Positions 1 to 60,579 of a stretch of DNA of 60,579 bases are shown here, one piece after another. How positions within the stretch are numbered: position 1 is the first letter of the stretch; each line of letters begins with the position of its first letter. Origin of the DNA: an uncultured Bacilli bacterium (GTDB taxonomy: Bacteria > Bacillota_I > Bacilli_A > RF39 > UBA660). Both the position numbers and the translations under genes were made by a program. Location: NCBI GenBank assembly GCA_947631295.1, contig CANRKU010000005.1:1-60579 (forward strand). The letters run 5' to 3'. Below the pieces are notes generated by a model. The model was not told the DNA's origin, made no database searches, and saw nothing but the letters and a program-made list of their open reading frames with translations.

Positions 1-97
1 TTCTAGACTTAAAATTATTTTGATTATAAAACTTATTTTTTAGGTTTAAAATCTCCACACTTATTCTACACTAACAACACCTAGGTATTTTGAAAAG

Positions 98-333
98 TGT
101 AGTGTTACAATTGATGTGACACCGATTAATGTATGCAAAAAGCGATTGATCCAGTAAAATGTTAATTGAAACAAACACATTTAAAGAAAGGATCTAATCG
201 CTATGACTAGTATATCACAATCTCTAAGATATTTGCCACATGATTTAAACACTAAATTTTATTCCGTTAAACTTTATAGACAAACTCATTCTATTAACCA
301 TGTTTGTAGAAGATATCATATTTCTAAATCTTC
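98..333 (+). mobile_element. Truncated copy (left end plus first ~43 codons) of the IS at 11279..12465
   Basis: 236 bp are the reverse complement of 12230..12465 with 2 mismatches seen. Begins with terminal IR TGTAGTGTTACAATTGATGTGACACC; transposase ATG at 203. Confidence 0.93.
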
Positions 334-901
334 AATAGTTTTGTAAATATTTTTTTCAAGAGGAAATTTTCTCCAATTGTATTTTTCTTTCATATCTAAA
401 CCATTAGCTATAAAAATACGCATAATTTGACTAATTGGTTCAAAATCATATGTTATGTAATCAATTCCTTGAGGATTTTTATAGTATATATAATTTCTCT
501 TTTCAATATCATTTAATCCATTAATTTTTACAAGATTTAGTTTATTAATTATTTCCTGCTCATTTTTATAATTATGATTAACTATATGAGTATGTGCATG
601 AATTACACAGTTTGCACATAGACCACAAGGATCAGGAGTACCGTGTTCAAAAACAATTGGATATTTCCATATATTTTTTTGAATTTTTCTCTGTACTTTT
701 CTAAAATAGAATTATATTCTTCCATTATTTCTTTGTCAAATTTAGTCATGCAATACGTATGCCTTTTAGGTAATATCAAGATATATCCAGGGACTAATGA
801 ACCAAACAAGGAATAATAATAATAATAAAATTATTTGTTTCTTCAATAATGTTATTATAAAATAATTCTTTATCTAGTTTACAAAATGTGCAGCCAACCC
901 T
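316..901 (-). pseudogene. HIT-like (CwfJ-type) hydrolase pseudogene with two frameshifts and an apparently lost start
   Basis: Joining three frames gives GCTFCKLD..ETNNFIIIIIPC / GSLVPGYILILPKRH..KKIYG / YPIVFEHGTPDPCGLCANCVIHAHTHIV..SQIMRIFIA..KYNWRKF. The CxFC and HAHxH motifs are present. GGAGG RBS is followed by AGG instead of ATG. Confidence 0.75.
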
Positions 902-930
902 AAATACTCTGCCTCCCAAAATTAACAAAA

Positions 931-1063
931 ATTGATGTTGTCAATTTGCAAATGTGTTTTCTATATTGACATTTATATCAATTCAACCTATAAAAATTAT
1001 TACATAAACTCAAACATTTTAAAACTCGAACTATAAAAGTCCGAGTTTGATATCAATCTGGTG
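931..1063. repeat. Diverged copy of the ~130-bp segment downstream of tmRNA (2366..2498): junction, terminator, promoter, leader
   Basis: aaactcgaactataaaagtccgagtttgatatcaatctggtg vs aaactcgaactataatagtccgagtttgctatcattctggtg, with similarity continuing over the whole segment. Confidence 0.88.
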
Positions 1064-1098
1064 CGAATGTAAAGGTTATCTATCACTTTTTGATAAGG

Positions 1099-1716
1099 CT
1101 ATTGTACTTTTCCTTTTACAACTACATATGGTTGTTGGCGGTGTTCAATTGGTAAAAATCGATCGTCAAACCACATCATAAAAAATTTAAATGCGCTAAA
1201 ATAAGTATAACCATCTGTATAATCATCTGTTTCATCTGATGAATCAGCAAAAATTAAAATGTCTTTTAAAAACGACTCATCTTCACTTCTGTGATCATAA
1301 CCAATTATAACTTGATAATGCCCTCCATAATATACACTTTCTACTAAAATAGGATACCCTTTTTTTAAATTTGAAATAACAAATTCTCTAAACTCTTCCA
1401 TAGTTTCAAAACATTTTCCATTAACTGTTTTAGGATGTTCAATACTACTTTCTACCTCATAGCCATTATCTCTAAAAAAATCAACAATATTTTTAATTTT
1501 AGTGCCACCTGGAATTTTACAATCAACTCTTTTAAAAATTTCTTTTTCATCCATAGAATAATCATTATAATAATTAAGAATCATTAAAACTGCATTAGGC
1601 CCACAAGCACATTCTATTGTCCATTGATGCGTTTTAAAATTAGTTAATATTGTTAATTCATTATCACTTTTTAAATCATAAAAATTGTTATTTACATAAT
1701 ATTCACGATTTGCCAT
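1099..1716 (-). CDS. C39-like (papain-fold) cysteine peptidase family protein
   Basis: Q-x5-CGP, GGHYQVIIGYD and LIFADS motifs (Cys/His/Asp triad); GGAGGT RBS. Confidence 0.75.
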   Translation of the reverse strand: MANREYYVNNNFYDLKSDNELTILTNFKTHQWTIECACGPNAVLMILNYYNDYSMDEKEIFKRVDCKIPGGTKIKNIVDFFRDNGYEVESSIEHPKTVNGKCFETMEEFREFVISNLKKGYPILVESVYYGGHYQVIIGYDHRSEDESFLKDILIFADSSDETDDYTDGYTYFSAFKFFMMWFDDRFLPIEHRQQPYVVVKGKVQ

Positions 1717-1900
1717 GTTATTACCTCCTATTACTAGTATATCACATATTTTGTTTTGACAAAATTATTAACCCCTAGATATTTTGACAAGTCTATCAAA
1801 ATAACCTAAGGGGCTATCTTTTTATATCAATATTCGAAAAAGTTCGAATAGATTCGTCAATGGTGCTAAAAGAAGAGTACAACAACTTATAACCTTAAAA

Positions 1901-2341
1901 TTAATTTATTACGTCTTTATTAATTAATGTATCATTTAATTTTTTATCGTAAATACTTTTTATGTTTGCACTAAAATCAAAAGAAAATTGTTCTAAATAT
2001 TCAATAACTAAATCTACATGTTTTTCAAAATTTAAGTCTCGATTAAGATTCTTTAAATATTTTGAAACAATTTTATTCCTATTAATTCGATTTACATAAA
2101 AATACAATAAATTAGTATTACCTATTTTTTCTTTTCCCGATTTAACAATAGAAAATAGATATTCATGACAAGATGCTGGACCGGTAAATCCAAGATCAAA
2201 CATTATAAGCACACATCCAATAAAAATCTTATCAGTTCCATCTGAGGGTAATGTCTTTTTAGTAAATTCTAGTAATTTATCTATAGATTTAGAATTTATA
2301 TATTCTTCTGAAAATATTTGTAAAAATTTATTAATAATCAT
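1901..2341 (-). CDS. Hypothetical protein (first cassette downstream of tmRNA)
   Basis: 146-aa ORF with GGGAGGT RBS; no recognisable motif. Confidence 0.7.
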   Translation of the reverse strand: MIINKFLQIFSEEYINSKSIDKLLEFTKKTLPSDGTDKIFIGCVLIMFDLGFTGPASCHEYLFSIVKSGKEKIGNTNLLYFYVNRINRNKIVSKYLKNLNRDLNFEKHVDLVIEYLEQFSFDFSANIKSIYDKKLNDTLINKDVIN

Positions 2342-2456
2342 TTTGTTACCTCCCTTTTATGCAATATATTGTTTTGGCAATATGCAAGTGTGTTTTCTAA
2401 ATTGACAAATATTCAATTTAATTTATAAAAATTATATCAAAAATTTAAGCACTTTA

Positions 2457-2483
2457 AAACTCGAACTATAATAGTCCGAGTTT
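2457..2483 (-). terminator. Intrinsic terminator after tmRNA
   Basis: Minus strand: aaactcggac-tattata-gttcgagtttt, 10 nt after the CCA end. Confidence 0.7.
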
Positions 2484-2493
2484 GCTATCATTC

Positions 2494-2845
2494 TGGTGGA
2501 GCTGAGGAGAATCGAACTCCTGTCCAAAACTAGATCTTCAAGAATATCTACAAGTTTAGTTAACTACACAATCTCGTTATATCAAAAACTAGTTAACGAA
2601 TGTTGATATAACCAGTCTATAAAATTCATTACTACTATAGACATCATAGTAATATAACCTGCTAAAATCGAGCCTCTAAGAAAATCCACAGGTAAGATTT
2701 TTATAGAAGCGCTACGCTATATGCTTTATTAAGCAGCGTAAGCCATTGAATAATTGTTTCCAGTTATATTTAACTGATGCATTTTAAGATTGCCATCTAC
2801 TTGCCATTCCTGTTCCACTAATCCTGTCGAAACCAAAGCAGCCCC
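2494..2845 (-). ncRNA. ssrA: tmRNA; tag peptide (A)GNNYSMAYAA at 2729..2761
   Basis: 5' GGGGCTG..TTCGACAGG and 3' GGTTCGA-type T arm ending CAGCTCCACCA; ATAACT resume context; tag ends YAA-stop; lies downstream of smpB. Confidence 0.97.
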
Positions 2846-2920
2846 ATATGTGTCGTAATTATAACATAATTACATCTACTTTTCAATGGATAAAATTACC
2901 ATAATGTATTATGAAATATC

Positions 2921-2949
2921 TTGTACTAAGAACAAATGTTTGATATAAT
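2921..2949 (+). promoter_or_regulatory. SigA-type promoter for the small hydrophobic peptide transcript
   Basis: TTGTAC-N17-TATAAT with extended TG. Confidence 0.7.
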
Positions 2950-3020
2950 GCTATTGGATACATTTGAAATATATCAGATGTTTTTCCTTTCGATTATCAG
3001 AAGATAAGTGGTGGTTCATT

Positions 3021-3098
3021 ATGACAAAAAGAGAAACATCTCTATTTATTATAATTCTACTATTATTCTTTATAGTAATCACCTTACTATTTAAATAA
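3021..3098 (+). CDS. 25-aa hydrophobic peptide MTKRETSLFIIILLLFFIVITLLFK; candidate type I toxin
   Basis: Translated by hand (below the ORF-track cutoff). GTGGTGG RBS-like sequence, one TM helix, upstream promoter, convergent antisense RNA. Confidence 0.65.
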   Translation: MTKRETSLFIIILLLFFIVITLLFK

Positions 3099-3099
3099 T

Positions 3100-3210
3100 A
3101 AAAACATCTGATTTCAACAATCGTTGATTTCAGATGCAATCCATAAGGGATAACATCTGATTCGCACAATCAAATGTATCCTTTTTTATTTTATGCAAGT
3201 TTCCTTGACG
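3100..3210 (-). ncRNA. Candidate antisense (antitoxin) RNA of ~110 nt
   Basis: Promoter TTGATA(3244-3239)-N17-TATGAT(3221-3216) with TG; ends in hairpin catctgaaatcaacgattgttgaaatcagatg plus U-tract. Confidence 0.55.
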
Positions 3211-3266
3211 CATTCATCATAACATAAAAACGTGCTTTTATCAAGCTGTTTTGCTTAAAATTACCA

Positions 3267-3707
3267 TCAATAAATATTTTTCTGTGCTTTAGCAACCTGT
3301 CTTTTAATATCTTGTTCCTTCATACTTTCACGTTTATCAAAATTATGTTTTCCTTTGCATAATCCTAATAATATTTTTGCTTTATTCTTTACAAAATAAA
3401 CTTTTAATGGAATAAGAGTATAACCCTCCAATTTAATTTTATCATTTAGTTTACGAATCTCTGTTTTATGTAAAAGAAGTTTTCTAGTCCGAGTTTCCTC
3501 ATGATTAAAGATATTACCTTCTTTATAATGGCTAATAAACATATTTAAAAGAAATACTTCTCCCTTTCTAACAATACCATAACTATCCTTAATATTTGCT
3601 TTCCCTGCTCTGATAGATTTAATTTCGGTACCCGTTAACACAATTCCACATTCGTATTCTTCCTCAATAAAATAATCATGCCTAGCTACTCTATTCAATA
3701 TTTCCAT
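3267..3707 (-). CDS. smpB: SsrA-binding protein SmpB (likely ATG start at 3707)
   Basis: GIVLTGTEIKSIR, RTRKLLLHK, GKHNFDKRE motifs. Confidence 0.98.
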   Translation of the reverse strand: MEILNRVARHDYFIEEEYECGIVLTGTEIKSIRAGKANIKDSYGIVRKGEVFLLNMFISHYKEGNIFNHEETRTRKLLLHKTEIRKLNDKIKLEGYTLIPLKVYFVKNKAKILLGLCKGKHNFDKRESMKEQDIKRQVAKAQKNIY

Positions 3708-4836
3708 TACTATCACTCTTTCCTATTCTGCTATCTCCATGAACTACAATATCCATATATTTTTGATAATAAGAATTATAATTAGGTAAAATTTCCTCAG
3801 TCAATTGATGAAAAGGATAAACCTTATAATTTCCACGATATCCTTTTTGATAATCACTATAGGTATATGTTAACTCACTATTAATATTTTGTAAAGAAAC
3901 ATCTCCTGTTTTTATATCTTTCACAACATCTAAACTAACCATTAAACCAATTAATTTCTCCAATCGATCCTGACCAGATAAAAAATTACCTAAAGAATAA
4001 ATAACCAAAGTATCATCAATAAATTCAATAGGCTGTACCACATGAGGATGATGTCCAATAATAATATCTACACCCAAACTAGCTAAATAATTAGCTATTT
4101 CTCTTTGTGTAGAATCAGGGGTATAGGTGTATTCCTCTCCAAAATGCATAGATACTAAAAGTAAATCTACTTGATTTCTAACTTTTTCAATATCCTGCCT
4201 TACTATCTCTTCATCATAACGATTTAATAAATAGGTTTTTCCATCTGGGATACGGAGTCCATTAGTCCAATAAGTATAGGATAAAAGTGCATATGTAATA
4301 CCATTTTTCTCTTTTATGATAATTTGATTTCTATCTTCATCAGAAGCATAAGAACCTGCTGTATAAACATCTTTATTTTCCCAATAATGAATAGAATTTA
4401 AAATAGCTGATTCCCCTCTATCCAAAGTATGATTATTAGCTAAAGATACTAAATTAAATCCAGCATCTAAAAAAGCATCACCTACTTCGTAAGGAGAATT
4501 AAATCTTGGATAAGAAGAAAGCCCTAATTCTACCCCTCCTAAAATAGATTCTTGATTATAAAAAGCTAAATCATCAGATGAAATAATAGGTTTTACTTTT
4601 TCTAACATAGGTTTAAAATTATAACCATTCTCTGTTTTAGCATCCATATATACAGATTCATGAATTAAACCATCTCCTACCATAATAAGAGATAACTTTT
4701 TTTCTGTTTCCATCACACTTTCCGCATTTTCATCTTTATGACTAGTTTCTTTATTAGAATAATTAGAAAATATGAAAAAAAACAAAAAAAGAGTAATAAG
4801 AACAATAAACGAATTCCTAAATACTACTTTTTTCAT
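3691..4836 (-). CDS. CapA/PGA_cap family metallophosphoesterase, membrane-anchored
   Basis: N-terminal TM; VGD, NQES, LANNHTLD, HFGEEY, GHHPHV, YSLGNF motifs. Confidence 0.9.
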   Translation of the reverse strand: MKKVVFRNSFIVLITLFLFFFIFSNYSNKETSHKDENAESVMETEKKLSLIMVGDGLIHESVYMDAKTENGYNFKPMLEKVKPIISSDDLAFYNQESILGGVELGLSSYPRFNSPYEVGDAFLDAGFNLVSLANNHTLDRGESAILNSIHYWENKDVYTAGSYASDEDRNQIIIKEKNGITYALLSYTYWTNGLRIPDGKTYLLNRYDEEIVRQDIEKVRNQVDLLLVSMHFGEEYTYTPDSTQREIANYLASLGVDIIIGHHPHVVQPIEFIDDTLVIYSLGNFLSGQDRLEKLIGLMVSLDVVKDIKTGDVSLQNINSELTYTYSDYQKGYRGNYKVYPFHQLTEEILPNYNSYYQKYMDIVVHGDSRIGKSDSNGNIE

Positions 4837-6976
4837 CTTTTATCAACTCATTTTCTGGTTCTTCTATGACCTTTTTAATAATATCAAAATCAATTGTTTG
4901 TTCCTCTTTAGATGCACGAACAACTTTTACTAATACTCTATCTCCCATAGCATATTTCGTTTTTGTTTTCTCACCCGTTACACTCATTGTCTTTTCATCA
5001 TAATGGAAAAATTCTTTTAAATCTGCTAAGCGGCATAATCCTTCAATTAAATTATCCAATTGTACAAATATCCCAAAATTAGTAATTCCCGAAATCATTC
5101 CTTCAAATTCTTCTCCAATATGGTCTTCCATATATTCAGCCATTTTCATATCATCTACTTCTCTTTCACAATTAACAGAAGCTTTTTCTCTACTAGATGC
5201 AATCTCAGCAACTACTGGCAATTTATCCTCCCAATGTTGAATAGTTTCATTACTTAAGTCATGTTGAAATAAATAAGTTCTTAATAACCTATGAACTGTA
5301 GTATCTGGATATCTTCTAATAGGAGAGGTAAAATGTGTATAACATGGACTAGCTAAACCATAATGGCCCAAGTTTTGATCTTTATAAATAGCTTTTTGCA
5401 TACTACGTAATAGTAAACTAGATAAAATTTTAAATTCTTTTTTATCTTTTAAGAAATTAATTAATCCCTGTACTGCCTTTGGACTATTGTCTTTCATATT
5501 TCCCTTATATACATAGCCAAGAGTTCCTATATAAGATAAAAAGTCATAAATTCTTTCTTCTTTTGGCACTTCATGTACACGATAAATAAAAGGAAGCTCC
5601 ATGTAGAAAATATGAGTAGCAACACATTCATTCGCAACAATCATAAAATCTTCAATTAAATTTTCTCCAACTCCTCTTTCGCGTAAAACAATTTCCGTTG
5701 GATGACATTTCTCATCTACTAGAATTTTAGCTTCATCAACATCAAAATCCAAATACCCTCGATTTAATTTACTTTTTCTTAATATCTGAGCAAGTTCTGC
5801 CATCATTCTCAAATCTTGTTCAAAATCTTGATATCCTTCTGGAACAATATTATCTTCTAAAATACTATTAACAGCTGTATATGTCATTTTCTTACGTGAT
5901 TTAATAAAACTTTCAAAAATATCATAAGTAACAATTTTTCCAGAATGATCAATCTCCATAACACAAGAAATAGTTAACCTTTCCTCTCCTTCATTCAAAG
6001 AACAAATACCATTAGATAATTGATGAGGGAGCATCGGAATAACTCTATCTACTAAATAAACACTAGTACCCCTATCCATAGCATTAATATCTAAAGCTGT
6101 TCCTTCTTTTACATAGTAACTAACATCTGCGATATGAACACCAAGCTCATAATTACCATTTGCTAATTTTTTAATAGAAACTGCATCATCAATATCTTTA
6201 GTATCAGCACCATCTATTGTAAAAATTACCTCATTAGTTAAATCTCTTCTACCTACTTTATCTTGCTCACTAACTTTATCAGGAATCTTTTTTAATTCTT
6301 CTATTACTTCATCTGGAAATGTATCATTGATATTATATTTATAAACAATAGATAAAATATCTACCCCTGGATCATTTTTATGTCCTAAAACTTTAACAAC
6401 TTCACCTAAATAAAGAGAATTATCAAGCTGTTTCAATAATCTAACTTGAACCTTATGCCCATCTACAGCCCCATGAATTTTATCAGGTTCAATAATAATA
6501 TTCATTTTTAATTTTTCATCATCTAAAATTAAGTGACCTTTCTTATTTTCTAAATAAAATTCACCAACCACAAACTCTAAATTACGGTCTAATATTTTTA
6601 AAATCCTACCCTCTAATTTATTTTTTTCTTTTCTGCCAGTGATTTCAGCTACTACTAAATCATTATGTAAAGCCCCATTCATATTAGAAGAATCAATATA
6701 AATATCTTCACTATCTGGTATTTCAACAAAACCATAGCCTTTTCTATTTACTCTTAGGATTCCTTTTTTTAATGGACTCCTATCAAATGTCATATAATTA
6801 TTTTTATTCGTTCTATAAATTGTATAATCATTACACATTTTGTTAATAGTATCTTCTAATTCACGAAATTCATCCGTTGTTTTTAATTCAAGTAAATGAT
6901 CAATTTCTTCAATACTTAAAGCCTTATTTTTGCGATTTAATAAATTCAATATTTTTTCTTCCAAGAAAATCACCAT
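4817..6976 (-). CDS. rnr: Ribonuclease R
   Basis: FTIDGADTKDIDDA, HFTSPIRRYPD, C-terminal S1 domain; secG-rnr-smpB synteny. Confidence 0.97.
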   Translation of the reverse strand: MVIFLEEKILNLLNRKNKALSIEEIDHLLELKTTDEFRELEDTINKMCNDYTIYRTNKNNYMTFDRSPLKKGILRVNRKGYGFVEIPDSEDIYIDSSNMNGALHNDLVVAEITGRKEKNKLEGRILKILDRNLEFVVGEFYLENKKGHLILDDEKLKMNIIIEPDKIHGAVDGHKVQVRLLKQLDNSLYLGEVVKVLGHKNDPGVDILSIVYKYNINDTFPDEVIEELKKIPDKVSEQDKVGRRDLTNEVIFTIDGADTKDIDDAVSIKKLANGNYELGVHIADVSYYVKEGTALDINAMDRGTSVYLVDRVIPMLPHQLSNGICSLNEGEERLTISCVMEIDHSGKIVTYDIFESFIKSRKKMTYTAVNSILEDNIVPEGYQDFEQDLRMMAELAQILRKSKLNRGYLDFDVDEAKILVDEKCHPTEIVLRERGVGENLIEDFMIVANECVATHIFYMELPFIYRVHEVPKEERIYDFLSYIGTLGYVYKGNMKDNSPKAVQGLINFLKDKKEFKILSSLLLRSMQKAIYKDQNLGHYGLASPCYTHFTSPIRRYPDTTVHRLLRTYLFQHDLSNETIQHWEDKLPVVAEIASSREKASVNCEREVDDMKMAEYMEDHIGEEFEGMISGITNFGIFVQLDNLIEGLCRLADLKEFFHYDEKTMSVTGEKTKTKYAMGDRVLVKVVRASKEEQTIDFDIIKKVIEEPENELIKDEKSSI

Positions 6977-7086
6977 ATTCTTTCTAACTATATTATAGGA
7001 TAATTCCTATATTTTAACAATAAAAAAAAAGAAGAAACAAATCTTCTTTACAAGAATATACTATCAAGATATATGTATTGTAGTTT

Positions 7087-7302
7087 CTAAATAAATTCCA
7101 TAACTAAACTAATAATAAAGAAAGCCATACCAAGTATAAAAGTAATTCTAGTAATTACTAATTCACTACCTCTTTCTTTACGGTTAGAAAATAAATCAGA
7201 ATTACCTCCAGAAATAATTTGTGCACCACTTTCAGCTTTATTACTCTGTAATAACACAATCACAATTAATAAAATGGATATAACTAATAATACTGTTTGC
7301 AT
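7087..7302 (-). CDS. secG: Preprotein translocase subunit SecG
   Basis: Two TM helices, VLLQ..GG..LF..KERG motif, synteny. Confidence 0.95.
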   Translation of the reverse strand: MQTVLLVISILLIVIVLLQSNKAESGAQIISGGNSDLFSNRKERGSELVITRITFILGMAFFIISLVMEFI

Positions 7303-7350
7303 AGTATCCCTCCATAACTGTTAATATTTTATCATAGAATATACTAAAAA

Positions 7351-7944
7351 TCAAATTTTTTTCAAAACAATATCGAAATTTCTATAATCATATTTTTGTT
7401 TTATTTTAGGTTTATTATTATCATTCTGTGAATTACATAATTTTAAAAAATCAGATAAATTAAGTTCTTGAAAAATATTTTCATGATTTTTAATTGCCTT
7501 ACTTATTTTCTCTTTTTGAGATAAAATTTGAGAATAAAATTCTTTGGAATGATTATTCATGAAAGATTTACTAATACCCATTTTAGTAAAAATCTTATTT
7601 TCCATACTTAAATTAGTTTCTTTAATAACTAAAGAACAATTGCCTTTAAAAATTTCTTTCTTAGTAAATGGTTCTACAAAAGACAAAGAACCAGCATAAA
7701 CATTATCCTTAATACCACAATGAACACGGTAAATATAGCTACTATCATCAAAACAAAAGAATAGTTCAAAACCTTTATTTGGTTCATAAAAGCCAAAAAC
7801 AAAACCAACACTATTTTGCTGATCTGTTGTACCAAACCTCATGAAACCCTCAAACCAAATATCTTCCTGCATTATAAAATAACCATTAAACAGTTGATGA
7901 GATTTATCTAGTTGCCAATATCCTAGAATATTCTCAATTTTCAT
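7351..7944 (-). CDS. Hypothetical protein
   Basis: 197-aa ORF with GGGGGA RBS. Confidence 0.7.
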   Translation of the reverse strand: MKIENILGYWQLDKSHQLFNGYFIMQEDIWFEGFMRFGTTDQQNSVGFVFGFYEPNKGFELFFCFDDSSYIYRVHCGIKDNVYAGSLSFVEPFTKKEIFKGNCSLVIKETNLSMENKIFTKMGISKSFMNNHSKEFYSQILSQKEKISKAIKNHENIFQELNLSDFLKLCNSQNDNNKPKIKQKYDYRNFDIVLKKI

Positions 7945-7968
7945 AATACATCCCCCATAATTAAAATA

Positions 7969-8442
7969 TCATATATTTAAAAAATATACAAATAAATTTA
8001 AAATGCTAGCAAAAATTATCCACAATAAATATGGAATTTGTAAGTATGCACTTATTTTAGAAATTTCATAAAACTTTTTAATCATTAGCACTACAAAACC
8101 AATTAATAACAGTATCCAAATAAAAGCTAAAAAATAAAAACGAAAAGTAAAAAACCAAATACTCCAAAAGAGATTGATAATTAACTGAATTCCATAAATA
8201 AAAAGAGCATCATTTTTTTTATAAGAATCACTTTGTATAATCAAATAACTAGATATCCCCATTAAAGTATAAAGAATAGTCCAAACAATAGGAAAAACAA
8301 TACCTGGAGGTGCAAAGGAAGGTAATTTTAAATCGCTATAATTATTAGATGTTGCTGTCAAATAACCCACAAAGCTACCTAAAAAAACAGGAATAATAAT
8401 GCTATATAATAATCGTTTATAATTTATTTTCAAAGATATCAC
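7969..8442 (-). CDS. TspO/MBR family tryptophan-rich sensory protein
   Basis: LPSFAPPGIVFPIVWTILYTLMG, NLFWSIWFF, PYLLW motifs. Confidence 0.93.
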   Translation of the reverse strand: MISLKINYKRLLYSIIIPVFLGSFVGYLTATSNNYSDLKLPSFAPPGIVFPIVWTILYTLMGISSYLIIQSDSYKKNDALFIYGIQLIINLFWSIWFFTFRFYFLAFIWILLLIGFVVLMIKKFYEISKISAYLQIPYLLWIIFASILNLFVYFLNI

Positions 8443-8509
8443 CTAATAAAGTATATGAAAAAAGGCCATAGGAATTCCAGGACATTTTTCAAATATATAA
8501 AAAAAGAAC

Positions 8510-9742
8510 TTACTTTCCAAGTTCTTCTTCAATTCTCATTAATTGATTATATTTACAAATTCGATCTGTTCTAGACATGGAACCTGTTTTTATTTGACCT
8601 AAATCAAGTCCTACAGCTAAATCAGCTATCGTTGTATCTTCCGTTTCTCCACTACGATGAGAAATAATCGTCTTATAACCATACTTTCTAGCAAGTTCAA
8701 TTGTTTCTAAAGTTTCAGTAATTGTACCGATTTGATTTACTTTTAACAGAATCGCATTTCCCGCCTGTTTATCAATTCCCATTTGCAGACACTCTTTATT
8801 TGTTACAAATAAATCATCTCCAACTAATTGAATTTTATCACCAAGTATACTAGTAATCTTAGTAAAGCCTTCCCAATCATTTTCATCAACAGGATCTTCT
8901 ATTGAAATAATAGGATATTTATTTACTAATTCTTGATAAAATTCAATCAATTGATCTGTAGTTAAGCTTCTATTTTCACCAACTAAATTATATTTTCCAG
9001 TTTCTTTATCATAGAATTCACTAGCAGCAACATCAATTGCGATACAAACATCTTTTCCAGGAATATATCCTGCCTTTTGAATTGCTTCCATAATCAATTC
9101 AAATCCCTCAGTATTAGATTGTAAATCAGGAGCAAAGCCACCTTCATCACCAACACCAGTAGCAAGATGCTTGCTGTTTAATACCTTTTTTAAATTGTGA
9201 AAAACTTCAGCACCAATTCTAACTCGATCGCAAATGGTATTTGCTTGAGGTACAATCATGAATTCTTGAAAATCAAGTTTATTGTCAGCATGAGCACCAC
9301 CATTAAGGATATTCATCATCGGTACTGGTAAAGTAGTGCCATTTCCTACATAACGATAAAGTGGTAATTTTTTTTGAATAGCACTAGCCTTCATAGCTGC
9401 CATACTAATTCCTAGAATGGCATTTGCACCATATTTAGATTTAGTTTTGGTACCATCTGCCTCAATCATAGCATAATCAAGTTCTTTTTGATTTTCTGCA
9501 TCCATTCCAATTACTAAATCACGAAGTGGTCCATTAACATTTGCTACAGCATTTAAAACGCCTTTTCCCATAAAACGAGTACCACCATCACGCATCTCTA
9601 AGGCTTCTCTTTCTCCAGTAGATGCTCCACTTGGTACAGCAGCTCTACCTAATGTTCCATCTTCTAAAATAACATCTACTTCTACAGTAGGATTCCCCCT
9701 AGAATCTAATATTTCTCTTCCTTTTACATCAATTATCTTCAT
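8510..9742 (-). CDS. eno: Enolase
   Basis: [33 protein letters not shown] motifs. Confidence 0.99.
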
Positions 9743-9849
9743 AAATTTCTTCCTTTCTATTTATAATATCTAATTTTTGAAGACATCGTACTTGTCCAGT
9801 CTTCTTATTCTCTTTCCCTATTTTTAATACTTTACCTTCGTATTTTCCA

Positions 9850-11205
9850 TTATTTTTTCTCCAATTCAATAGCATATTTTTTAAATTCTGCTCCGCGTTC
9901 TTCGCACTCTTTATATTGATCCCAAGAAGCACTAGCAGGACTTAATAATAGTATATCACCACTTTTACTAATACTCCAAGCCGTTTCAAAAGCATCTTTT
10001 AAAAATTCATATTGATAAGTAGGAATATTCATTTTATCCCCAAATTCTTTGACACGATTTCTACAACTACCTATCGCAAAAATAGCTTTTACATGACTCA
10101 TATAATCACTTAATTCATTAAAATCTTGCCCTCTTTCATAACCACCTAAAAACAAAATAGTAGGATTTTGAAAACTAGATAAAGCTATCTGGCAACATTT
10201 AATATTGGTAGCTTCCGTATCATTATAAAACTTTCTTCCATCAACCTCACACACAAATTCTAAACGATGTTCTACACCACCAAAAGTATTTAATACCTTT
10301 TGAATTATTTCATTACTAACACCAATTTCTTTTACCGCTAAAATAGCTGCCATAATATTTTCATAATTATGATTCCCAATTAATCTAATTTGATCTAAAT
10401 TGATAATTTTCTCATCATAATAATAAATAGCATTTTCTTTGATATAAGCTCCATTAATTTCATTTTTACTAGAAAAATACTTAACAGTCGATTTAATATC
10501 TTTGACCAAATGTAATGCTTCCTCATTTTCCATATTGGTAATTGCGATATCACTACTTGTTTGATTTTGAAAAATTCTCTTCTTTACTTCTTTATAATAA
10601 TCATAAGTTTTCATAAATTCAATATGTGCTTCACTAATATTTGTAAGTATCGCAATATCAGGATGATACTCTTTTACATTTTCTAATTGTTGACAACTAA
10701 TTTCATCTACAATAATATCATTTTCTTCTAACTTATCTAAAAAACTACATAAAGGATACCCAATATTACCTGCTAAATGAACTCTTTTTCCTGCTTCTTT
10801 GATAAAGTTATAAATAAGTGTTGTTGTTGTAGTCTTACCATTAGTACCAGTAATCCCTATTAATTTAATATTTTTATCTTTAGGAATGAGTCTATAAGCC
10901 ATTTCTGTTTCATTTATTACCTCTACCCCTATTTCTTTTGCTTTTAATACATAAAAATGGTCAATCGGAACACCAGGATTTTTAATTAAATATTGAAAAC
11001 TATCATCTAATAAATCTTGGGGATGAGAACCAAATATGAACTCTACACCTAAATCTTTTAATTCTTTTATTTTACTAACATCATGTTTTTCTTCTTCCTT
11101 ACCATCATTAACAACAACAGTATTTCCCTTGTTTATTAAAACTTTAGCAACTTCATACCCACTTCTAGCAAAACCTAATATCAGTATTTTTTGATTTTCA
11201 AACAT
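9850..11205 (-). CDS. murD: UDP-N-acetylmuramoyl-L-alanine--D-glutamate ligase
   Basis: KNPGVP, GITGTNGKTTT, GNIG, HRLE, LLSPASASWDQY motifs. Confidence 0.96.
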   Translation of the reverse strand: MFENQKILILGFARSGYEVAKVLINKGNTVVVNDGKEEEKHDVSKIKELKDLGVEFIFGSHPQDLLDDSFQYLIKNPGVPIDHFYVLKAKEIGVEVINETEMAYRLIPKDKNIKLIGITGTNGKTTTTTLIYNFIKEAGKRVHLAGNIGYPLCSFLDKLEENDIIVDEISCQQLENVKEYHPDIAILTNISEAHIEFMKTYDYYKEVKKRIFQNQTSSDIAITNMENEEALHLVKDIKSTVKYFSSKNEINGAYIKENAIYYYDEKIINLDQIRLIGNHNYENIMAAILAVKEIGVSNEIIQKVLNTFGGVEHRLEFVCEVDGRKFYNDTEATNIKCCQIALSSFQNPTILFLGGYERGQDFNELSDYMSHVKAIFAIGSCRNRVKEFGDKMNIPTYQYEFLKDAFETAWSISKSGDILLLSPASASWDQYKECEERGAEFKKYAIELEKK

Positions 11206-11252
11206 ATTAAAACCACCTTTATATTATTATACTATAAAATTTTGAAAATTTT

Positions 11253-11278
11253 ATCTAAATCAGGTAACTAGAAAAGAA
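11253..11278. repeat. 26-bp target-site duplication, left copy (right copy 12466..12491)
   Basis: ATCTAAATCAGGTAACTAGAAAAGAA occurs identically on both sides of the IS. Confidence 0.95.
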
Positions 11279-12465
11279 TGTATAGTTGTAAATGATGTGA
11301 GACCAAAAAATTAAAAAAGTTAAAGTGATATGATATAGTAAAAATGATAATTAAAGAATTTAGGTAAGGTAAATAAAATGTTGAATTTTAATTCAATATT
11401 TTATTTAGCAGTAGAAGCGTTAGCTTCTAAAAAATGTCTTTTTTCTAAAGGAGAATGCCAACCAAGAACTTGCATTGGAATGTTATTACTTCTTTTGAGA
11501 TAAGATTTCATTTGTTTCAGAAGATCTTCATAAGAATAAAACTTTAAAAATTGATAGAATCTTTGTTGATCATTACGGTGACTTCTTTCGACTTTACCAT
11601 TATGTCTAGGAGTTCTAGGTTTAATGAGCTTATGTTGAATGTTTAAAGAATTACATAAGATATCAAAAGGATGAATTCTATCCGTTTTCGCAATATGAGT
11701 GAATTCAGAACCATTATCAGTTTGGATAATTTGAGGTTTATATCCAAAATAGAAAATAGCTCTTTTAACAAAATCAATAGTAGAATAAGAGGACTGTTCT
11801 TTGTAAGGATAAATAAATCTTTCACGAGAGGCTTCATCAATAATGGTATATTGGTAAAATTTTTGTGGATCGTTACCAGAATAACATTCAGTAGGTACAT
11901 ATTTAACATCTAATTGCCATTTAATACCAAGTTGTTTAGGAGTATCATAATGTTTAGGAATATACTTCTTATGCTTTTCTTGATTCACATAGAAGCCAAG
12001 TTTTCTCATAACTCTGAATAAAGAACAAGCATGTCTAGAATAACCTTTTTCAGTTCTTAATTTTCCATAGAGTTCACAGAGGGAAATATGGGGATTTCTT
12101 CTAGTGTAGTCATGAATCCATTTTAATTCTTGTTCAGTATGAGCATTTGGATGTGGAGTATTGGGTTTATGAGATTTATCAATTAAAGATTCTTTGGTTC
12201 CATCAAACTTTTTATTCCAACGCATTAAAGAAGATTTAGAAATATGATATCTTCTACAAACATGGTTAATAGAATGAGTTTGTCTATAAAGTTTAACGGA
12301 ATAAAATTTAGTGTTTAAATCATGTGGCAAATATCTTAGAGATTGTGATATACTAGTCATAGCGATCAGATCCTTTCTTTAAATGTGTTTGTTTCAATTA
12401 ACATTTTACTGGATCAATCGCTTTTTGTATACATTAATCGGTGTCACATCAATTGTAACACTACA
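11279..12465 (-). mobile_element. Complete 1187-bp insertion sequence, IS481/IS1202-like
   Basis: TGT-initiated 26-bp imperfect terminal IRs (20/26 match), single DDE transposase, flanking direct repeats. Confidence 0.93.
11401..12360 (-). CDS. DDE (rve integrase core) transposase
   Basis: N-terminal HTH; WQLDVK, IQTDNGSEF, PRHNGKVERSHR motifs. Confidence 0.95.
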   Translation of the reverse strand: MTSISQSLRYLPHDLNTKFYSVKLYRQTHSINHVCRRYHISKSSLMRWNKKFDGTKESLIDKSHKPNTPHPNAHTEQELKWIHDYTRRNPHISLCELYGKLRTEKGYSRHACSLFRVMRKLGFYVNQEKHKKYIPKHYDTPKQLGIKWQLDVKYVPTECYSGNDPQKFYQYTIIDEASRERFIYPYKEQSSYSTIDFVKRAIFYFGYKPQIIQTDNGSEFTHIAKTDRIHPFDILCNSLNIQHKLIKPRTPRHNGKVERSHRNDQQRFYQFLKFYSYEDLLKQMKSYLKRSNNIPMQVLGWHSPLEKRHFLEANASTAK

Positions 12466-12555
12466 ATCTAAATCAGGTAACTAGAAAAGAAAAAATTGAA
12501 TTCATACAAGAAACATGATATAATATTCTTCCTTATGAAAGAAAGGAGGGATACC

Positions 12556-13800
12556 ATGAAAATTATTACTTTATCGGATGAAGAATTTAATCGTTTTTCT
12601 GACAATTACAAAGATGCTAATATGTATCAAACTATAAGCTACGCAAAAGTTATGAAACATGAAGGATATAATTATCATCTTTTAGGTTTTGTAAATAATA
12701 GTAATGAATTAATTGGTACTACGATGGTTTTATATAAAAAAGTATTCTTAAATTATAAAATTGCATATGCTCCTTTCGGATTTTTAATTGATTATTCTAA
12801 TAATGACTTAGTAGAAGAATTGACTACAAAATTAAAATTATTATTAGCAAAACAAAAATTTATATCTTTAAAAATAAATCCTAATATTATCTGTTCTGAA
12901 AGAGATAAATATGGGAAAATAATTACTTATAACCCAGAAATTAATGACATTTTAGAAATACTACAAAAAAATGGATATATTCATACTGGATTTAATAACT
13001 ATTTTGAAAATAAAAACCCTCGTTGGAATGCCATATTAAAGTTAACAGCTTCTAATGATAATTTATATAAAAATCTAAGTAAACAAACCAGAAATAAAAT
13101 TAGTAAGGCTATTAGAAGTGGTATTGAAATTGTAGAAGGATCGAAAGATGATTTAGGAATTTTATATGAATTTATCAAGAAAAAAGAAAAAAGAAGCTTA
13201 AAATACTATAGAAATATTTGTGAAGAATTCCAAGATAATGCTAAAATTTATTTAGCAAAATTGAATACTAGAAATTATGTTAGTAAAAGCAAAATTGCTT
13301 ATGAACAAGAATTAGAATTCAATGAAATTTATAATACTGAATTGCAGGAACAAAGTAGAGAAGGAAAAGATTTAACTAGTATTATTAATAAAAAAATGGA
13401 ATCTGATAAAAGATTATCTATATATCAAAATAATTTAATTAGAGCTACTAATTACTTTGGAAGATATCCAGATGGTTTAACGATAGGTGGTTTATTAGCA
13501 ATTTCATATAAGGATAAGATGTATTTAATAATTGAAGGGTTTAACCAAAAATACAGAGTTTTTAATCCAAACTATTTATTAAAATGGGAAATCATTAAGG
13601 ATTTAAATATAAAAGAATATAAATATTTTAATATGAATGGTATTGTTGGAGAATTTAAGGAAAAAAATAAATATTCTGGATTGAATGAAATGAAATTGGG
13701 TTATCACGCTAGGGCAGTTGAATATATTGGAGAATTTGATTTAATAATTAATAAAGCGGCATATAATATTTATATGAACAAACAAAAAAAGAAAAAATAA
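12556..13800 (+). CDS. FemAB/MurMN family peptidoglycan bridge aminoacyltransferase (likely ATG 12556)
   Basis: YQT, YAPFGFLIDY, RNKISKA..GIEI, YLLKWEII, FNMNGI..GL..MKLGY, EYIGEFDLII. AAAGGAGG RBS; TTGAAT-N17-TATAAT promoter at 12496. Confidence 0.92.
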   Translation: MKIITLSDEEFNRFSDNYKDANMYQTISYAKVMKHEGYNYHLLGFVNNSNELIGTTMVLYKKVFLNYKIAYAPFGFLIDYSNNDLVEELTTKLKLLLAKQKFISLKINPNIICSERDKYGKIITYNPEINDILEILQKNGYIHTGFNNYFENKNPRWNAILKLTASNDNLYKNLSKQTRNKISKAIRSGIEIVEGSKDDLGILYEFIKKKEKRSLKYYRNICEEFQDNAKIYLAKLNTRNYVSKSKIAYEQELEFNEIYNTELQEQSREGKDLTSIINKKMESDKRLSIYQNNLIRATNYFGRYPDGLTIGGLLAISYKDKMYLIIEGFNQKYRVFNPNYLLKWEIIKDLNIKEYKYFNMNGIVGEFKEKNKYSGLNEMKLGYHARAVEYIGEFDLIINKAAYNIYMNKQKKKK

Positions 13801-13915
13801 TGTCTTTTTTTAAGAACTTTTTCCCATAGCAGTATTAATGATATCCTCTTTAATAGTTCATTTTCATCGATACAGTTGGCCAAAGAAACAAAAATTTTTC
13901 ATATGAAATCAATAT

Positions 13916-13945
13916 AAAAAATCCTAAGAAAACTTAGGATTTTTT
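13916..13945. terminator. Bidirectional intrinsic terminator between tuf and femAB
   Basis: aaaaaatcctaag-aaaa-cttaggattttttt. Confidence 0.85.
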
Positions 13946-13963
13946 ATGATTCAATATGATGAA

Positions 13964-15133
13964 TTAAGCATCAATTTTACTAACTGAACCAGCACCAACA
14001 GTACGTCCACCTTCACGGATAGAGAACTTAGTTCCTTGTTCAATAGCAATTGGGTGAATTAATTCAACTGTCATACTAACGTTATCACCTGGCATAACCA
14101 TTTCAACACCAGCTGGAAGAGTAATAACTCCAGTTACGTCTGTAGTTCTGAAATAGAATTGAGGACGATAGTTTGCAAAGAATGGAGTATGACGTCCACC
14201 TTCTTCTTTACTAAGTACATAAACTTCAGCTTCGAACTTAGTATGTGGTGTAACTGATCCTGGTTTAGCAAGAACTTGACCACGTTCAACTTGTTCACGA
14301 GCAATACCACGAAGTAATACTCCGGCATTATCCCCTGCTTGAGCAAAGTCTAATTGTTTACGGAACATTTCAATTCCAGTAACAACAGTCTTTTGAGTAT
14401 CTCTAATACCAACGATTTCAACTTCATCATTAAGTTTTAATTGTCCACGTTCAACACGTCCAGTAACAACAGTTCCACGTCCAGTAATAGTGAATACATC
14501 TTCAATACTCATTAAGAATGGTTTGTCTGTATCACGTTCTGGAGTAGGAATCCATTCATCAACTGCAGCCATTAATTGTTGAACACTTTCTACATATTTA
14601 GGATCTCCTTCAAGAGCCTTTAATGCAGAACCACGGATAATTGGAGTTTCATCTCCTTCAAATCCATATTCGTTTAATAGATCACGAATTTCCATTTCTA
14701 CTAATTCTAGTAATTCTTCATCATCAACCATATCACATTTGTTCATGAATACTACCATTCTAGGTACTCCAACTTGACGAGCAAGTAAGATATGTTCACG
14801 AGTTTGTGCCATAGGTCCATCAGTAGCAGCAATAACTAAGATTGCTCCATCCATTTGTGCTGCACCAGTAATCATGTTTTTTACATAGTCAGCATGTCCT
14901 GGACAGTCTACGTGAGCATAATGACGATTAGCTGTCTCATACTCTACGTGAGCAGTATTAATAGTAATACCTCTTTCTCTTTCTTCAGGTGCTTTGTCGA
15001 TATCAGCAAAATCAACAGCAGAACCTAAAACTTTTGTAATAGCAGCTGTTAAAGTAGTTTTACCATGATCTACGTGACCAATTGTTCCTACGTTAACATG
15101 TGGTTTAGAACGATTAAATTTCTCTTTTGCCAT
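13964..15133 (-). CDS. tuf: Elongation factor Tu
   Basis: [25 protein letters not shown] motifs. Confidence 0.99.
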
Positions 15134-15277
15134 TTTTTAATTTCCTCCTTTTTGATTTATACATCTTATATTTTATCTAACAATTGATTTTTTTTCAACT
15201 GTTTTGATACGTTTTTATCATTTCTGATAAAAATATTTATAACAACAAGGAAATATATTCCTTGTTATTAATGATAA

Positions 15278-17347
15278 TTAGTTACCGCTTTTTTTAATAA
15301 TTTCATCAGCGATATTCTTTGGTACTTCTTCATAATGATCAAATACCATTACGAAGTTACCACGACCTTGCGTATTAGAACGCAAACTTGTCGCATATCC
15401 AAACATTTCAGAAAGTGGTACCATAGCATCTAATCGAACTGCATTTCCAACACTTTCTTGACCAAGTGGACGTCCACGACGACTAGTTAAGTCTCCCATA
15501 ACATTACCAAAATATTCATCTGGTGTAGTTACTTCAACTTTCATAATTGGTTCAAGAAGAACTGGATGACATTTATTTTTAGCTTCTTTTAAAGCAAAAC
15601 TTGCTGCAATCTTAAATGCCATTTCATTAGAGTCTACATCATGATATGATCCATCAAATAATGTAGCTTTAACATCAATCATAGGGTATCCTGCTAAAAC
15701 ACCAGTTTGTAGTGCTTCTTGTAATCCTTTATCAACAACTGGAATGTATTCACGAGGAACAACACCACCAACGATTGCATCAACAAATTCATATCCTTTA
15801 TCAGGATTTGGTTCAAATTTAACCCATACGTGTCCATATTGTCCACGACCACCAGATTGTTTAATATATTTACCTTCACAATCAGCAGCTTGACGAAGTG
15901 TTTCACGATAAGCAACTTGAGGTTTACCAATATTAGCTTCTACTTGGAATTCATCTTTCATTCTAGTAACTAATACATCTAAGTGTAATTCACCCATACC
16001 TGCAATTACAGTTTGACCTGTTTCTTGATCTGTATGTACTCTGAATGTAGGATCTTCTTCTGCAAGTTTTTGTAAAGCAATACCCATTTTTTCTTGATCT
16101 GCTTTTGTCTTAGGTTCAACAGCTACCTCAATAACTGGTTCTGGAAATTCCATTGATTCTAGAATAACAGGTTTCTTTTCATCACACAAAGTATCTCCAG
16201 TAGTTGTATTCTTAAGACCAACAATTGCAGCGATATCACCAGTATATACATCTGTAATTTCTGTTCTATTATTAGCATGCATTAATAATAAACGTCCAAC
16301 TCTTTCTTTGATATCTTTAGTAGAATTTAATACATAAGAACCACTTGATAAGTGTCCAGAATAAACTCTAAAGAATGTTAAACGTCCAACAAATGGATCT
16401 GTCATAACTTTAAATGCTAATGCACTAAATGGTTCATTATCTGATGGATGTCTAACTGCTGGATTTCCATCTAAATCTGTTCCTTCAATACTAGCAATAT
16501 CAGTAGGTGCTGGTAAATAGTCAATTACTGCATCAAGTAGTAATTTAACACCCATATTACCAAGTGCTGTACCACATAGTACAGGGAAGAACTTAACAGC
16601 AAGAGTTCCTGTACGAATAGCTCTTTTCATCATATCAACAGTAACTTCTCCACCATCTAAATAAGTTTCCATTAATTCATCATCAAATTCAGCAATTGCT
16701 TCAATAAGATCATTATGTTTTTGTGAAGCAATATCTTGTAAGTCTGCTGGAATTTCAATTTCCTTAGCATCTTCTTCTTGCTTACCATCATATTCGTAAG
16801 CTTTCATAGTAACAAGATCGATAACACCATGGAACTCTGATTCTGCTCCAATTGGCCATTCAATAGGTTTAGCATTAACTCCTAATCTAGAATCAATTGT
16901 TCCTAGAGTATATTCAAAGTTAGCACCCATTTTATCCATCTTATTAGCAAATATTAAACGAGGTACAAAAAACTCTGTAGCTTGGCGCCAAACTGTTTCT
17001 GTTTGAGGTTCAACACCAGCTTGAGCATCTAATAAAGCAACAGCACCATCTAGAACTCTTAAACTACGACTAACTTCAACCGTAAAGTCTACGTGTCCTG
17101 GAGTATCGATGATATTCATACGATATCCTTTCCAATATGCAGTAGTTGCTGCTGATGTAATGGTAATACCACGTTCTTGTTCTTGTTTCATCCAATCCAT
17201 TTGTGATTCTCCATCATGAGTTTCACCAATTTTATGGATTTTCTTTGTATGGAATAATACACGTTCTGTACAAGTAGTTTTACCTGCATCGATATGTGCC
17301 ATAATTCCAAAATTTCTTGTTTTTTCTAATGACGTATCACGAGCCAT
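15278..17347 (-). CDS. fusA: Elongation factor G
   Basis: [29 protein letters not shown] motifs. Confidence 0.99.
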
Positions 17348-17361
17348 ATACTATTCCTTTC

Positions 17362-17829
17362 CTACCAACGATAATGTGCAAATGCTTTATTAGCTTCTGC
17401 CATTCTATGGGTATCTTCACGTTTTTTAACTGCTGCTCCTGTTCCATTGGAAGCATCAATGATTTCATTAGCAAGATTTTCAGCCATTCCTTTGCCACCT
17501 CTAAGTCTTGCATAATTTACTAACCAACGAAGTCCTAAAGCTTGACTTCTTTCAGGACTAACTTCAATTGGTACTTGATAGTTAGAACCACCAACACGAC
17601 GAGATTTAACTTCAAGTAGTGGTTTAATATTTTCTAATGCTTTATTAAATACATCTAGTGGATTTTCACCAGTTTTTTCTTTAATCATATCAAAAGCATC
17701 ATATAAAATTGTTTGAGCTTTTCCTTTTTTACCACCAATCATCATACGATTAATTAATTTGGTAACTACTTTTGAATTGTAAATAGGATCTGCTAAAACA
17801 TCTCTTTTAACTGCTTGTCTTTTACGCAT
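17362..17829 (-). CDS. rpsG: 30S ribosomal protein S7
   Basis: [25 protein letters not shown]. Confidence 0.99.
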
Positions 17830-17866
17830 GATTGTATCCTCCCTTCACGATTATTTCTTTATTATT

Positions 17867-18280
17867 TTACTTTTTAGGTTTTTTAGCTCCATATTTGCTA
17901 CGGCCTTGTTTTCTATCTTTCACTCCAGCTGTATCTAAGGTACCACGAATAATATGATAACGAACTCCAATTAAGTCCTTAACACGTCCACCACGAACTA
18001 AAACAACACTATGCTCTTGTAAGTTATGTCCTTCACCAGGAATATAAGTATCAACTTCTTTTCCATTAGATAAACGAACACGAGCATATTTTCTTAATGC
18101 TGAGTTTGGTTTCTTTGGTGTTTTTGTACCTACACGAGTACAAACTCCACGTTTTTGTGGGCTATTTAATTCTGTAGTTTTTCTTTGGATAGTATTAAGT
18201 CCAAATCCTAACACTGGAGATTTACTCTTTCTTACTTTATCTTTTCTGTTTTTTCTAACTAATTGTTGCATTGTAGGCAT
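17867..18280 (-). CDS. rpsL: 30S ribosomal protein S12
   Basis: [29 protein letters not shown]. Confidence 0.99.
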
Positions 18281-18300
18281 ATTTTATCTCTCCTTTCTTT

Positions 18301-18318
18301 ACACATAACCAGGTGTGT
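18301..18318 (-). promoter_or_regulatory. Hairpin in the rpsL leader (acacacctggttatgtgt), possible autoregulatory site
   Basis: Short stem-loop just before the RBS; resembles the CACCTGG..TGTG motif seen ahead of Firmicute rpsL. Confidence 0.4.
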
Positions 18319-18414
18319 CATTTTTCTATCTAAATTTAAGTTTTGTACAAAACAAAACCTAAATTCAACAGTGTATTTAATATATCACTAATAAGAAATA
18401 AAGTCAATAAAATT

Positions 18415-18531
18415 TTAACCAATTCCTAAATTAGATGCACCGATACTAATTAATATGATTGCAACAAAAAAAACAACTAAAAAAGCAAGTAACACACTAA
18501 GTCCCCAACCACGATTGTTTAAATGTAACAT
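18415..18531 (-). CDS. 38-aa membrane peptide with prepilin-like N-terminus, MLHLNNRGWGLSVLLAFLVVFFVAIILISIGASNLGIG
   Basis: Translated by hand; GAGGTGA RBS; NNRG followed by a hydrophobic helix. Confidence 0.7.
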   Translation of the reverse strand: MLHLNNRGWGLSVLLAFLVVFFVAIILISIGASNLGIG

Positions 18532-18635
18532 AGTATCACCTCTAACGATATTATTATATGATAAAATTTAAAAAAAAGAAAGTATTATTTCTAATACTAA
18601 TCTTTATACATAAACTTATGATTTTAGTTTTTATT

Positions 18636-19217
18636 TTATAATTTTTTCTGCAATGGTTTTTTTACGTCAGTTTCCTCTATATTTAATCTTGTGTTTAAAT
18701 CAAAATCACTTATTCCTTGTTGTCGTAAAAGAGAACTAAGTACAGATAGAGACCCATTATTATTCAAATATTCAGCAACTGTAATTGTTTTTTGTTTTAC
18801 GTTATTTAATTCTTCGTGAAGCATACTATAAATCTGATTATAATGATATTTTGCTTGCAATGTCATGTCTCTGGAACTTTTTTCCTCAAATTTTTCAAAT
18901 AATTTTATATACTCTTCTTCAGAGTTAAATGCTTTCTTCATATAATCTTCATATAAAAATTTGTATGCAATTGGAAAAGGTTCACAATTTATAAGATTAG
19001 AAACTAATTTACAAAAAGTGCTACCATATGTTGCAAATACCAATTTTTCACTTAAATCGAGTTTTTCTTCATAGGATAAAAGTGGAAAATAATCAAGTTC
19101 CATATCTTTTAATAATCTAACTAAATCTTCAACTTTTTTACTATCTGCACTAATACATCTTTTTGCAAATTCTTCATTTAGCTTTTGTTTTATATATACT
19201 AAATCATTAAGTTTCAT
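18636..19217 (-). CDS. Hypothetical protein
   Basis: 193-aa ORF with AAGGAG RBS. Confidence 0.75.
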   Translation of the reverse strand: MKLNDLVYIKQKLNEEFAKRCISADSKKVEDLVRLLKDMELDYFPLLSYEEKLDLSEKLVFATYGSTFCKLVSNLINCEPFPIAYKFLYEDYMKKAFNSEEEYIKLFEKFEEKSSRDMTLQAKYHYNQIYSMLHEELNNVKQKTITVAEYLNNNGSLSVLSSLLRQQGISDFDLNTRLNIEETDVKKPLQKKL

Positions 19218-19358
19218 AAAAATAAACTCCTTTCAGTAGTTATTATTTTATCAGATAAAATTAATCCTGTCTAGATTTTAAAGATTCCAAATATTAGGCT
19301 GAAAATCTTTTATATACACTTTAAAATAAAGTTTTTTAGTGAACAAAAAAAGAAGAGT

Positions 19359-22300
19359 CTACATAAACTCTTCTTCTAATGTTTCAAGTGGTTCTTCATC
19401 CACAAATTGGCTAGCTAAATCAAAATCAACATTTCTATATTTTTTAGCTCCTGTTCCAGCTGGGATTAATTTACCAATAATAACATTTTCTTTTAATCCT
19501 TCTAAGTGGTCTACTTTACCACGAATAGCAGCATCTGTTAAGATACGAGTAGTTTCTTGGAAACTTGCTGCAGATAAGAATGAATCTGTTTCAAGAGATG
19601 CTTTCGTAATACCTAAAAGAATTGGTCTACCACTAGCAGGTTTTTTACCAGCAATAATTGCTTCTTTATTAGCTTGTGTAAAGGCTGAAAAATCAATTAA
19701 TGCACCAGGTAAATATTTAGTACCTCCACCTTCAACAATACGAATTTTACTAATCATTTTACTTGCAATAACTTCAATATGCTTATCTGAAATATCAACA
19801 CCTTGACTACGATAAGTATTTTGAACTTCTTTTAAGATATACTCTTGTGTTGTAAGTGGATCTGTAACAGCAAGTAATTCTTTTGGACTAATAGCACCTT
19901 CTGTAAGTTTCTCACCAGCGATTACTTTAGTACCTTTTTCAACACGAAGTTTAGCTCCATAATTAGTAACATGTTCTTTCGTTTCTACATCGTTTTTAAT
20001 AGAAATTCTATATTTACCATGATCTTCAGTAATTTTTGTAACTTCTCCATCAATTTCAGCTATGGTTGCTTTTCCTTTAGGAATACGAGCTTCAAATAAC
20101 TCTTGTACACGAGGAAGACCTTGTGTAATATCTTCTCCACCAGCAACTCCACCGGTATGGAATGTTCTCATGGTTAACTGAGTACCAGGTTCACCAATAG
20201 ATTGTGCAGCCATAACTCCAATTGCTTCTCCAACTTCTACTAAGTTACCAGTAGCTAAGTTACGACCATAACATTTTTGACAAACGCCATGATGAGATGC
20301 ACAAGTTAAAATAGTACGAATTTCAACTTCTTCCACACCGCTAGCTACAATTTTATCAGCTAATTGTTCAGTAACAAATGTTAATTTATCACAAATAACT
20401 TCTTTTGTTTCTGGATTGATAACTTTCTTATTAGTATATCTACCAACAATTCTATCACGTAAAGATTCAATAACAGATCCTGTTTTATCATTAATAAAGG
20501 CACGAACAACAACACCAGCATCAGTTCCACAATCTTCTTCACGAACAATAATATCTTGGCTAACATCTACTAAACGACGAGTTAAGTATCCAGAGTCAGC
20601 AGTTTTAAGTGCAGTATCAGCACTACCTTTACGAGCACCGTGAGTACTTAAGAAGAACTCTGATACTGATAATCCTTCTTTGAAGGAAGATAATACTGGG
20701 ATTTCGACACTTTCTCCATTTGGTTTAGCCATTAAACCACGCATACCTGCAACTTGTGTAAAGTTAGAGATATTACCACGTGCTTTAGAATGCATCATCA
20801 TGAAGATTGGGTTATCCATATCAGCATTTGCTTTTTCTTGAAGCTCAGCTTGTACTTTATCTTTAGCAGCATTCCATGTTTCAACTACTTTTTCATATCT
20901 TTCTTGATCAGTAATTAAACCACGTTTATACTGTTTATTAATATTATCAACAATTTTTTGAGCTTCAGCTACAATCTCAGGTTTCTTTTCACTACTTACA
21001 ACATCACTCATAGATACAGTAATACCAGCTACTGTAGAATATTTAAATCCTAAATCTTTTAATTTATCAAGCATGATAGAAGTTTCAGTAGTTTTATAAC
21101 GTTTAAAGATTTGAGCAATAACTTTTTCAAGTACTCCTTTAGCAAAAGGTTTTACTAAAGGCATTTTAGCTACTTCTTCTTTTATATTTTTACCCATTTC
21201 AATGAAATATTTATTAGGAGTAATATTTTGAATATTATCATCCGTAGGTTCATTAATATATGGGAATGAATCAGGTAAAATTTCATTAAATTTAATTTTA
21301 CCAACCGTTGTTACTAAATATTTACCATGTTGTTCTTCTGTAAATAATTTATATTTAAAAGAATCAACTGGAATCGCAATTCTAGTATGAAGAGTAACCT
21401 CTCTTCTTTCATAAGCCATTAAAGCTTCATTTGTATTTTTAAATAATCTACCTTCATCTGGAAGTCCAGCTTTTTCCATCGTAATATAATAGTTTCCTAA
21501 TACCATATCCTGACTTGGGGTAACAATAGGATCTCCTGATTTTGGATGTAAGATATTATTAGCACCTAACATTAAAAGTCTAGCTTCAGCTTGAGCTTCT
21601 TCAGATAAAGGTACGTGTACAGCCATCTGGTCTCCATCAAAGTCAGCATTAAATGCTGTACAAACAAGTGGATGTAGACGAATAGCTTTACCACCAATTA
21701 AAACTGGCTCAAATGCTTGAATACCAAGTCTATGAAGTGTAGGAGCACGGTTTAATAATACTGGATGTTCTTTAATTACCTCTTCAACGACATCCCAAAC
21801 AACAGGATCTTGATTTTCTATTAATCTCTTAGCAGCTTTAATATTATGAGCAATATCTTTACTTACTAATCCATGAATAACATGTGGTTTAAATAATTCA
21901 AGAGCCATTTCTTTTGGAATACCACATTGATACATTTTTAAAGATGGACCAACTACGATAACGCTACGTCCAGAATAGTCAACACGTTTTCCAAGTAAGT
22001 TCTGACGGAAACGTCCTTGTTTACCTTTTAACATACTTGATAATGATTTTAATGGTCGATTACCAGCACCTGTTACACTTCTTCCACGACGTCCATTATC
22101 GAATAAAGCATCAACTGCTTCTTGTAACATACGTTTTTCATTTTGAATAATGATACTAGGAGCTCCTAAATCAATTAATTTCTTTAAACGATTATTACGA
22201 TTAATAACACGACGATATAAGTCATTTAAATCACTAGTTGCAAATCTACCACCATCAAGCTGAATCATTGGTCGTAGTTCTGGAGGAATAACAGGAATAC

Positions 22301-22988
22301 AATCCATAATCATCCACTCAGGTTTATTTCCAGATTTATAGAAAGCATCAAGTACATCTACACGTTTTAATAAACGAGTTCTCTTTTGTCCCTGTGCGTC
22401 TTCTAATTCTTTCGTAATTTCTGCTAATTCTTTTTCAAGATCCACTTTCTTAAGTAGTTCTTTAATAGCTTCAGCACCCATACCTACTTTGAAAGTATTT
22501 CCATATTTTTCATAGTAAGCACGATATTCTTTTTCTGATAATGTTTGCTTATTTTCTAAAGGTGTATTTCCTTTATCAATTACGACATAACTAACAAAGT
22601 ATAATACTTCTTCCAAATCTCTTGGACTCATATCAAGTACAAGACCCATACGAGAAGGTACACCTTTAAAGAACCAGATGTGAGAAACAGGAGATGCAAG
22701 TTCAATATGTCCCATTCTCTCACGTCTTACTTTACTACGAGTAACTTCAACTCCACAACGATCACAAACAATATTTTTATAACGTACTCTCTTATATTTT
22801 CCACAAGCACATTCAAAATCTTTAGTGGGTCCGAAAATCTTTTCACAGAATAAACCATCACGTTCTGGTCTTAAAGTACGATAATTGATAGTTTCTGGCT
22901 TCTTAACTTCACCATAACTCCATTCACGAATTTTCTCAGGAGATGCAATACCAATTTTTAAAGCTTCAAATTTGTCTACTGCTATCAT
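19359..22988 (-). CDS. rpoC: RNA polymerase beta' subunit
   Basis: NADFDGDQM catalytic motif; Zn-finger cysteines. Confidence 0.99.
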
Positions 22989-22990
22989 TT

Positions 22991-25900
22991 TTATTCATCC
23001 CCTTCCATCATATCTTCATTTAACATTTCTTCATCAAAATCTAAGTCAAAATCATCATTATCATCAAATTCACTATCTTCTTCATAATCATCAGATTCTT
23101 CTGTTTCATTTGAAATAAGTGGTGCATCAAGTTCATTATCCGAAGTAGTAAAGTCATCTTTATATTCATCTTGTTCAATTTGTTTCAAGTCAAGCTCATT
23201 TCCTTCATCATCGATTACAGATATATCAAGTCCTAAAGCTTGGAATTCTTTCATCAGTACTCTAAATGATTCAGGCATACCAGCTTGATTAATTTCTTCA
23301 CCCTTAACAATAGATTCATATACTTTAACACGTCCAAGTACATCATCTGATTTATAGGTAATAATTTCTTGTAGTGTATGAGCAGCTCCATAAGCCTCTA
23401 ATGCCCAAACTTCCATTTCACCAAATCTTTGTCCACCAAACTGAGCTTTTCCTCCAAGTGGTTGTTGTGTTACTAAAGAATATGGTCCAGTAGAACGTGC
23501 ATGAAGTTTATCATCTACCATGTGGTGTAGCTTAATCATATACATAACACCAACAGAAATACGGTTATCAAATGGTTCACCAGTACGTCCATTATAAAGA
23601 ATCGTTTTACCATCTTCATCCATACCAGCTTTCTTCATCATATCAATGATATCTTGGTTCTTAGCACCATCAAATACTGGAGTAGCTACATGAATATTTA
23701 ATTTCTTAGCAGCCATACCTAAGTGCAATTCTAGAATCTGACCAAGATTCATACGAGAAGGTACACCTTGTGGATTTAACATAATATCAACAGGAGTTCC
23801 ATCAGGTAAATAAGGCATATCTTCACTTGGAAGAATCAATGAAATAACACCTTTGTTACCATGACGTCCAGCCATTTTATCTCCAATTTGAATCTTACGT
23901 TTTTGAGCAATATATACACGAATTACTTTACTAACGCCAGCAGGTAGTTCGTCATTATCTTTTCTAGAATAAATCTTAACATCGTGAACAATTCCTTCTC
24001 CACCATGTGGAACACGTAAGGATGTATCTCTAACTTCACGAGTTTTTTCTCCAAAAATAGCATGTAATAATTTTTCTTCTGAAGTAAGTTCAGCCATTCC
24101 TTTAGGAGTTACTTTACCAACAAGGATATCTCCTTCTTTTACTTCAGTACCAATAATAACAATACCATTTTCATCTAAGTTCTTACGAGCATCATCACCA
24201 ACATTTGGAATATCACGTGTAATTTCTTCAGGTCCTAATTTTGTTTCACGACACTGCATTTGATAATCTTCAATATGAATTGATGTATAAACATCATCTC
24301 TAACTAATTTTTCATTTAAAATAACAGCATCCTCATAGTTGTATCCATCAAATGTCATAAACGCAACTACTACGTTTTTACCTAAAGCAAGTTCTCCTTG
24401 ATCCATACTAGGTCCATCCGCAATAACATGTCCACGTTCTACTTTATCTCCTACATGAACAATTGGTCTATGATGGTAACAAGAGTCTTGGTTAGATTCT
24501 TCAAAATTAGCTAAATAATAAGTATCTTTACCAGTTTTATTTTTAATAACGATTTGTTTTGCATCTACATATTCAACGATACCATCAGCTTTTGCTACAA
24601 TAGCAGCTCCAGAATCGCGGGCAGCAATATATTCAACACCGGTACCAACTAAAGGAGCTTCTGCTTTTAATAAAGGCACAGATTGACGTTGCATGTTAGC
24701 ACCCATCAAAGCACGAGTAGCATCATCATGTTCCAAGAATGGAATACAACTTGTTGTAACTGCTACAACTTGTTGAGGTGATACATCAATATAGTCTACT
24801 TGTTCAGGTTTTACTAAAATAGTATCTCCTCTAAAACGAGCAGAAACTTGACTATCAGTCATAATATTATTATCATCGGTAGAAACAGTTGCTTGAGCAA
24901 TAATAACATCATTTTCTTCATCTGCTGTTAAATAATCAACTTGTTCCGTAATTTTGCAGTTTTCTACTTTACGATATGGAGTCATAATAAATCCATATTC
25001 ATCTACTTTTGCATAACTAGCAAGGGAAGTAATAAGTCCAATATTAGCACCTTCTGGAGATTCAATAGGACAAATTCTACCATAGTGAGATGGATTAACA
25101 TCACGTACTTCCATACCAGCTCTATCACGAGACAAACCACCTGGTCCTAAAGCAGATAAACGACGTTTATTTGTAAGTTCACTAATTGGATTAATTTGGT
25201 CCATAAATTGAGATAATTGACTAGAACCAAAGAATTCCTTCATAGCAGCTGTAACTGGTCGAATATTAATTAATGTTTTTGGTGTTACTTCTTCCATTTC
25301 TTGAGTAGTCATTCTTTCACGGATTACTCTTTCCATACGACTAACACCAATTCTAAATTGATTTTGTAATAACTCACCAACTTGACGAATACGACGATTT
25401 CCTAAATGATCAATTTCATCAAAGTTTCCTATACCTTCTAGTAAGCATAAGTAATAAGATACAGATGCATAAAAATCAGGAATAGTAAGTCTTTTAACCT
25501 CAAGAGTTTGATCATTACCAATAACAGTAATTTTCTCTTTCTTATTATTAGGGGCATAAATTTTAATTTCTTGAATTAATTTATAAGTATCTAATTCATC
25601 ATTAATTTTAGCTTCTCTAACACCATAACCGTCATCTAATAATGGTCTTAATTGATCAAGAACATCTTTAGTAAGTAAAGTTCCTTTTTCAATAATCATT
25701 TCGCCATCAATTTTAATATCTTCAGCTAAAGTTTGATTAAGTAAACGATCAATTACATTTAATTTACGATTAAATTTATAACGACCTACTTTAGCTAAAT
25801 CATAACGGAATTCATCAAAAAATCTAGTAATAATCTGGTTTTTAGATGAATCAAGTGTAGCTGGTTCACCTGGTCTTAATTTTTCATAAATTTCAATTAA

Positions 25901-26596
25901 AGCTTCATCTGTATTTCTAGTAGAATCTTTAAGAATTGTGTTTTCAATATATTGATTTTTACCAAACATATCACGAATATCATCATCACTAGATAAACCA
26001 AAAGCACGTAACAAAGTAGTCAATGTTACTTTTCTAGTACGATCTATTCTTACATATAATACATCTCTCGCATCAGTTTCAAATTCAAGCCATGTACCAC
26101 GAGTAGGAATAATCTGAGATGTAATTAATTCTCTACCATTTTTATCAATTTCACGATTAAAATATACACTTGGAGAACGCACTAATTGACTAACGATAAC
26201 ACGCTCAGCACCATTAATAATAAAAGTTCCGCTATCAGTCATAATAGGCATATCACCTAAGAATATTTCTTGTTCTTTTACTTCTCCAGTCTCATGGTTA
26301 AAAAGTCTAACATCAACCTTAAGTGGAGCAGAATAAGTTGTCTCTCTGTCTTTACATTCTTTTATAGAAAACCTAGGTTCATCAAAATGATAATCACCAA
26401 ATTCTAGAGATAGAGTTCCAGAAAAATTTTCTACGGGGAATAAGTCCTCAAATACCTCTTTAATACCATTAGTAATAAAGTCTTGGTATGATTTAGTTTG
26501 GATTTCTAGTAAATCCTTTAATTCATAAGTATTTCTAATTCTAGAAAAACTTATTCTTTTACGATGGTCACCACAATTTATTGTTTTAAATGCCAC
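22991..26596 (-). CDS. rpoB: RNA polymerase beta subunit
   Basis: [30 protein letters not shown] motifs; acidic C-terminal tail. Confidence 0.99.
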
Positions 26597-26690
26597 TAAT
26601 ATTCACCCCTATACATAATAATCAAAGAACATATTTATTAAAAAATAATACGTTGCCAATTTATATTATTAACACAAAACTAACAATAAG

Positions 26691-27275
26691 TCAATGAATT
26701 TTACACATTATAACAAAAAAACCTTTATTTTTTTCTAAAACTGTTACCTCATATTCTTTTTCTAAATCTTTAATTACACTCTTAGCACCTTGATCTTTAT
26801 GAATTACTAAGAATAATTTTCCCATGCTAGATAAATAACTCTTAGCTTGAAATAGAATATCATAAACAATCTTTTTACCTGCACGAATAGGCGGATTAGT
26901 AATAATGGTATCAAAAATACCAGTTATATTTTCATAACAATTACTTTCAAGAATAGTTGCATCTACCAAATTCTCTTTAGCATTCATTTTTGCCAGATGA
27001 AGAGCTCTCTTATTTACATCACACATTGTTACAGGTTGTCCTGTTAATTTAGCAGAAATAATTCCAATAGGACCATATCCACAACCAACATCCAGAATAT
27101 TACCCTGAATTTCATTCCAAGGAATATTTTCTAATAGTAACCTAGTACCAAAATCTAAATGTTCTTTACAAAAGACTCCATTATCAGTAAAAAAAGAAAG
27201 AGAAAAATCAAAAATAGAAACATTAATTTTACGAATTTCACTTTTTAAATCAACATTATCGAAATATTGTGCCAA
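26691..27275 (-). CDS. Class I SAM methyltransferase, RsmC/YbxB family
   Basis: LDVGCGYG, ITNPPIRAGK, QGAKS motifs; position between rplL and rpoB. Confidence 0.9.
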   Translation of the reverse strand: MAQYFDNVDLKSEIRKINVSIFDFSLSFFTDNGVFCKEHLDFGTRLLLENIPWNEIQGNILDVGCGYGPIGIISAKLTGQPVTMCDVNKRALHLAKMNAKENLVDATILESNCYENITGIFDTIITNPPIRAGKKIVYDILFQAKSYLSSMGKLFLVIHKDQGAKSVIKDLEKEYEVTVLEKNKGFFVIMCKIH

Positions 27276-27529
27276 GATATAATTCCTCCTAAATTAAAAA
27301 AGAACTAACTACAAAATTTAAATAGTTAGTTCTCCTTTCGTACCTATATAATACACCAGAAATAAATCTTTTTCAAGTTATTTTACTAAGAAAATTCTAC
27401 TTAAAATGATAATTTATAGTAGCTTGAATACCAGTTAAATGATGAGTAATACTAGAAGATTCTAATTTTTTCTTTAATATTTATTATCGATACGTCATCT
27501 TATCATTATTATACTATGATTATTTCTTA

Positions 27530-29599
27530 TTAATCGATTATTTTATAAGGATATTCACTTGTTCCTAAACCTATTGCTTTAATATTGGAATTTAAATTTA
27601 TTACTGGGCGTAAAGCAGTAGTACCATTAGTAGAAGTAAAATTTAACTCTCCATTGTAAAAAACAGTATGTAAGAATGAGCCATCACTACTAGAAAAGCC
27701 AGCTGGACTCATAGTGAAAAAGGCTAAATAATGATGGAGATAATAATCAGTAGAATTATTTTTAGGATATCCTCCTGCATGTACTACTTCATCATAAGAA
27801 ATTAATCCTATTTCTAATTTTAATGGCCCTTTTCCATTAGCATCTTCTGCACATTTAAAATTTGAAATATAGTCAGTATATAATGCCATATTTGTATTAT
27901 TGTTTATTACCCAATGAGTATCATAAGTTGCCTTAGCTTGTTCACAATAATTGCCTACTACTATTTGATTATTATATCCTTTATCTTCTATATTTTTTTT
28001 ATACCAATCTTCTAATATTTTCATTGCTCCATTTTCTAGATTAGTATTACTGTAATACATATAAGTATATTGATCATGAGAATCAGGATAAAAACTATAT
28101 TTAGTATTATTATCTATTCCATCTTGCATGATTAAACGAATAGAACCATCTTCATTAATTCTTATAATTCGCCATAAAAATCCAGCAAATTCTACATAAT
28201 TATTTTCTACTGCTCCTCTAAAATAATAAGTTGGACTACTATCATTAGTATTAGTGGATTTATATAAACCATTTTCTCCTGCTTCTTGACTTGTTGTTTT
28301 TAAATTTGGTTCTTTTTCTACTAAAACGTTCTGTGTTAAAATTTTATTTTGTAATGTCGTTGCTTGAATTACTTTCACTTCTCTTATTGTACTATTCAAA
28401 TTACCATTTTCATCTATTACGATATATCTTACTGTATAGGTTCCAATGACACTTGTCTTTACTTCACCAATAGTAATTAGTGTATTCTCATCTTTTATCT
28501 CTACTCCAGAATCTACATAATTCTCTGTTTCTTCAATGGTAATTACTTTTTCTCCTTTTAAAGCAATAGTTGGTACAATATCTGTTTTATTAATAACTAC
28601 TACTCTTGTAGCTGTTCCTTTATTTTTACTTTTATCTGTTACTTCATAATTTACATAGTAAATACCAGGTTGTTCTGTATTTATTGTATTTACAGATTCT
28701 ATTTCATCGCCATTTACGTGTTCATAACTGGTTATTACATTCTCATTCGTAAAAATCTCTTGATCATCTTTTATTTCTGCTACTCCTAATTCTGTATATT
28801 TTTCTCCTACTTTTAAATGAATATCTTGATTGCCATCTTTATCTTTCTTTAAAGTAATAATTGGAGCTGTATCTACTACATAACCATCATCTACATTTTG
28901 AATACTATCTACTACTACTCTGGCACTAAATGTTTTTCCTTGTATTTCATTAGGTGCTCCTAAATCAATCCATAATTTTATCTCATAGGTATCACTGTGA
29001 TTTGATTCTAATATTTCATTTCTAATAAACGCTAAACTACTATCTAAATTTGATAATAAAATAGGTTCTGAAAACTCATCAGTATTCTTTTTATAACTAA
29101 GTTTTACATATTCTAGGGGAATCATATTTTTTTCTGTTTCATCTAATTCTAATCTGATTTGATATCTAGCATCAATATTTCCATTATTATTTACTGTAAA
29201 GGAATGAGAATTTTGGGTAAGACCTTCAGCATCCGTCATTGGATACAATTTATCTAAATTAATTGTATTGTTTGTTGCCTGATAACTTACTGCTAGTGTT
29301 CCTGTATACATCACAAATTCTTTAGCTCTTGTTGTAGTTGTGAAAAAACCATAACTTACGCCAAATACTAAACTAAATACTAATAACATAGAGGCTACTA
29401 TAGGAATCACTGCTTTTTTCTTTTGATTTTTCTTTTGATTTTTCTTTTGCTTTTCTGATTGATTGATATTAGTTTTTTTATCTTTATCTTTTTTAGTTTG
29501 TAAACTATTTTTCTTTTTTAAATCCTTTTCCTTTTGTTGATTCTGTAATTCTAAATGAATCTTCTTTTTTAGAATATTTTTCTTTTTCTGATTATTCAT
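27530..29599 (-). CDS. Membrane-anchored surface protein: TasA/camelysin-like N-domain, two DUF5011-like Ig domains, C-terminal WRIIRIN..LRPVINL domain
   Basis: Lys-rich head, TM ending SYGFFT, two DxxP.I.L.G...Y.V.D..GN...R.V.V repeats. Domain names are from motif recall only. Confidence 0.7.
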   Translation of the reverse strand: MNNQKKKNILKKKIHLELQNQQKEKDLKKKNSLQTKKDKDKKTNINQSEKQKKNQKKNQKKKAVIPIVASMLLVFSLVFGVSYGFFTTTTRAKEFVMYTGTLAVSYQATNNTINLDKLYPMTDAEGLTQNSHSFTVNNNGNIDARYQIRLELDETEKNMIPLEYVKLSYKKNTDEFSEPILLSNLDSSLAFIRNEILESNHSDTYEIKLWIDLGAPNEIQGKTFSARVVVDSIQNVDDGYVVDTAPIITLKKDKDGNQDIHLKVGEKYTELGVAEIKDDQEIFTNENVITSYEHVNGDEIESVNTINTEQPGIYYVNYEVTDKSKNKGTATRVVVINKTDIVPTIALKGEKVITIEETENYVDSGVEIKDENTLITIGEVKTSVIGTYTVRYIVIDENGNLNSTIREVKVIQATTLQNKILTQNVLVEKEPNLKTTSQEAGENGLYKSTNTNDSSPTYYFRGAVENNYVEFAGFLWRIIRINEDGSIRLIMQDGIDNNTKYSFYPDSHDQYTYMYYSNTNLENGAMKILEDWYKKNIEDKGYNNQIVVGNYCEQAKATYDTHWVINNNTNMALYTDYISNFKCAEDANGKGPLKLEIGLISYDEVVHAGGYPKNNSTDYYLHHYLAFFTMSPAGFSSSDGSFLHTVFYNGELNFTSTNGTTALRPVINLNSNIKAIGLGTSEYPYKIID

Positions 29600-29823
29600 A
29601 TCGATTCTCCTATTTATCTAATATTAGTATACCATAAAATAGAAATTATTTTGCAAAACAATAATATGACTATTCAATCATAATGTAAATAGGTGACAAA
29701 AGTGATCCTAAAATGCATAAAAAAGTTGGAAAAATCAGAATTAACTTAACTCTCAAATTAATTATCTATAAAAAATAAAAAAACTAACCAAAATAGTTAG
29801 TTCCTTTTAATGTTAAATTTATT

Positions 29824-30198
29824 TTACTTAAATTCAACAGTAGCTCCAGCTTCTTCAAGCTTAGCTTTGATTTCATTAGCTTCATCTTTAGAAACGTTTT
29901 CTTTAACAGTACCATTAGCATCAACAATGTCTTTAGATTCTTTTAATCCTAATCCAGTAATTTCACGAACTACTTTGATTACATTAACTTTAGCAGAACC
30001 TCCATCAGTAATAACAACAGTAACAGTAGCGTTACTATCATCTTCAGCAGCAGCTCCACCAGCAACAGGTGCTGCTACAGCAACAGCAGATGGATCTACT
30101 CCAAATTCCTCTTTCATTGCATCTACTAATTCTTTAATTTCTAAAAGACTCATTTCTTTTAAGCTTTCAATAAAGCTTTCTTTTGTTAATTTAGCCAT
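29824..30198 (-). CDS. rplL: 50S ribosomal protein L7/L12
   Basis: [31 protein letters not shown]. Confidence 0.99.
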
Positions 30199-30223
30199 TT
30201 TATTTTCCTCCTATTTTTTATAA

Positions 30224-30721
30224 TTAATTTTCTTCTTTTTGTTTAGCATATAAATCTAAGCTGATTGATAAATCTCTTGGTATTGCAATCAATGCACCAG
30301 CTAACATAGTAAGTAGTCCTTCTCTTGATGGAATCTTTGCAAGTTGTGCAAGTTGTTTTGTATCTGAAATTTCTCCATCAACAATCCCTACTTTTAAAAC
30401 TAATGCTGGGTGAGTTTTAGCAAATTCAGTTAAAACTTTAATTGGTGCTACTGCATCGTTACCATAAGCAAAAGCACTTGGTCCTTCTAAGCTAGATTTA
30501 ACATCTATTTTTAAATCATCAAATGCTCTAGCCATTAAAGTATTTTTATATACTTTATAATCAGCACCTACTTCACGAAGCTTTACTCTTAACTCTTTTG
30601 ACTCATTATCAGTAAGACCACGATAATCAAATAATACAACAGTATTAGCTTCTTCTACTCTTTGTTTAACTTCATCAATAATTTCTTGCTTCTTAGCTAA
30701 AATATTTGCATTTGCCACCAT
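30224..30721 (-). CDS. rplJ: 50S ribosomal protein L10
   Basis: DYRGL, KVYKNTL, IPSREGLL. Confidence 0.98.
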   Translation of the reverse strand: MVANANILAKKQEIIDEVKQRVEEANTVVLFDYRGLTDNESKELRVKLREVGADYKVYKNTLMARAFDDLKIDVKSSLEGPSAFAYGNDAVAPIKVLTEFAKTHPALVLKVGIVDGEISDTKQLAQLAKIPSREGLLTMLAGALIAIPRDLSISLDLYAKQKEEN

Positions 30722-30754
30722 AACACCTCCTCTTAATTTTTAATTTAGGGATGC

Positions 30755-30850
30755 CACAAAAAAATTCTCGAATAATCCGAGAACTTTTTTAACTTTTTAT
30801 GAAAGTCCTCGGCAGGATTTACTTTTCTACCTGCTGTCTATGGCACCAAT
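30755..30850 (-). promoter_or_regulatory. L10 leader (attenuator)
   Basis: TAGACAGCAGG...CCTGCCGAGG kink-turn-type motif followed by hairpin ttctcg-gattatt-cgagaa plus U-tract. Confidence 0.85.
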
Positions 30851-30879
30851 AAATTACTAATATTATATATTAACAATTA

Positions 30880-31578
30880 CTATTTGTCAAAAGAATTAAT
30901 TAAAATTTTAATTCCTGGACCCATAGTAGTTGTAATAGCAATATTCTTAATATAATCACCTTTTACAGTAGAAGGTTTTACTTTAAGAATAGTAGCCATG
31001 AATGCATCAAGGTTTTCTAACAATTGAGCTTCTGTAAAAGAAACTTTACCAATAATACCATGTACATTTCCAAAACTATCTGTTCTATATTCAACACGAC
31101 CAGCCTTAACTTCACTGACTGCTTTACTAACATCTGTTGTAACAGTACCAGTTTTAGGATTTGGCATTAATCCTTTTGGTCCTAAAACTTTACCTAATTT
31201 ACCAAGTAATGGCATCATATCAGGTGTAGCAATCATAACATCAAAATCAAACCAATTTTCTTTTTCAATTTTTTGAAGCATATCTGTATCGCCAACATAA
31301 TCAGCACCTGCTTCTTTTGCTTTTGTAGCATTATCGCCTTTAGCAATTACTAATACCTTCTTAGTTTTTCCTGTACCATGAGGTAAAACAATTGCACCTC
31401 TTAATTGTTGATCAGCTTTTTTTGTATCTAAGTTAAGTCTAACTGCTACCTCAACAGTAGCATCAAATTTACTAACTGAAGTTTCTTTTGCTAATTTTAC
31501 AGCTTCTTCTTTGGTATAAGCTTTATTCTTTTCTACCTTTTCACAAGCTGTAACATACTTCTTTCCTCTTTGTTTCAC
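30880..31578 (-). CDS. rplA: 50S ribosomal protein L1
   Basis: [29 protein letters not shown]. Confidence 0.99.
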
Positions 31579-31593
31579 TTTAATTCCTCCTTA

Positions 31594-31665
31594 TGTGGTT
31601 TATCTTCGATTATCTCGAATGTTTTTTGGATTCCGGATGAAAAGCGGTACCATCTTCCTCCCACA
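31594..31665 (-). promoter_or_regulatory. L1-binding leader site upstream of rplA
   Basis: GTGGGAGG...AAACCAC internal-loop motif directly before the RBS. Confidence 0.65.
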
Positions 31666-31684
31666 TAGTAATAAATTATTTCTA

Positions 31685-32110
31685 TTAATCTACTACTGTA
31701 ATTCCCATGTTACGTGCAGTTCCTTCAACAATTTTCATTGCTTCTTCAACTGTGTAAGCATTTAAATCAGGTAATTTTGTTTCTGCTATTTGTCTTAATT
31801 GATCTCTAGTAATTGATCCAACAATTTCACTAGATCCTTTACTAGACCCTTTCTTAACATTTGCAGCTTTCATAATCAAAAATGCAGCAGGTGGAGTTTT
31901 AATTACAAAATCGAAGCTTCTATCATCATAAATAGAAATCTCAACTGGTAAAATATCTCCCATTTTATCTTTTGTTGCATCATTATATTTTGTACAAAAA
32001 TCTTGTAAATTAATTCCTGCAGGTCCTAATACTGTTCCAACTGGTGGAGCAGGTGTAGCTTTACCAGCAGCAATTTGTAGTTTAATTTTTTTAACAACTT
32101 CCTTTGCCAC
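31685..32110 (-). CDS. rplK: 50S ribosomal protein L11 (likely GTG start at 32110)
   Basis: [24 protein letters not shown]; AGGAGGT RBS. Confidence 0.99.
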
Positions 32111-32144
32111 GAAAAACACCTCCTATAATTTTTTGTCTTCGTGA

Positions 32145-32203
32145 GTGGTCCAAATAGCTATCCGCTTTATATCATAATAAATATGACTTAGCATGCTTCC
32201 CAC
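32145..32203 (-). promoter_or_regulatory. L1-binding leader site upstream of rplK
   Basis: GTGGGAAG...GACCAC motif. Confidence 0.6.
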
Positions 32204-32264
32204 TAATCGAAATCTATATTAAAATAATATAGCTCCTAAATAATACCATTAAATGTCAGAAAAA

Positions 32265-32687
32265 TCAAGACACTTTTTTATTTTTTTCAGTATCATAATC
32301 TTGTTCTAATAATTGATTAGATAAAGAATAGGTAATATTATAATCAATAAGCCCTTCACCAACACAATTAATAAATCTATATTTTGCATATTCTTTCACT
32401 TTTTGTTTAACAAGATCTATCGGAATATGAAATTTGATAGATGCTTGTTCCATAGTTTCATCATCAAATTTTCTATCAATTAGAAAATTATGTAATTCAA
32501 TATCAAATGGAAATAAGAATGTATTAGAAATGATTTGATGCAAATCATTATAATGAAATTCTTCAAGTAAACGACTCATAATATTTCTAGCTTTCATTCC
32601 AGAATGAATCATATCCTTCATATAAACTTGGTAAGCTAATGTTTTTAATTTAGCATACTGTTGTATCGTTAATTTTAAATTTTCCAT
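32265..32687 (-). CDS. Hypothetical protein, translationally coupled to nusG
   Basis: 140-aa ORF with a TAATG stop/start overlap. Confidence 0.7.
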   Translation of the reverse strand: MENLKLTIQQYAKLKTLAYQVYMKDMIHSGMKARNIMSRLLEEFHYNDLHQIISNTFLFPFDIELHNFLIDRKFDDETMEQASIKFHIPIDLVKQKVKEYAKYRFINCVGEGLIDYNITYSLSNQLLEQDYDTEKNKKVS

Positions 32688-33232
32688 TATTCAGCCATCT
32701 CGATTTCTGACATACCAACCTCAACAGAAGTTTCTTGTCCAAATAAATCTACTAATAACATAATTTTTTGATTTGCTGCATCCACAGAATCAATTGTTCC
32801 AAGCATACCAGAAAAAGGTCCAGATATAATTTTAACACGGGTACCAACTTCTAATTCTTTATTAACATCTAATCTACTCATACCCATACTATTTAAAATA
32901 TTATCTACTTCATAAGGTTGAAGAGGAGTAGGTTTAGCTCCTTTACCACTAGATCCAATAAATCCTGTAACACCTGGTGTATTACGAACAACATACCAAG
33001 CTTCATCACTCATAACCATTTCAACTAAAATATAACCTGGGAATAATTTTTTTATTCTTTCTTTCGTCACACCATCTTTTTCTTCAATTACTTTCTGTTC
33101 AGGAACGATTACTCTAAAAATATAATCTTTCATATCCATACTTTCAGAACGCATTTCTAACTTTTCTTTTACTTTATTTTCATGCCCAGAATAAGTATTA
33201 ACAACATACCACTGTTTATCCATTTTATACAC
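32687..33232 (-). CDS. nusG: Transcription factor NusG (start may be ATG 33223)
   Basis: WYVVNTYSGHENKV, FPGY, VRNTPGVTGF, KOW motif. Confidence 0.99.
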   Translation of the reverse strand: MYKMDKQWYVVNTYSGHENKVKEKLEMRSESMDMKDYIFRVIVPEQKVIEEKDGVTKERIKKLFPGYILVEMVMSDEAWYVVRNTPGVTGFIGSSGKGAKPTPLQPYEVDNILNSMGMSRLDVNKELEVGTRVKIISGPFSGMLGTIDSVDAANQKIMLLVDLFGQETSVEVGMSEIEMAE

Positions 33233-33569
33233 CTGCCTTTAATAATGCAACAATGAAATCTATTAAATAGAAAAATAATGCAAAAAATACGATAAATGTA
33301 ATAGTTGCCACAGAATATTTAACCATATCTTTTTTAGAAGGCCATTTCACTTTAGACATCTCACTTTTTACTTCTTTAAAAAATAGAAAAATATGAGAAT
33401 GTTTTTTACTATTTTTTGCTTTCTTTTTCTTACTAGAATTCTTTTTAGTATTTTTATCTTTTTGTTTTTTTTCTTCCTTTTTAGAAGAAGAATTTGTTTC
33501 TTTTTTGATTTTAGCTAACTCTGAATCAACATCCATAACTGTGCGATCGTCTTTAACAACTTTAGCCAT
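33225..33569 (-). CDS. secE: Preprotein translocase SecE with Lys-rich N-terminal extension
   Basis: FFKEVKSEMSKVKWP followed by TM; upstream of nusG. Confidence 0.95.
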   Translation of the reverse strand: MAKVVKDDRTVMDVDSELAKIKKETNSSSKKEEKKQKDKNTKKNSSKKKKAKNSKKHSHIFLFFKEVKSEMSKVKWPSKKDMVKYSVATITFIVFFALFFYLIDFIVALLKAGV

Positions 33570-33656
33570 ACATCCACCTAACCTTTTTTATCAAAATAAA
33601 AACACCTTCTCGTGTTCAATATTAAATTAACATAAAAAGATGAAAAAGTCAATATT

Positions 33657-34289
33657 CTAAACCACTAAAATATAAAAGACTATTCCTATTAAAATAATAG
33701 TGATAGAAGCAACTACAGTTACCAAAAAGAAATTATATCCAAAAGCTGCTTCATTTTTATCAGAAAATGCTTTTCCAGCTTCTGTTGCTTTCACATATGC
33801 TAAACTAGAAGCATTACTAGTACTATTTTTTTTATGTTCTGAAATCACATAATCAGAGAGATAAATAAATGGAGCTACCAATTTATTAGAATGGTAACTA
33901 TCTACTAAAATAGACTGATAATATGCTTTATCAGCATTAGGATAACAAAAAGAAAAAGAATCAAAATGTTGACTAACAAATTTTGGATTCATTAATGTAT
34001 CAGAAGTATTATTATAATAAGCCCATAATGCTAAAACAGACATCCAAATAACATTATTTAAAATAGCTTCTTCTCTATTATCTGCAACTATATAAGATAT
34101 AGGTACTATTTTATCAAAAGAATAAATACCATCTTGGAAATAAATATGATCAGGATTAAAGTTAGTTACCATATATCCATTTTCATGTAATTTTTTCAAC
34201 ATAACATCCATTACTACTAATGCTGCACGTTTTTCTTCCAAAGATAAAGATTTAAATTTCATATCCAATAGATTTACTTTATCCTTCAT
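33657..34289 (-). CDS. Hypothetical C-terminally anchored protein with a kinase-like fragment
   Basis: LKKLHENGYMVTNFNPDHIY resembles a degenerate kinase catalytic loop; C-terminal TM. Confidence 0.65.
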   Translation of the reverse strand: MKDKVNLLDMKFKSLSLEEKRAALVVMDVMLKKLHENGYMVTNFNPDHIYFQDGIYSFDKIVPISYIVADNREEAILNNVIWMSVLALWAYYNNTSDTLMNPKFVSQHFDSFSFCYPNADKAYYQSILVDSYHSNKLVAPFIYLSDYVISEHKKNSTSNASSLAYVKATEAGKAFSDKNEAAFGYNFFLVTVVASITIILIGIVFYILVV

Positions 34290-34342
34290 ATTATCACCTA
34301 TTATACATTATAACATGGAAAAAATTTTTTTCAACGTCAAAA

Positions 34343-34760
34343 ACGAGGAAACATATTTATTGTTAATTTTCATTTGGAAGTCCGCTTTTAACAAAATAAC
34401 GGAATTAAGTCTGATTATAGTATAATGAAATTTAAAATCAAGGGCGAGTGAAATGAGTTTATATACCCTTGATTTTTAAATTTCATTGATTATAATAAGT
34501 AACACAAATAAAGTTCTTCTTTATTTGTTACTAGACAATTAAAGGCATCCTATTGAGATAAAAACGGAATTAAGTTTAAAAAACGGACATTGGTCTGTTA
34601 TTTTCGTCGTGGAAAAATTTAGTACTTTAACTATTATTTTGCTTACTTTTATCAACGTTATTTCCGTTTAATATTCTAAAAACGGCATTAAATCTGATAA
34701 AGAAAAAAAAACGTAAAAAAACGGACTTTACTCTAAAAATTTACGAGGAAACATATTTAT
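34343..34760. repeat. 400-bp intergenic element bounded by an 18-bp direct repeat, with internal IR and AAACGG motifs
   Basis: ACGAGGAAACATATTTAT at 34343 and 34743; IR arms at 34424..34444 and 34466..34487. Confidence 0.7.
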
Positions 34761-35377
34761 GAACTAAACTTTAAATACTCACGAAGCTTTTTTCGAATTT
34801 GAAATAATGAATTACTCACTTGTTTAATAGATAATTCTAACAATAAAGCAATATGATGATTACTAAAACCATTCATTCTTAATTCTAAAATAGAAGATTG
34901 TATAAAGTCCAAATTAAGTAAAAATTTACGTATATTTTGCTCAAATTCTATATCTTCTAACAATAAATGTGGCTTTATAGCACTTTTATCTTCTAAAAAG
35001 TTGATAAGTTCGCATTCCTCCTGATCAAAGATAACATTTGATAAAGAAATTCCATTATTTAAATAATAATGCTTTCGAGCATTTCTTAATGTCAAAATAT
35101 TTAAAATTTTACTACGAATAGAAATAATTGCATAAGTATAAAATAATACATTACTTTTAGAATCATATGTATTAAGAGCGCTATATAATCCTAAATAACC
35201 TTCTTGCACCAAATCTTCAAATTCTAAACCACAACGCTTGGCATCTGTTTTATATTGACTAGCAATTTTCTGTATAATTGGCCTATATTTTTGAAAAAGA
35301 ACATCTTTAGCATTTTCATCCTGTTCTTCCACTAAATACATAACTTCATAATCATTTAAATCCTTATAAACTCCCAT
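34757..35377 (-). CDS. sigH: SigH/ComX-like sigma factor
   Basis: EDLVQEGYLGLY, FYTYA, VSNSLFQIRKKL; cysS-mrnC-rlmB-sigH synteny. Confidence 0.85.
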   Translation of the reverse strand: MGVYKDLNDYEVMYLVEEQDENAKDVLFQKYRPIIQKIASQYKTDAKRCGLEFEDLVQEGYLGLYSALNTYDSKSNVLFYTYAIISIRSKILNILTLRNARKHYYLNNGISLSNVIFDQEECELINFLEDKSAIKPHLLLEDIEFEQNIRKFLLNLDFIQSSILELRMNGFSNHHIALLLELSIKQVSNSLFQIRKKLREYLKFSS

Positions 35378-35380
35378 ACC

Positions 35381-36082
35381 CTACCTTCTTTTCTGTCTAA
35401 TCACCTCATATATCATAATTCCTGCTGCAACAGAAGCATTTAGACTATTTACTTTTCCATACATGGGAATTTTAGCTATAAAATCACATGACTCTCGAAT
35501 CATTCTGGACATTCCATTTCCTTCATTTCCAACAACTAGAGCAATCTTGCCTGAGTAATCAAGCTCATGATAATTAACAGCATTGTCCATATCTGTACCA
35601 ACAATCCAAAAACCATTCTTCTTTAAATCATCAAGAGTCTGATTTAAATTAGTAACTACAGAAATAGGAATATTATCAATAGATCCAACACTAGTTTTGA
35701 TAACAGTAGCATTTACTAATACGCTTCGATCTTTTGGAATAATAATACCATTAACTCCAGCTGCCTCACTAGTACGAATAATAGCTCCTAAATTATGGGG
35801 ATCTTCTAAATGATCCAAAATCATAACAAAGCTATCCTCATCTTGAATAAAATCATGATAATCAGTATAACTAAAATCCACAACATCTAAAATTATACCC
35901 TGATGAACACCATTTGCAAGTTGATCTAATTCTCTTTTGTCTCTATAAATAACCGGAATTTTAGATTTTTCTACTAGGAATTTTAATTTTTCATCATGAA
36001 ATCCTACCTGTAAATAGATTTTTCGTACTTTTCCAGTTTTTTGTAAATATTCTTCAGCAACATTTCTTCCATATACTAACAT
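35381..36082 (-). CDS. rlmB: 23S rRNA Gm2251 methyltransferase, TrmH family
   Basis: HQG, LDHLEDPHNLGAIIR, GNEG, SLNASVA. Confidence 0.95.
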   Translation of the reverse strand: MLVYGRNVAEEYLQKTGKVRKIYLQVGFHDEKLKFLVEKSKIPVIYRDKRELDQLANGVHQGIILDVVDFSYTDYHDFIQDEDSFVMILDHLEDPHNLGAIIRTSEAAGVNGIIIPKDRSVLVNATVIKTSVGSIDNIPISVVTNLNQTLDDLKKNGFWIVGTDMDNAVNYHELDYSGKIALVVGNEGNGMSRMIRESCDFIAKIPMYGKVNSLNASVAAGIMIYEVIRQKRR

Positions 36083-36083
36083 T

Positions 36084-36461
36084 TTAAATACCTCCTAATA
36101 TAAGATTCATAATTTCATCTATTCTTTCTTTTCTAGAAGATAAATCTAAATAACCAATTAAAGCTTCTAGACCCGTAGCATGTTTATAAGTTAGAATATC
36201 ACAATTTTTAGGATGAGAATTACTTTTATAATTTCTAGCTCTTTTAATAACGGACAATTCTTCTTCTGTAAAAAAATTTTTTTCCACCAACTCTGTTAAA
36301 AACTTAGCCTGTGCTTTAGCACTAACATAGGAAATAGATAATGTTTGTAGATCATTTACATTACTTATTCCCTTTGCAATCAAATATCTTCTTACATAAT
36401 TTTCATAAATAGTATCTCCTAAATAAGCAAGTACTAAAACATTGATTTCCAATACATTCAT
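36084..36461 (-). CDS. mrnC: Mini-ribonuclease III
   Basis: LAYLGD, KRARN, ATGLEALIGYL. Confidence 0.95.
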   Translation of the reverse strand: MNVLEINVLVLAYLGDTIYENYVRRYLIAKGISNVNDLQTLSISYVSAKAQAKFLTELVEKNFFTEEELSVIKRARNYKSNSHPKNCDILTYKHATGLEALIGYLDLSSRKERIDEIMNLILGGI

Positions 36462-36508
36462 ATTAACACCTCTTTTAATATCATATCATAGAAAAAGAAA
36501 AAAGGACC

Positions 36509-37207
36509 TTAGTCCCTATCATTTCTTCCTACTAATATCGCAACAAATCGAAAAATTTCTAAAATCGTAGCTGCCACTCCTGCAACATAAGTCATAGCAG
36601 CTGCTTTCAACATACTTTTACTTTCTTCTAATTCATTATCTTTTAACACTTTATTTTGTTTTAATTCTTTTAAGGCTCTATCAGATGCATTAAATTCAAC
36701 AGGTAATGTAATAAGTTGAAATAATAAAATAATTAAAAGAAGCCCGACTCCTGCCCACGCAAGTTCTAAAAATCCAAAGAAAAAGCCAATTAAGATTGCG
36801 ATATAGCCAAATCTAGAAGCAAAAGATACTAGTGGAAAAATAAAACCACGAATTTTAATCATCATATATCCTTCTTTATCTTGAATAGCATGACCACATT
36901 CATGAGCAGCAACAGAAACGGAAGCAATACTATCTCCGTGAAATATCTCCTTCGACAATCTTACCACCTTACGATTAGGATCATAATGATCAGTAAGAGT
37001 TCCTGATACTTCCGTAACATAAATATCAGTAAGCCCATGCTTATCTAAAATCATTCTTGCAACTTCTTGCCCACTAATCCCCTTCGAATTTTTAACTCTT
37101 CGATAAGTCTGATAGCGATTTTGAACAAAATATTCAGCAACTAATGTAATAATAGATGCTAAGACAATAAAGAAATAGCCTAATGAATCGTAAAATACAT
37201 AACTCAT
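36509..37207 (-). CDS. Membrane zinc metallopeptidase, YugP family
   Basis: LTDHYDP, AAHECGHAIQ, TLPVEFNAS, AAAMTYVA. Confidence 0.93.
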   Translation of the reverse strand: MSYVFYDSLGYFFIVLASIITLVAEYFVQNRYQTYRRVKNSKGISGQEVARMILDKHGLTDIYVTEVSGTLTDHYDPNRKVVRLSKEIFHGDSIASVSVAAHECGHAIQDKEGYMMIKIRGFIFPLVSFASRFGYIAILIGFFFGFLELAWAGVGLLLIILLFQLITLPVEFNASDRALKELKQNKVLKDNELEESKSMLKAAAMTYVAGVAATILEIFRFVAILVGRNDRD

Positions 37208-37215
37208 GCTATCAC

Positions 37216-38613
37216 CTACATAATTTCGTAAGTAGTACCCTCTTTAGAATCTACTAAACGAACTCCCTTTCCTAGTAATTCATCACGAATAGAATCGGCT
37301 AAATCATAGTTTTTATCTTTCTTAGCTTGATTTCTTTCTTCAATTTTTAAAAGAACATATTCTTTTAACTCATTATCTATTTCTTTTTCTTCTTCTATTA
37401 GATTTAAAGATAAAACTTGATCAAAATGATCAATTAAATATAGCTTTGTAAAATCAGTAAGTTCATCATCTTTTAGAACATCATAAACTAAAGTTAACAT
37501 ACTAGCAGTATTTAAATCATTCGAAATAGCTTCTTTAAATTGAGTTTGATAATAATCAATTTTATCTTCATGTAAATTAGGAGTTCTATCTAACTTACTA
37601 ATTCTAGCTTTTAATTTTTTATATGCACTTTCTGCTTGATCCAAAGCTTCATACGAAAATACTAGTACTTTACGATAATGACTACTTAAACAAAAATATC
37701 GATAACTAAGAGGATCATATCCTTTTTCTTCTAATAATGAAACTGTCAAAAATTCTCCATTTGATTTACTCATCTTACCAGTCTGATCATTTAAATGTTC
37801 TCCATGAACCCAATAATTACACCACTTATGTCCAAAATAAGCCTCACTTTGAGCTATTTCATTTGTATGATGTGGAAAAATATTATCAATACCGCCACAA
37901 TGAATATCTAAATATTCACCCAAATATTTTCCACTAATTCCACTACATTCAATATGCCAACCAGGGTATCCTAATCCCCATGGAGAATCCCATCTCATAT
38001 CTTGATTTTTAAACTTACTATCCGTAAACCATAACACAAAATCAGCAGGATTCCTTTTTGCTTTATCTTCTTCTACTGTATCACGAACACCAACCATTAA
38101 ATCTTCAGGATTTTTACCAGACAATTGATAATAATCTTTAGCTTTACTAACATCGAAATAAACATTATTATTTGATAAATAAGCATATCCATCTTGTAAC
38201 ATCTTTGTAATCATTTCAATATAAGTATCAATATGATGACTAGCAGGTTCCACGATATTAGGCTTTTTAATATTTAATTTACTACAATCATTGAAAAAAG
38301 CATTAGTATAAAAATCTGCTATTTCATAAACACTTTTTCCTTCTCGTTTAGCACCTTTTATCATCTTATCTTCACCAGTATCACTATCACTTGTTAAATG
38401 TCCAACATCTGTAATATTCATAACACGCTTTACTTCATACCCTAAATATTTAAGACCTTTTTCTAAAATATCTTCAAAAATATAAGTGCGCAGATTTCCA
38501 ATATGTGCATAATGATATACAGTAGGGCCACAAGTATACATACGAACAATCCCATTTTCATGAGGAACAAAAGTTTCTACTCTTCTTGTTAAAGTATTAT
38601 ATATTTTCATCAT
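37216..38613 (-). CDS. cysS: Cysteine--tRNA ligase
   Basis: CGPTVY, HIGN, PGWHIECS, KMSKS. Confidence 0.98.
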   Translation of the reverse strand: MMKIYNTLTRRVETFVPHENGIVRMYTCGPTVYHYAHIGNLRTYIFEDILEKGLKYLGYEVKRVMNITDVGHLTSDSDTGEDKMIKGAKREGKSVYEIADFYTNAFFNDCSKLNIKKPNIVEPASHHIDTYIEMITKMLQDGYAYLSNNNVYFDVSKAKDYYQLSGKNPEDLMVGVRDTVEEDKAKRNPADFVLWFTDSKFKNQDMRWDSPWGLGYPGWHIECSGISGKYLGEYLDIHCGGIDNIFPHHTNEIAQSEAYFGHKWCNYWVHGEHLNDQTGKMSKSNGEFLTVSLLEEKGYDPLSYRYFCLSSHYRKVLVFSYEALDQAESAYKKLKARISKLDRTPNLHEDKIDYYQTQFKEAISNDLNTASMLTLVYDVLKDDELTDFTKLYLIDHFDQVLSLNLIEEEKEIDNELKEYVLLKIEERNQAKKDKNYDLADSIRDELLGKGVRLVDSKEGTTYEIM

Positions 38614-38729
38614 ATCACCTGTTTCATTATATTCTTAATGCTTTAGTTAATTATACCATAATATGAAATATATTTATATAAAAAAAACTAAGATAACTTA
38701 GTTTAATAATTTCATTATGAGTCAATATT

Positions 38730-39200
38730 TTACATTTTAATACCAAAATTCTCTTGATATTGTTTTAATTTCATTTTAGGAAAAGTTCGAATATTGGTAC
38801 ATTCCGTTCTATCATCAAAAAGTTCATTATTCATTAAATCACGAATAAAAGCTTCGTTAGCACTTTTACTTTTTTCAAAATGCCATTCTAATGTTGGATT
38901 GACCTTTTCATTCATTAACATATCATAATAAATAGGCCATTTACCTAATTTTTCGATAACAGAAACACCAAGTTCATATAATAAATCTAAACTATTTTCC
39001 AAATGAGCAGAATCTTTTAACGTTAATCGAAGAAAAGACTCTTTATTATACCCTAAAATAAAATGAACATTTTTATAAGAAAACATCATCATATTTTCAT
39101 GATTCAAATTATCTACCAATAAATCATCATGTTTAGGAGTTAAATAATCAATAATTTCCCAACAGTCATCTATTTCTGATAAGTTATTATATCCACTCAT
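38730..39200 (-). CDS. Hypothetical protein
   Basis: 156-aa ORF with AAAGGA RBS and upstream TTGACT..TATAAC-like promoter. Confidence 0.7.
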   Translation of the reverse strand: MSGYNNLSEIDDCWEIIDYLTPKHDDLLVDNLNHENMMMFSYKNVHFILGYNKESFLRLTLKDSAHLENSLDLLYELGVSVIEKLGKWPIYYDMLMNEKVNPTLEWHFEKSKSANEAFIRDLMNNELFDDRTECTNIRTFPKMKLKQYQENFGIKM

Positions 39201-39314
39201 ATACAGCCATCCTTTCTAGTAGTTATATACTATAAAATTTGAAGAAGAAAGTCAATCTTTTTTAGAAAAAAAAGAAAGAGTTTATTAAAAAATATTTTTT
39301 CTAATCACAGGATT

Positions 39315-41645
39315 TTAATTAGTATTTACATAAATTTCAGTTTTCCCATCCAAAATGTTATCTATCACATAATCATCTATTTTGTCTTCAATAACTTGAT
39401 CAATCTTTCTAGCCCCAAATTCTGCATATCTTGTAAGATCAACCATTTCATTAATAACAGTATCCTGAATATGAACTTTAATATTTCTTTCTTTAAATCT
39501 TTTCTTTACTATTTCTAACTTATTTTTTATAATCGTTCTAATATTAGTTGCATCTAATTTTCTAAAGTATATAACTTTTTGAATACGATTCAATAGTTCT
39601 AAAGACAAGACTTCTTTTAATTTACTATCATCTTTATTAATCTCTTCTAAAAATCCCACGGAATCTTTATGAAAACCAATATTAGAAGTCATAATGATAA
39701 TATGATGATTAAAATGAATAACATTTCCCCTAGCATCAGTTATTTTTCCCTCATCCAATATTTGTAAAAATAAATTTAATACACTAGGATGAGCTTTTTC
39801 TATTTCATCTAATAATATTAAAGAATGTGGATTCTTTCTAATCTCCTCTAATTTATTATGACCATCATCATATCCAACATATCCTGGAGATGTACCAATA
39901 ATCTTCGTAATAGAACTACTATCACGATATTCACTCATATCAAAACGTATTAATTTATTTTTACCAAATAAATAACGTGAATATTCCGTCGCTAATTTTG
40001 TTTTTCCTACACCAGTTGGACCAACAAACAAATAAGAATACGGTCTATCATTCTCTTTATAACCTAGTTTAATTCTTTTAGTAGCTTTTATCAACTCAGT
40101 AATAGCCTCATCCTGACCTATTATTTCTTTACGTAATTCTTTTTCTAAAGTTTTTATATAAGTATGAGTACTACCATTAATTTCATAAACAGGTATTTTG
40201 GTCTTTTCAGAAACAACATCAGCAATATCTTTATCATGAATGATTCGAATATTTTTCTTTCCATGACATTTTAATTCCAATTGATTAATTTTAGTAAGTA
40301 ATTCTTTCTCTTTTTGTTTAGTCTTAGTTGCACTTTCAAAGTCTTGATGAATAATAAATTGATTTTTTTCTTCAATAGTATCTCTAAGTTCATTTTTATA
40401 TATACTAAGTTTATTACTAGATTTATGATGAATTAAAGATACTCTAGAACACACCTCATCTAAAATATCAATAGATTTATCAGGTTGTTTCCTATCATAA
40501 ATATATTTATCAGCTAGTTTTATAATCAATCTTAATTCCTCATCATTAATTTTAACATTATGATAAGATTCATAAATGGGACGGAGTTTTTCTAAAATAT
40601 CATAAACTTGATTATAATTAGGTTCATATATAAATATTGTTTGGAATCGTCTATCCATAGCTCTATCCTTTTCAATAGTCTGTTTATACTCATCAGTAGT
40701 AGTAGCACCTATTAAACGAATTTTACCACGAGCTAATGCTGGTTTAAAAATATTAGCAGCATCAATAGCGCCTTCAGCTCCTCCAGCTCCCATTACTGTA
40801 TGTATCTCATCAATAAATAATAAAACATCATCACTAGTTTCTAACTCTTTTAACATTTTAGTAACTCTTTCTTCAAATTCACCACGATATTTCGTTCCTG
40901 ATACTAAAGAAGCAATAGATACAGAAATAATTCTCTTATTTTTCAATTTTTCTGGCACTTTATCTTGAACAATTAACCTAGCAAGTTCTTCAACTAAAGC
41001 AGTTTTACCTACACCAGCTTCTCCAATTAATAATGGATTATTTTTTCCTCTACGACATAAAATTTCCATCATTCTTTTAAGTTCTTCATCTCTCCCAACA
41101 ACAGGATCTAGTTCATTATTAAAAGCTTTTTTTGTTAAATCCACTCCAAATTCTTCAACCATCAACTTTTTCTTACCATTTTTCTTTTTACTGCTTAACC
41201 TTGCGGAAAAATAATCCTGTAATTCAGAAATATCAATAGATAATTTATTTAATACCCGTACTGCTACTCCTTCTCCTTCTTCTAATATAGCGAATAATAA
41301 ATGATCAGATGTTACTTCATTTTTAGAAGATTCTTTACTAATAAGCAATGCTGTTTCCATAACTCTCTTTAATAATGGGGTATATAAAAACCAGTCATTT
41401 TTTTCTGTACCAACACCAACTAATTCAATTAATTTATCTTTAAATTTATCATAAGTAATTCCAAATTCATTTAATTTCTTACTAGAATCATTTTTTAATT
41501 TTAATAGTGCAAGAAATAAATGTTCACTACCAATGTATGGATGTTTTAATTCCTGCATTTCCTTTTTCGAATTCATTAATACTTTTTGTGCTTCTTCGCT
41601 AAAATTGGAAAACATATCAATTCCTCCCTTATATTCTATGTACAT
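39315..41645 (-). CDS. clpC: ATP-dependent Clp protease ATPase ClpC (start probably ATG 41615)
   Basis: Clp-N repeats; two Walker A motifs (GEAGVGKT, GPTGVGKT); UVR-like middle domain. Confidence 0.93.
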   Translation of the reverse strand: MYIEYKGGIDMFSNFSEEAQKVLMNSKKEMQELKHPYIGSEHLFLALLKLKNDSSKKLNEFGITYDKFKDKLIELVGVGTEKNDWFLYTPLLKRVMETALLISKESSKNEVTSDHLLFAILEEGEGVAVRVLNKLSIDISELQDYFSARLSSKKKNGKKKLMVEEFGVDLTKKAFNNELDPVVGRDEELKRMMEILCRRGKNNPLLIGEAGVGKTALVEELARLIVQDKVPEKLKNKRIISVSIASLVSGTKYRGEFEERVTKMLKELETSDDVLLFIDEIHTVMGAGGAEGAIDAANIFKPALARGKIRLIGATTTDEYKQTIEKDRAMDRRFQTIFIYEPNYNQVYDILEKLRPIYESYHNVKINDEELRLIIKLADKYIYDRKQPDKSIDILDEVCSRVSLIHHKSSNKLSIYKNELRDTIEEKNQFIIHQDFESATKTKQKEKELLTKINQLELKCHGKKNIRIIHDKDIADVVSEKTKIPVYEINGSTHTYIKTLEKELRKEIIGQDEAITELIKATKRIKLGYKENDRPYSYLFVGPTGVGKTKLATEYSRYLFGKNKLIRFDMSEYRDSSSITKIIGTSPGYVGYDDGHNKLEEIRKNPHSLILLDEIEKAHPSVLNLFLQILDEGKITDARGNVIHFNHHIIIMTSNIGFHKDSVGFLEEINKDDSKLKEVLSLELLNRIQKVIYFRKLDATNIRTIIKNKLEIVKKRFKERNIKVHIQDTVINEMVDLTRYAEFGARKIDQVIEDKIDDYVIDNILDGKTEIYVNTN

Positions 41646-41726
41646 TATGGGAGAATTAGCATTTATTTATACATTTTTTAATATTTATCAAATCTAGAAG
41701 CATAAAATAAATTAAGGAGGTACAGA

Positions 41727-41978
41727 ATGTACAAATCACTATTAAAAAATTACATTGAGAAATTAAAAAAAGAAGATATTATTAAATACATAAATAATAA
41801 TAATTATCAAGTAACAGATAAAGAGATAGATACTATTTATTTTTATATAAAAAATTATTGGGAAGATATTTTCGATAATAAACCAGAAATATGGAATAAA
41901 ATTAAAAAGGATGTGACATTGCCAACTTTTATTCAACTTCAAAATTTATATCAGAAATATCAAAAATATATTGGATAA
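41727..41978 (+). CDS. Small hypothetical protein (DUF2624-like)
   Basis: 83 aa with AAGGAGG RBS; family name from recall only. Confidence 0.7.
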   Translation: MYKSLLKNYIEKLKKEDIIKYINNNNYQVTDKEIDTIYFYIKNYWEDIFDNKPEIWNKIKKDVTLPTFIQLQNLYQKYQKYIG

Positions 41979-41995
41979 AACTATAATAATCATAG

Positions 41996-42032
41996 AAAAA
42001 GTAGACAAAAGCTTATCACTTGTCTACTTTTA
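41996..42032. terminator. Bidirectional terminator after pilin-like copy 1 (paralogous hairpin at ~45357..45392)
   Basis: aaaagtagacaa...ttgtctactttt. Confidence 0.8.
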
Positions 42033-42070
42033 TTATTTTATTTCAAAATTAGTACTATCTTTATGTTGAA

Positions 42071-45000
42071 TTAATTTGATGAAATTAAGGTAATTTTAGC
42101 ATAGCCATTACCTAAATGTTGACCAGATACGGTACCTGCAGAAGATAAAGAACTGCTAATATATCCAGAACCGCCGCCACCGCTATGGCCATCCCATTTA
42201 CACCAAGCAGCACCACCGTACCAGCCACCACCGGCACCACCATTACCCCATTCTTCAGCACTACCACCTTGTCCGAATGATCCATTAAAGTTTCCACCAC
42301 ATGCAGAAACTCCTCCACTAGATTGGCCTCCACCTGTAGGATCTAAATGATTTTCATGTGGTTTAGTACATACATCATTATCAACCTCGTCAACTTCATA
42401 GCAGCTAGCATAATTACCATTTCCACCAGTAGTTCCACCACCAGCTCCACCAGGGCCATGAGGTGAACCACCGCCACCACCACCAGCAACGATTAATACC
42501 TCACCAGAGGTTGATGCATAATTTGCTAAAACACCTCGGTTAGTAGTGGCAATATGGGTTGCTCCACCGCCACCACCAGATGCAGTACCATCTGATTCTT
42601 CAGTAGAACGATGTCCTGGAAAGCCACCGCCGTTATAGCTATATTTTTTAGCTTCTTCCAATAACCAACCATTCCAAGTTCCAGCCCATGTTGCACTAAT
42701 ACCTTGTTGTCCTACAACAACATATAGTCTACTATCACGTGTTAGATTAACTTGTCCATAAGAATAACCACCTAAGCCACCATCTGAACCACCAGAACCA
42801 CCTTGAGCACCATAAACCTCAAGTTGATAAACTCCATTACATGGAACAATAAATTCATCTGCTTGACCTTTATAATTAAATTCCCATATATGACCATTCT
42901 CAAAGCCACATAAACTAATTGTATAATTGTAATTACTATTTCCTGACCAAGTTCCTGCACCATTCTTTGCTCTTGCTCTAATTGTCCATGACCCAGCTTG
43001 ATTTAATTGTATTGTAACACTACTAGATGTATAATTACTACTTCCACTTTGTCTTACTCCATTTAATGTTACTTCATAATCTAGAGCTTGTACTCCACTA
43101 TCTGCATCAGTTCCTGTAATAGTTACACTCAAAGTTTGATTATATGAGCCCGCTGATACATTTGTTGACACACTTGGGCCACTCTTATCTACATATACAT
43201 TTGCTGTTCTAGCTGGACAAGTCCTACTATTTCCTGCATTATCTTTGATAGTATAAGCTGCTATCGTTGTTGTACTTGTAGTAGTATTAAATGTTACGCT
43301 TCCTCCACTATTACCAGTACTACATCCACTTCCATCATCGCTACATCCATAATAAATCGTTCTATTTCCACTTGTCCATGCTGTCGAATCTCCACTGTTT
43401 GTACAATCTGGTTGTTTTTTATCTACTTTTACTGTGATATCACATGCTCCTGCATTTCCTGCTTCATCTATTACTGTTCCGGTTACTGTATAAGTTCCAT
43501 TTGCATTGATATTTTGCTTATCAATAACTTGACTCTTTATATTCGTTCCTGTTCCATCAGTTGTATTAAATCCTATCGTTACATCACTTGTATACCAACC
43601 ATTACTTCCTGAAGTCCCTTTTGTTACTTTTAAACTACAACTTGGCGCTTTGGTATCTATTGTATAATTTCTACTTTCACTTACATTTCTTCCTGATTCA
43701 TCATATGCTGTTGCTGTTACCTCCCATTTTCCATGCGTTAAATTATAACTTTTACTTTTTTCTTTGATATTATTATCATTATTGACTACTGCTCCATTAT
43801 TGGTTGTTTTTATATTCATATAACTATAATACGTATCACTCGCTGTTATTACGATACTTTTATTTGCATTATAAATTCCATTTCCTAAATTATAAGTTAC
43901 CGTTGGATTGGTCTTATCTACATTTACTGTTGTAGAACACTCTGTCTTATTCCCTGCTTCATCTATTACTGTTCCTGTTATCTTCTTATTTTTACTATCA
44001 CTTGTTACTTTTGGTGAATCTATCTTTGATTCTTTGATTCCACTTACTTTATCTTCTTTACTCTTAAATTCTATTGTTGCATCACTTGTATACCATCCAC
44101 TATTTCCATTCGTTCCACTACTTTTTAGTTCACATGTTGGATATTCTTTATCTATTTTTAACTGATATGTATTAGATTCGCTTCTATTTCCACTCTTATC
44201 TACACTTCTTACATAATAATTTTGTACTCCATTATTACTACTTATATGATAATTACTCTCTAACTTAGTATAATTTCTTCCATCTGTACTAATTTCATAA
44301 TAATCAATATCGCTTCCTAGAATTCCATTTTTTCCATAATCTGTTGACTGATATTCTTCATATATATCTCCACTATACCAATTCCCATTATATAAATTCC
44401 CTTTCGCATTATCTTTTCTCAATACTACCTGTGGTATAGTTGGTACTACATCATCTATTACCTCTACTATGATACTTTTCCTTGCTCCTTGATATACATA
44501 GGTAATTTCTACTTCTCCTAATCGATTCGTATCTATCTTCTTTGGATTTCCCTCTACTTTATCACTTACTAAACTCTCTACTCCATTCAATGTATAATAC
44601 GCTTTTGCATATGGTACTTTAAAATCTTCTCCTTGTTTTACTGTATATCGATCTTTCTCTACCTCTAGTCGATAATTCTTACTATCTGCAGTTACATTAT
44701 TATCTTCTGTATAATTACATGCTTCTCCTTCTGTTTCGTAGTTTTCACATATTAAGCAAGTATAATATTCATATTCTTTATTTTCATTCTTTCTAGCAAT
44801 TACTCTTCCGCTACAACTATTCCCATCTTCATCTACTACTTCATCTATATATTTATTAGTAACTAATTCTTCTAATGGAATTACTGTTACATTTTCAACT
44901 TCTTCTGGTAATAATTGCTTATAATCATCCAAGTAATCTCTTCCAGATAACATTACCGTTTTCTCTAAATCACTATAATATTCTTTTGTTCCTCTTATTA

Positions 45001-45100
45001 AATATCCATAAATTCCTGGTATCGCTATCAATAATAAAATTCCTATAATCGTTATTACTGTTATGATTTCTATTAAAGTAAACCCTTTTTTATTTTTCAT
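42071..45100 (-). CDS. Type IV prepilin-like large adhesin, copy 1 (Ig-like stalk plus glycine-rich tip)
   Basis: KKG|FTLIEII class III signal; repeated VDK..P..D.AGN Ig-like units; Y.LEVYGAQGG..GGGGATHI..IVAGGGGG..GNGYAKIT domain. Confidence 0.9.
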   Translation of the reverse strand: MKNKKGFTLIEIITVITIIGILLLIAIPGIYGYLIRGTKEYYSDLEKTVMLSGRDYLDDYKQLLPEEVENVTVIPLEELVTNKYIDEVVDEDGNSCSGRVIARKNENKEYEYYTCLICENYETEGEACNYTEDNNVTADSKNYRLEVEKDRYTVKQGEDFKVPYAKAYYTLNGVESLVSDKVEGNPKKIDTNRLGEVEITYVYQGARKSIIVEVIDDVVPTIPQVVLRKDNAKGNLYNGNWYSGDIYEEYQSTDYGKNGILGSDIDYYEISTDGRNYTKLESNYHISSNNGVQNYYVRSVDKSGNRSESNTYQLKIDKEYPTCELKSSGTNGNSGWYTSDATIEFKSKEDKVSGIKESKIDSPKVTSDSKNKKITGTVIDEAGNKTECSTTVNVDKTNPTVTYNLGNGIYNANKSIVITASDTYYSYMNIKTTNNGAVVNNDNNIKEKSKSYNLTHGKWEVTATAYDESGRNVSESRNYTIDTKAPSCSLKVTKGTSGSNGWYTSDVTIGFNTTDGTGTNIKSQVIDKQNINANGTYTVTGTVIDEAGNAGACDITVKVDKKQPDCTNSGDSTAWTSGNRTIYYGCSDDGSGCSTGNSGGSVTFNTTTSTTTIAAYTIKDNAGNSRTCPARTANVYVDKSGPSVSTNVSAGSYNQTLSVTITGTDADSGVQALDYEVTLNGVRQSGSSNYTSSSVTIQLNQAGSWTIRARAKNGAGTWSGNSNYNYTISLCGFENGHIWEFNYKGQADEFIVPCNGVYQLEVYGAQGGSGGSDGGLGGYSYGQVNLTRDSRLYVVVGQQGISATWAGTWNGWLLEEAKKYSYNGGGFPGHRSTEESDGTASGGGGGATHIATTNRGVLANYASTSGEVLIVAGGGGGGSPHGPGGAGGGTTGGNGNYASCYEVDEVDNDVCTKPHENHLDPTGGGQSSGGVSACGGNFNGSFGQGGSAEEWGNGGAGGGWYGGAAWCKWDGHSGGGGSGYISSSLSSAGTVSGQHLGNGYAKITLISSN

Positions 45101-45431
45101 CCATTATCACACCTATCTTTGATTATCATAAATTTTTTCCTAATATTTTAACTGATAAACTAATGTCTAACCCTATCCTACTATGTACTAAGTATAACAT
45201 ATTACTAAAAAAAATAAAAGAAACATTTTGTCTCTTTTAGCAAAGTGTATACAAATTATAATTTTCAAACCAAAAATTTTCCTAAATAATGTTTAATTCG
45301 ACATTTAATAATTTTTACTAATTTTCCCTTCACTTTTATAATTATCATAGAAATAGAAAAAGTAGACGAAAGTTTTCACTTTGTCTACTTTTATCATATC
45401 ATTTTAAAATTAGCTCTACCCTTAAGTCTAA

Positions 45432-48400
45432 TTAATTTGATGAAATTAAAGTAATTTTTGCATAACCGTTACCAACGTGCGTTGATGTACTAGTTTGAGA
45501 TGTATATAATATACCATTGCATGTTAAACTTGCACTACATCCTCCAATATATCCGGATCCACCGCCGCCAGCACCTTGTTGATTATTTCCACCGCCATAC
45601 CAGCCGCCACCGCCGCCTCCGGCATATGCCTTTGCGCCAGTAGTGCCACTAGCAGGATCTTCGGCTCTACCAAATGGACCCCATCCATGCGTCCAGTCAC
45701 CATCATGTACATATGGATATTGGCGACCACCCCAACCGCCGCCATATCCAACAACAACGTTAGGATCAATATTCTCATTTCCATCTCCACCAACTAGTCC
45801 TCCACCAGAACCACCATGAAGATCAAGAGGTACTCGTAAATCAGGATCATCATTATCACATATTTCTTGAGTACCACCACCGCCACCACCGGCTACAATC
45901 AACACCTCAGAAGTATAGTTTTCATAATTATATAATTCACCACGATTAGGACCCATCGTTATACTAGTACAACCACCACCTGATCCGCCACCAGAAGGCC
46001 CTCCATTTCCTCCGCCATTATATCCTCCTATAGTATAATAGCCTTCTACATCACGACCATCATGATCTTGTCCAATTCCACCAACCCCAATATTTAAGGT
46101 TTGATCTTTATTTAAGTAAACGTATCCTATTGAATAACCACCAGTTCCGCCTGTCCCAATCTTTTCTTTTTTCCAAGTATATAGATTTCCACCAGATGCA
46201 CCATATACTTCTAGTTGATAGTATCCACTACATAGTACTGAAAAAGTTTGTATGCCTCCAGTATAATTAAATTCCCATGAATAACCATTCGGAAAACCAC
46301 ATAAACTAATCGTATAATTGTAATCACTATATCCTGACCAAGTTCCTGCACCATTCTTTGCTCTTGCTCTAATTGTCCATACACCTGCTTGACTTAATGG
46401 TATTGTAACACTACTAGATGTATAATTATTATTTACACTTTGTCTTACTCCATTTAATTTTACTTCATAATCTAGAGCTTGTACTCCACTATCTGCATCA
46501 GCTCCAGTAATAGTTACATTCAAAGCCTCACTATATGTTCCTTGTTCAATATTACTTGATACACTTGGGCCACTCTTATCTACATATACATTTGCTGTTC
46601 TAGCTGGACAAGTCCTACTATTTCCTGCATTATCTTTAATTGTATAAGCTGCTATCGCTGCTGTCCTTGTAGTGGTACTAAATGTTGCACTTCCTCCACT
46701 ATTACCAGCACTACATCCACTTTCATTTGCTCCATCACTGCATCCATAATAAATCGTTCTATTTCCACTTGTCCATGTTGCCGAATCTCCACTGTTTGTA
46801 CAACTTGGACTATTTTTATCTACTTTTACGGTTAAACTACATGTTCCTACATTTCCTGCTTCATCTATTACTGTTCCTTTTACTGTATAAGTTCCATTTG
46901 TAGTAATACTTGGTGTATTAATTACTGAACCTGTACTTACTATATTGGTTCCTGTTCCATCAGTTGTATTAAATCCTATCGTTACATTGCTTTTATACCA
47001 ACTATTGCTTCCTAAAGTCCCACTTGTTACCTTTAAACTACAAGTTGGATTTTGAGTATCTATTTTATAGCTTCTAATTTCACTCACATTTCTTCCTGAT
47101 TCATCATATGCTGTTGCTGTTACCTCCCATGTTCCATGTGTTAAATTATAACTTTTACTTTTTTCTTTGATATTATTATCATTATTGACTACTTGTCCAT
47201 TATTGGTTGTTTTTATATTCATATAACTATAATACGTATCACTTGCTGTTATTACGATATTTTTATTTGCATTATAAATTCCATTTCCTAAATTATAAGT
47301 TACCGTTGGATTGGTCTTATCTACATTTACTGTTGTAGAACACTCTGTCTTATTCCCTGCTTCATCTATTACTGTTCCTGTTATCTTCTTATTTTTACTA
47401 TCACTTGTTACTTTTGGTGAATCTATCTTTGATTCTTTGATTCCACTTACTTTATCTTCTTTACTCTTAAATTCTATTGTTGCATCACTTGTATACCATC
47501 CACTATTTCCATTCGTTCCACTACTTTTTAGTTCACATGTTGGATATTCTTTATCTATTTTTAACTGATATGTATTAGATTCGCTTCTATTTCCACTCTT
47601 ATCTACACTTCTTACATAATAATTTTGTACTCCATTATTACTACTTATATGATAATTACTCTCTAACTTAGTATAATTTCTTCCATCTGTACTAATTTCA
47701 TAATAATCAATATCGCTTCCTAGAATTCCATTTTTTCCATAATCTGTTGACTGATATTCTTCATATATATCTCCACTATACCAATTCCCATTATATAAAT
47801 TCCCTTTCGCATTATCTTTTCTCAATACTACCTGTGGTATAGTTGGTACTACATCATCTATTACCTCTACTATGATACTTTTCCTTGCTCCTTGATATAC
47901 ATAGGTAATTTCTACTTCTCCTAATCGATTCGTATCTATCTTCTTTGGATTTCCCTCTACTTTATCACTTACTAAACTCTCTACTCCATTCAATGTATAA
48001 TACGCTTTTGCATATGGTACTTTAAAATCTTCTCCTTGTTTTACTGTATATCGATCTTTCTCTACCTCTAGTCGATAATTCTTACTATCTGCAGTTACAT
48101 TATTATCTTCTGTATAATTGCATGCTTCTCCTTCTGTTTCGTAGTTTTCACATATTAAACAAGTGTAATATTCATATTTTTTATTTTCTATTCTTTTTGC
48201 TACTACTCTTCCGCTACAACTATTCCCATTTTCATCTACTATTTCATCTATATATTTATTATTAACTAATTCTTCTAATGAAATTACTGTTACATTTTCT
48301 ATCTCCTGTGGCAATAATTGTTTATAATCATCCAAGTAATCTCTTCCAGATAGCATTACTGTTTTCTCTAAATTACTATAATATTCTTTTGTTCCTCTTA

Positions 48401-48503
48401 TTAAATATCCATAAATTCCTGGTATCGCTATCAATAATAAAATTCCTATAATCGTTATTACTGTTATGATTTCTATTAAAGTAAACCCTTTTTTATTTTT
48501 CAT
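45432..48503 (-). CDS. Type IV prepilin-like large adhesin, copy 2
   Basis: Same architecture, offset +3403 from copy 1; different tip sequence. Confidence 0.9.
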   Translation of the reverse strand: MKNKKGFTLIEIITVITIIGILLLIAIPGIYGYLIRGTKEYYSNLEKTVMLSGRDYLDDYKQLLPQEIENVTVISLEELVNNKYIDEIVDENGNSCSGRVVAKRIENKKYEYYTCLICENYETEGEACNYTEDNNVTADSKNYRLEVEKDRYTVKQGEDFKVPYAKAYYTLNGVESLVSDKVEGNPKKIDTNRLGEVEITYVYQGARKSIIVEVIDDVVPTIPQVVLRKDNAKGNLYNGNWYSGDIYEEYQSTDYGKNGILGSDIDYYEISTDGRNYTKLESNYHISSNNGVQNYYVRSVDKSGNRSESNTYQLKIDKEYPTCELKSSGTNGNSGWYTSDATIEFKSKEDKVSGIKESKIDSPKVTSDSKNKKITGTVIDEAGNKTECSTTVNVDKTNPTVTYNLGNGIYNANKNIVITASDTYYSYMNIKTTNNGQVVNNDNNIKEKSKSYNLTHGTWEVTATAYDESGRNVSEIRSYKIDTQNPTCSLKVTSGTLGSNSWYKSNVTIGFNTTDGTGTNIVSTGSVINTPSITTNGTYTVKGTVIDEAGNVGTCSLTVKVDKNSPSCTNSGDSATWTSGNRTIYYGCSDGANESGCSAGNSGGSATFSTTTRTAAIAAYTIKDNAGNSRTCPARTANVYVDKSGPSVSSNIEQGTYSEALNVTITGADADSGVQALDYEVKLNGVRQSVNNNYTSSSVTIPLSQAGVWTIRARAKNGAGTWSGYSDYNYTISLCGFPNGYSWEFNYTGGIQTFSVLCSGYYQLEVYGASGGNLYTWKKEKIGTGGTGGYSIGYVYLNKDQTLNIGVGGIGQDHDGRDVEGYYTIGGYNGGGNGGPSGGGSGGGCTSITMGPNRGELYNYENYTSEVLIVAGGGGGGTQEICDNDDPDLRVPLDLHGGSGGGLVGGDGNENIDPNVVVGYGGGWGGRQYPYVHDGDWTHGWGPFGRAEDPASGTTGAKAYAGGGGGGWYGGGNNQQGAGGGGSGYIGGCSASLTCNGILYTSQTSTSTHVGNGYAKITLISSN

Positions 48504-49129
48504 CCATTACCACACCTATCTTTTATTATCATAATTTTTTTCCTAATTTTTTAATTAACAAACTAACACTTAACCCTATCCTACTATGCACTAAGTATAA
48601 CATACTACTTAAAAATTTAAAAGAAACATTGAATTTGAGTTTCAGTTTTTTACGAAAAAATTGAATACATTTTAATCTTAAATAAAATTTTTAAAATATT
48701 TTTGGCAAATGTCTGATAAAATGCCATTTTCCCCTTCCCCATATCAATATAGAACATTCGAAAATGATCTTTTTCTATGATTAAATTAAACATCTTTTAT
48801 AGCTTCAATACTAATTGCTTATATTTCTCTCTCTTTTCTCTTTTATTAAACTCTTCTAAAATTTCTCTTTCGTATTTTTTGTTTAGTACTATTTTTAGTT
48901 AATTAAATTTTGCTAGATTGTGAAAGTTTTTTCCTTATTTTTGCATCAACAAAATGAAATTGTTTTATCCACAGATTCATTTTTTTTCTTTGTTTTTTAT
49001 TTTCATCAAAACTCAAAAACAATTAGATGTTCCCTTGCTATTATTTTAATTAATTTACATGAAACTTTTAAACATATAAAACCCGTTTCTTCTTCAATAG
49101 CGGGCTTTATATCCATTTGTATTCAGTTA

Positions 49130-52100
49130 TTAATCAATACTAACTAAAGTAATTTTGGCTTTTCCATTTCCATTATTCATTCCTGCTTGACTAAAAGTAT
49201 TATTAGCATTATACCCTGTATTAAAATAATTAGAACCACCCTCAGATCCATAACCAGGATTAGCAGTATAAAATGAAGTTAAAAGTATGCCTGAATTTTT
49301 ACCACCATTATTTACAGCTAAATCTCCTGTAGAAAATTTAAGATATAACTTTACTGCTACTTTATTCAGATACGGAGGAACCGTATAAATAATACTTAAA
49401 TCATAATCATTATGCATTGGAGTAGAATCACCATGATTGGATATACTATATCGACCATTTTCCCTTGCCTGTCTAGCAGTCTCTTTTGCTAAAACATTTC
49501 CGTTAGCATCTACTAATTCGATAGAAGTTTGATCTTCATCTATTGGAGTAAATTCAGGATGACTATCATAAAAATTGGTATCAATATATTTATTAGCAGC
49601 ATCTGCAAATGCAGTAATTTTAATATATGGAGAATTAGAAATCGTAAAGTAACCAGTAAATATAGTCAACCAACCATTAGGACTAATCTGTCTATATCCA
49701 TATAAATTGTTGAAATTTTCTACATAACCATCGTCATCACCGCCACTATAATCTACATAACCACTATCATCTCTAGTAGAATTAATAATCCAATTATTTT
49801 TATTTGTTTTATCAGGATTAATACCATTATCTATTGAATACTTGTAACTTCCATCTTGATTTTGAACTGGCGAATAAAGAATCAGTGGGTCCTTCATAAT
49901 CATAGTGGAACCATTGCTTCCATTTTGATAGCCTCCTCCGCCACCGCCATTTTCTTGTGTCGAAGATTTAGAGGTAGTTGAATTTCCTCCTGGTAATCCA
50001 TCATAATCTGCATTGGCTCCTCCGCCACCAGCTGCAACCAGTAAAATGGAAGATGCACCATTTCTAACAAGTTGTACTACTGTACTTGCACCTCCACCTG
50101 CGCCTTCAGAATTACTATTATTTCCTTGATAGCCATAGCCATTAGTTCCACCAGCAGTTCCATTTCCCATTCCACCTGGATAAATCTGTAAGAGATCATT
50201 TCTAGTAAAGCTATATCTAGAATTTACTGTTCCACCAAATCCACCTATATGTTGTAAAAAGCTTCCCCCTTGGGCACCAGATGCTTCTATTTGATAAACA
50301 CCATTACATGGTATCGAGAAATTTTGGAGTCCACTTCCATAATTAAATTCCCATGTTTGTCCTACAGGAAAACTACATAAATTAATCGTATAAGTATAAC
50401 TAGTATAATTTGACCATATTCCTGCTTGATTTTTAGTTCTTACTTTAATAATCCAAGTTCCTGATTGATTAAGTTGTACTGCTAAGCTATTAGATGTATA
50501 ATTATTATTTCCGTTTTGTTTTATTCCATTTAATGTTAATTCGTAATCCATAATTTCTATTCCACTATCTGGATCTGTTGCGGTTATCGTTACATTCTTA
50601 CTCTCTGTATAGGTCCCCTGTGTTACATTAGTTGATAATGTTGGTCCATTTTTATCCACTTTTACTGTTAAATTACATGCTCCTGCATTTCCGGCTTCAT
50701 CTATTACTGTTCCTTTTACTGTATAAGTTCCATTTGCATTGATATTTGGTGTATTAATAACTTGACTCTTTATATTCGTTCCTGTTCCATCAGTTGTATT
50801 AAATCCTATCGTTACATCACTTGTATACCAACCATTACTTCCTGAAGTCCCTTTTGTTACTTTTAAACTACAACTTGGCGCTTTGGTATCTATTGTATAA
50901 TTTCTACTTTCACTTACATTTCTTCCTGATTCATCATATGCTGTTGCTGTTACCTCCCATTTTCCATGCGTTAAATTATAACTTTTACTTTTTTCTTTGA
51001 TATTATTATCATTATTGACTACTGCTCCATTATTGGTTGTTTTTATATTCATATAACTATAATACGTATCACTCGCTGTTATTACGATACTTTTATTTGC
51101 ATTATAAATTCCATTTCCTAAATTATAAGTTACCGTTGGATTGGTCTTATCTACATTTACTGTTGTAGAACACTCTGTCTTATTCCCTGCTTCATCTATT
51201 ACTGTTCCTGTTATCTTCTTATTTTTACTATCACTTGTTACTTTTGGTGAATCTATCTTTGATTCTTTGATTCCACTTACTTTATCTTCTTTACTCTTAA
51301 ATTCTATTGTTGCATCACTTGTATACCATCCACTATTTCCATTCGTTCCACTACTTTTTAGTTCACATGTTGGATATTCTTTATCTATTTTTAACTGATA
51401 TGTATTAGATTCGCTTCTATTTCCACTCTTATCTACACTTCTTACATAATAATTTTGTACTCCATTATTACTACTTATATGATAATTACTCTCTAACTTA
51501 GTATAATTTCTTCCATCTGTACTAATTTCATAATAATCAATATCGCTTCCTAGAATTCCATTTTTTCCATAATCTGTTGACTGATATTCTTCATATATAT
51601 CTCCACTATACCAATTCCCATTATATAAATTCCCTTTCGCATTATCTTTTCTCAATACTACCTGTGGTATAGTTGGTACTACATCATCTATTACCTCTAC
51701 TATGATACTTTTCCTTGCTCCTTGATATACATAGGTAATTTCTACTTCTCCTAATCGATTCGTATCTATCTTCTTTGGATTTCCCTCTACTTTATCACTT
51801 ACTAAACTCTCTACTCCATTCAATGTATAATACGCTTTTGCATATGGTACTTTAAAATCTTCTCCTTGTTTTACTGTATATCGATCTTTCTCTACCTCTA
51901 GTCGATAATTCTTACTATCTGCAGTTACATTATTATCTTCTGTATAATTACATGCTTCTCCTTCTGTTTCGTAGTTTTCACATATTAAGCAAGTATAATA
52001 TTCATATTCTTTATTTTCATTCTTTCTAGCAATTACTCTTCCGCTACAACTATTCCCATCTTCATCTACTACTTCATCTATATATTTATTAGTAACTAAT

Positions 52101-52333
52101 TCTTCTAATGGAATTACTGTTACATTTTCAACTTCTTCTGGTAATAATTGCTTATAATCATCCAAGTAATCTCTTCCAGATAACATTACCGTTTTCTCTA
52201 AATCACTATAATATTCTTTTGTTCCTCTTATTAAATATCCATAAATTTCTGGTATCGCTATCAATAATAAAATTCCTATAATCGTTATTACTGCAATGAT
52301 TTCTATTAAAGTAAACCCTTTTTTATTTTTCAT
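49130..52333 (-). CDS. Type IV prepilin-like large adhesin, copy 3
   Basis: Offset +7233 from copy 1; lacks the Cys-rich module; tip carries a ~200-aa insertion. Confidence 0.9.
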   Translation of the reverse strand: MKNKKGFTLIEIIAVITIIGILLLIAIPEIYGYLIRGTKEYYSDLEKTVMLSGRDYLDDYKQLLPEEVENVTVIPLEELVTNKYIDEVVDEDGNSCSGRVIARKNENKEYEYYTCLICENYETEGEACNYTEDNNVTADSKNYRLEVEKDRYTVKQGEDFKVPYAKAYYTLNGVESLVSDKVEGNPKKIDTNRLGEVEITYVYQGARKSIIVEVIDDVVPTIPQVVLRKDNAKGNLYNGNWYSGDIYEEYQSTDYGKNGILGSDIDYYEISTDGRNYTKLESNYHISSNNGVQNYYVRSVDKSGNRSESNTYQLKIDKEYPTCELKSSGTNGNSGWYTSDATIEFKSKEDKVSGIKESKIDSPKVTSDSKNKKITGTVIDEAGNKTECSTTVNVDKTNPTVTYNLGNGIYNANKSIVITASDTYYSYMNIKTTNNGAVVNNDNNIKEKSKSYNLTHGKWEVTATAYDESGRNVSESRNYTIDTKAPSCSLKVTKGTSGSNGWYTSDVTIGFNTTDGTGTNIKSQVINTPNINANGTYTVKGTVIDEAGNAGACNLTVKVDKNGPTLSTNVTQGTYTESKNVTITATDPDSGIEIMDYELTLNGIKQNGNNNYTSNSLAVQLNQSGTWIIKVRTKNQAGIWSNYTSYTYTINLCSFPVGQTWEFNYGSGLQNFSIPCNGVYQIEASGAQGGSFLQHIGGFGGTVNSRYSFTRNDLLQIYPGGMGNGTAGGTNGYGYQGNNSNSEGAGGGASTVVQLVRNGASSILLVAAGGGGANADYDGLPGGNSTTSKSSTQENGGGGGGYQNGSNGSTMIMKDPLILYSPVQNQDGSYKYSIDNGINPDKTNKNNWIINSTRDDSGYVDYSGGDDDGYVENFNNLYGYRQISPNGWLTIFTGYFTISNSPYIKITAFADAANKYIDTNFYDSHPEFTPIDEDQTSIELVDANGNVLAKETARQARENGRYSISNHGDSTPMHNDYDLSIIYTVPPYLNKVAVKLYLKFSTGDLAVNNGGKNSGILLTSFYTANPGYGSEGGSNYFNTGYNANNTFSQAGMNNGNGKAKITLVSID

Positions 52334-52353
52334 CTATTACCACACCTATCTTT

Positions 52354-52517
52354 TTTATATACTTAGATACTTTTTTAAAAAATAAATTATCTTTAAAATA
52401 TAAGAAAAACTCTTAATTACACATTAGTATTTTTTTCAATTCTCTAACAATATTATATCTTTTTTTCATTTATTTTCAAGCAAACTTTTCTTCCTATAAA
52501 GTATCTAAGTATATAAA
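52354..52517. promoter_or_regulatory. Candidate invertible promoter: perfect 20-bp IR enclosing a minus-strand TTGAAA-N16-TATAAT
   Basis: TTTATATACTTAGATACTTT (52354..52373) and AAAGTATCTAAGTATATAAA (52498..52517); promoter at 52452..52479. Confidence 0.65.
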
Positions 52518-52614
52518 TTAAAAACGTTCAAGCAGAAAACAATTGTTTATACTAGAAGAATACGATAATTTTCTTAACAATAAAACTTAGAATATCTTTT
52601 TAATTTTAATGTAT

Positions 52615-52656
52615 ATAAAAAAGTACCTAAATAAAATTTATTTAGATACTTTTTTT
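52615..52656 (-). terminator. Intrinsic terminator of the transporter gene
   Basis: aaaaagtacctaaata...tatttagatactttttt. Confidence 0.75.
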
Positions 52657-52674
52657 AATTAATCTTCAATATTC

Positions 52675-54306
52675 TTAAATTAGAAATACAACGAAGAATA
52701 TAATAACAAGTACAACTAATAATTCTAAGAATAATTTCCAAATATGTTTTAACCATTGTCCATAAGAAACATCTAAATATGTTAACGTACCAAGTAAGAT
52801 TGCACTAGTTGGAGCAACTAACATCATTAATCCATAAACAGATTGGAAAATAACACCAATAAGTGGATATAATGTAGTATCTTGAACAACAGAAGTAACA
52901 TAAGGTAGTGTACTTTGTGCTACATAAATATTTTCTACATTGAAAATACTAGATATCATAGTAACAAGTGTCATGGTAATTACGTTAAAATCTTTTGTGA
53001 AATCCAAGAAAAATTTAGTAATATTTAATTGGAATGGATTATAAGTTACTATAATTAATACTAAATAAGTAAGTAGCATATAAATTGCTGGTTTTAAAGC
53101 CTTTTTTACACCTTGTTCAATTGCATCTAAAAATTCATCAAATTTTAATCCATAAATAAATGCTAAGAAACAAGATGATAAAATAATAAGTGCAGGCATT
53201 TCATAATTTAATGACCAACTTCCAAATGAATTAACTTGTCCTAATAGTTTAGCAAATATTGGAAAACCACTAATTTCAAAATCTTGAACAGCTTTCAAAG
53301 CATCACTAAACCATTTTATTTCTAATACACCTTCCCAATCAAATGTAGCAAGTGCTAAAAGAACAACAACTAAGTCAAAAACAAGGATAAATGGCCAAGT
53401 CTTTGCTTTCTTTTTTGGTTTAACAGTTACTTTAGTTTCTGTTTTTGATTTTAAATCAAATGCTCTTGTTTTAGTTGTAGATTTACTAGAAGATTTAGTA
53501 GAATATTTAGTAGATTTCTTAGAATTTGTTTTTGTAGAACTAGAGTTTTTCTTCTTTGAATCTTTTTTACTAGAATCTTTTGCTTTAGTTTCTACTTTTT
53601 CTTTGGTATCTTTTTCTTCTTTCACAACTACTTTTTCTTCTTTCTTTCCACTATTAACACTAATAGGTACAAATTCTAACACTTTATCTGTAGTATTTCT
53701 TGTTTTTTTAGCATACTGTAAAACATTAAATATTAGTACCACTAAACCAATTACTAGTAAAATAATTTTTGTAATTATTTCACTATATACATCTGTTCCT
53801 AGTACTGCATTAATATAATATGTAGTGTTAGAACCAAGTGTAGTTCCTAAAATTCCAACAATAGTAGAACCAACTGTTACACTTGCTGCAACTAACTTAT
53901 TATATCCCATTAATAAAATAACGGATATAATGAATGGAAATACGAATAAAATTCCAAAAGATAAACCTGTAACTGAAACAATAACTGCTGTTAAAATCAT
54001 AATTAATGACAAGAAAATAGCTTCTTTACCATCAAATAATTTTACGATTTTATCTAGAAGTACACGATAAGCTGGAATCTTATAAGCAACTCCATAGAAT
54101 ATACCAGTAGCAAGAACTATTAAAACTACATATGGAAAATAACGAAATAATTCAACTGCATAAGAAAATAAATCGAATATTCCAAGTTGATTTCTAGCAT
54201 CAACTACTAATTCTGCTTGATAAGAAGCTGATGGAAAAATCCAAGTACATAATGCTACTACTAGTATAGATAGTAAAACTACCTTTAAAATATTATGTTT
54301 CTTCAT
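52675..54306 (-). CDS. Multi-pass membrane protein, YfcC/DcuC-like transporter with a Lys/Ser-rich loop
   Basis: About 12 TM segments; TWIFP, LVAPTSAILLGTL..VSYGQWLK C-terminal motif. Confidence 0.7.
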   Translation of the reverse strand: MKKHNILKVVLLSILVVALCTWIFPSASYQAELVVDARNQLGIFDLFSYAVELFRYFPYVVLIVLATGIFYGVAYKIPAYRVLLDKIVKLFDGKEAIFLSLIMILTAVIVSVTGLSFGILFVFPFIISVILLMGYNKLVAASVTVGSTIVGILGTTLGSNTTYYINAVLGTDVYSEIITKIILLVIGLVVLIFNVLQYAKKTRNTTDKVLEFVPISVNSGKKEEKVVVKEEKDTKEKVETKAKDSSKKDSKKKNSSSTKTNSKKSTKYSTKSSSKSTTKTRAFDLKSKTETKVTVKPKKKAKTWPFILVFDLVVVLLALATFDWEGVLEIKWFSDALKAVQDFEISGFPIFAKLLGQVNSFGSWSLNYEMPALIILSSCFLAFIYGLKFDEFLDAIEQGVKKALKPAIYMLLTYLVLIIVTYNPFQLNITKFFLDFTKDFNVITMTLVTMISSIFNVENIYVAQSTLPYVTSVVQDTTLYPLIGVIFQSVYGLMMLVAPTSAILLGTLTYLDVSYGQWLKHIWKLFLELLVVLVIIFFVVFLI

Positions 54307-54474
54307 ATTAACCCTCCCATATTAATTATACATAATTTACCATAAAATAAAAAGTATTTTTGAATGAAATTTTTGTGAAAAAAAAGATAACACTCTTTTA
54401 TGATGTTACCTTAAATATTATTTTTTTGTTTTACTATCCTTTTTATAAAAATTTATCTATTCTAGAAAGGAGTC

Positions 54475-55944
54475 TTAGTCAAGCGGTTTCATAAGCGGGA
54501 ACATTACTACATCACGGATACTTTCACTACCTGTTAGTAATTGAACAATACGATCAATACCCATTCCCCAACCAGAAATAGGTGGCATACCATATTCCAT
54601 AGCAGAAATATAATCGTAATCCATTTCCATAGCTTCTTCATCACCTGCTGCTTTTAAATTTGCTTGCTGCAATAAACGTCTTTCTTGCTCTTGTGGATCA
54701 ACTAGCTCAGAATATCCATTAACAATCTCTGCACCATTAATAACAAGTTGAAAACGATCACTAATTTCAGGTCTATCATCATTACTTCTAGCAAGTGGAG
54801 ATAAACTAGTTGGATGTTCCGTTAAATAAATTGGTCCTAACATATGAGGTCTAGCAACTTTTTTATATAAAACATCTACTAAATTTCCAAATCCTAAATT
54901 TTCAAGTGGAGTCTCACTTTCTACTTCAATCTTTTTGCTCTTAATCATATCCAACAGTTTTTCTTTGGTATTATAAACATCGATATCAATATCAGCATAT
55001 TGAATAAGTAAATCTCTAAAAGTTACTTTTCCCCAATCGCCACTCATATCAATTTCCTGATCTCCAAAAGTAATCTTTAAAGTTCCAAAGATATTCATGA
55101 TAATTGTTTGAAGCATTTTTTGAATAAATTTCATATTATCTTCATAGTTAAAATAAGCCTGATATCCTTCTACCATCGTAAAATCTTGTAAATGAGAAGC
55201 ATCCATTCCTTCATTTCGAAAACATCTTGCTACTTCATAAACTTTAGGAATTCCTCCAACCACAGCTCTCTTCAAATAAGTTTCAGGAGCAATTCTTAAA
55301 TAAACATCCAAATCAAGTGCATTATGATGAGCTGTAAATGGTCTAGCAGTAGCACCACTTGCCTTATTATTTAAAATAGGAGTTTCTATTTCCATATATC
55401 CTAAATTATCTAAATAATTACGAAGCTCACGAATAAATTTAACACGAGTAATAAAACGCTTTCTAGTATCTTCATTCATAATTAAATCTACATATCTTTG
55501 ACGATAGCATGCCTCTAAATCTGTAAGACCATGAAATTTTTCTGGAAGTGGTTTTAAAGCCTTCCCTAAAAATTCGAAAGAACTAGCTCTTAATGTCTTT
55601 TCTCCAGTATGAGTAGTAAAAATTTCTCCTTCTACACCTATAAAATCACCAAGATCTATATTTGTTTTAAAAAACTCATATTTTTCTTCGCCCACTAAAT
55701 CAATTTTAATAGAAACCTGAATTTCTCCTTCAATATCACGTAACTTTAGAAAACTCATTTTTCCCATTTTACGCATAAATACAATTCTTCCTGCAATTCT
55801 AACTCCCGTTACCTCATCTTCTAAAACACTTGCTTCTTTTAAAGAATGGGTTACCTCATAACGTTCGGGATAAGGATTACAAAATTCTCTAATTTTCTCT
55901 AATTTTTCTCTTCTAACTAATTCCTGTTCTGAAAAATTTCTCAT
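54475..55944 (-). CDS. lysS: Lysine--tRNA ligase (class II)
   Basis: YRQRYVDLI, GATARPF, FRNEG, YGMPP..GWGMGIDR. Confidence 0.98.
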   Translation of the reverse strand: MRNFSEQELVRREKLEKIREFCNPYPERYEVTHSLKEASVLEDEVTGVRIAGRIVFMRKMGKMSFLKLRDIEGEIQVSIKIDLVGEEKYEFFKTNIDLGDFIGVEGEIFTTHTGEKTLRASSFEFLGKALKPLPEKFHGLTDLEACYRQRYVDLIMNEDTRKRFITRVKFIRELRNYLDNLGYMEIETPILNNKASGATARPFTAHHNALDLDVYLRIAPETYLKRAVVGGIPKVYEVARCFRNEGMDASHLQDFTMVEGYQAYFNYEDNMKFIQKMLQTIIMNIFGTLKITFGDQEIDMSGDWGKVTFRDLLIQYADIDIDVYNTKEKLLDMIKSKKIEVESETPLENLGFGNLVDVLYKKVARPHMLGPIYLTEHPTSLSPLARSNDDRPEISDRFQLVINGAEIVNGYSELVDPQEQERRLLQQANLKAAGDEEAMEMDYDYISAMEYGMPPISGWGMGIDRIVQLLTGSESIRDVVMFPLMKPLD

Positions 55945-55957
55945 GTATAAATACCTC

Positions 55958-56686
55958 CTATTTTTCTTGTATTACTTTTGTACCAGCAACAAGATCATGA
56001 ATACCTCTACCATCATGACGTAACAATATCATAAATAATGTTACCAACATCACAATACCAGCTATCATTTGTATAGTACCACTTGCATAATAATAAGAAT
56101 TTCTTCCTAAAAATAATAAGGATCCTATAATTAAAATATTTACTAGGATAGAATTAATAATAAGACTGCGATAAGCCATTTGATTTAAAGTCAATTCATC
56201 ACTATGAATACTGACAACTCTTAATTTCATAAGTTTCTTTCCTAAAGTTTGTCCTTTATTATAAAACTGGAAGACAATAAAGTAAAGAATAATTATAACT
56301 ACTTCGATAATCATAGAAGCTACATTACTATAATCTATATCATATACTATATCAATAGCTTTATTAGCATATTCTTCTAAAGTAATATTATTTTCCACTA
56401 AATCCAATTGTACTTGTTCAAACTCATTCATATATTTATCGTAATTTTTATTTTCTGGTAAAAGAAACATAATAGTAGAACATACTAAAGATACTAACAA
56501 AATATCAATAATATAAGCAACTAACCTTGGAAAAAAATAAGGTTTTTCTTCTTTTTCTAAAGTATCTTCTACAATTATTTCCTGTTTTGGTGTTTTTGAT
56601 TTATTATTTTCTTTTTTCTTTGGCTTTTTTTCATAGATAACAGCATCAATTACTTCATCTTTTTTCTTTCTTGGCATAAAATCCAC
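55958..56686 (-). CDS. RDD family membrane protein
   Basis: RLVAYIID, GQTLGKKLMKLRVV, HDLVAGTKV. Confidence 0.92.
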   Translation of the reverse strand: MDFMPRKKKDEVIDAVIYEKKPKKKENNKSKTPKQEIIVEDTLEKEEKPYFFPRLVAYIIDILLVSLVCSTIMFLLPENKNYDKYMNEFEQVQLDLVENNITLEEYANKAIDIVYDIDYSNVASMIIEVVIIILYFIVFQFYNKGQTLGKKLMKLRVVSIHSDELTLNQMAYRSLIINSILVNILIIGSLLFLGRNSYYYASGTIQMIAGIVMLVTLFMILLRHDGRGIHDLVAGTKVIQEK

Positions 56687-57673
56687 CTAACTTTCTAAAT
56701 TCTGAATATAAGTTTTATATTCGTCCAATATCTTCATTATAGCAGAAATATCCTTTTGTAGGAATATTTTATTCTTGATTTCATTCGAATTTGGCATTCC
56801 TTTTAAATACCAAGCAATATGATTACGGATTTCTAAAACTGCTAATTTTTCATTTTTTAATTCATATAAGTTCTGTAAATGTTCTAAACACATATCAATT
56901 TTCTCAATGAAAGTAGGAGGATCTAAAATAATTCCTTCTTCTAAGTAAGCATTAATTTCTCGAATTAACCAAGGATTTCCTAATACTCCTCTACCTATCA
57001 TGATAAGATCACATCCTGTTTCATCTAACATTTTTTTAGCACTGTAAATATCAGTAATATCACCATTACCAATAACAGGAATAGAAACATTTTCTTTTAC
57101 TTGTTTAATGATAGACCAATCAGCTTTTCCACTATAGCCTTGACTTCTCGTTCTAGGATGAACACAAATAGCACTAGCACCAGCCTCTTCACATATTTTA
57201 GCAACTTCTACGGCATTAATATGATCAAAATCCCAACCACTGCGTATTTTAACTGTTACTGGTATAGGAACAGAAGCAACTACACTAGATACAATTTCTC
57301 TAATTTTCTCAGGATTTTTTAAAAGAGCACTACCAGCTTGAGCTCTAACAGCAACTTTTGGTACTGGACACCCCATATTAATATCGATGATATCAGGGTG
57401 CATTTGTTCATAGATAAATTTAGCTGCCTCAACAAAAGATTCTTTATCGCTTCCAAAAATCTGTTGAGCAATTGGTCTTTCACATTCTTCCATATAAAGC
57501 ATATCAACTGTTTTTTGATTTTTATAAAATAAGGCTTTATCACTAACCATCTCAGCATAAATAAGCCCTGCTCCCATTTTTTTTATAATTTTACGAAAAC
57601 TAGAGTTTCCAATTCCCGCCATAGGAGCTAAAACAGTTTTATGTTTAATTTCAATATTTCCTATCATAACCAT
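56687..57673 (-). CDS. dusB: tRNA-dihydrouridine synthase B
   Basis: LAPMAG, DINMGCPV, TVKIRSG, GNGDI, GNPW. Confidence 0.96.
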   Translation of the reverse strand: MVMIGNIEIKHKTVLAPMAGIGNSSFRKIIKKMGAGLIYAEMVSDKALFYKNQKTVDMLYMEECERPIAQQIFGSDKESFVEAAKFIYEQMHPDIIDINMGCPVPKVAVRAQAGSALLKNPEKIREIVSSVVASVPIPVTVKIRSGWDFDHINAVEVAKICEEAGASAICVHPRTRSQGYSGKADWSIIKQVKENVSIPVIGNGDITDIYSAKKMLDETGCDLIMIGRGVLGNPWLIREINAYLEEGIILDPPTFIEKIDMCLEHLQNLYELKNEKLAVLEIRNHIAWYLKGMPNSNEIKNKIFLQKDISAIMKILDEYKTYIQNLES

Positions 57674-57729
57674 AGTTATCCCTCAAATCACTAACATAAT
57701 ATCATAAAACAAAGAAAAAGAAAATATTG

Positions 57730-59415
57730 CTATCTTCTACCTTTCTTTTTGGAATAATATCTTTGCTCAAACTTCCCTACATTGCGAAGAAAGGTAATTC
57801 GAATCTCATCTGGGACTATAACATGGTTTAAAGCAATGTTATGACCTAAAGGGCAATCTCCAATAGATTCTAAGCTAGGAAGTTCTATCGTTTCCAAAAC
57901 TTGGTTAGAATACATAAAAGCAAAACCCAATTTCTTTAAATGAGGAAGAATTAATACTTTTAATTTTCGATTCTCTGCTAAAGCCAAACGACCAATTTCT
58001 TCTAATAAAGGCATCGATACCTCACAAATGATATGATTTTGTTCAAAAAATTTATTTCCAGCAATTTTCAAATTAGGAAGATTCAAAAAAGTTACAGAAT
58101 TATTTTGATAACAAAAATTATTTCCGACAATTTCTAGCTTAGGTAAATATAAACTTTTTAAACAGCTATTCATTCCTAAAAAATTATTTCCAACTATTCT
58201 TAAACTTTCTAGTGATAATTCTTTAAGAGAAGTATTAAACTCTAAAAATTCGTTACCACATTCTTCTAAAAAAGGTAAATACAAACAATTTAACTTATAA
58301 TTACTATATAAAAAAGCATTTCCAACTTTTTTTAATTTTTCCATATATAAAATTTGGCAAGATTCATCATGACATAGAAAATCATCGCCAATTTCTTCTA
58401 TTTCATTATTAGTATAACTAATAATTCTATTTTCTCTATCTAATCCTATAATAATAGTTTGATTATTTCTTTCTAAGCAAATATATTTACGATTTTCTTT
58501 CTTTTCAATCACTATTTTTTGAATATCAGTTAACCCATCTAAGAAACTATCTTTGATATCAGAATAATAGGATGTTATTGTTTTCTCTTTCATATCTAAT
58601 ATAAAATAGTCAAAAACTAAGTATCTTTCTTTTTGCTGATATTCTTCTTTTACATTGAGATGATCTAAAATAACATTATTAGGACCATAGTAAATACCAG
58701 CAATTTCATAATTAATTTTATAAAATCTATTGTCGTTTGCTCTAATATATCCAGGTATTTCAAAATCAGATTGAAAATTAATATGAAAACCATAAGTCTG
58801 CTCAAAACTTTTTCCAAGACCAGGTATGATATTATCTAAATTATTACCAAAGGTAGCATCACAATTTTTAACTGTATGATTATATCTATTTTTGATAGAT
58901 AAGGCATTAAACCCATCTCTATTAAATTGAATACTAAGAACTGATGTACCATATTCATCTTGTCTTTTAGGATTTTGAAAATCTTCTCTATGAATTTCAT
59001 CAACATTCTTTTTAACTGCAAAAAAAACATAACATGAATCTAAACGATTTCCATTAAAAGTACATAATTCTTCCCCTTTTGCATAATATTTTTTAAATTT
59101 TTGAATATCGTTTTCTGTTTTACATTCATATAAAATATATCCAGCTTCATCTAATAATTGCTTTGGCGTTTTGGAAACTAATTCATTTTCAACATCAACA
59201 GATGGTACCATATGATAAATAAAATCTTGAAACTCAATTTCCAACTGGTAATTAACAATATCGTCATATAAAAATTTAGATGGTCCAAAGTTAGATTCTA
59301 TTAAATGATATAATAAACCTTCTGTCTCTAATAAAGTAGGAAATAGATCCCTACACAAATGAGCCATTTTTTCACCATATTGATTCTTTATTTTTAATAA
59401 ATCGTATTGCATCAT
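57730..59415 (-). CDS. Hypothetical protein with C-terminal 22-aa leucine-rich repeats (likely start 59415)
   Basis: About 9 repeats of L..L.LP.L..VGNNFL..N; GAGGT RBS before ATGATG. Confidence 0.8.
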   Translation of the reverse strand: MMQYDLLKIKNQYGEKMAHLCRDLFPTLLETEGLLYHLIESNFGPSKFLYDDIVNYQLEIEFQDFIYHMVPSVDVENELVSKTPKQLLDEAGYILYECKTENDIQKFKKYYAKGEELCTFNGNRLDSCYVFFAVKKNVDEIHREDFQNPKRQDEYGTSVLSIQFNRDGFNALSIKNRYNHTVKNCDATFGNNLDNIIPGLGKSFEQTYGFHINFQSDFEIPGYIRANDNRFYKINYEIAGIYYGPNNVILDHLNVKEEYQQKERYLVFDYFILDMKEKTITSYYSDIKDSFLDGLTDIQKIVIEKKENRKYICLERNNQTIIIGLDRENRIISYTNNEIEEIGDDFLCHDESCQILYMEKLKKVGNAFLYSNYKLNCLYLPFLEECGNEFLEFNTSLKELSLESLRIVGNNFLGMNSCLKSLYLPKLEIVGNNFCYQNNSVTFLNLPNLKIAGNKFFEQNHIICEVSMPLLEEIGRLALAENRKLKVLILPHLKKLGFAFMYSNQVLETIELPSLESIGDCPLGHNIALNHVIVPDEIRITFLRNVGKFEQRYYSKKKGRR

Positions 59416-59431
59416 ATAAACCTCATTCCAG

Positions 59432-60403
59432 TTACTGAACATTATTTTTCTTACAATAACTTTTACTAAATTCTTTTTCATCCTCTAAAGATACAGAATC
59501 GTAATTTTTATAATATTGTTCATCCAAATAATCTTGATAAGATTCTGGATCAAAAAACATATAATAATTTTCATCTAGGCAATTATTAGATATTTCATTA
59601 TGAATAGTATCTAAATAATCTTCATTTTTTCCTAACGAAAAATCATTCTCAAGAAAATCTTTAATTTTTTTCCATCTAGAGGGGAATCTTAATTTTCGAA
59701 GGGCATTTGCCTCCTTTTTACGAATGGTTTCTCTAGAAGTATTAAAAATTTTGGAAATAGATCTTAATGTTTCAATATGATCCCCAATAAACCCATATCT
59801 TAACATTAATATTTTTTTCTCATCTAATGGTAAATCATCTAAAAGAGATGAGATTAATTTCTGCAAATCACGATATTCAATTTTAGTAAATAAATCTAGA
59901 TTAGAACGAATGAAATTATCACATTCATCATATAATTTTGTATTTATTAAATGGATACGATCTAAATTTTCCCATTTATATTTTGCAGATATAATATTTT
60001 CATTTACCAGTGAATCAAGAATAATATCAGCAAAATTATCAGATTCATTTTCCTCATCTAAAACACTTTTGATAGCTATATACTTATTAACAAAATCTTT
60101 TCCCTTCATACCCAATATCTTAATATAGCATCTTTCAAAGTAATGATAAATATTCTTTACTGCATAAGTAGAAAAAGCATATCCTAAGTTTTCATCAAAA
60201 GTATCAACAGAAGAAATAAGAGCTTCATAAGCATATTGAGTCAATTCTGCTCTATCTAAATTATATTGAGCAGCCACATCATTAGCAACCATTTTAGCAA
60301 GATGCATATTTCCAATAATAATTTCTTCTCTAATAGCAGGATCTCCGGTCTCTTTCCATTGTTTAAATTTTTCTGCATTTTCAAATTTATTCATATAATA
60401 CAC
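59432..60403 (-). CDS. Sigma-70 family alternative sigma factor with acidic C-terminal extension
   Basis: Region 2 (NMHLAKMVA..FDENLGYAFSTYA) and region 4 (LRYG..TLRSIS..SRETIRKKEANALRKLR). Confidence 0.85.
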   Translation of the reverse strand: MYYMNKFENAEKFKQWKETGDPAIREEIIIGNMHLAKMVANDVAAQYNLDRAELTQYAYEALISSVDTFDENLGYAFSTYAVKNIYHYFERCYIKILGMKGKDFVNKYIAIKSVLDEENESDNFADIILDSLVNENIISAKYKWENLDRIHLINTKLYDECDNFIRSNLDLFTKIEYRDLQKLISSLLDDLPLDEKKILMLRYGFIGDHIETLRSISKIFNTSRETIRKKEANALRKLRFPSRWKKIKDFLENDFSLGKNEDYLDTIHNEISNNCLDENYYMFFDPESYQDYLDEQYYKNYDSVSLEDEKEFSKSYCKKNNVQ

Positions 60404-60478
60404 CCCATTAAATGTCTCATATTATAACATAAATTAAATATCTATTCAAGGGGAAAGAAAAAAGGCAAAAAAAAAGGA

Positions 60479-60579
60479 CCTTGGCGGCTACCTATTTTTG
60501 CGTACACTATCGTCGGCGTAGAAGAGCTTAACTTCTGTGTTCGGGATGGGAACAGGTGTACCCTCTTCGCTATTGTCAC
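60479..60579 (-). rRNA. rrf: 5S rRNA (5' few nt beyond the window edge)
   Basis: Minus strand reads ...CACCTGTTCCCATCCCGAACACAGAAGTTAAGCTC...AATAGGTAGCCGCCAAGG. Confidence 0.97.

Follow-up and report, generated by a model that had tools for sequence, protein, structure and literature searches.

Non-autonomous, mostly single-gene cassettes at tmRNA and tRNA 3′ ends in a lineage of gut Bacilli

In the window, i.e., the whole stretch of 60,579 nucleotides that was analysed, three one-gene units bounded by a short junction motif stand downstream of the tmRNA gene (ssrA). What are these units, and how did they come to lie there? A sequence-only reading had taken them for integrase-less, integron-like cassettes inserted one after another at the tmRNA end by a recombinase acting in trans, with the units becoming older away from ssrA. 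We have compared the locus with the rest of its genome (G000, to which the contigs C1, C3, C6, C8, and C37 belong), with the 28 other genomes of the genus and with genomes of the order. All compared genomes are metagenome bins, and therefore misassembly at repeats is possible.

Layout of the locus

The motif search placed CACCA-N13/14-TCGRACT, the reverse complement of the AGT(C/T)CGA-N13/14-TGGTG of the sequence-only reading, at 1038-1063, 1841-1865, and 2473-2498, just where that reading had it and always on the minus strand; against these three matches in the window, 100 shuffles gave a mean of 0.00. The last match is the real CCA end of the tmRNA. That is, ssrA occupies 2494..2845 of the minus strand (ARAGORN; Rfam RF00023, 160.6 bits), and its 3′ CCA end, CACCA, forms core 1 (2494-2498, with the next G at 2493). 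An Rfam search of window positions 1-8000 with E up to 1 gave nothing but the tmRNA. The features of the three units described below all lie on the minus strand.

Unit 1 opens with a type-1 left arm (copy 1, 2367..2492), which was recovered by repeat search and by nhmmer (127 bits). It holds a terminator-like hairpin at 2457-2483 (-16.6 kcal/mol, fold z -4.4), a predicted promoter-like site with a -35-like TTTAAA and TG-TATAAT (2458-2431), and the inverted repeat TTGGCAAT/ATTGACAA (2374-2408), followed by a ribosome-binding site (RBS). The cargo gene orf146 (1901..2341) encodes a hypothetical protein: it belongs to no Pfam family, was not found in the 28 other genomes of the genus, and an attempt to name it gave only Atlas matches below 0.9. 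Eight nucleotides past its stop codon begins a right arm of A type (AAGTTGTTGTACTCTTCTTTTAG, 1861..1893; right-arm HMM match 1888-1861), which ends in core 2, the CACCA at 1861-1865 of the middle junction motif.

The middle junction differs from the other two in its downstream arm. This type-2 left arm (1717..1860) has the inverted repeat CCCCTTAGG...CTAGGGG, TG-TATACT, and a weak hairpin at 1832-1849 (z -0.35); along 122 nt it shows 84% identity with the stub that follows an element with MobV and a serine recombinase on contig C3, and the same arm type was also found after cassettes in loci L074 and L108. The gene of unit 2 (1099..1716) encodes a papain-like protein of 205 aa (Peptidase_C39_2, Pfam E 2.5e-9), which again was not found in the 28 other genomes of the genus. 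Its right arm is a degenerate B type (AAAAAGTGATAGATAACCTTTACATTCG, 1058..1092), below the HMM threshold and recognised by alignment with other right arms, which starts 6 nt past the stop codon and ends in core 3, CACCAG (1058-1063).

Unit 3 carries the second type-1 left arm (931..1057; nhmmer 128 bits), with a hairpin at 1021-1047 (-16.2 kcal/mol, z -3.8) and an inverted repeat at 938-971. The segment common to units 1 and 3 (938-1063 and 2374-2498) aligns over 126 nt at 84-85% identity, with a single indel of 1 nt, in agreement with the proximal segment of about 130 bp noticed earlier. A hairpin had been claimed beside every junction; it is strong at the outer two and weak at the middle one. 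The gene of unit 3 (319..928) can be read only across two frameshifts, in the pieces 797-928, 606-806, and 319-660, so that the unit farthest from ssrA indeed contains a pseudogene; in run X6, a related strain carries one additional A after 666. The middle piece matches Pfam HIT with E 1.1e-3 and 19.9 bits, under the 21.5-bit cut-off, and inspection by eye shows an HxHxH-like string in the last piece. Thus, of the gene names first given, C39-like and hypothetical hold, and HIT-like is a weak assignment. As had been described, each unit has one minus-strand gene with a putative RBS of its own ahead of the start codon, the three RBSs being assigned by eye.

Beyond unit 3 lies the 5′ fragment of an insertion sequence (IS) on the plus strand (98..333, 236 nt, first 44 codons of an rve-type transposase). 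It is 99% identical to window positions 12230-12465, where a full copy stands (~11380-12465, with a Pfam rve match), and its end recurs at four contig ends. Since the fragment comes after the stop codon of unit 3, this unit has no distal junction; the fragment has taken the place of whatever stood there before. Positions 1..77 overlap the end of contig C37 with 100% identity over 77 nt, and as this end carries hisS and aspS, the core genome resumes here.

A cassette family across the order

The units at ssrA are not isolated. They are members of a lineage-wide family of non-autonomous, mostly single-gene cassettes, each of which consists of a CACCA(G) core, a left arm of ~135 nt, one gene, a right arm of ~33 nt, and a closing CACCA core. 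The left arm holds the terminator-like hairpin, an extended -10 box, and the inverted repeat, and the right arm resembles the 3′ ends of tRNA-Leu(taa) and tRNA-Leu(cag). G000 has 11 copies of the left arm, including two in the window, one directly after tRNA-Met, and seven on C6, where an array of seven single-gene units adjoins a tyrosine integrase and a CI-like repressor. This array is without any listed broken gene, and the age gradient away from ssrA was drawn from one pseudogene in a unit also cut by the IS fragment; hence we do not retain the gradient.

The left arm is present in 23 of the 29 genomes of the genus; in the order sample, 53 of 121 genomes and 34 of 73 genera have it. When the junction was sought downstream of tRNA genes and ssrA in the genome and its relatives, as the earlier reading had advised, the arms turned up at many such ends, and they directly abut at least 13 kinds of tRNA or tmRNA gene. 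The system is thus not specific to ssrA. By automatic criteria, we classified the 5′ neighbours of 52 left-arm copies with an intact 5′ end in the fetched loci: 21 follow a tRNA or tmRNA end, 17 a right arm, and 14 neither, and a right arm lies 133-2838 nt downstream in 24 of the 52. A second set of 38 loci, chosen solely by the core-plus-hairpin pattern, gave 20 abutting a tRNA or tmRNA gene (10 kinds), 7 abutting a right arm, and 11 in neither class. A degenerate hairpin pattern had 0 matches in viral contigs. In addition, left arms of different genera are 79-85% identical, the same as the two copies within G000 (81%), while the tmRNA genes of G000 and G151 share only 67%. Overall, the integrase-less single-gene cassettes proposed at ssrA belong to a real family, whose ends coincide with CACCA at a tRNA-type 3′ end.

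The cargo sampled includes GNAT, NUDIX, SDR, HAD, and HD enzymes and many genes without known function. As type-1 arms have a strong hairpin and then TG-TATAAT, each cassette would bring its own predicted terminator and promoter. A simple terminator scan found zero terminators, and promoter-like sites were not above shuffles; the G-T wobble pairs of the left-arm hairpin fit an RNA terminator on the transcribed strand.

Could the hairpin have another role? If the cassettes were derivatives of IS200/IS605 elements, a Y1 HUH transposase would read the subterminal hairpin and insert single-stranded DNA 3′ of CACCA. With a hairpin ~10 nt in from the left end, insertion invariably 3′ of one fixed short sequence, and neither terminal inverted repeats nor target duplications, the cassettes look as this explanation expects. 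Yet besides the wobble pairs, which suit RNA, the right arms mimic tRNA ends as integrase att sites do, and Y1_Tnp (PF01797) is present in only 10 of the 29 genomes of the genus, with 0 matches in G000 and none found in G007, G023, and G008. We therefore regard single-strand transposition as extremely improbable.

Movement of cassettes and the search for a recombinase

The clearest evidence of movement comes from loci L098 and L108 of two species, which have a cassette of 690 nt in common with 2 mismatches (99.7% identity). The homology spans CACCAG, left arm, gene, right arm, and CACCA, and it starts and stops exactly at the cores. The flanks are unrelated on both sides: upstream, tRNA-Ala in one and, in the other, a 3′ end that is tRNA-like but gets no tRNA call from ARAGORN; downstream, a type-1 arm and a type-2 arm. 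This is transfer of a whole cassette with breakpoints at the cores, and such identity between two species means that the small unit itself has moved recently. The 141-aa gene of this cassette matches no Pfam family at E 0.01 or better; its relatives occur in 5 upstream contexts and before 3 kinds of downstream arm. Similarly, an SDR cassette stands after tRNA-Leu(caa), after tRNA-Arg(cct), and inside an ssrA array in three species, and at orthologous tRNA-Ala and tRNA-Thr(ggt) loci the flanks are conserved and the cargo is different. In the relatives compared, homology to the window ends at the tmRNA end. The expectation that cassette content differs among genomes with breakpoints at the cores is thus borne out, and the cassettes are discrete mobile units found in differing contexts, as cassettes of integrons are. 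The clean whole-cassette transfer is one pair; other common cassettes are 94-96% identical with less sharp ends. At the tRNA-Met locus, the flanks of G000 and G019 are rearranged by inversion.

We also inspected assembled contigs from four public gut-metagenome runs. Their depth peaks on the arms, and loose ends pile up at the cores (1064 and 1866) and at the inner end of the left arm (2372/2374). Where the contents of the joints seen in these contigs could be read, other letters stand between the two sides, and the joints resemble other repeat copies; neither a circular nor an empty-site form was seen.

Some copies retain only part of the left arm, so recombination inside the arms must also occur. 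This raises the question whether the arms are simply homology anchors and no site-specific recombinase is involved. Plain homologous recombination across the 135-nt left arm and across the right arm with the next arm, following for instance conjugation or uptake of DNA, would then swap the cassettes between genomes and loci. Such exchange would suit the orthologous tRNA loci, where both arms are kept and the cargo alone differs, the copies that retain the distal left arm only, and the fact that no recombinase is consistently linked to the cassettes. What it leaves unexplained is why the CCA ends of at least 13 different tRNA and tmRNA genes should be the precise starting point of the same arm, and why a tRNA-end mimic with CACCA closes every unit; moreover, the identity of the 99.7% pair stops at both cores and not inside the arms. 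We consider homologous recombination an unlikely account of the system.

No recombinase ORF lies in window positions 1-7000 and no integrase gene inside the units of the window, and all recombinase homologues in the fetched loci are outside type-1 units. G000 has three Phage_integrase matches, on C1, C8, and C6, none of them near ssrA. The search for a recombinase gene beside the same motif did succeed elsewhere: the C6 integrase element (Phage_integrase and Phage_int_SAM_3 domains) and the C3 element with serine recombinase and MobV end in the same right arm plus CACCAG, and a 60-nt block is common to their right ends, with no open frame in C6 as judged by eye. Eight right-arm matches were found in G000, and none overlaps the end of a recombinase gene. 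The left end of the C6 element stands directly after the tmRNA CCA end in G019, with a related left end in G017. The C6-type integrase occurs in 12 of the 29 genomes of the genus and was not found in the cassette-rich G007, G023, G008, and G019. For the C3-type serine recombinase and the left arm, the order sample divides into 32 genomes that have both, 21 that have just the arm, 29 that have just the recombinase, and 39 that lack the two. Elements with these ends and a recombinase of their own do exist, but neither kind is consistently found together with the cassettes. A large serine recombinase adjoins ssrA in G001, G002, and G020. We also sought a recombinase common to both genomes of the 99.7% cassette and rejected this candidate explanation, as no pair of their recombinase loci exceeds 77% nucleotide identity; in one of them, G162, the only recombinases seen were two tyrosine enzymes of Xer-like type and three unrelated serine recombinases.

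Movement by the host Xer recombinases, like that of dif-module or IMEX-type elements, would explain the absence of a dedicated integrase. One or two Xer-like genes are present in 28 of the 29 genomes of the genus, and the tyrosine recombinases of G162 are Xer-like only. Against this, the junction has no two-armed, dyad-symmetric site, the targets are tRNA ends and not dif, and a dif-like candidate near an Xer gene (C1 of G000, ~84722, located with a short motif) has only an 8-nt string in common with the junction, which makes Xer-driven movement very unlikely.

The explanation that we favour, and hold to be rather probable, is that non-autonomous cassettes are moved by site-specific recombination at the tRNA CCA end, with the recombinase supplied in trans. 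The terminator-like hairpin of the left arm would close the transcript of the upstream tRNA or cassette, and the extended -10 promoter and the leader inverted repeat would then precede one cargo gene. The right arm may be a decayed copy of the T-arm and acceptor end of a tRNA-Leu, finishing in CACCA. A circular form would join the cassette ends as right arm, core, and left arm, and these joined ends would recombine conservatively with the terminal CACCA of a tRNA or tmRNA gene or of a resident cassette. Insertion would regenerate the tRNA end and leave a new docking site each time, and therefore arrays would build up. The enzyme would act in trans, a tyrosine recombinase being the more likely kind. 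While the architecture, its spread, and the core-to-core transfer of whole cassettes are observed, we infer the circular form, the recombinase, how the insertions were ordered, and what the promoter and terminator do.

Known systems and the meaning of the cassettes

The CIMEs of ICESt1/ICESt3 type in streptococci are described in PMC5704250 as decay products of particular ICEs and IMEs. As in the CIMEs described there, the units in the window are free of integration and transfer genes, containing only orf146, the C39-like gene, and the HIT-like pseudogene, and the att-like flanks (cores 2493-2498, 1861-1865, and 1058-1063) include the 3′ end of the target gene; likewise, tandem stacks lie next to integrase-bearing elements and the recombinase is expected from another element. 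Unlike CIMEs as presented in that paper, the cassettes frame dozens of unrelated single genes with standard arms of 135 nt and 33 nt, at many tRNA genes and in 34 of 73 sampled genera.

This bears on the idea that the units are merely CIME leftovers of larger prophages or mobilisable elements that integrated successively at ssrA, with nothing moving now and the repeated arms being no more than the preserved termini and regulatory parts of those elements. Tandem accretion followed by decay is a route to integrase-less, att-flanked elements documented in PMC5704250, and PMC3146451 gives 16 of 31 Dehalococcoides ssrA islands with an integration module and the rest without one. In the window, the arm of unit 2 matches the gene-less stub of the MobV element, and unit 3 is a pseudogene beside an IS fragment. 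But independent decay would not give one uniform layout around dozens of unrelated genes in 34 genera, and a 99.7% identical whole cassette in two species means recent movement. A graveyard is accordingly improbable, and site-specific movement in trans stays the preferred reading. As to an origin by decay of an ICE or IME, the arm of unit 2 matches the MobV stub, and type-1 cassettes have one uniform design around unrelated genes, with no parent element found among the fetched loci.

The Dehalococcoides islands themselves, according to PMC3146451, are multi-gene (vcrABC islands ~12 kb) and ssrA-specific, with an inferred crossover in the T-loop region. They resemble the present locus in that several stand in tandem downstream of ssrA, each with a short direct repeat of the ssrA end as its boundary and roughly half of them without an integration module, and in the large serine recombinase beside ssrA (here in G001, G002, and G020). 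Unlike them, as that source portrays them, the units in the window measure 0.6-0.8 kb and have the CCA end itself as their core, and the system uses many tRNAs. The tycheposons of Prochlorococcus (bioRxiv 10.1101/2020.12.28.424599) have their own tyrosine recombinase and replication genes, and their leftovers are said to 'lack clear boundaries'. The likeness lies in tRNA genes at the proximal island end, in repeated integration that pushes older material inward, and in the partial tRNAs and degenerated elements scattered through the islands, which are also seen here; unlike the tycheposons as described in that preprint, the small units here are sharply bounded and standardised. Single-gene cassettes with standard arms at tRNA ends were not described anywhere in the limited sample of literature searched.

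The closest functional parallel is with integrons. These form arrays of discrete, mostly single-gene cassettes between recombination sites, with the same cassette found at different array positions; the cassettes are promoterless and expressed from a common promoter, and attC sites are imperfect palindromes conserved in structure, unlike the sequence-conserved, tRNA-end-derived junctions here. Discrete single-gene cassette arrays and a cargo rich in GNAT, NUDIX, and genes without known function are common to both systems. Unlike integrons, the present system apparently has no IntI, attI, or attC. Its junctions form a sequence family that is conserved and goes back to a tRNA end, every cassette brings a predicted terminator and promoter of its own, and docking loci are numerous in each genome. 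The description as integron-like without attC overlooked the conserved composite junction of right arm, core, and left arm, which fills the attC role.

Tentatively, we may go further and suppose a second gene-capture platform, independent of integrons, in small-genome gut Bacilli, where docking at the CCA ends of many tRNA genes and of ssrA and a standard 'vector' of terminator-promoter left arm and tRNA-mimic right arm, with interchangeable, ready-to-express single genes, could be served by any passing CCA-end-targeting recombinase of a phage, a mobilisable element, or perhaps the host, with some cassettes perhaps having a transfer origin. The integron is the textbook system for stockpiling single genes as mobile cassettes. 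If our reading is true, uncultured gut bacteria of a large lineage, whose genomes measure ~1 Mb, do an integron-like job with different parts, namely tRNA and tmRNA 3′ ends for docking, a tRNA-end mimic for closing, and a terminator and a promoter built in for each gene. The sequence right arm-CACCA-left arm offers a concrete substrate for finding the recombinase, and the system might furnish tools, namely expression cassettes that are compact and insulated by nature and a promiscuous recombination site at the CCA end. For the organisms themselves, such a system would explain why assemblies often break at tRNA and ssrA genes, and how reduced genomes could keep a flexible accessory gene pool.

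Units behind ssrA and the anatomy of a cassette

The tmRNA gene (ssrA, 2494–2845, minus strand) lies downstream of rnr and smpB. As the sequence-only reading had claimed for a row of integron-like cassettes, the motif AGT(C/T)CGA-N13/14-TGGTG occurs, going downstream along the minus strand, at 2473–2498, 1841–1865 and 1038–1063 (three matches, against none in shuffled sequence), and its copies delimit three units, each with one gene. Unit 1 holds orf146 (1901–2341, minus strand) and unit 2 a Peptidase_C39_2-like gene (1099–1716, minus strand; Pfam E 2.5e-9); neither gene was found in any of the 28 other genomes of the genus. The gene of unit 3 (319–928) is indeed broken, two frameshifts being required, but its proposed HIT-like identity is weak. 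In addition, units 1 and 3 do begin with a common segment, of 126 nt and 84–85% identity. The middle junction consists of a right arm and a type-2 left arm, the latter 84% identical to a gene-less stub behind a serine-recombinase/MobV element on contig C3 of the source genome. The proposed age gradient of the units amounts to a single data point.

Beyond unit 3 there are a 236-nt 5′ fragment of an IS (98–333), whose full copy lies at about 11380–12465, and then a 77-nt overlap with a contig bearing aspS and hisS, so that the array ends in an IS-mediated rearrangement and not at a junction. The IS encodes a 319-aa rve-type transposase (Pfam rve E 5.5e-18), and since its first ~80 nt are found at the ends of contigs C18, C19, C29 and C30, it breaks the assembly. 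Upstream of hisS and aspS, two adjacent genes of 33–34-residue repeats (motif LPALYGYSIDNIKQKIDDLIKLGYTKEEVIKMTK) occupy positions 1–1480 of locus L089 (contig C37).

In the direction of transcription, a unit starts with the core CACCA, mostly followed by G, and a left arm of ~135 nt that carries ATTGATA, an 11-bp hairpin (AAACTCGGACT/AGTTCGAGTTT) with TTTTAAAA after it, a predicted promoter with TG-TATAAT, the inverted repeat TTGTCAAT-N18-ATTGACAA and an RBS. Then come the single gene and a right arm of ~33 nt, which lies 0–60 nt past the stop codon and has CACCA at its end. The hairpin is stable (folding z about -4), and each of its pairs is kept in 40–48 of 49 distinct copies, frequently as a G-T wobble pair on the strand that is transcribed; this agrees with a predicted terminator acting on the preceding tRNA or cassette. 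The promoter and terminator are predicted from sequence, as is any role of the inverted repeat as an operator. Right arms form two subfamilies, both resembling the T-arm and acceptor end of tRNA-Leu genes, with ACTTTAGGCACCA common to the right arm and tRNA-Leu(taa). Three kinds of left arm (types 1, 2 and 3) follow the core, type 1 being the one just described and type 2 a TTCGAA-type hairpin and then an inverted repeat. One left arm, on contig C6 (about 36376; 10376–10440 of locus L009), has a tandem duplication of ~20 nt within the hairpin region.

The ssrA-smpB spacer (2914–3254) is a dispersed repeat, with an 83% identical copy at C9:30687–31026 of the source genome and many 50–100-nt pieces across the genus, and, within the stretch covered, it has the highest depth of assembled contigs in all four public gut-metagenome runs. 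It contains a promoter-like site with TG (3244–3216, minus strand) and a 25-residue hydrophobic ORF (3020–3098, plus strand). It may represent a small RNA or a module of the type I toxin-antitoxin kind. In relatives, its promoter and leader are frequently seen behind arms of types 2 and 3.

Spread and docking at tRNA-type genes

By profile search, the 126-nt segment has 11 copies in the 1.1-Mb source genome: two in the window, one each on C11 and C20, and seven on C6. The C11 copy abuts the tRNA-Met CCA end without a gap. Those on C6 punctuate a plus-strand row of genes (GNAT, 612-aa, 273-aa, 86-aa and 314-aa genes, HAD and NUDIX), flanked on one side by tRNA-Thr, a tyrosine integrase, a small zinc-ribbon protein and a CI-like repressor. 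The left arm also extends beyond this genome: a sequence-only model (R1) detects it in 23 of the genus's 29 genomes, at up to 13 copies per genome, and, in a sample of 121 genomes from the order, in 53, which represent 34 of 73 genera. Among species-representative genomes, 38 loci match the exact degenerate pattern, all in uncultured Bacilli bins except one labelled Clostridia; no match was found among viral contigs. All genomes compared are metagenome bins.

In the fetched loci, a non-random sample since they were picked for holding arms or lying downstream of ssrA, 52 arm copies keep their 5′ end, and automatic criteria place 21 at a tRNA/tmRNA 3′ end, 17 after a right arm and 14 at neither, though several of these 14 show degenerate right arms by eye. 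For the 38 pattern-selected loci the corresponding numbers are 20, 7 and 11, and inspection by eye finds a T-loop-like string in nine of the last group. The docking genes include tRNA-Thr(cgt, ggt), Leu(caa, cag, gag, tag), Ala(tgc), Arg(tct, cct, acg), Met and Glu(ctc) as well as tmRNA, and every one used ends in (C/T)ACCA.

Movement of whole cassettes

In the 18 ssrA loci of relatives that were compared, homology beginning in ssrA ends 0–38 nt past the CCA end, as in G019 despite 98.9% tmRNA identity; the exception is G011, where it continues through the left arm to the arm's inner edge. An SDR cassette of ~90% identity occurs in three settings: behind tRNA-Leu(caa) in G003, behind tRNA-Arg(cct) in G008 and within the G007 ssrA array. 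Its similarity stops at the CACCA that closes the right arm. Cassette content varies at orthologous loci: arms and flanks are kept and the cargo differs at tRNA-Ala (G015 versus G023, with flanks 94% identical) and tRNA-Thr(ggt) (G019 versus G004). Among the assembled contigs of the public runs, neither circles nor excision products nor empty sites were seen.

Breakpoints can fall exactly at the cores, as the sequence-only reading implied. Loci L098 and L108, from different species, have 690 nt in common with two mismatches, from CACCAG to the right-arm CACCA. Upstream lies tRNA-Ala in L098 and a tRNA-like 3′ end not called by ARAGORN in L108; downstream, a type-1 and a type-2 arm, respectively. 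This pair is the cleanest case of whole-cassette movement. Its gene has relatives in 23 loci, 11 with recognisable arms; five of the latter keep the arm 5′ end, each after a different sequence, and three kinds of arm are found after the right arm. Homologues at the 12 arm-less loci are more distant (≤84% amino-acid identity), which is what capture of the gene from ordinary chromosomal settings would predict. Left arms are no less alike between genera (79–85% identity) than within the source genome (81%); tmRNA identity between it and G151 is 67%.

Upstream of the tRNA-like end, L108 carries a RhuM-family gene (26–826; Pfam E 3.5e-97), and this stretch may belong to a further integrated element. 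Between L010 (C11 of the source genome) and L066 (C6 of G019), the tRNA-Met segment and its cassette are inverted relative to the neighbouring 1.4-kb block, which may be a rearrangement between dispersed arms.

Candidate enzymes and comparison with known systems

Two types of autonomous element in the source genome end in a cassette-type right arm and CACCAG. The first, a minimal integrative element of 2.7 kb (C6:27966–30660; L009 1966–4660), sits between tRNA-Thr and a type-1 arm that adjoins tRNA-Thr directly in G019, G015 and G017. It encodes a tyrosine integrase, an 81-aa zinc-ribbon membrane protein, a CI-like HTH and S24 repressor and a truncated cro-like ORF, and just inside its left end is the direct repeat AGGTACT-N4-AGGTACT, which may represent integrase arm sites. 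In G019 this left end comes immediately after the CCA of the tmRNA gene, a position that a related left end occupies in G017. The second, the serine-recombinase/MobV element on C3, is docked at tRNA-Leu(caa), and homologues of its recombinase adjoin ssrA in G001, G002 and G020.

As to a recombinase gene beside the junction motif, a tyrosine integrase lies just upstream in 2 of the 38 pattern loci, but neither enzyme family tracks the cassettes. The C6-type integrase family, which was found in 12 of the genus's 29 genomes, does not follow them, and in the order sample the C3-type serine recombinase and the left arm occur together in 32 genomes, the arm only in 21, the recombinase only in 29 and neither in 39. 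In G162, which holds the 690-nt cassette, the tyrosine recombinases are solely Xer-like and the serine ones unrelated. Y1 transposases were found neither in the source genome nor in several cassette-rich genomes. Tyrosine-type enzymes require homology in the overlap region, and large serine recombinases only a central dinucleotide. Since a 5–6 bp core common to every junction suits enzymes needing overlap homology, we infer that a tyrosine recombinase is the favoured candidate.

A dif-like candidate site on C1 (about 84722) lies 1.8 kb from the sole Xer-like recombinase gene of the source genome (C1:86542–87048), which points to an Xer system that has one recombinase and a site next to it.

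Within the literature searched, we found no description of standard-arm single-gene cassettes at tRNA ends. In behaviour, the arrays match the tandem build-up, at tRNA-type genes, of att-flanked elements that lack an integrase, as exemplified by CIMEs, the ssrA islands of Dehalococcoides and the growth of islands by tycheposons; in outcome, they resemble integrons. Unlike all of these, they place a standard arm pair around interchangeable single genes, have built-in (predicted) expression signals, use many tRNA genes and are spread over a whole family of uncultured Bacilli.

Follow-up and report, generated by a model that had tools for sequence, protein, structure and literature searches.

The locus

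The window analysed here, a 60,579-nucleotide stretch of DNA from an uncultured Bacilli bacterium of the GTDB order RF39, family UBA660, is contig C5 of a 1.1-Mb genome. In this window ssrA and smpB, both on the minus strand, flank an insert of 365 bp, which contains an entire cassette comprising a predicted mRNA with a small open reading frame (ORF) and a convergent antisense unit. All the strings quoted for this region in a first-pass annotation are present in the window sequence, each where it had been placed, and the reading of the locus given there is supported, except that it omitted the LexA box, the sense terminator, the genome's second copy and the weakened ribosome site. The features are as follows (SD, Shine-Dalgarno).

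2494-2845, minus strand: ssrA
2891..2902, no strand: 12-bp direct repeat TAAAATTACCAT, left copy, bordering the insert (repeated at 3256-3267)
2903..3267, plus strand: insert with the entire cassette, 365 bp
2921..2949, plus strand: predicted sigma-A promoter, -35 TTGTAC (2921-2926), 17-nt spacer, extended -10 TGnTATAAT (2941-2949)
2930..2941, no strand: predicted LexA (SOS) box GAACAAATGTTT, lying in the promoter spacer and equal to the genome's recA box in reverse complement
2956..3187, plus strand: predicted mRNA of ~232 nt (fold z -8.6), its ends placed from the -10 spacing and the U-tract
2956..2967, plus strand: segment a, GGATACATTTGA, 5' strand of the end-to-end helix P1, pairing with TCAAATGTATCC at 3170-3181
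2973..2991, plus strand: segments b (2973-2980, switch strand, pairing as b:b' or b:h5) and c (2984-2991, anti-SD) of the 5' UTR
3006..3015, plus strand: SD region, weakened by a 7-nt gap relative to its own group in the alignment
3021..3098, plus strand: ORF for the 25-aa peptide MTKRETSLFIIILLLFFIVITLLFK, with a basic N-terminus and a single hydrophobic helix (from sequence and pN/pS)
3077..3085, plus strand: ORF-internal anti-SD AATCACCTT, paired with the SD in the MFE fold
3145..3187, plus strand: 3' UTR with c' (3145-3150), b' (3153-3161) and a' (3170-3181)
3148-3181, plus strand: sense terminator hairpin b':a' (local fold -8.7 kcal/mol), followed by a U-tract at 3182-3187
3100..3136, minus strand: antisense terminator from folds, with a hairpin at 3105-3136, whose arms are h5 and h3 on the sense strand, and a U-run at 3100-3104
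3100..3209, minus strand: predicted antisense RNA of ~110 nt with a 5' hairpin CAAG-GAAA-CTTG (3196-3207), from family conservation
3216..3244, minus strand: predicted convergent promoter, -35 TTGATA, extended -10 TG-n-TATGAT, from the promoter scan and conservation
3256..3267, no strand: right copy of the 12-bp direct repeat TAAAATTACCAT, abutting the smpB stop codon (from sequence)
3267-3716, minus strand: smpB

The distance between smpB and ssrA is 425 bp in the window as against 60-61 bp in the closest relatives (G004, G019 and G027), and in close relatives the gap between the two genes holds one related copy only of the 12-bp repeat. In 24 congeneric genomes, with 25 ssrA loci among them, no cassette separates smpB from ssrA, and a cassette lies beside ssrA in one of 24 other genomes, at the ssrA 3' end. 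Judged by this comparison, the smpB-ssrA position is a recent insertion and not the home site of the cassette family. The ends of the 365-bp insert carry no terminal inverted repeats. Target-site duplication as a general trait of the family was considered and rejected, the longest word shared by the two flanks being distributed in 100 copies as in the control; such long shared words as occur among these copies stem from tandem arrays. Deletions between cassette-internal repeats are seen in three other loci (L125, L127 and L160), and a further one (L041) is without SD and ORF.

A dispersed family of cassettes

The same genome carries a second copy, 83% identical, on contig C9, and a profile search found no third. 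With BLAST, 28 of 36 genomes of the bacterial family, one of uncultured gut Bacilli, were matched, for the most part in the promoter and the final 70 bp, the middle being different, and three short matches fell outside this family. A 23-nt motif from the 3' end is found in 142 of the 299 genomes of the family and in 68 of its 127 genera, from 0 to 15 times per genome, as compared with 3 matches of a control in all 301 genomes. Scattered copies of the cassette in these gut bacteria number in the hundreds. In other Bacilli families 3 of 223 genomes have one match of the 3' motif with 1 mismatch; the two of these that were inspected are chance matches and no cassettes. Searches of collections of viral contigs, phages and plasmids gave no match. 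The titles of the records that share the motif name uncultured Bacilli, Tenericutes or Mollicutes MAGs (for example Candidatus Ventrenecus stercoripullorum), and the few with other labels are taken for mislabelled bins. A literature search found no published description of the family; T1TAdb, the supplementary tables of PMC2887945 and the microbiome catalogues of small ORFs and structured RNAs could list members.

A scan of GTDB with a 24-nt 3' motif gave at least 133 matches, of which 11 near contig ends were dropped, leaving 122 motif-anchored loci for a test that is independent of the claimed features. Among the matches listed, the end-to-end helix is present in 99 of these 122 loci, and the helix together with a hydrophobic ORF with SD in 88 of the 122. 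Combined with 49 copies from the BLAST set, they yield at least 128 distinct complete copies, delimited by means of the a:a' pairing and the U-tract after the sense 3' end, and falling into six sequence groups with 6 copies unassigned. What is kept across the 128 copies is the pairing of the 5' with the 3' end, the alternative pairing, the single-helix ORF, the convergent promoter and its terminator.

The neighbours differ from copy to copy, and include rpsO, rpsL, ychF, spoIVA and scpB as well as accessory genes. The 72 flanking proteins scanned, from 82 listed, are a mixture of housekeeping and accessory functions with one transposase, one Fic protein and no integrase. A link of the cassette to ssrA, or to mobile or defence islands, was rejected in view of these mixed flanking genes and of the single other genome out of 24 with a cassette beside ssrA. 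Tandem arrays of three to four cassettes occur, and in one of them (L270) two different cores stand behind the same promoter.

Architecture and co-variation of the mRNA

Folding of the RNA had been suggested as a check in the first-pass annotation, and the stretch 2955-3192 folds at -76 kcal/mol with a z of -8.6, none of 200 shuffles being as good. Predicted mRNAs in the family measure 204-250 nt. The window copy contains ATCAGATGTTTTTCC at 2973-2987, complementary to GGATAACATCTGAT at 3148-3161, and, more generally, a, h5 and b' are one kind of segment, each of which can pair with the complementary kind represented by b, h3 and a'. The local fold, with a span limit of 70 nt, amounts to -61 kcal/mol and is made up of a hairpin at the 5' end and of the antisense and sense terminators, while the global fold consists of a:a', b:b' and c:c'. 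In folding of an RNA ending at 3112, b pairs with h5. Segment c pairs with c' in the full fold and, in intact relatives, is predicted to pair with the SD. The sense terminator is the 3' strand of the long-range helices themselves.

The complementarity of the two ends, and the alternative partner AAAAACATCTGAT at 3100-3112, were both proposed at the outset from the window copy alone, and both recur in the family. Cognate pairing beats partners from other groups for a:a' in 127 of 128 copies (partly by construction), for b:b' in 126, for b:h5 and b':a' in 122 each and for h3:b' in 111, with median duplex energies, cognate and other-group respectively, of -14.5 and -7.1 kcal/mol for a:a', -21.6 and -10.2 for b:b', -12.2 and -4.1 for b:h5 and -9.5 and -4.9 for b':a'. 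The a:b 5' hairpin is weakly supported, with the cognate partner better in 55 of 128 copies only. An anchored 8-bp core could be followed in 118 of the 128 copies, after dropping the 6 unassigned and 4 without the core pattern, and 898 of its 944 cells are paired for b:b' and 873 of 944 for b:h5. The full core pairs with its cognate partner at a frequency of 0.66 as against 0.11 with other groups for b:b', and of 0.58 against 0.04 for b:h5, a co-variation that lies between a handful of groups and was taken without a tree; the exchanges between groups are C-G/T-A, A-T/G-C and G-C/A-T.

On 40 copies from the mixed groups B-D, aligned with MAFFT, RNAalifold gave no shared structure. For group A, represented by 23 of its 24 copies, the structure was recovered, with a compensatory change in 4 of 65 pairs only. 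The U-tract follows the sense 3' end in 128 of 128 copies, a feature which partly delimits the copies. In Rfam the insert has no family match down to E 5 except one chance match, and no antitoxin RNA is among the matches; 6S RNA (RF00013), named in the first-pass annotation as a possible confusion, is likewise without a match in the insert.

The peptide

The predicted peptides are 20-38 aa long, 24-30 aa in 123 of the 128 copies, and have at least two K or R among their first six residues in 127 of 128. The best 17-aa hydropathy has a median over the 128 copies of 3.5, and the centre of the peptide is uncharged in 76 of them. With pN/pS at 0.23 in group A and at 0.19-0.50 over six length classes, the ORF is, by this measure, under purifying selection, and the single-transmembrane peptide of 25 aa first read from the window is a conserved one. 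No match below E 0.01 was obtained for 41 peptides in Pfam, NCBIfam and PHROGs, and the best profile match, of 3 members to HokA at E 0.017, is at chance level for hydrophobic peptides. The PxxxG(C) motif of Fst and Ldr is absent from the peptide alignment. The first-pass annotation had not recognised the peptide family, and no family of these three collections fits it.

The antisense unit and the decay of broken copies

Simple scans list 10 promoter-like sites, as compared with 9.5 by chance, and 0 terminator-like sites, so that promoters and terminators within the window alone are not beyond chance and become convincing only through family conservation. The convergent promoter that had been proposed at 3244-3216 is among the sites listed by the scan, and what makes it convincing is the -10, kept in 126 of 128 copies. 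Similarly, the proposed antisense terminator over the 3' UTR is borne out by an A-run before the hairpin in 121 of 128 copies, the hairpin having a median of -12 kcal/mol. The antisense strand at 3085-3210 folds with a z of -4.2 against shuffles. The 5' hairpin pattern occurs in 125 of 128 copies, with the stem variants GAAG/CTTC and GAGT/ACTC, and the predicted antisense RNAs are 107-117 nt long (median 111 nt), the unit ending near the stop codon. No part of the cassette is better conserved across the groups than the antisense promoter with the 5' hairpin, and the longest perfect match between antisense RNA and 3' UTR is 15 nt within groups and 7 nt between them.

Broken copies decay unequally from the two ends. 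Among the matches listed, the 5' end is missing from 22 of 122 3'-anchored ones, the majority of which retain the antisense terminator, whereas 3 of 58 5'-anchored ones are without the 3' unit (65 matches, less 6 near contig ends and 1 chance match); the Fisher p is 0.02, to be read with the reservation that kin are not independent, that the patterns differ for each end and that the 5' patterns favour groups A and B. The three 5'-anchored copies without the 3' unit comprise one without the ORF, one with a decayed SD and one intact (L325), and the last is a counter-example, with promoter, SD and ORF intact and the antisense unit missing.

The data from RNA runs are assembled contigs, and the run query included ssrA and returned mostly tmRNA-bearing runs. 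One of seven runs (X1) covers the cassette broadly, its contigs continuing into promoter DNA on both sides. The X1 contig ends at 2955 and 3187 were considered as transcript ends and rejected, the first having 29 extra letters from another copy's promoter and other contigs passing 3229. As the X1 contigs include promoter DNA, they do not demonstrate transcripts. Five runs (X2, X5, X7, X14 and X6) do not cover the cassette, an absence which proves nothing, and X3, probably DNA, holds one piece.

The sense promoter and a predicted LexA box

The consensus promoter claimed for the sense strand is consensus in part: the extended -10 is perfect, but the -35, TTGTAC, agrees at 3 of 6 positions, and the promoter as a whole is absent from the list of the promoter scan. 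Among the matches listed, 92 of the 99 motif-anchored copies that have the end-to-end helix show the -10 at the same distance.

The predicted box in the spacer fits the Firmicutes LexA consensus as it appears in the relevant passage of PMC2248561. The lexA gene of the same genome has two such boxes, and in congeneric genomes the motif is found upstream of lexA in 27 of 27 and in control stretches inside the gene in 0 of 27. Genes for LexA, RecA and RNase III are present in the genome. In the cassette family the box occurs in 45 of 128 sense promoters, in 43 of these 45 at -26 to -28 and with a variable centre; of 105 control windows taken upstream, and of the 128 antisense promoters, 0 have it. 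It is found in 25 of 79 motif-anchored copies (among the matches listed) and in 27 of 59 5'-anchored copies; it is common in groups A and B (19 of 24 in A) and rare in C, with 3 of 23 copies, and in D, with 4 of 33. Both copies of the window's genome have it. Since the box is found in 45 of 128 copies only, SOS control is not the core of the family.

Predicted translation control

In all predicted states the SD is paired, either with c in the 5' UTR or with the ORF anti-SD, and, because it stays paired in the full-length fold, no clearly open active form was found. The anti-SD duplex of the window copy, at -6.6 kcal/mol, is the weakest of the 24 group-A copies, 22 of which are at -12 to -13. 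With its SD region lacking 7 nt, and its SD the weakest in group A, the window copy is probably attenuated. Set against synonymous recodings, the ORF anti-SD is the stronger in 108 of 128 copies, with a median z of -0.8, the difference being slight in group A and reversed in the 3 group-F copies, and c:SD pairing hardly discriminates between groups (-10.6 as against -9.6).

Bound antisense RNA was mimicked by holding the 3' UTR unpaired in folding. Of 49 copies, 38 then have an SD that costs more energy to open and 2 an SD that costs less, the median opening cost over the 49 rising from 6.2 to 8.5 kcal/mol. In equilibrium folding of 7 of the 128 copies, no 3'-trimmed form that keeps the ORF is much more open, the gain being at most 2 kcal/mol. 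Activation by 5' processing is not predicted, except by near-complete removal of the anti-SD.

Relation to known type I systems

Because type I systems are difficult to detect, few lineages are known to have them. In the description of the class that PMC8594479 gives, an mRNA of 150-400 nt encodes a protein of 20-60 aa, and the predicted cassette RNA of 204-250 nt and ORF of 20-38 aa fit these sizes. The antisense gene of the class, 60-200 nt, is matched by a unit of 107-117 nt, as a gene by sequence, and the sequestration of the SD in cis by anti-SD elements is matched in the predicted folds.

The closest likeness in layout is to bsrG/SR4, in which, according to the passages on structure in PMC3834814, the 5' and 3' parts of the mRNA form a helix P1, and the binding of SR4 lengthens the SD stem from 4 to 8 bp and promotes decay by RNase III. 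The first-pass annotation had rightly cited bsrG/SR4 for convergent 3' overlap, but had treated the 5'-3' helix as a separate precedent, while the same passages of PMC3834814 give bsrG/SR4 both. The cassette shares with it, and with bsrE/SR5, txpA/RatA and sprG/sprF, the convergent antisense RNA over the 3' end; with bsrG/SR4 it further shares the long 5'-3' helix of the mRNA, the short hydrophobic peptide and an SD that is partly paired when free and more deeply in the presence of antisense (for bsrG as in the PMC3834814 passages; here predicted in 38 of 49 copies). It differs in a peptide unrelated by profile and no Rfam antitoxin match, in the size of its RNAs (mRNA ~230 and antisense ~110 nt, as against 294 and 180), and in having no separate terminator stem after P1, the U-tract following P1 directly and the terminator being the b':a' fold. 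It differs also in its three related partner-swapping stems, in the LexA box in a third of its promoters and in its copies being dispersed over chromosomes, with none found in the phage and plasmid collections.

The passages of PMC6562991 and PMC8309996 on SOS control of type I toxins describe it for symE, tisB and dinQ of E. coli, and name no Gram-positive case. As in tisB/IstR-1, dinQ/AgrB and symE/SymR (same passages), the box, here a predicted one, overlaps the promoter of the toxin gene, here a putative one; the antitoxin promoter is without a box and the peptide is a single helix of 25-30 aa. In contrast to these systems, the cassette box is of the Gram-positive type (GAAC-N4-GTTY), the 5' UTR is short, the antisense RNA is encoded in cis, convergently, and covers the 3' UTR rather than the 5' UTR, no activation by 5' processing is predicted save by near-complete loss of the anti-SD, and the peptides have no profile match to TisB or DinQ.

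With aapA/IsoA of Helicobacter and hok/Sok the cassette has in common end-to-end pairing, many chromosomal copies and hairpins that sequester the SD, both in the 5' UTR and within the ORF (the last according to PMC6733600); it differs in that the antisense RNA covers the 3' UTR rather than the start of translation, that 3' trimming is predicted to give no much more open form (7 copies) and that no leader ORF was seen. With Fst/RNA II (par), Ibs/Sib and Ldr/Rdl it shares convergent genes, direct repeats in 5' UTR and antisense, and tandem as well as dispersed copies with their own specificity, as far as the relevant parts of PMC4147584 and PMC2887945 describe them. Yet the 41 peptides match no toxin model for Fst, Ibs or Ldr in Pfam or NCBIfam and are without the PxxxG(C) that a passage of PMC8309996 gives for Fst/Ldr, and, unlike in the Fst/RNA II group, each cassette RNA has its own terminator and the overlap is ~90 nt. 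In its working the cassette would resemble bsrG/SR4, a third of the copies having a tisB-like promoter in addition, and by sequence it is a member of neither family. A literature search turned up no LexA-controlled type I toxin that has the Gram-positive convergent layout.

Proposed explanation and alternatives

We consider it probable that the window cassette is a chromosomal type I toxin-antitoxin system of an undescribed family, in which a predicted LexA-repressed mRNA would encode a likely toxic membrane peptide and be silenced by the antisense RNA. The toxin-antitoxin-like locus suggested in the first reading is backed by family conservation, co-variation, coding constraint and the decay of broken copies. 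During transcription the ribosome site would be covered twice, by the 5'-UTR anti-SD (c) and by the ORF-internal anti-SD, and strand b is predicted to be parked on a or h5, so that b' would be free to form the terminator with a'. The finished RNA would refold to a rod of a:a', b:b' and c:c', predicted to be ~15 kcal/mol more stable, and since this rod would hide both ends and pull c off the SD, the full-length RNA is the predicted, weakly translatable form. If bsrG/SR4 is a guide, the 110-nt antisense RNA would pair with the 3' UTR, upon which c would return to the SD and the duplex would become a substrate of RNase III. If tisB and dinQ are, DNA damage would, in copies with a box, raise the mRNA over the antisense RNA, which comes from a promoter free of the box, and the peptide would slow or kill the cell through the membrane. 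The sequence groups may then be insulated toxin-antitoxin pairs, which would allow many copies to coexist.

A more ambitious version, to which we give tentative and distinctly lesser credence, has the cassettes as a LexA-gated Gram-positive type I toxin family with a common promoter-and-antisense frame, at least six swapped and insulated mRNA cores, a post-termination translation switch and a role in DNA-damage dormancy or suicide. The three related stems would act successively as guard at the 5' end, as antisense terminator and as sense terminator before re-pairing into the rod, switching translation on only after termination.

With the same RNA control, the peptide might instead be a non-lethal membrane regulator, for example an SOS division brake resembling SidA, SosA or YneA, with the antisense RNA sharpening the timing. 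The box in 45 of 128 copies would suit such a role, as would the small membrane proteins that SOS division inhibitors are in the parts of the literature covered, although the cassette shares with SidA, SosA and YneA only the LexA box and one helix. An uncharged peptide centre in 76 of 128 copies is also unlike the amphipathic pore former TisB as a passage of PMC8309996 has it. Two thirds of the copies are, however, without the box, presence is patchy at 0-15 per genome, the genome has a 47-aa hydrophobic ORF divergent from lexA, in the usual place of a brake, and the double sequestration of the SD and the antisense-only remnants fit a harmful product, for which reasons we regard the regulator as unlikely.

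Less likely again, and in our estimate improbable, is that the minus-strand unit is the main product, acting as a small RNA in trans or through interference by convergent transcription, with the mRNA duplex secondary. It would account for the strong conservation of the antisense promoter and 5' hairpin across groups and for the survival of antisense halves alone, and a terminator arm complementary to b makes trans pairing possible, by a direct-repeat logic like that of Fst/RNA II in the passages of PMC4147584. Against this, the antisense body diverges with its own mRNA group, as is expected of a cis partner and not of a shared target, and the ORF is under selection. That the cassette is a MITE-like or selfish structured repeat without toxic function, its ORF and promoters riding along, scarcely merits belief: the recent 365-bp insertion with its 12-bp direct repeat, the many unrelated neighbours and the tandem arrays recall such elements, but the insert ends have no terminal inverted repeats, the flanking direct repeats are not general (100 copies like the control), pN/pS is well below 1, and promoters, operators and terminators are conserved on both strands.

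The cassettes form a large and compact family with natural variation, and their 128 copies with co-varying stems would provide ready-made controls for the co-transcriptional folding of toxin mRNAs and for the specificity of paralogous antisense RNAs. Provided that the peptide is toxic, uncultured gut Bacilli with small genomes have many brakes triggered by stress, and these may, speculatively, bear on dormancy and on resistance to culture. Should the LexA-gated reading be true, up to 15 copies per 1-Mb genome would amount to a DNA-damage-triggered dormancy or suicide switch. The B. subtilis LexA consensus is close to the cassette box, and the 365-bp cassette is small enough to be tested whole there.

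Further observations

Divergent from lexA, and sharing the LexA boxes of the lexA region, lies the 47-aa ORF (L200:1833-1976, G000:C1), with a hydrophobic N-terminal half, in the position where SosA/YneA-type division inhibitors sit. The 6S gene of the genome is at G000:C1:44960-45146 (L336), ~0.7 kb past the lexA 3' end on the opposite strand. A strong LexA-like box at G000:C1:66388 has no ORF of at least 60 aa within 220 bp downstream.

In the window, beyond the ssrA 3' end, are a C39-like peptidase gene (1099-1716) and a 146-aa gene without a Pfam family (1901-2341), in a region that varies among relatives. Upstream of the 146-aa gene, at 2370-2410, stands the motif GCAAGTGTGTTTTCTAAATTG, which is also found just upstream of 15 of the 128 cassettes and beside ssrA in L214, and may mark a promoter or recombination module that accessory genes have in common. 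In L207 (G023:C36) a group-A cassette lies 43 bp off the ssrA 3' end, on the side opposite to that of the window copy.

At two loci (L324 and L325) the sequence breaks inside the antisense terminator hairpin at apparent insertion-sequence ends. The antisense-promoter end, with the palindrome AAAACG..CGTTTT, occurs alone after unrelated genes in four (L026, L044, L062 and L035). A WDGH-domain gene (PF25311) adjoins the cassette in three genomes (L042, L060 and L068), and a full-length spoIVA stands beside it in small-genome gut Bacilli (L027 and L029). At L285:1501-1860 the cassette promoter and 5' UTR with SD are joined to an unrelated ORF with CxxC motifs, a possible capture of the regulatory front end.

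Follow-up and report, generated by a model that had tools for sequence, protein, structure and literature searches.

The window, that is, the whole 60,579-nt stretch of DNA analysed, comes from an uncultured bacterium of the rabbit gut whose genome is very small (1.10-Mb assembly, 92% complete). It contains three complete genes in direct orientation on one strand, here called g1, g2, and g3. The initial annotation had described three genes of about 1000 aa with a class III (prepilin) signal, and this agrees with the ORFs of 1009, 1023, and 1067 aa and their PF07963 matches. The genes and their domains are as follows.

42071-45100, minus strand: g1, a predicted 1009-aa modular type IV pilin with signal and pilin module, Ig-like rod, and TG head (ORF; Pfam N_methyl, Big_13, and ALK_LTK_GRD; AF2 model)
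45432-48503, minus strand: g2, a 1023-aa paralogue with g1-like architecture and a different head (ORF, Pfam, alignment)
49130-52333, minus strand: g3, a 1067-aa paralogue with one rod domain fewer and an insertion of ~180 aa in the head
44696-45100 (g1), 48099-48503 (g2), and 51929-52333 (g3), minus strand: predicted signal and pilin module (MKNKKG/F, Glu+5; about residues 1-135), from PF07963, PDB matches, and the model
43181-43417 (approximate) in g1 and about 46572-46814 in g2, minus strand: Cys-rich rod domain, missing in g3 (alignment columns 565-644)
42074-42886, minus strand: TNF-like/glycine-rich (TG/GRD) head of g1, starting at WEFNY and reaching the end (PF12810, tip model)
45435-46277, minus strand: g2 head (TG/GRD), ~49% aa identity with that of g1 and dS 1.16 against it
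49133-50353, minus strand: g3 head (TG/GRD; PF12810), with an inserted domain of unplaced fold at about 49343-49882

All three proteins begin with MKNKKG/FTLIEI and match the PF07963 N_methyl profile at E 1-2e-7 (30.7-31.6 bits; cut-off 21.2 bits). The class III signal, MKNKKG/FTLIEIITVITIIGILLLIAIP, has Gly-1, Phe+1, and Glu+5 in every copy, and the motif, Glu+5 included, is also kept across relatives. Solved pilins in the PDB, including geopilin (4.9e-7), PilA, and PilE, match residues 1-167 at E values from 4.9e-7 to 0.01, and the family profile also matches PDB pilins. In the AF2 model (pLDDT 85.2), a helix at residues 9-59 is followed by all-beta structure, with strands at 71-75, 97-104, and 110-118 in a block of pLDDT 73-89. 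As modelled, the N-terminus has the long alpha-1 helix and small beta-sheet of the pilin fold. The best Foldseek matches with the AF2 model were Ig-like domain chains (GhpA, titin, contactin).

By the definition of Raynaud et al. (2021, PMC8179133), a modular pilin has an N-terminal IPR012902 motif together with one or more domains that are not peculiar to pilus biology; g1, g2, and g3, with their N_methyl, Big_13, and PF12810 matches, fit this definition. As described there, Streptococcus sanguinis PilB combines a pilin with a vWA module and PilC a pilin with a lectin; PilB, a 50-kDa modular pilin with a direct role in pilus-mediated adhesion, was modelled as packing into filaments via its pilin module. 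Dataset S1 of the same source gives the IPR012902-PF12810 combination for 2 proteins, plus 1 with three GRDs, and the most extreme multi-domain modular pilin that it names has 860 residues and 12 copies of one motif. Like PilB and PilC, the proteins described here belong to a monoderm organism and have a class III signal and small pilin module carrying a grafted module. Unlike them, they have an Ig-like rod of ~600 residues between pilin and head (~1000 aa in total) and a TG/GRD domain as head, and their genes are three paralogues in tandem, homogenised at the 5' end and outside any pilus operon.

Genes corresponding to pilB, pilC, and pilD were looked for and likely counterparts were located elsewhere in the genome. 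A PilD-like peptidase (A24_N_bact plus Peptidase_A24, 253 aa) adjoins a PilC-like T2SSF platform (478 aa) on contig 8, which also carries four small pilins (167-203 aa); a T2SSE assembly-type ATPase (408 aa) lies on contig 1 and a Tad-like set on contig 26. These pilus genes are scattered and unlinked to the adhesin array. Prepilin peptidase would probably cut each predicted protein after Gly6, and the hydrophobic alpha-1 helix and small pilin module would allow entry into a type IV pilus of the small pilins encoded elsewhere. Because of their bulk, the giant pilins would most likely be placed at the pilus tip, where a rod of about 6 or 7 Ig-like domains would hold out the C-terminal TG head.

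The likeness of the glycine-rich tip to the ALK/LTK-type domain, proposed in the initial annotation, was borne out. PF12810 (ALK_LTK_GRD) matches the C-terminus of all three proteins above its curated cut-off of 24.5 bits, with E values of 4.7e-30 (105.8 bits) for g1, 9.4e-27 (95.0 bits) for g2, and 3.9e-9 (37.3 bits) for g3. The g1 and g2 matches cover profile positions 5/7-243 of 243; that of g3 is split (residues 656-817 and 998-1067), covering positions 7-147 and a separate C-terminal piece, and the ~180-aa insertion stands in for positions 167-205. For this inserted domain, ESM Atlas gave no lead. Profile matches in the PDB include SCD-2/ALK (2.9e-13), ALK (3e-9), and LTK (2.7e-8). The g1 tip model (pLDDT 89, pTM 0.88) aligned with ALK 7nx3_A at Z 18.0 over 206 residues (rmsd 4.3, 30% identity) and with 7lir_B at Z 15.2, and Foldseek matched ALK/LTK entries at E 8e-11 to 4e-8. 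DSSP assigned the confident Gly-rich stretches of the model to neither helix nor strand. The head is thus predicted to have the TNF-like beta-sandwich/glycine-rich fold of solved ALK/LTK structures, and modelling, named in the initial annotation as a check, gave a pilin fold, beta domains, and a TG head. In common with the ALK/LTK TG domains (7nx3, 7ls0, 7lrz, 7lir, 7nx1) is the family PF12810, matched here over positions 7-243 of 243, and the fold comparison with them gave Z of 15-18 at 28-30% identity. Unlike in ALK/LTK, the carrier is a bacterial pilin rather than a receptor kinase, the g3 head has its insertion, and the loops between glycine motifs vary among the three copies.

Phage fibres provide a further comparison. 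The tip model matched the mycobacteriophage Bxb1 tail tip and the cyanophage Pam3 fibre at Z 9.1 each, the next match being at Z 4.6, and PHROG phage families match the heads at E 1e-21 to 3e-31. With Pam3 gp24 (7ypx) and the Bxb1 tail tip (9d93), where the Z of 9.1 extends over 137-141 residues, the heads have in common a distal position on a long fibre, conserved glycine motifs, variable distal loops, and, putatively, a role in target recognition. Pam3 gp24 is described as a trimer with a dedicated chaperone, and Salmonella phage S16 gp38 as related to the Pam3 fibre tip (PMC9608196). In contrast to gp24, the carrier here, known from sequence and models, is a pilin and not a tail fibre. S16 gp38 was absent from the fold-search match lists of the heads, and a literature search found no study of bacterial PF12810 or glycine-rich domain members. 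Phage tail-fibre tips bind host receptors with the TG fold, and ALK/LTK bind their ligand with it; three heads on a common stalk would provide the cell with three alternative binding specificities.

The stalk of ~0.85 kb reported as identical in the three copies corresponds to an 859-nt run, to whose 100% identity the assembler may have contributed. The identical stretches are:

43858-44716 (g1), 47261-48119 (g2), and 51091-51949 (g3), minus strand: 859-nt block, the longest run identical in all three (gene nt 385-1243), dS 0-0.006
43523-45014 (g1) and 50756-52247 (g3), minus strand: 1492-nt run identical between g1 and g3 (gene nt 87-1578)

Along the gene, g1-g2 dS takes the values 0, 0.13, 0.41, 0.006, 0.04, 0.26, 0.13, 0.18, and 1.16, the last being the head, and g2 has diverged segments of its own within the stalk. 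Between g1 and g3, dS is 0 over codons 31-470 and then 0.07, 0.70, and 1.29. The alignment shows Y.YTI.LC.F..WEFNY at the junction and GNG.AKITL at the end, and in g1 and g2 the variable part is, as the initial annotation held, bracketed by homologous DNA, with identities of 83-100% before it (5') and 87-93% after it (3'). Head dS of 1.16 between g1 and g2, against ~0.13-0.26 in both flanks, argues for heads that were replaced or kept as old alleles, and against divergence in place. Judged by their sequences (dS ~1.2), the heads are very old, and none appears to be the closest relative of another. Their differences consist of indels and whole loops, not adenine-specific substitutions.

The claim that the tips use more GGC and GCC codons than the stalks stands as a matter of counts. 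Of the Gly codons, 12/72, 17/79, and 9/63 are GGC in the tips vs 3/65, 1/64, and 0/51 in the stalks (6% genome-wide), and of the Ala codons 2/20, 3/10, and 3/24 are GCC vs 0/33, 0/34, and 1/24. GC3 is equal in stalk and tip (0.13-0.18), and the higher G+C of the tips is thus mostly due to their glycine content.

The regulatory features of the array are the following.

45101-45227, minus strand: g1 upstream region with RBS and promoter-like TATGTTATACT, 87% identical to 48504-48630 (g2 upstream)
41990-42045, minus strand: g1 terminator, a hairpin with a T run after it (-14.4 kcal/mol, z -4.2)
45345-45405, minus strand: g2 terminator hairpin, homologous to that of g1 (-17.3 kcal/mol, z -5.5)
49065-49125, minus strand: g3 terminator hairpin, different from those of g1 and g2 (-13.8 kcal/mol, z -3.8)
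52354-52517: candidate invertible promoter of g3, with perfect 20-nt inverted repeats (52354-52373 and 52498-52517) and 124 nt between them

A start codon, signal peptide, RBS, upstream region, and terminator of its own are present in each gene, and g1, g2, and g3 would each be transcribed on their own. Copies 1 and 2 are alike in promoter and terminator regions, as had been noted, with 127 nt and 62 nt in common, respectively (87% each); g3 has in common with them only a 19-nt RBS stretch upstream and no 3' flank past the coding end. An inverted-repeat search of the spacers returned only the terminator hairpins and the g3 promoter repeats, and a strict terminator scan listed none.

The g3 element lies 20 nt from the g3 start, and within its repeats a TTGAAA-16-TATAAT (52479..52452) faces g3, a weak match, since the sigma-70 scan was at chance in this AT-rich DNA (71 found, 68 expected). 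Scanning the whole genome gave no more than 20 perfect inverted-repeat pairs of at least 16 nt, 7 of them with 121-127-nt spacers: the one upstream of g3 and six others, located ~20 nt upstream of adhesin-like genes. In these six, whose repeats differ in sequence from that of g3, inner segments occur in both orientations with collinear flanks. The g3 promoter and the six similar elements suggest phase variation, and g3 would probably be turned on and off by inversion of the promoter segment. Promoters can be invertible, as fimS is. In gut bacteria, invertible promoters (invertons) are described before surface-structure genes (PMC11892184, PMC11602134), and the elements found here resemble them in having a ~124-nt stretch with a promoter, enclosed by 17-20-nt inverted repeats, immediately before adhesin-like genes; homologous segments face either way, but at paralogous loci, and reads in both orientations at a single locus were not seen. 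Contigs from Logan, for three runs of one rabbit-gut sample that is possibly the source sample, included in two runs a 174-nt contig of its own whose ends coincide with the repeat edges (52344-52517, 52354-52527) and in one run a contig straight through the element; among the contigs listed for the three runs none was inverted there, and no read in the opposite orientation was seen. The search for an invertase likewise speaks against inversion, as the neighbouring ORFs tested matched no recombinase family and the 8 matches in the genome are on other contigs.

Similar proteins occur in other organisms. Other metagenomic proteins have the same stalk (50-58% identity) with GRD, TSP_1, or unrecognised heads, and three related genomes have paralogues with 1.2-2.6 kb of common 5' sequence (77-88% nt identity), one pair being in tandem. 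A quick tree of 80 GRD domains joins g3 to P0019, a pilin of another organism (SH-aLRT 97), with g1 standing apart; P0019 has the same inserted head, with ~40% overall identity to the g3 head including the ~180-aa insertion. In the present assembly, blastn found no further stalk or head copies outside contig 5.

We thus consider, with a probability of roughly two in three, that the locus holds, in tandem, three paralogous genes for giant modular type IV pilins with alternative receptor heads, and that gene conversion homogenised their 5' parts. Gene conversion or unequal crossing-over between direct repeats would hold the 5' 0.9-1.5 kb identical or nearly so, and over evolutionary time heads would be gained or replaced through recombination in the conserved flanks. 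The identity pattern would equally be expected from recent duplication followed by head replacement.

That the assembler built the tandem array or the stalk identity from strain variants or a collapsed repeat is very improbable. Short reads do resolve a 1.5-kb exact repeat poorly, a collapsed repeat edge crossed three times would give copies identical by construction, and contigs of several relatives end within pilin genes. Yet the Logan contigs, an independent set, bridge all four unique junctions with 0 differences: clpC-tip 1 (41000-42970), g1 5' end-tip 2 (45077-46361), g2 5' end-tip 3 (48480-50723), and g3 5' end-transporter gene (52305-53500), the second and third of these joining a pilin 5' end through the spacer to the next head. 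All three heads have the depth of the flanking housekeeping genes (unique parts 14-20), g2 has its diverged stalk segments, and relatives too have tandem or multiple paralogues. Stalk contigs have a depth of 34-42, which is ~2-2.4x single copy rather than 3x, and, compared with the window, show 2-7 differences per 0.8-1.2 kb (e.g. at 44016, 44330, 44600), with variants present in none of the three window copies. The bridged junctions and raised stalk depth support multi-copy status and the tandem junctions; the stalk variants and depth make the identity weaker evidence for very recent conversion, and the perfect identity may partly reflect flattening by the assembler. No Logan contig spans a whole stalk, and the order of the three units is thus tentative. 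We also regard it as unlikely that the proteins are surface fibrils rather than pilus subunits, with the pilin-like N-terminus as export signal/anchor or short pseudopilus part and each protein alone forming a stalked adhesin of ~30 nm reaching through the wall. Such fibrils would fit with proteins seven to eight times the length of the four ordinary pilins, with genes unlinked to pilus genes, and with other N-terminal anchors bearing variable heads in the same genome, such as the FFNYTKEGTT family with its GRD, LRR/DUF285, Laminin_G_3, and cadherin-like heads. However, all copies and the relatives retain Glu+5 and the complete class III motif, the pilin module behind the helix is conserved and confidently modelled, and S. 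sanguinis PilB is a precedent for a modular pilin in filaments (PMC8179133).

The initial annotation interpreted the locus as a pilus-tip diversification system for receptor switching or antigenic variation, acting by recombinational tip exchange. This part of the interpretation is not supported: the copies are complete with promoter regions of their own, no reverse transcriptase was found in the genome, and no recombinase family matched the neighbouring ORFs tested. Programmed switching, in which frequent recombination via the constant stalk and conserved 3' end would move heads between expression sites and change receptor or antigenic type within the population, is decidedly improbable. The bracketing of the g1 and g2 heads by similar DNA would permit it, and head dS far above flank dS implies one or more past head replacements; since the three promoters are not alike, one being a candidate inverton, a new promoter for a head could matter. 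Against this, all copies are complete with promoter region and terminator, which leaves no silent donor cassettes; the stalks are alike, so that head exchange returns the same three proteins; the g3 3' flank is not common to g1 and g2; and the assembly holds no other donors. The heads are old lineages, that of g3 having its counterpart in another organism's pilin, and a run from a second study has short contigs of low depth that match parts of heads 1 and 3 with 2-3 differences per ~175 nt. Logan contigs, which drop rare variants, contained no reported joints between copies. The R64 shufflon of PilV depends on segments in inverted orientation, on sfx repeats, and on the Rci recombinase, and Neisseria pilE/pilS antigenic variation on promoterless silent cassettes. 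Like these systems, the array has a constant N-terminal part with alternative C-terminal parts encoded side by side; unlike them, its copies are direct and complete, each with its own promoter region. A shufflon was accordingly rejected, and pilE/pilS-type conversion likewise. All 8 recombinase-family matches in the genome, three of PF00589 (contigs 1, 6, and 8) and five of PF00239, lie on contigs other than that of the array, and the three neighbouring ORFs tested matched no recombinase family. A diversity-generating retroelement target is unlikely as well: the genome, 92% complete, has no PF00078 (reverse transcriptase) match, and what distinguishes the heads is indels and entire loops.

The array is therefore probably a set of alternative adhesins of known design and not a new switching machine. 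It is conceivable, if rather unlikely, that the array and its repeat-bracketed promoter form a combinatorial surface-variation device choosing the phage-fibre-like head at the pilus tip, in which promoter inversion would be combined with RecA-mediated deletion, duplication, or hybrid formation between the near-identical stalk repeats. If so, the constant anchor with swappable heads would also be found behind invertons in two or more further adhesin families of this genome. The heads of this 1.1-Mb, probably partner-dependent gut bacterium would then mediate attachment, for example to other bacteria or to particular mucosal glycans, and would set its partner or host range, in parallel to the tail-fibre tips that set the host range of phages.

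The pilin array lies on a complete 60.6-kb contig (G+C about 27%) of a 1.10-Mb genome in 48 contigs, 92% complete, together with rpoB- and rpoC-sized genes, cysS, clpC and lysS. It consists of three genes for giant modular pilins, g1, g2 and g3, each with a stalk (pilin module and Ig-like rod) and a C-terminal head:

39315-41645, clpC, one flank of the array
42071-45100, minus strand, g1, ORF of 1009 aa
45432-48503, minus strand, g2, ORF of 1023 aa
49130-52333, minus strand, g3, ORF of 1067 aa
52675-54306, DcuC-like transporter gene, the other flank of the array

These lengths, and an N-terminal methylation motif above the Pfam cut-off in all three proteins, agree with the initial annotation, which had described three genes of ~1000 aa with a class III signal. 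The leader MKNKKG is followed by Phe+1 and Glu+5, and type IV pilins of solved structure are matched by residues 1-167. AF2 modelling of g1 from an alignment of 60 relatives (pLDDT 85.2) gave a pilin-like helix (residues 9-59) and a small sheet, thereafter beta domains only; a check by AlphaFold had been suggested with the initial annotation. Among the Ig-like domains of the array proteins Big_13 was above the Pfam cut-off and the others below, and the strand pattern of the model suggests about seven beta-sandwich domains at residues ~140-730. One Cys-rich domain (alignment columns 565-644) is missing from g3.

The pilin motif occurs in seven ORFs of the genome, namely g1, g2, g3 and four pilins of 167-203 aa encoded consecutively on contig 8. 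As for pilB, pilC and pilD, whose location the initial annotation had left to be checked, a PilD-like peptidase gene adjoins a PilC-like platform gene on contig 8 and a T2SSE ATPase (408 aa) is encoded on contig 1. There is also a Tad-like set on contig 26 and a third, weaker T2SSE match on contig 3. MurE was found in the genome, so a cell wall is likely.

The C-terminal heads match the ALK/LTK glycine-rich domain (GRD, PF12810) with E values of 4.7e-30 (g1), 9.4e-27 (g2) and 3.9e-9 (g3). Foldseek with the whole g1 protein returned just generic chains of Ig-like domains, and the head (residues 716-1009) was therefore folded separately, giving a model with pLDDT 89 and pTM 0.88. This model matched the TNF-like/glycine-rich domain of ALK (Z 18.0, 206 aligned residues, rmsd 4.3, 30% identity), nematode ALK (Z 15.2), and the mycobacteriophage Bxb1 tail tip and cyanophage Pam3 fibre (Z 9.1 each); the next matches had Z ≤ 4.6, a cupin-domain protein (4.6) and then the C1q/TNF family. 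Foldseek agrees with the ALK and phage-tip matches, and three PHROG phage families match the array heads. A phmmer search of the PDB with the g1 head alone gave 0 matches and a profile was needed; that of 64 heads matched ALK/LTK chains at 2.9e-13 to 2.7e-8. The resemblance of the tip to the ALK/LTK-type domain, first noticed from the sequence, is thus upheld. [quoted passage not shown] The g3 head follows the family profile at positions 3-166 (residues 656-817) and again at positions 206-242 (residues 998-1067), an interruption which indicates that an insertion of ~180 aa replaces one loop region; in g1 the same region is a low-confidence, variable loop. A search of the ESM Atlas with the g3 insertion (residues 820-1030) gave no usable match.

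Divergence among the three genes is mosaic, not uniform. The stalk identity of ~0.85 kb claimed for all copies corresponds to a run of 859 nt (gene nt 385-1243) common to g1, g2 and g3 in the window, where assembly has probably flattened a few differences among the copies (see below). g1 and g3 are identical over 1492 nt (nt 87-1578), and a diverged patch lies inside g2 at nt 130-384. Along the gene, g1-g2 dS (Nei-Gojobori) runs 0, 0.13, 0.41, 0.006, 0.04, 0.26, 0.13 and 0.18, reaching 1.16 in the head, and g1-g3 dS is 0 across codons 31-470 and then 0.07, 0.70 and 1.29. The protein alignment contains both the junction motif YNYTISLCGF..WEFNY, after which the tips had been said to diverge, and the common end GNGYAKITL or GNGKAKITL, on which they reconverge. 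The promoter and terminator regions reported as shared by copies 1 and 2 were recovered as 127 nt upstream and 62 nt of terminator region, both at 87%; g3 has only 19 nt around the RBS in common with them. Folding reveals a hairpin and T run at the 3' end of each gene, although a strict terminator scan found 0. An identical 85-aa antisense ORF occurs on the plus strand of each stalk copy (43908-44165, 47311-47568 and 51141-51398); it is most likely not a gene but a side effect of the repeat.

The heads are richer in GGC, as had been noted for the tips: this codon makes up 12/72, 17/79 and 9/63 of the Gly codons in the heads of g1, g2 and g3 vs 3/65, 1/64 and 0/51 in the stalks, and 6% genome-wide. 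A foreign origin of the heads, guessed from G+C, was rejected, since GC3 is equal in stalk and head (0.13-0.18); the rise in G+C comes from glycine content, not from foreign DNA.

Evidence on the assembly came from Logan contigs, an independent assembly of public runs. One rabbit-gut sample is represented by four runs, in which 88-90% of the sampled words were present. As the genome may have come from this very sample, the data are non-independent, but its Logan contigs, placed on 41000-53500, are a separate assembly. With 0 differences they connect clpC with head 1, the g1 5' end with head 2 and the g2 5' end with head 3 (across the spacer in both cases), and the transporter gene with the g3 5' end. 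Depth is 14-20 in the unique parts, like the flanks, and 34-42 for stalk contigs. We take this to mean that the stalk has at least two copies and that the tandem junctions are genuine. Stalk contigs differ from the window by 2-7 letters per 0.8-1.2 kb, and several of these variants (44016, 44330, 44600) fall where all three window copies agree; the few differences between stalk copies have probably been flattened by assembly. Each Logan contig sits at one of several equivalent stalk copies, so bare stalk stretches (e.g. 47255-48088) are uninformative, and the order of the units is that of the assembly, since no Logan contig spans a stalk. Run X5 of a second study (share 0.05) had only 11 contigs, at depth 2-3 at the pilin locus, too thin for a strain or habitat call.

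The relatives by LysS are uncultured Bacilli MAGs of rabbit, human, mouse and ruminant guts. They were found by genome search; a pattern-based search for related loci with g1 gave 102 pattern hits, none confirmed. The g1 query found a match at E ≤ 0.001 in 46 of 61 genomes, its own included, and in 28/28 of the same genus, and its first ~400 residues were matched at 51-57% identity at ten places in seven genomes. In the five genomes nearest by LysS (91-95% aa identity) the pilins are just 38-57% identical, which means that the protein changes at a far higher rate than housekeeping genes do. In a large protein collection 460 proteins match, where the common stalk (50-58% identity) is followed by a GRD, a TSP_1 or an unrecognised head. 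Pilin paralogues within three related genomes (G023, G006 and G001) have 1.2-2.6 kb of 5' DNA in common at 77-88%, in tandem in G001. A quick tree built on 80 GRD domains grouped the head of g3 with P0019 (SH-aLRT 97), a homologous pilin of another organism that also carries the inserted head, with g2 as a weak sister (84) and g1 apart; the g1 head is up to 50% identical to heads of other organisms vs 49% to that of g2.

Proximity of the pilin to clpC in most relatives was rejected, as ClpC lies by the pilin in 1 of 11 relative loci (tblastn). This locus, on G023 contig 4, is syntenic with the array (lysS, transporter, pilin, clpC), and its head is Cys-rich and non-GRD. Its pilin (locus coordinates 5445-17811 of L049, G023 contig 4: 30000-49000) is split by ~10 kb of inserted genes, a 132-aa N-terminal piece preceding the insert and the remaining pilin with the Cys-rich head following it. 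The inserted genes are a transposase-like ORF of 497 aa, another ORF of 293 aa and a tandem series of nine encoding 123-145 aa each (MKLNIDFIYPVGSIYM...WKRTA), whose products may resemble phage tail-collar proteins.

We propose that g1, g2 and g3 are probably three alternative pilus-displayed adhesins, whose stalks would be homogenised as the direct repeats undergo gene conversion or unequal crossing-over and whose heads would be old functional types, kept or imported through recombination in the conserved flanks. The initial annotation had instead read the constant stalk and diverging tips as an active system of recombinational tip exchange for receptor or antigen switching. This is unlikely: no copy is truncated, all point the same way and each has its own promoter, and a head swap between identical stalks alters no protein. 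A blastn search found no silent or donor cassettes elsewhere in the genome. The neighbouring ORFs tested match no recombinase family, and all eight recombinase-family matches of the genome are on other contigs. A diversity-generating retroelement (DGR) was rejected, with no reverse transcriptase (RT) in the 92%-complete genome.

Variation of another kind may concern expression. Of the promoter-like sites in the region the best is TTGAAA-16-TATAAT, which is aimed at g3 and sits in a 124-nt segment (52374-52497) between perfect 20-nt inverted repeats ending 20 nt from the g3 start; promoter calls are weak, as the scan was at chance (71 found vs 68.2 expected). A genome-wide scan for perfect inverted repeats (at least 16 nt, spacers of 30-600 nt) found only 20 pairs: seven with 121-127-nt spacers, the g3 element among them, 12 in one palindrome cluster on contig 10, and one inside a contig 9 ORF. 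Outside the window there are six elements of ~160 nt, each with a core of 121-127 nt between terminal inverted repeats that are perfect over 17-20 nt. A gene for a signal-anchored, adhesin-like protein follows ~20 nt downstream of each; the heads of these proteins are DUF285/LRR, cadherin-like, three Laminin_G_3 domains, GRD and two unrecognised. The inner ~120 nt has one orientation at three loci and is reversed at three, with repeats and flanks collinear.

Candidate invertible promoters elsewhere in the organism's own genome (G000)
Contig 13: 11058-11221
Contig 27: 6325-6485
Contig 11: 14250-14406
Contig 22: 13826-13984
Contig 18: 4112-4270
Contig 7: 26216-26372

By sequence, the g3 element and the six others have the geometry of invertible promoters and are candidates for this role. 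Inversion was not seen at any single locus; in 2 of 3 runs a separate Logan contig of 174 nt stops at the edges of the g3 repeats. A 30-letter loose end at 52416 was rejected as the inverted form, having no genome match at ≤3 mismatches. The terminator hairpin of the transporter gene (52611-52655, arms 52617-52635 and 52637-52655) contains a motif of ~17-18 nt, AAAGTA.CTAA.TA, which also occurs in the inverted repeats of the g3 element, with four copies within 300 nt at the transporter/g3 promoter region.

The genome has further families with a constant anchor and variable heads. The second, starting with ..KKKKNEKKEILWMLVALVSLAVITLGVSVAFFNYTKEGTT, carries GRD, LRR/DUF285, lectin-like or cadherin-like heads:

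Contig 4: 15285-17927, KKKKNEKKEILWMLVALVSLAVITLGVSVAFFNYTKEGTT family
Contig 9: 3-2393, KKKKNEKKEILWMLVALVSLAVITLGVSVAFFNYTKEGTT family
Contig 22: 14003-15916, KKKKNEKKEILWMLVALVSLAVITLGVSVAFFNYTKEGTT family
Contig 7: 23494-26196, KKKKNEKKEILWMLVALVSLAVITLGVSVAFFNYTKEGTT family
Contig 18: 2310-4091, KKKKNEKKEILWMLVALVSLAVITLGVSVAFFNYTKEGTT family

Its two GRD members have 1.4 kb in common at 87% nt identity, and contig 9 starts inside the conserved part. A third family (MSRGKKIYFG...) occurs on contigs 13, 27 and 11. The palindromes on contig 10 (~12907-13527), repeated 18-23-nt units with the core ATGTTTCACGTGAAACAT, plus AATTATTTCCCGGGAAATAATT, are ~100-300 nt apart and could be an array of binding sites or a region resembling an origin.

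Modular pilins are a means by which one pilus machine can gain many functions. To our knowledge, few have been studied and none with a GRD head, and no functional work on a GRD from bacteria came up in a literature search (PF12810; polyglycine/ALK/bacteria). The array proteins have the same design as the modular pilins described in the accessible part of Raynaud et al. (2021; PMC8179133), where the pilin and PF12810 architecture is already in Dataset S1. No new category is opened; particular to the array are the long rod of Ig-like domains, the combination of near-identical stalks and heads with dS >1, the inserted g3 head and the candidate inverton. Because the heads are of small size, give confident models and could be produced without the stalk, their ligands are directly testable. 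If the proposed reading is true, the TG fold of ALK and phage fibres doubles as a bacterial pilus-tip adhesin, a stalk of ~600 residues can be borne by pilins, and pilin expression may be phase-variable. A genome-reduced gut bacterium would then retain several alternative heads on one homogenised stalk, and the array would be a clear natural case of concerted evolution beside long-lived functional alleles.

Follow-up and report, generated by a model that had tools for sequence, protein, structure and literature searches.

A probable promoter-inversion switch in front of a giant type IV pilin-like adhesin gene of an uncultured rabbit-gut Bacilli bacterium

Known inversion switches and the pilin-adhesin locus

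Promoter inversion as such is well known. In Escherichia coli, the gene of the major fimbrial subunit is immediately preceded by fimS, an invertible promoter that sets piliation to ON or OFF. The fimS element has short repeats, is adjoined by two dedicated tyrosine recombinase genes and controls a chaperone-usher pilus. According to the available portions of PMC7446863 and PMC9286219, the flgB flagellar switch, cwpV, cmrRST and pdcB of C. difficile are short invertible segments worked by RecV; the flagellar switch is 154 bp long, and its recombinase, the gene of which lies elsewhere, acts on several switches (PMC7446863). In Mycoplasma penetrans, the accessible parts of PMC2268961 and PMC10502178 describe mpl (P35), with one invertible promoter per surface-lipoprotein gene, and the former proposes Xer-like tyrosine recombinases as the invertases. 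The same part of PMC2268961 describes dispersed surface loci of Bacteroides, the promoters of which are inverted by the global invertases Mpi and Tsr; the Mfa1 fimbriae of Phocaeicola are a further case. In Ureaplasma parvum, surface-antigen loci are inverted by XerC, which binds to short inverted repeats (mba/UU172; available part of PMC3599477). Among the matches listed in a non-exhaustive literature search, no title dealt with promoter inversion immediately in front of a type IV pilin gene.

The window, that is the whole stretch of 60,579 nucleotides that was analysed, belongs to a genome (G000) of 1.10 Mb with 27.6% G+C, assembled in 48 contigs and 92% complete. It contains an array of three pilin-adhesin genes, and the gene designated copy 3 is preceded by a cassette of 164 bases, in which two perfectly complementary 20-mers enclose 124 bp (Table 1). 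We propose that this cassette is, in all probability, a promoter-inversion phase switch of copy 3 that was assembled in the ON orientation.

Table 1. Features of the pilin-adhesin locus (positions in the window) and cassettes of the second family in the same genome (positions on the contig named)
Feature	Position	Strand	Remark
Pilin-adhesin copy 1	42071..45100	-	upstream region homologous to that of copy 2; no inverted repeat
Pilin-adhesin copy 2	45432..48503	-	own fixed promoter-like site; no inverted repeat
Pilin-adhesin copy 3, 1067 aa	49130..52333	-	gene behind the cassette; prepilin N-terminal methylation motif, Ig-like domain, glycine-rich domain
Ribosome-binding site (RBS) AGGTGTGG of copy 3	52340..52347	-	
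Gene-proximal arm of the 20-bp inverted repeat	52354..52373	no strand	end 20 nt ahead of the ATG
Putative invertible core, 124 bp	52374..52497	no strand	contains the promoter-like site
-10 hexamer TATAAT	52452..52457	-	TATAAT in 3 of 4 cassettes, TATAAA in one
A7 run inside the 16-nt spacer	52460..52466	-	
-35 hexamer TTGAAA	52474..52479	-	11/12 together with the -10 hexamer
Gene-distal arm of the 20-bp inverted repeat	52498..52517	no strand	presumed recombination site
Hairpin after the upstream transporter gene	52617..52655	no strand	arms resemble the inverted repeat; U-runs on both sides
DcuC-like transporter gene	52675..54306	-	upstream, outside the switch
Family F on C7	26215-26373; 30159-30316		
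Family F on C13 and C11	C13:11058-11221; C11:14250-14406		
Family F on C18 and C22	C18:4112-4270; C22:13826-13984		
Family F on C27 and C29	C27:6325-6485; C29:160-317		
Family F on C1, C21 and C3	C1:312-469; C21:2139-2296; C3:2529-2685		
Family F on C15	C15:21631-21749		partial copy

Like fimS, the pilin cassette would directly drive a gene of the pilus-subunit type; unlike fimS, it has no recombinase gene nearby, and its target is type IV pilin-like and not of the chaperone-usher type. With the C. difficile switches it has in common a short segment flanked by inverted repeats before surface or motility genes of a low-GC Gram-positive organism (available part of PMC7446863). It differs from the flagellar switch of C. 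difficile in carrying the promoter inside, which the same part of PMC7446863 presents as the canonical mechanism. Further differences from C. difficile are the perfect 20-mer arms, the target, which is a type IV pilin-like giant adhesin, and the fact that no RecV-like enzyme was found. M. penetrans mpl, as far as the sources available on it extend, is similar in that a small low-GC genome has dispersed surface genes, each with a short invertible element; the pilin cassette differs in being single-copy with its own repeat sequence, and there is no sequence relation between the two. Bacteroides belongs to another phylum and its loci have a common consensus repeat, whereas the repeat of the pilin cassette is unique in its genome; moreover, G000 has no small serine invertase. 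The inversions of Ureaplasma swap coding parts or genes, whereas the pilin cassette would flip a promoter.

All three adhesin copies are type IV pilin-like, each having a prepilin methylation motif, Ig-like domains and a glycine-rich domain. The N_methyl match in copy 3 reaches 31.6 bits against a cut-off of 21.2, and TIGR02532 matches too. G000 further encodes a prepilin peptidase (Peptidase_A24, C8:1513-1842), three T2SSE ATPases and eight N_methyl genes. By its motif, together with the peptidase and the ATPases, copy 3 qualifies as type IV pilin-like; assembly into a pilus is a prediction. The first ~580 residues of the three copies are 91-100% identical and the last ~450 are divergent, which suggests adhesins with a common stalk and exchangeable tips. 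The three genes form 1.7-kb direct repeats that could permit recombination between the copies.

Copies 1 and 2 have upstream regions that are homologous to each other, lack an inverted repeat and contain a promoter-like site TTTAAA-N16-TATACT with TG preceding the -10 hexamer (48621-48594 for copy 2). The homology of the region upstream of copy 3 with copies 1 and 2 begins at 52358 and 52353, respectively, which is the outer edge of the proximal arm; the earlier note had placed the end of the homology at this arm, and the boundaries agree with it. The RBS of copy 2 is identical to that of copy 3 (AGGTGTGG), and copy 1 has AGGTGTGA. On the other side of the cassette lies the DcuC-like transporter gene. 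At the transporter loci of relatives, an unrelated terminator is followed directly by a clpC-like gene in 8 of 12 cases, a gene on the opposite strand comes next in 3 of 12, and one contig is too short to tell. In the window the clpC-like gene is found beyond the pilin array. Because the transporter gene and the clpC-like gene adjoin each other at 8 of the 12 loci, the 10.6-kb pilin array (42071-52674) is regarded as a species-specific insertion.

The perfect 20-bp inverted repeat round 124 bp, which had been described from the sequence before, is exact at the positions of Table 1, and its left arm is indeed close to the RBS, from which 6 nt separate it. The arms extend imperfectly into an inverted repeat of 56 nt at 79%. 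In ten first-order Markov simulations of 1.1 Mb each, not a single perfect inverted repeat of 18 or 20 nt with a spacer of 30-300 nt was obtained; the real genome has 35 (18-nt) and 14 (20-nt) such seeds. The 20-bp inverted repeat is thus far beyond chance. The cassette is single-copy in the genome and has no target-site duplication. The idea that the same repeat might precede other surface genes of the genome did not hold, as the 20-mer has exactly two exact matches genome-wide, namely the two arms. Two further arm-like sites with 2-3 mismatches were rejected as chance matches, their number being equal to that of the reversed-pattern control; one near-match, on C8, falls within a pilin coding region. 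The longest inverted repeats of G000 are located elsewhere, at C10:12907-13527, where a stretch of ~600 bp contains five copies of a perfect palindrome of 18-23 bp and also a second palindrome.

On the strand of the gene (minus), the distal arm is followed by 18 nt, TTGAAA, the 16-nt spacer with its A7 run, TATAAT, 78 nt, the proximal arm, 6 nt and the RBS; the ATG of copy 3 is at 52333. The promoter-like site TTGAAA-N16-TATAAT points at copy 3, as had been claimed, scores 11/12 against a sigma-70-like consensus and ranks first among the 82 promoter-like sites of the 13.5 kb between 41500 and 55000. The total of 82 is not above shuffles (mean 80.8), so that the consensus match by itself proves little and weight is given to its rank and its conservation in relatives alone. 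Between the hairpin and the distal arm, the gene strand has no promoter-like site of at least 9/12. The labels ON and OFF used here rest on this consensus-predicted promoter.

The 7-nt homopolymer reported in the promoter spacer is present as well (52460-52466). The associated proposal, that one slip of the A7 run would tune the spacer to the optimal 17, received no support: no length variant was listed at this position for the contigs of four sequencing runs, and the homologous cassettes of relatives have 17-nt spacers without a long homopolymer run.

The hairpin behind the transporter gene resembles the arms by 87-89% over 17-23 nt, in agreement with the similarity stated in the earlier note. 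Either strand gives a good fold (z -4.83 and z -3.02), and the hairpin is probably a bidirectional terminator, which would also halt OFF-oriented transcripts. In two relatives, G010 and G024, a repeat-like third copy is found at the same outer flank, where it abuts the cassette.

We infer the following mechanism, in which the activity of the promoter, the frequent and reversible switching in a single strain, the identity of the recombinase and the role of the terminator are predictions. A recombinase encoded elsewhere in the genome would pair both 20-bp arms and flip the 124-bp core. In the assembled orientation (ON), TTGAAA-N16-TATAAT would fire towards copy 3, giving an mRNA whose leader of ~110 nt is unstructured and contains both the proximal arm and the RBS. 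In the flipped orientation (OFF), the promoter would fire towards the end of the transporter gene, copy 3 would be promoterless, and the transcript would be halted at the repeat-like hairpin. Copies 1 and 2 would retain their fixed promoters, so that only one of the three adhesin variants would be switched.

Homologous cassettes and contigs of the source sample

A 501-bp query round the cassette was compared with 41 genomes. Full-length homologs with 70-72% identity were obtained at three places, G010 contig 75, G010 contig 68 and G024 contig 12, which belong to two other species of the same genus. A pattern of the arm core and its spacing occurs in 3 of the 29 genomes of the genus (G000, G010 twice and G024) and its reversed control in none; so narrow a distribution weighs against the switch reading. 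In the collection of species-representative prokaryote genomes, a degenerate pattern for the class returned only the three known loci; the metagenome contig collection gave no match to this pattern, and a 26-nt pattern of arm plus flank had no match in either the metagenome contig collection or the genome contig collection. The genomes of the relatives are metagenome bins, and each of their three cassettes is located within ~140-430 nt of a contig end.

The arms are perfect within each cassette, though they differ between species. The change from GATAC to GACAC in the arm core of G024 occurs in both arms. A 12-nt arm core, ACTTAGAyACTT, which carries ACTTAGATACTT, is invariant across the four homologous cassettes; the other conserved blocks are TAGGAAGAAAAG and the -35 and -10 hexamers. 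Read from the cassette sequences, TTGAAA is found in all four cassettes from three species; in the alignment it is shifted by one column in G000, hence there is no invariant column block. None of the four cassette copies has a target-site duplication. Each genome has one cassette, except for G010 with two, and always together with the pilin leader or gene. The neighbours of the cassettes in the relatives are murG-murB-ftsQ, miaB-like and ylbF-like genes, and a flippase gene; no recombinase gene was found beside them. The pilin genes of G009 and G003 are preceded by ordinary promoters, and no inverted repeats are present before them.

The two cassettes of G010 have opposite orientations. On contig 75, a flank X is followed by the cassette with its promoter towards the gene, a leader Y of ~140 nt and the pilin start (MKKKGFTLAELL). 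Contig 68 has the same flanks X (~95 nt) and Y with the cassette in reverse between them; when one of the two cassettes is inverted, they match with 93.9% identity over 165 nt. Since the ~95 nt of flank X are all that the two contigs have in common on that side, these are paralogous loci and not one locus assembled twice. The inverted copy lies at exactly the same boundaries between homologous flanks, which indicates inversion in place and not re-insertion. In G024 the arrangement relative to leader Y is that of contig 68; the contig stops 139 nt further on, and the gene is outside the view.

On G010 contig 68, the pilin gene that follows the OFF-oriented cassette lacks an in-frame start (~3940-3960). 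In comparison with contig 75 (2432-2460), one base is absent before the ATG, and the run of A behind it is A7 and not A8. Slipped-strand variation as a second OFF state could account for this start defect, as could a pseudogene or an error of assembly.

Six sequencing runs contain part of the window, none of which is on record as RNA. Four of them (X1-X4) derive from one rabbit-gut sample (S1) and contain 0.87-0.90 of the words of the window; X5 and X6, with shares of 0.12 and 0.09, carry none of the results. S1 is possibly the sample from which the genome itself was assembled, so X1-X4 are not independent of it. They were examined as Logan contigs (k = 31), which give no orientation ratio. 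X1 and X2 have one contig each that spans 52305-53600, solely in the reference orientation. The contigs of X3 and X4 (52344-52517, 52488-53600, 52305-52383, 52354-52527 and 52498-53600) end at 52344, 52354, 52383, 52488, 52498, 52517 and 52527, which are the edges of the arms or these edges +/-10 nt. The 20-nt repeat is shorter than k-1 and cannot alone make the graph branch; branches exactly at the repeat +/-10 nt are as expected of both core orientations in a k = 31 graph. In X4, a loose end of 10 letters before 52498 is the reverse complement of 52374-52383, which is the predicted inverted junction. This single 10-letter record from one of the four runs of one sample is direct but thin support for inversion, and two co-existing strains with fixed opposite orientations would give the same contig picture.

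X1 and X2 also have one contig each that matches from 52461 on, inside the T7/A7 run, and begins with 113-255 unrelated letters that are absent from the G000 genome. These contigs may come from a variant cassette of another strain or be assembly chimeras.

The proposal of a phase switch captured in the ON orientation, made in the earlier note, is thus backed by both orientations in G010, by the co-changing arms, and by the branching in X3 and X4 with the junction in X4. The same data bear on the possibility that the promoter is now fixed between relic inverted repeats, having been inverted in the past with no switching left within a clone. This would fit the fact that both orientations were seen only between paralogs or species, apart from a minority junction in one metagenome sample, where a mixture of strains would look the same, and it would fit the failure to find an invertase (see below). 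The arms argue against it: their 20-mers have remained perfect, and their symmetry is kept from species to species although the interior has drifted to 70-72%, which requires that selection or exchange continues. The two junction types at one locus in one sample also speak against a relic, which we regard as unlikely.

The two orientations could also have arisen as independent insertions of a MITE-like element with terminal inverted repeats and an outward promoter. The terminal repeats and the size of ~160 bp are those of such an element, the cassettes occupy different chromosomal places in the relatives (at murG-murB-ftsQ, miaB-ylbF and the flippase gene), and the contigs of the relatives stop near them. 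Nevertheless, this origin is highly improbable, given four copies without any target-site duplication, a copy number of one per genome (two in G010) with constant linkage to the pilin leader or gene, the identical boundaries of the inverted G010 copy between homologous flanks, and the lack of an IS110/Piv-type transposase in G000.

Recombinase candidates

The contig of the window contains no recombinase gene, in line with the earlier statement that no invertase is present in the window. A recombinase acting in trans, as was then supposed, would be part of the proposed switch. The G000 assembly encodes three tyrosine recombinases, which are XerD (G000:C1:86488-87402; 346 bits against a cut-off of 329.6) and two integrases adjoining tRNA genes, and five large serine recombinases, one of which is split across two contig ends. 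Neither a dedicated invertase nor a small serine invertase was found in this 92%-complete assembly, and the recombinases that it encodes are all likely to have other jobs.

A Piv/IS110-type invertase was discarded as the agent, as PF01548 gave no match and PF02371 a single one below the cut-off. The extra small tyrosine recombinases of G010, G024 and G044 were likewise rejected; they are located in a phage-like gene row or beside a transposase-like ORF and have no counterpart in G000. A second, XerC-like Xer paralog is present in 24 of the 29 genomes of the genus and was not found in the G000 assembly. It is also missing from G019, which by the pattern used is the only other genome with cassettes of the second family described below. 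The missing paralog may be due to incompleteness (G000 92%, G019 87%) or to real loss.

With no dedicated invertase in the assembly, a real inversion might be brought about by general homologous recombination between the 20-bp repeats, as a rare and unregulated event. A length of 20 bp is very short for RecA-dependent exchange. In addition, the 12-nt arm core is invariant in three species while the rest drifts, a pattern that points to a protein recognition site, and the assembly is 92% complete. General recombination is therefore a very poor candidate.

That the arms act instead as RNA, through a long-range stem or as a terminator or attenuator akin to the hairpin, and regulate copy 3 without DNA rearrangement, is hardly credible: the arm sequence is similar to the neighbouring hairpin and a symmetric arm change would preserve an RNA stem as well, but the sole strong promoter lies between the arms, so that the transcript carries only one of them, a terminator separates the upstream gene from the distal arm, the predicted 5' UTR of the ON transcript folds like shuffles (z 0.17), no Rfam family matches 52200-52800 at E up to 1, and neither the flipped interior between the same flanks nor the inverted junction would be accounted for. 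The RNA-structure role that had been offered as an alternative is thus not sustained by the promoter position, the leader or Rfam.

A second cassette family and the meaning of the switch

The scan of G000 for perfect inverted repeats revealed a second, unrelated family of cassettes (family F). A profile built from 8 of its copies matches 12 copies in G000 and does not match the pilin cassette; the family is also present in G019. A copy measures ~158 bp, has arms of 15-20 bp and a hairpin with a T-run, and is located directly before the RBS of a surface-protein gene. The size class is that of the pilin cassette, and the existence of such a family in the genome counts among the points in favour of the switch. 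The products of these genes have a common N-terminal anchor and varied C-terminal domains (Laminin_G_3, glycine-rich domain). A fixed promoter close to the consensus is found ~45 nt upstream of the cassette in 10 of the 11 full copies; its sequence is TTGACT-N17-TATAAT in the majority of them and differs slightly in the others. Judged from its sequence, the layout resembles one in which the promoter is fixed and a terminator can be inverted. The pilin cassette does not fit the cwpV-type layout of an outside fixed promoter and an invertible terminator, whereas family F does. Family F is multi-copy, and its fixed promoter outside the cassette distinguishes it from M. penetrans mpl.

The T-run side faces the gene in 8 full copies and is reversed in 3; the partial copy on C15 has the same profile sense as the 8. 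The 3 reversed copies belong to one gene subfamily. As orientation thus tracks gene subfamily, it does not demonstrate active switching, and a role of family F as an RNA leader is compatible with these data.

Two further observations concern this family. The extended -10 TGTTATACT followed by GTAGGATAG, which is found upstream of pilin copies 1 and 2 (48560-48625 and 45160-45225), recurs upstream of one family-F cassette, just upstream of 26373 on C7. The motif thus appears to be a promoter-leader motif common to two unrelated surface-gene families. On C42, a perfect 20-bp inverted repeat (1360-1379 / 2861-2880) has arms like those of family F that are 1.48 kb apart, one of them at the contig end; it may delimit a larger invertible segment or belong to two neighbouring cassettes.

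Taken together, the two families suggest that a tenth of a percent of the genome, comprising the pilin cassette and the 12-member family, is devoted to surface control by DNA inversion. As a tentative and rather improbable extension, the genome might contain 13 or more inversion cassettes that fall into two unrelated classes of repeat and are served by the housekeeping XerD-type recombinase or an unrecognised enzyme as global invertase, with the third repeat copy as a working part. If this is true, the repeat-like terminator, which is kept at the outer flank in all three species, would insulate the neighbour gene and perhaps join in the recombination. XerC of Ureaplasma is a precedent for Xer-type inversion in a reduced low-GC genome, and by analogy XerD might have such a role here. 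The identity of the enzyme would tell whether a housekeeping Xer recombinase is reused as in Ureaplasma, so far as the available part of PMC3599477 describes it.

Here, the known principle of promoter inversion is very probably encountered in a giant type IV pilin-like adhesin of an uncultured rabbit-gut Bacilli bacterium. The proposed switch would extend promoter inversion to an uncultured, genome-reduced gut lineage and would provide a testable handle on variation in its attachment.
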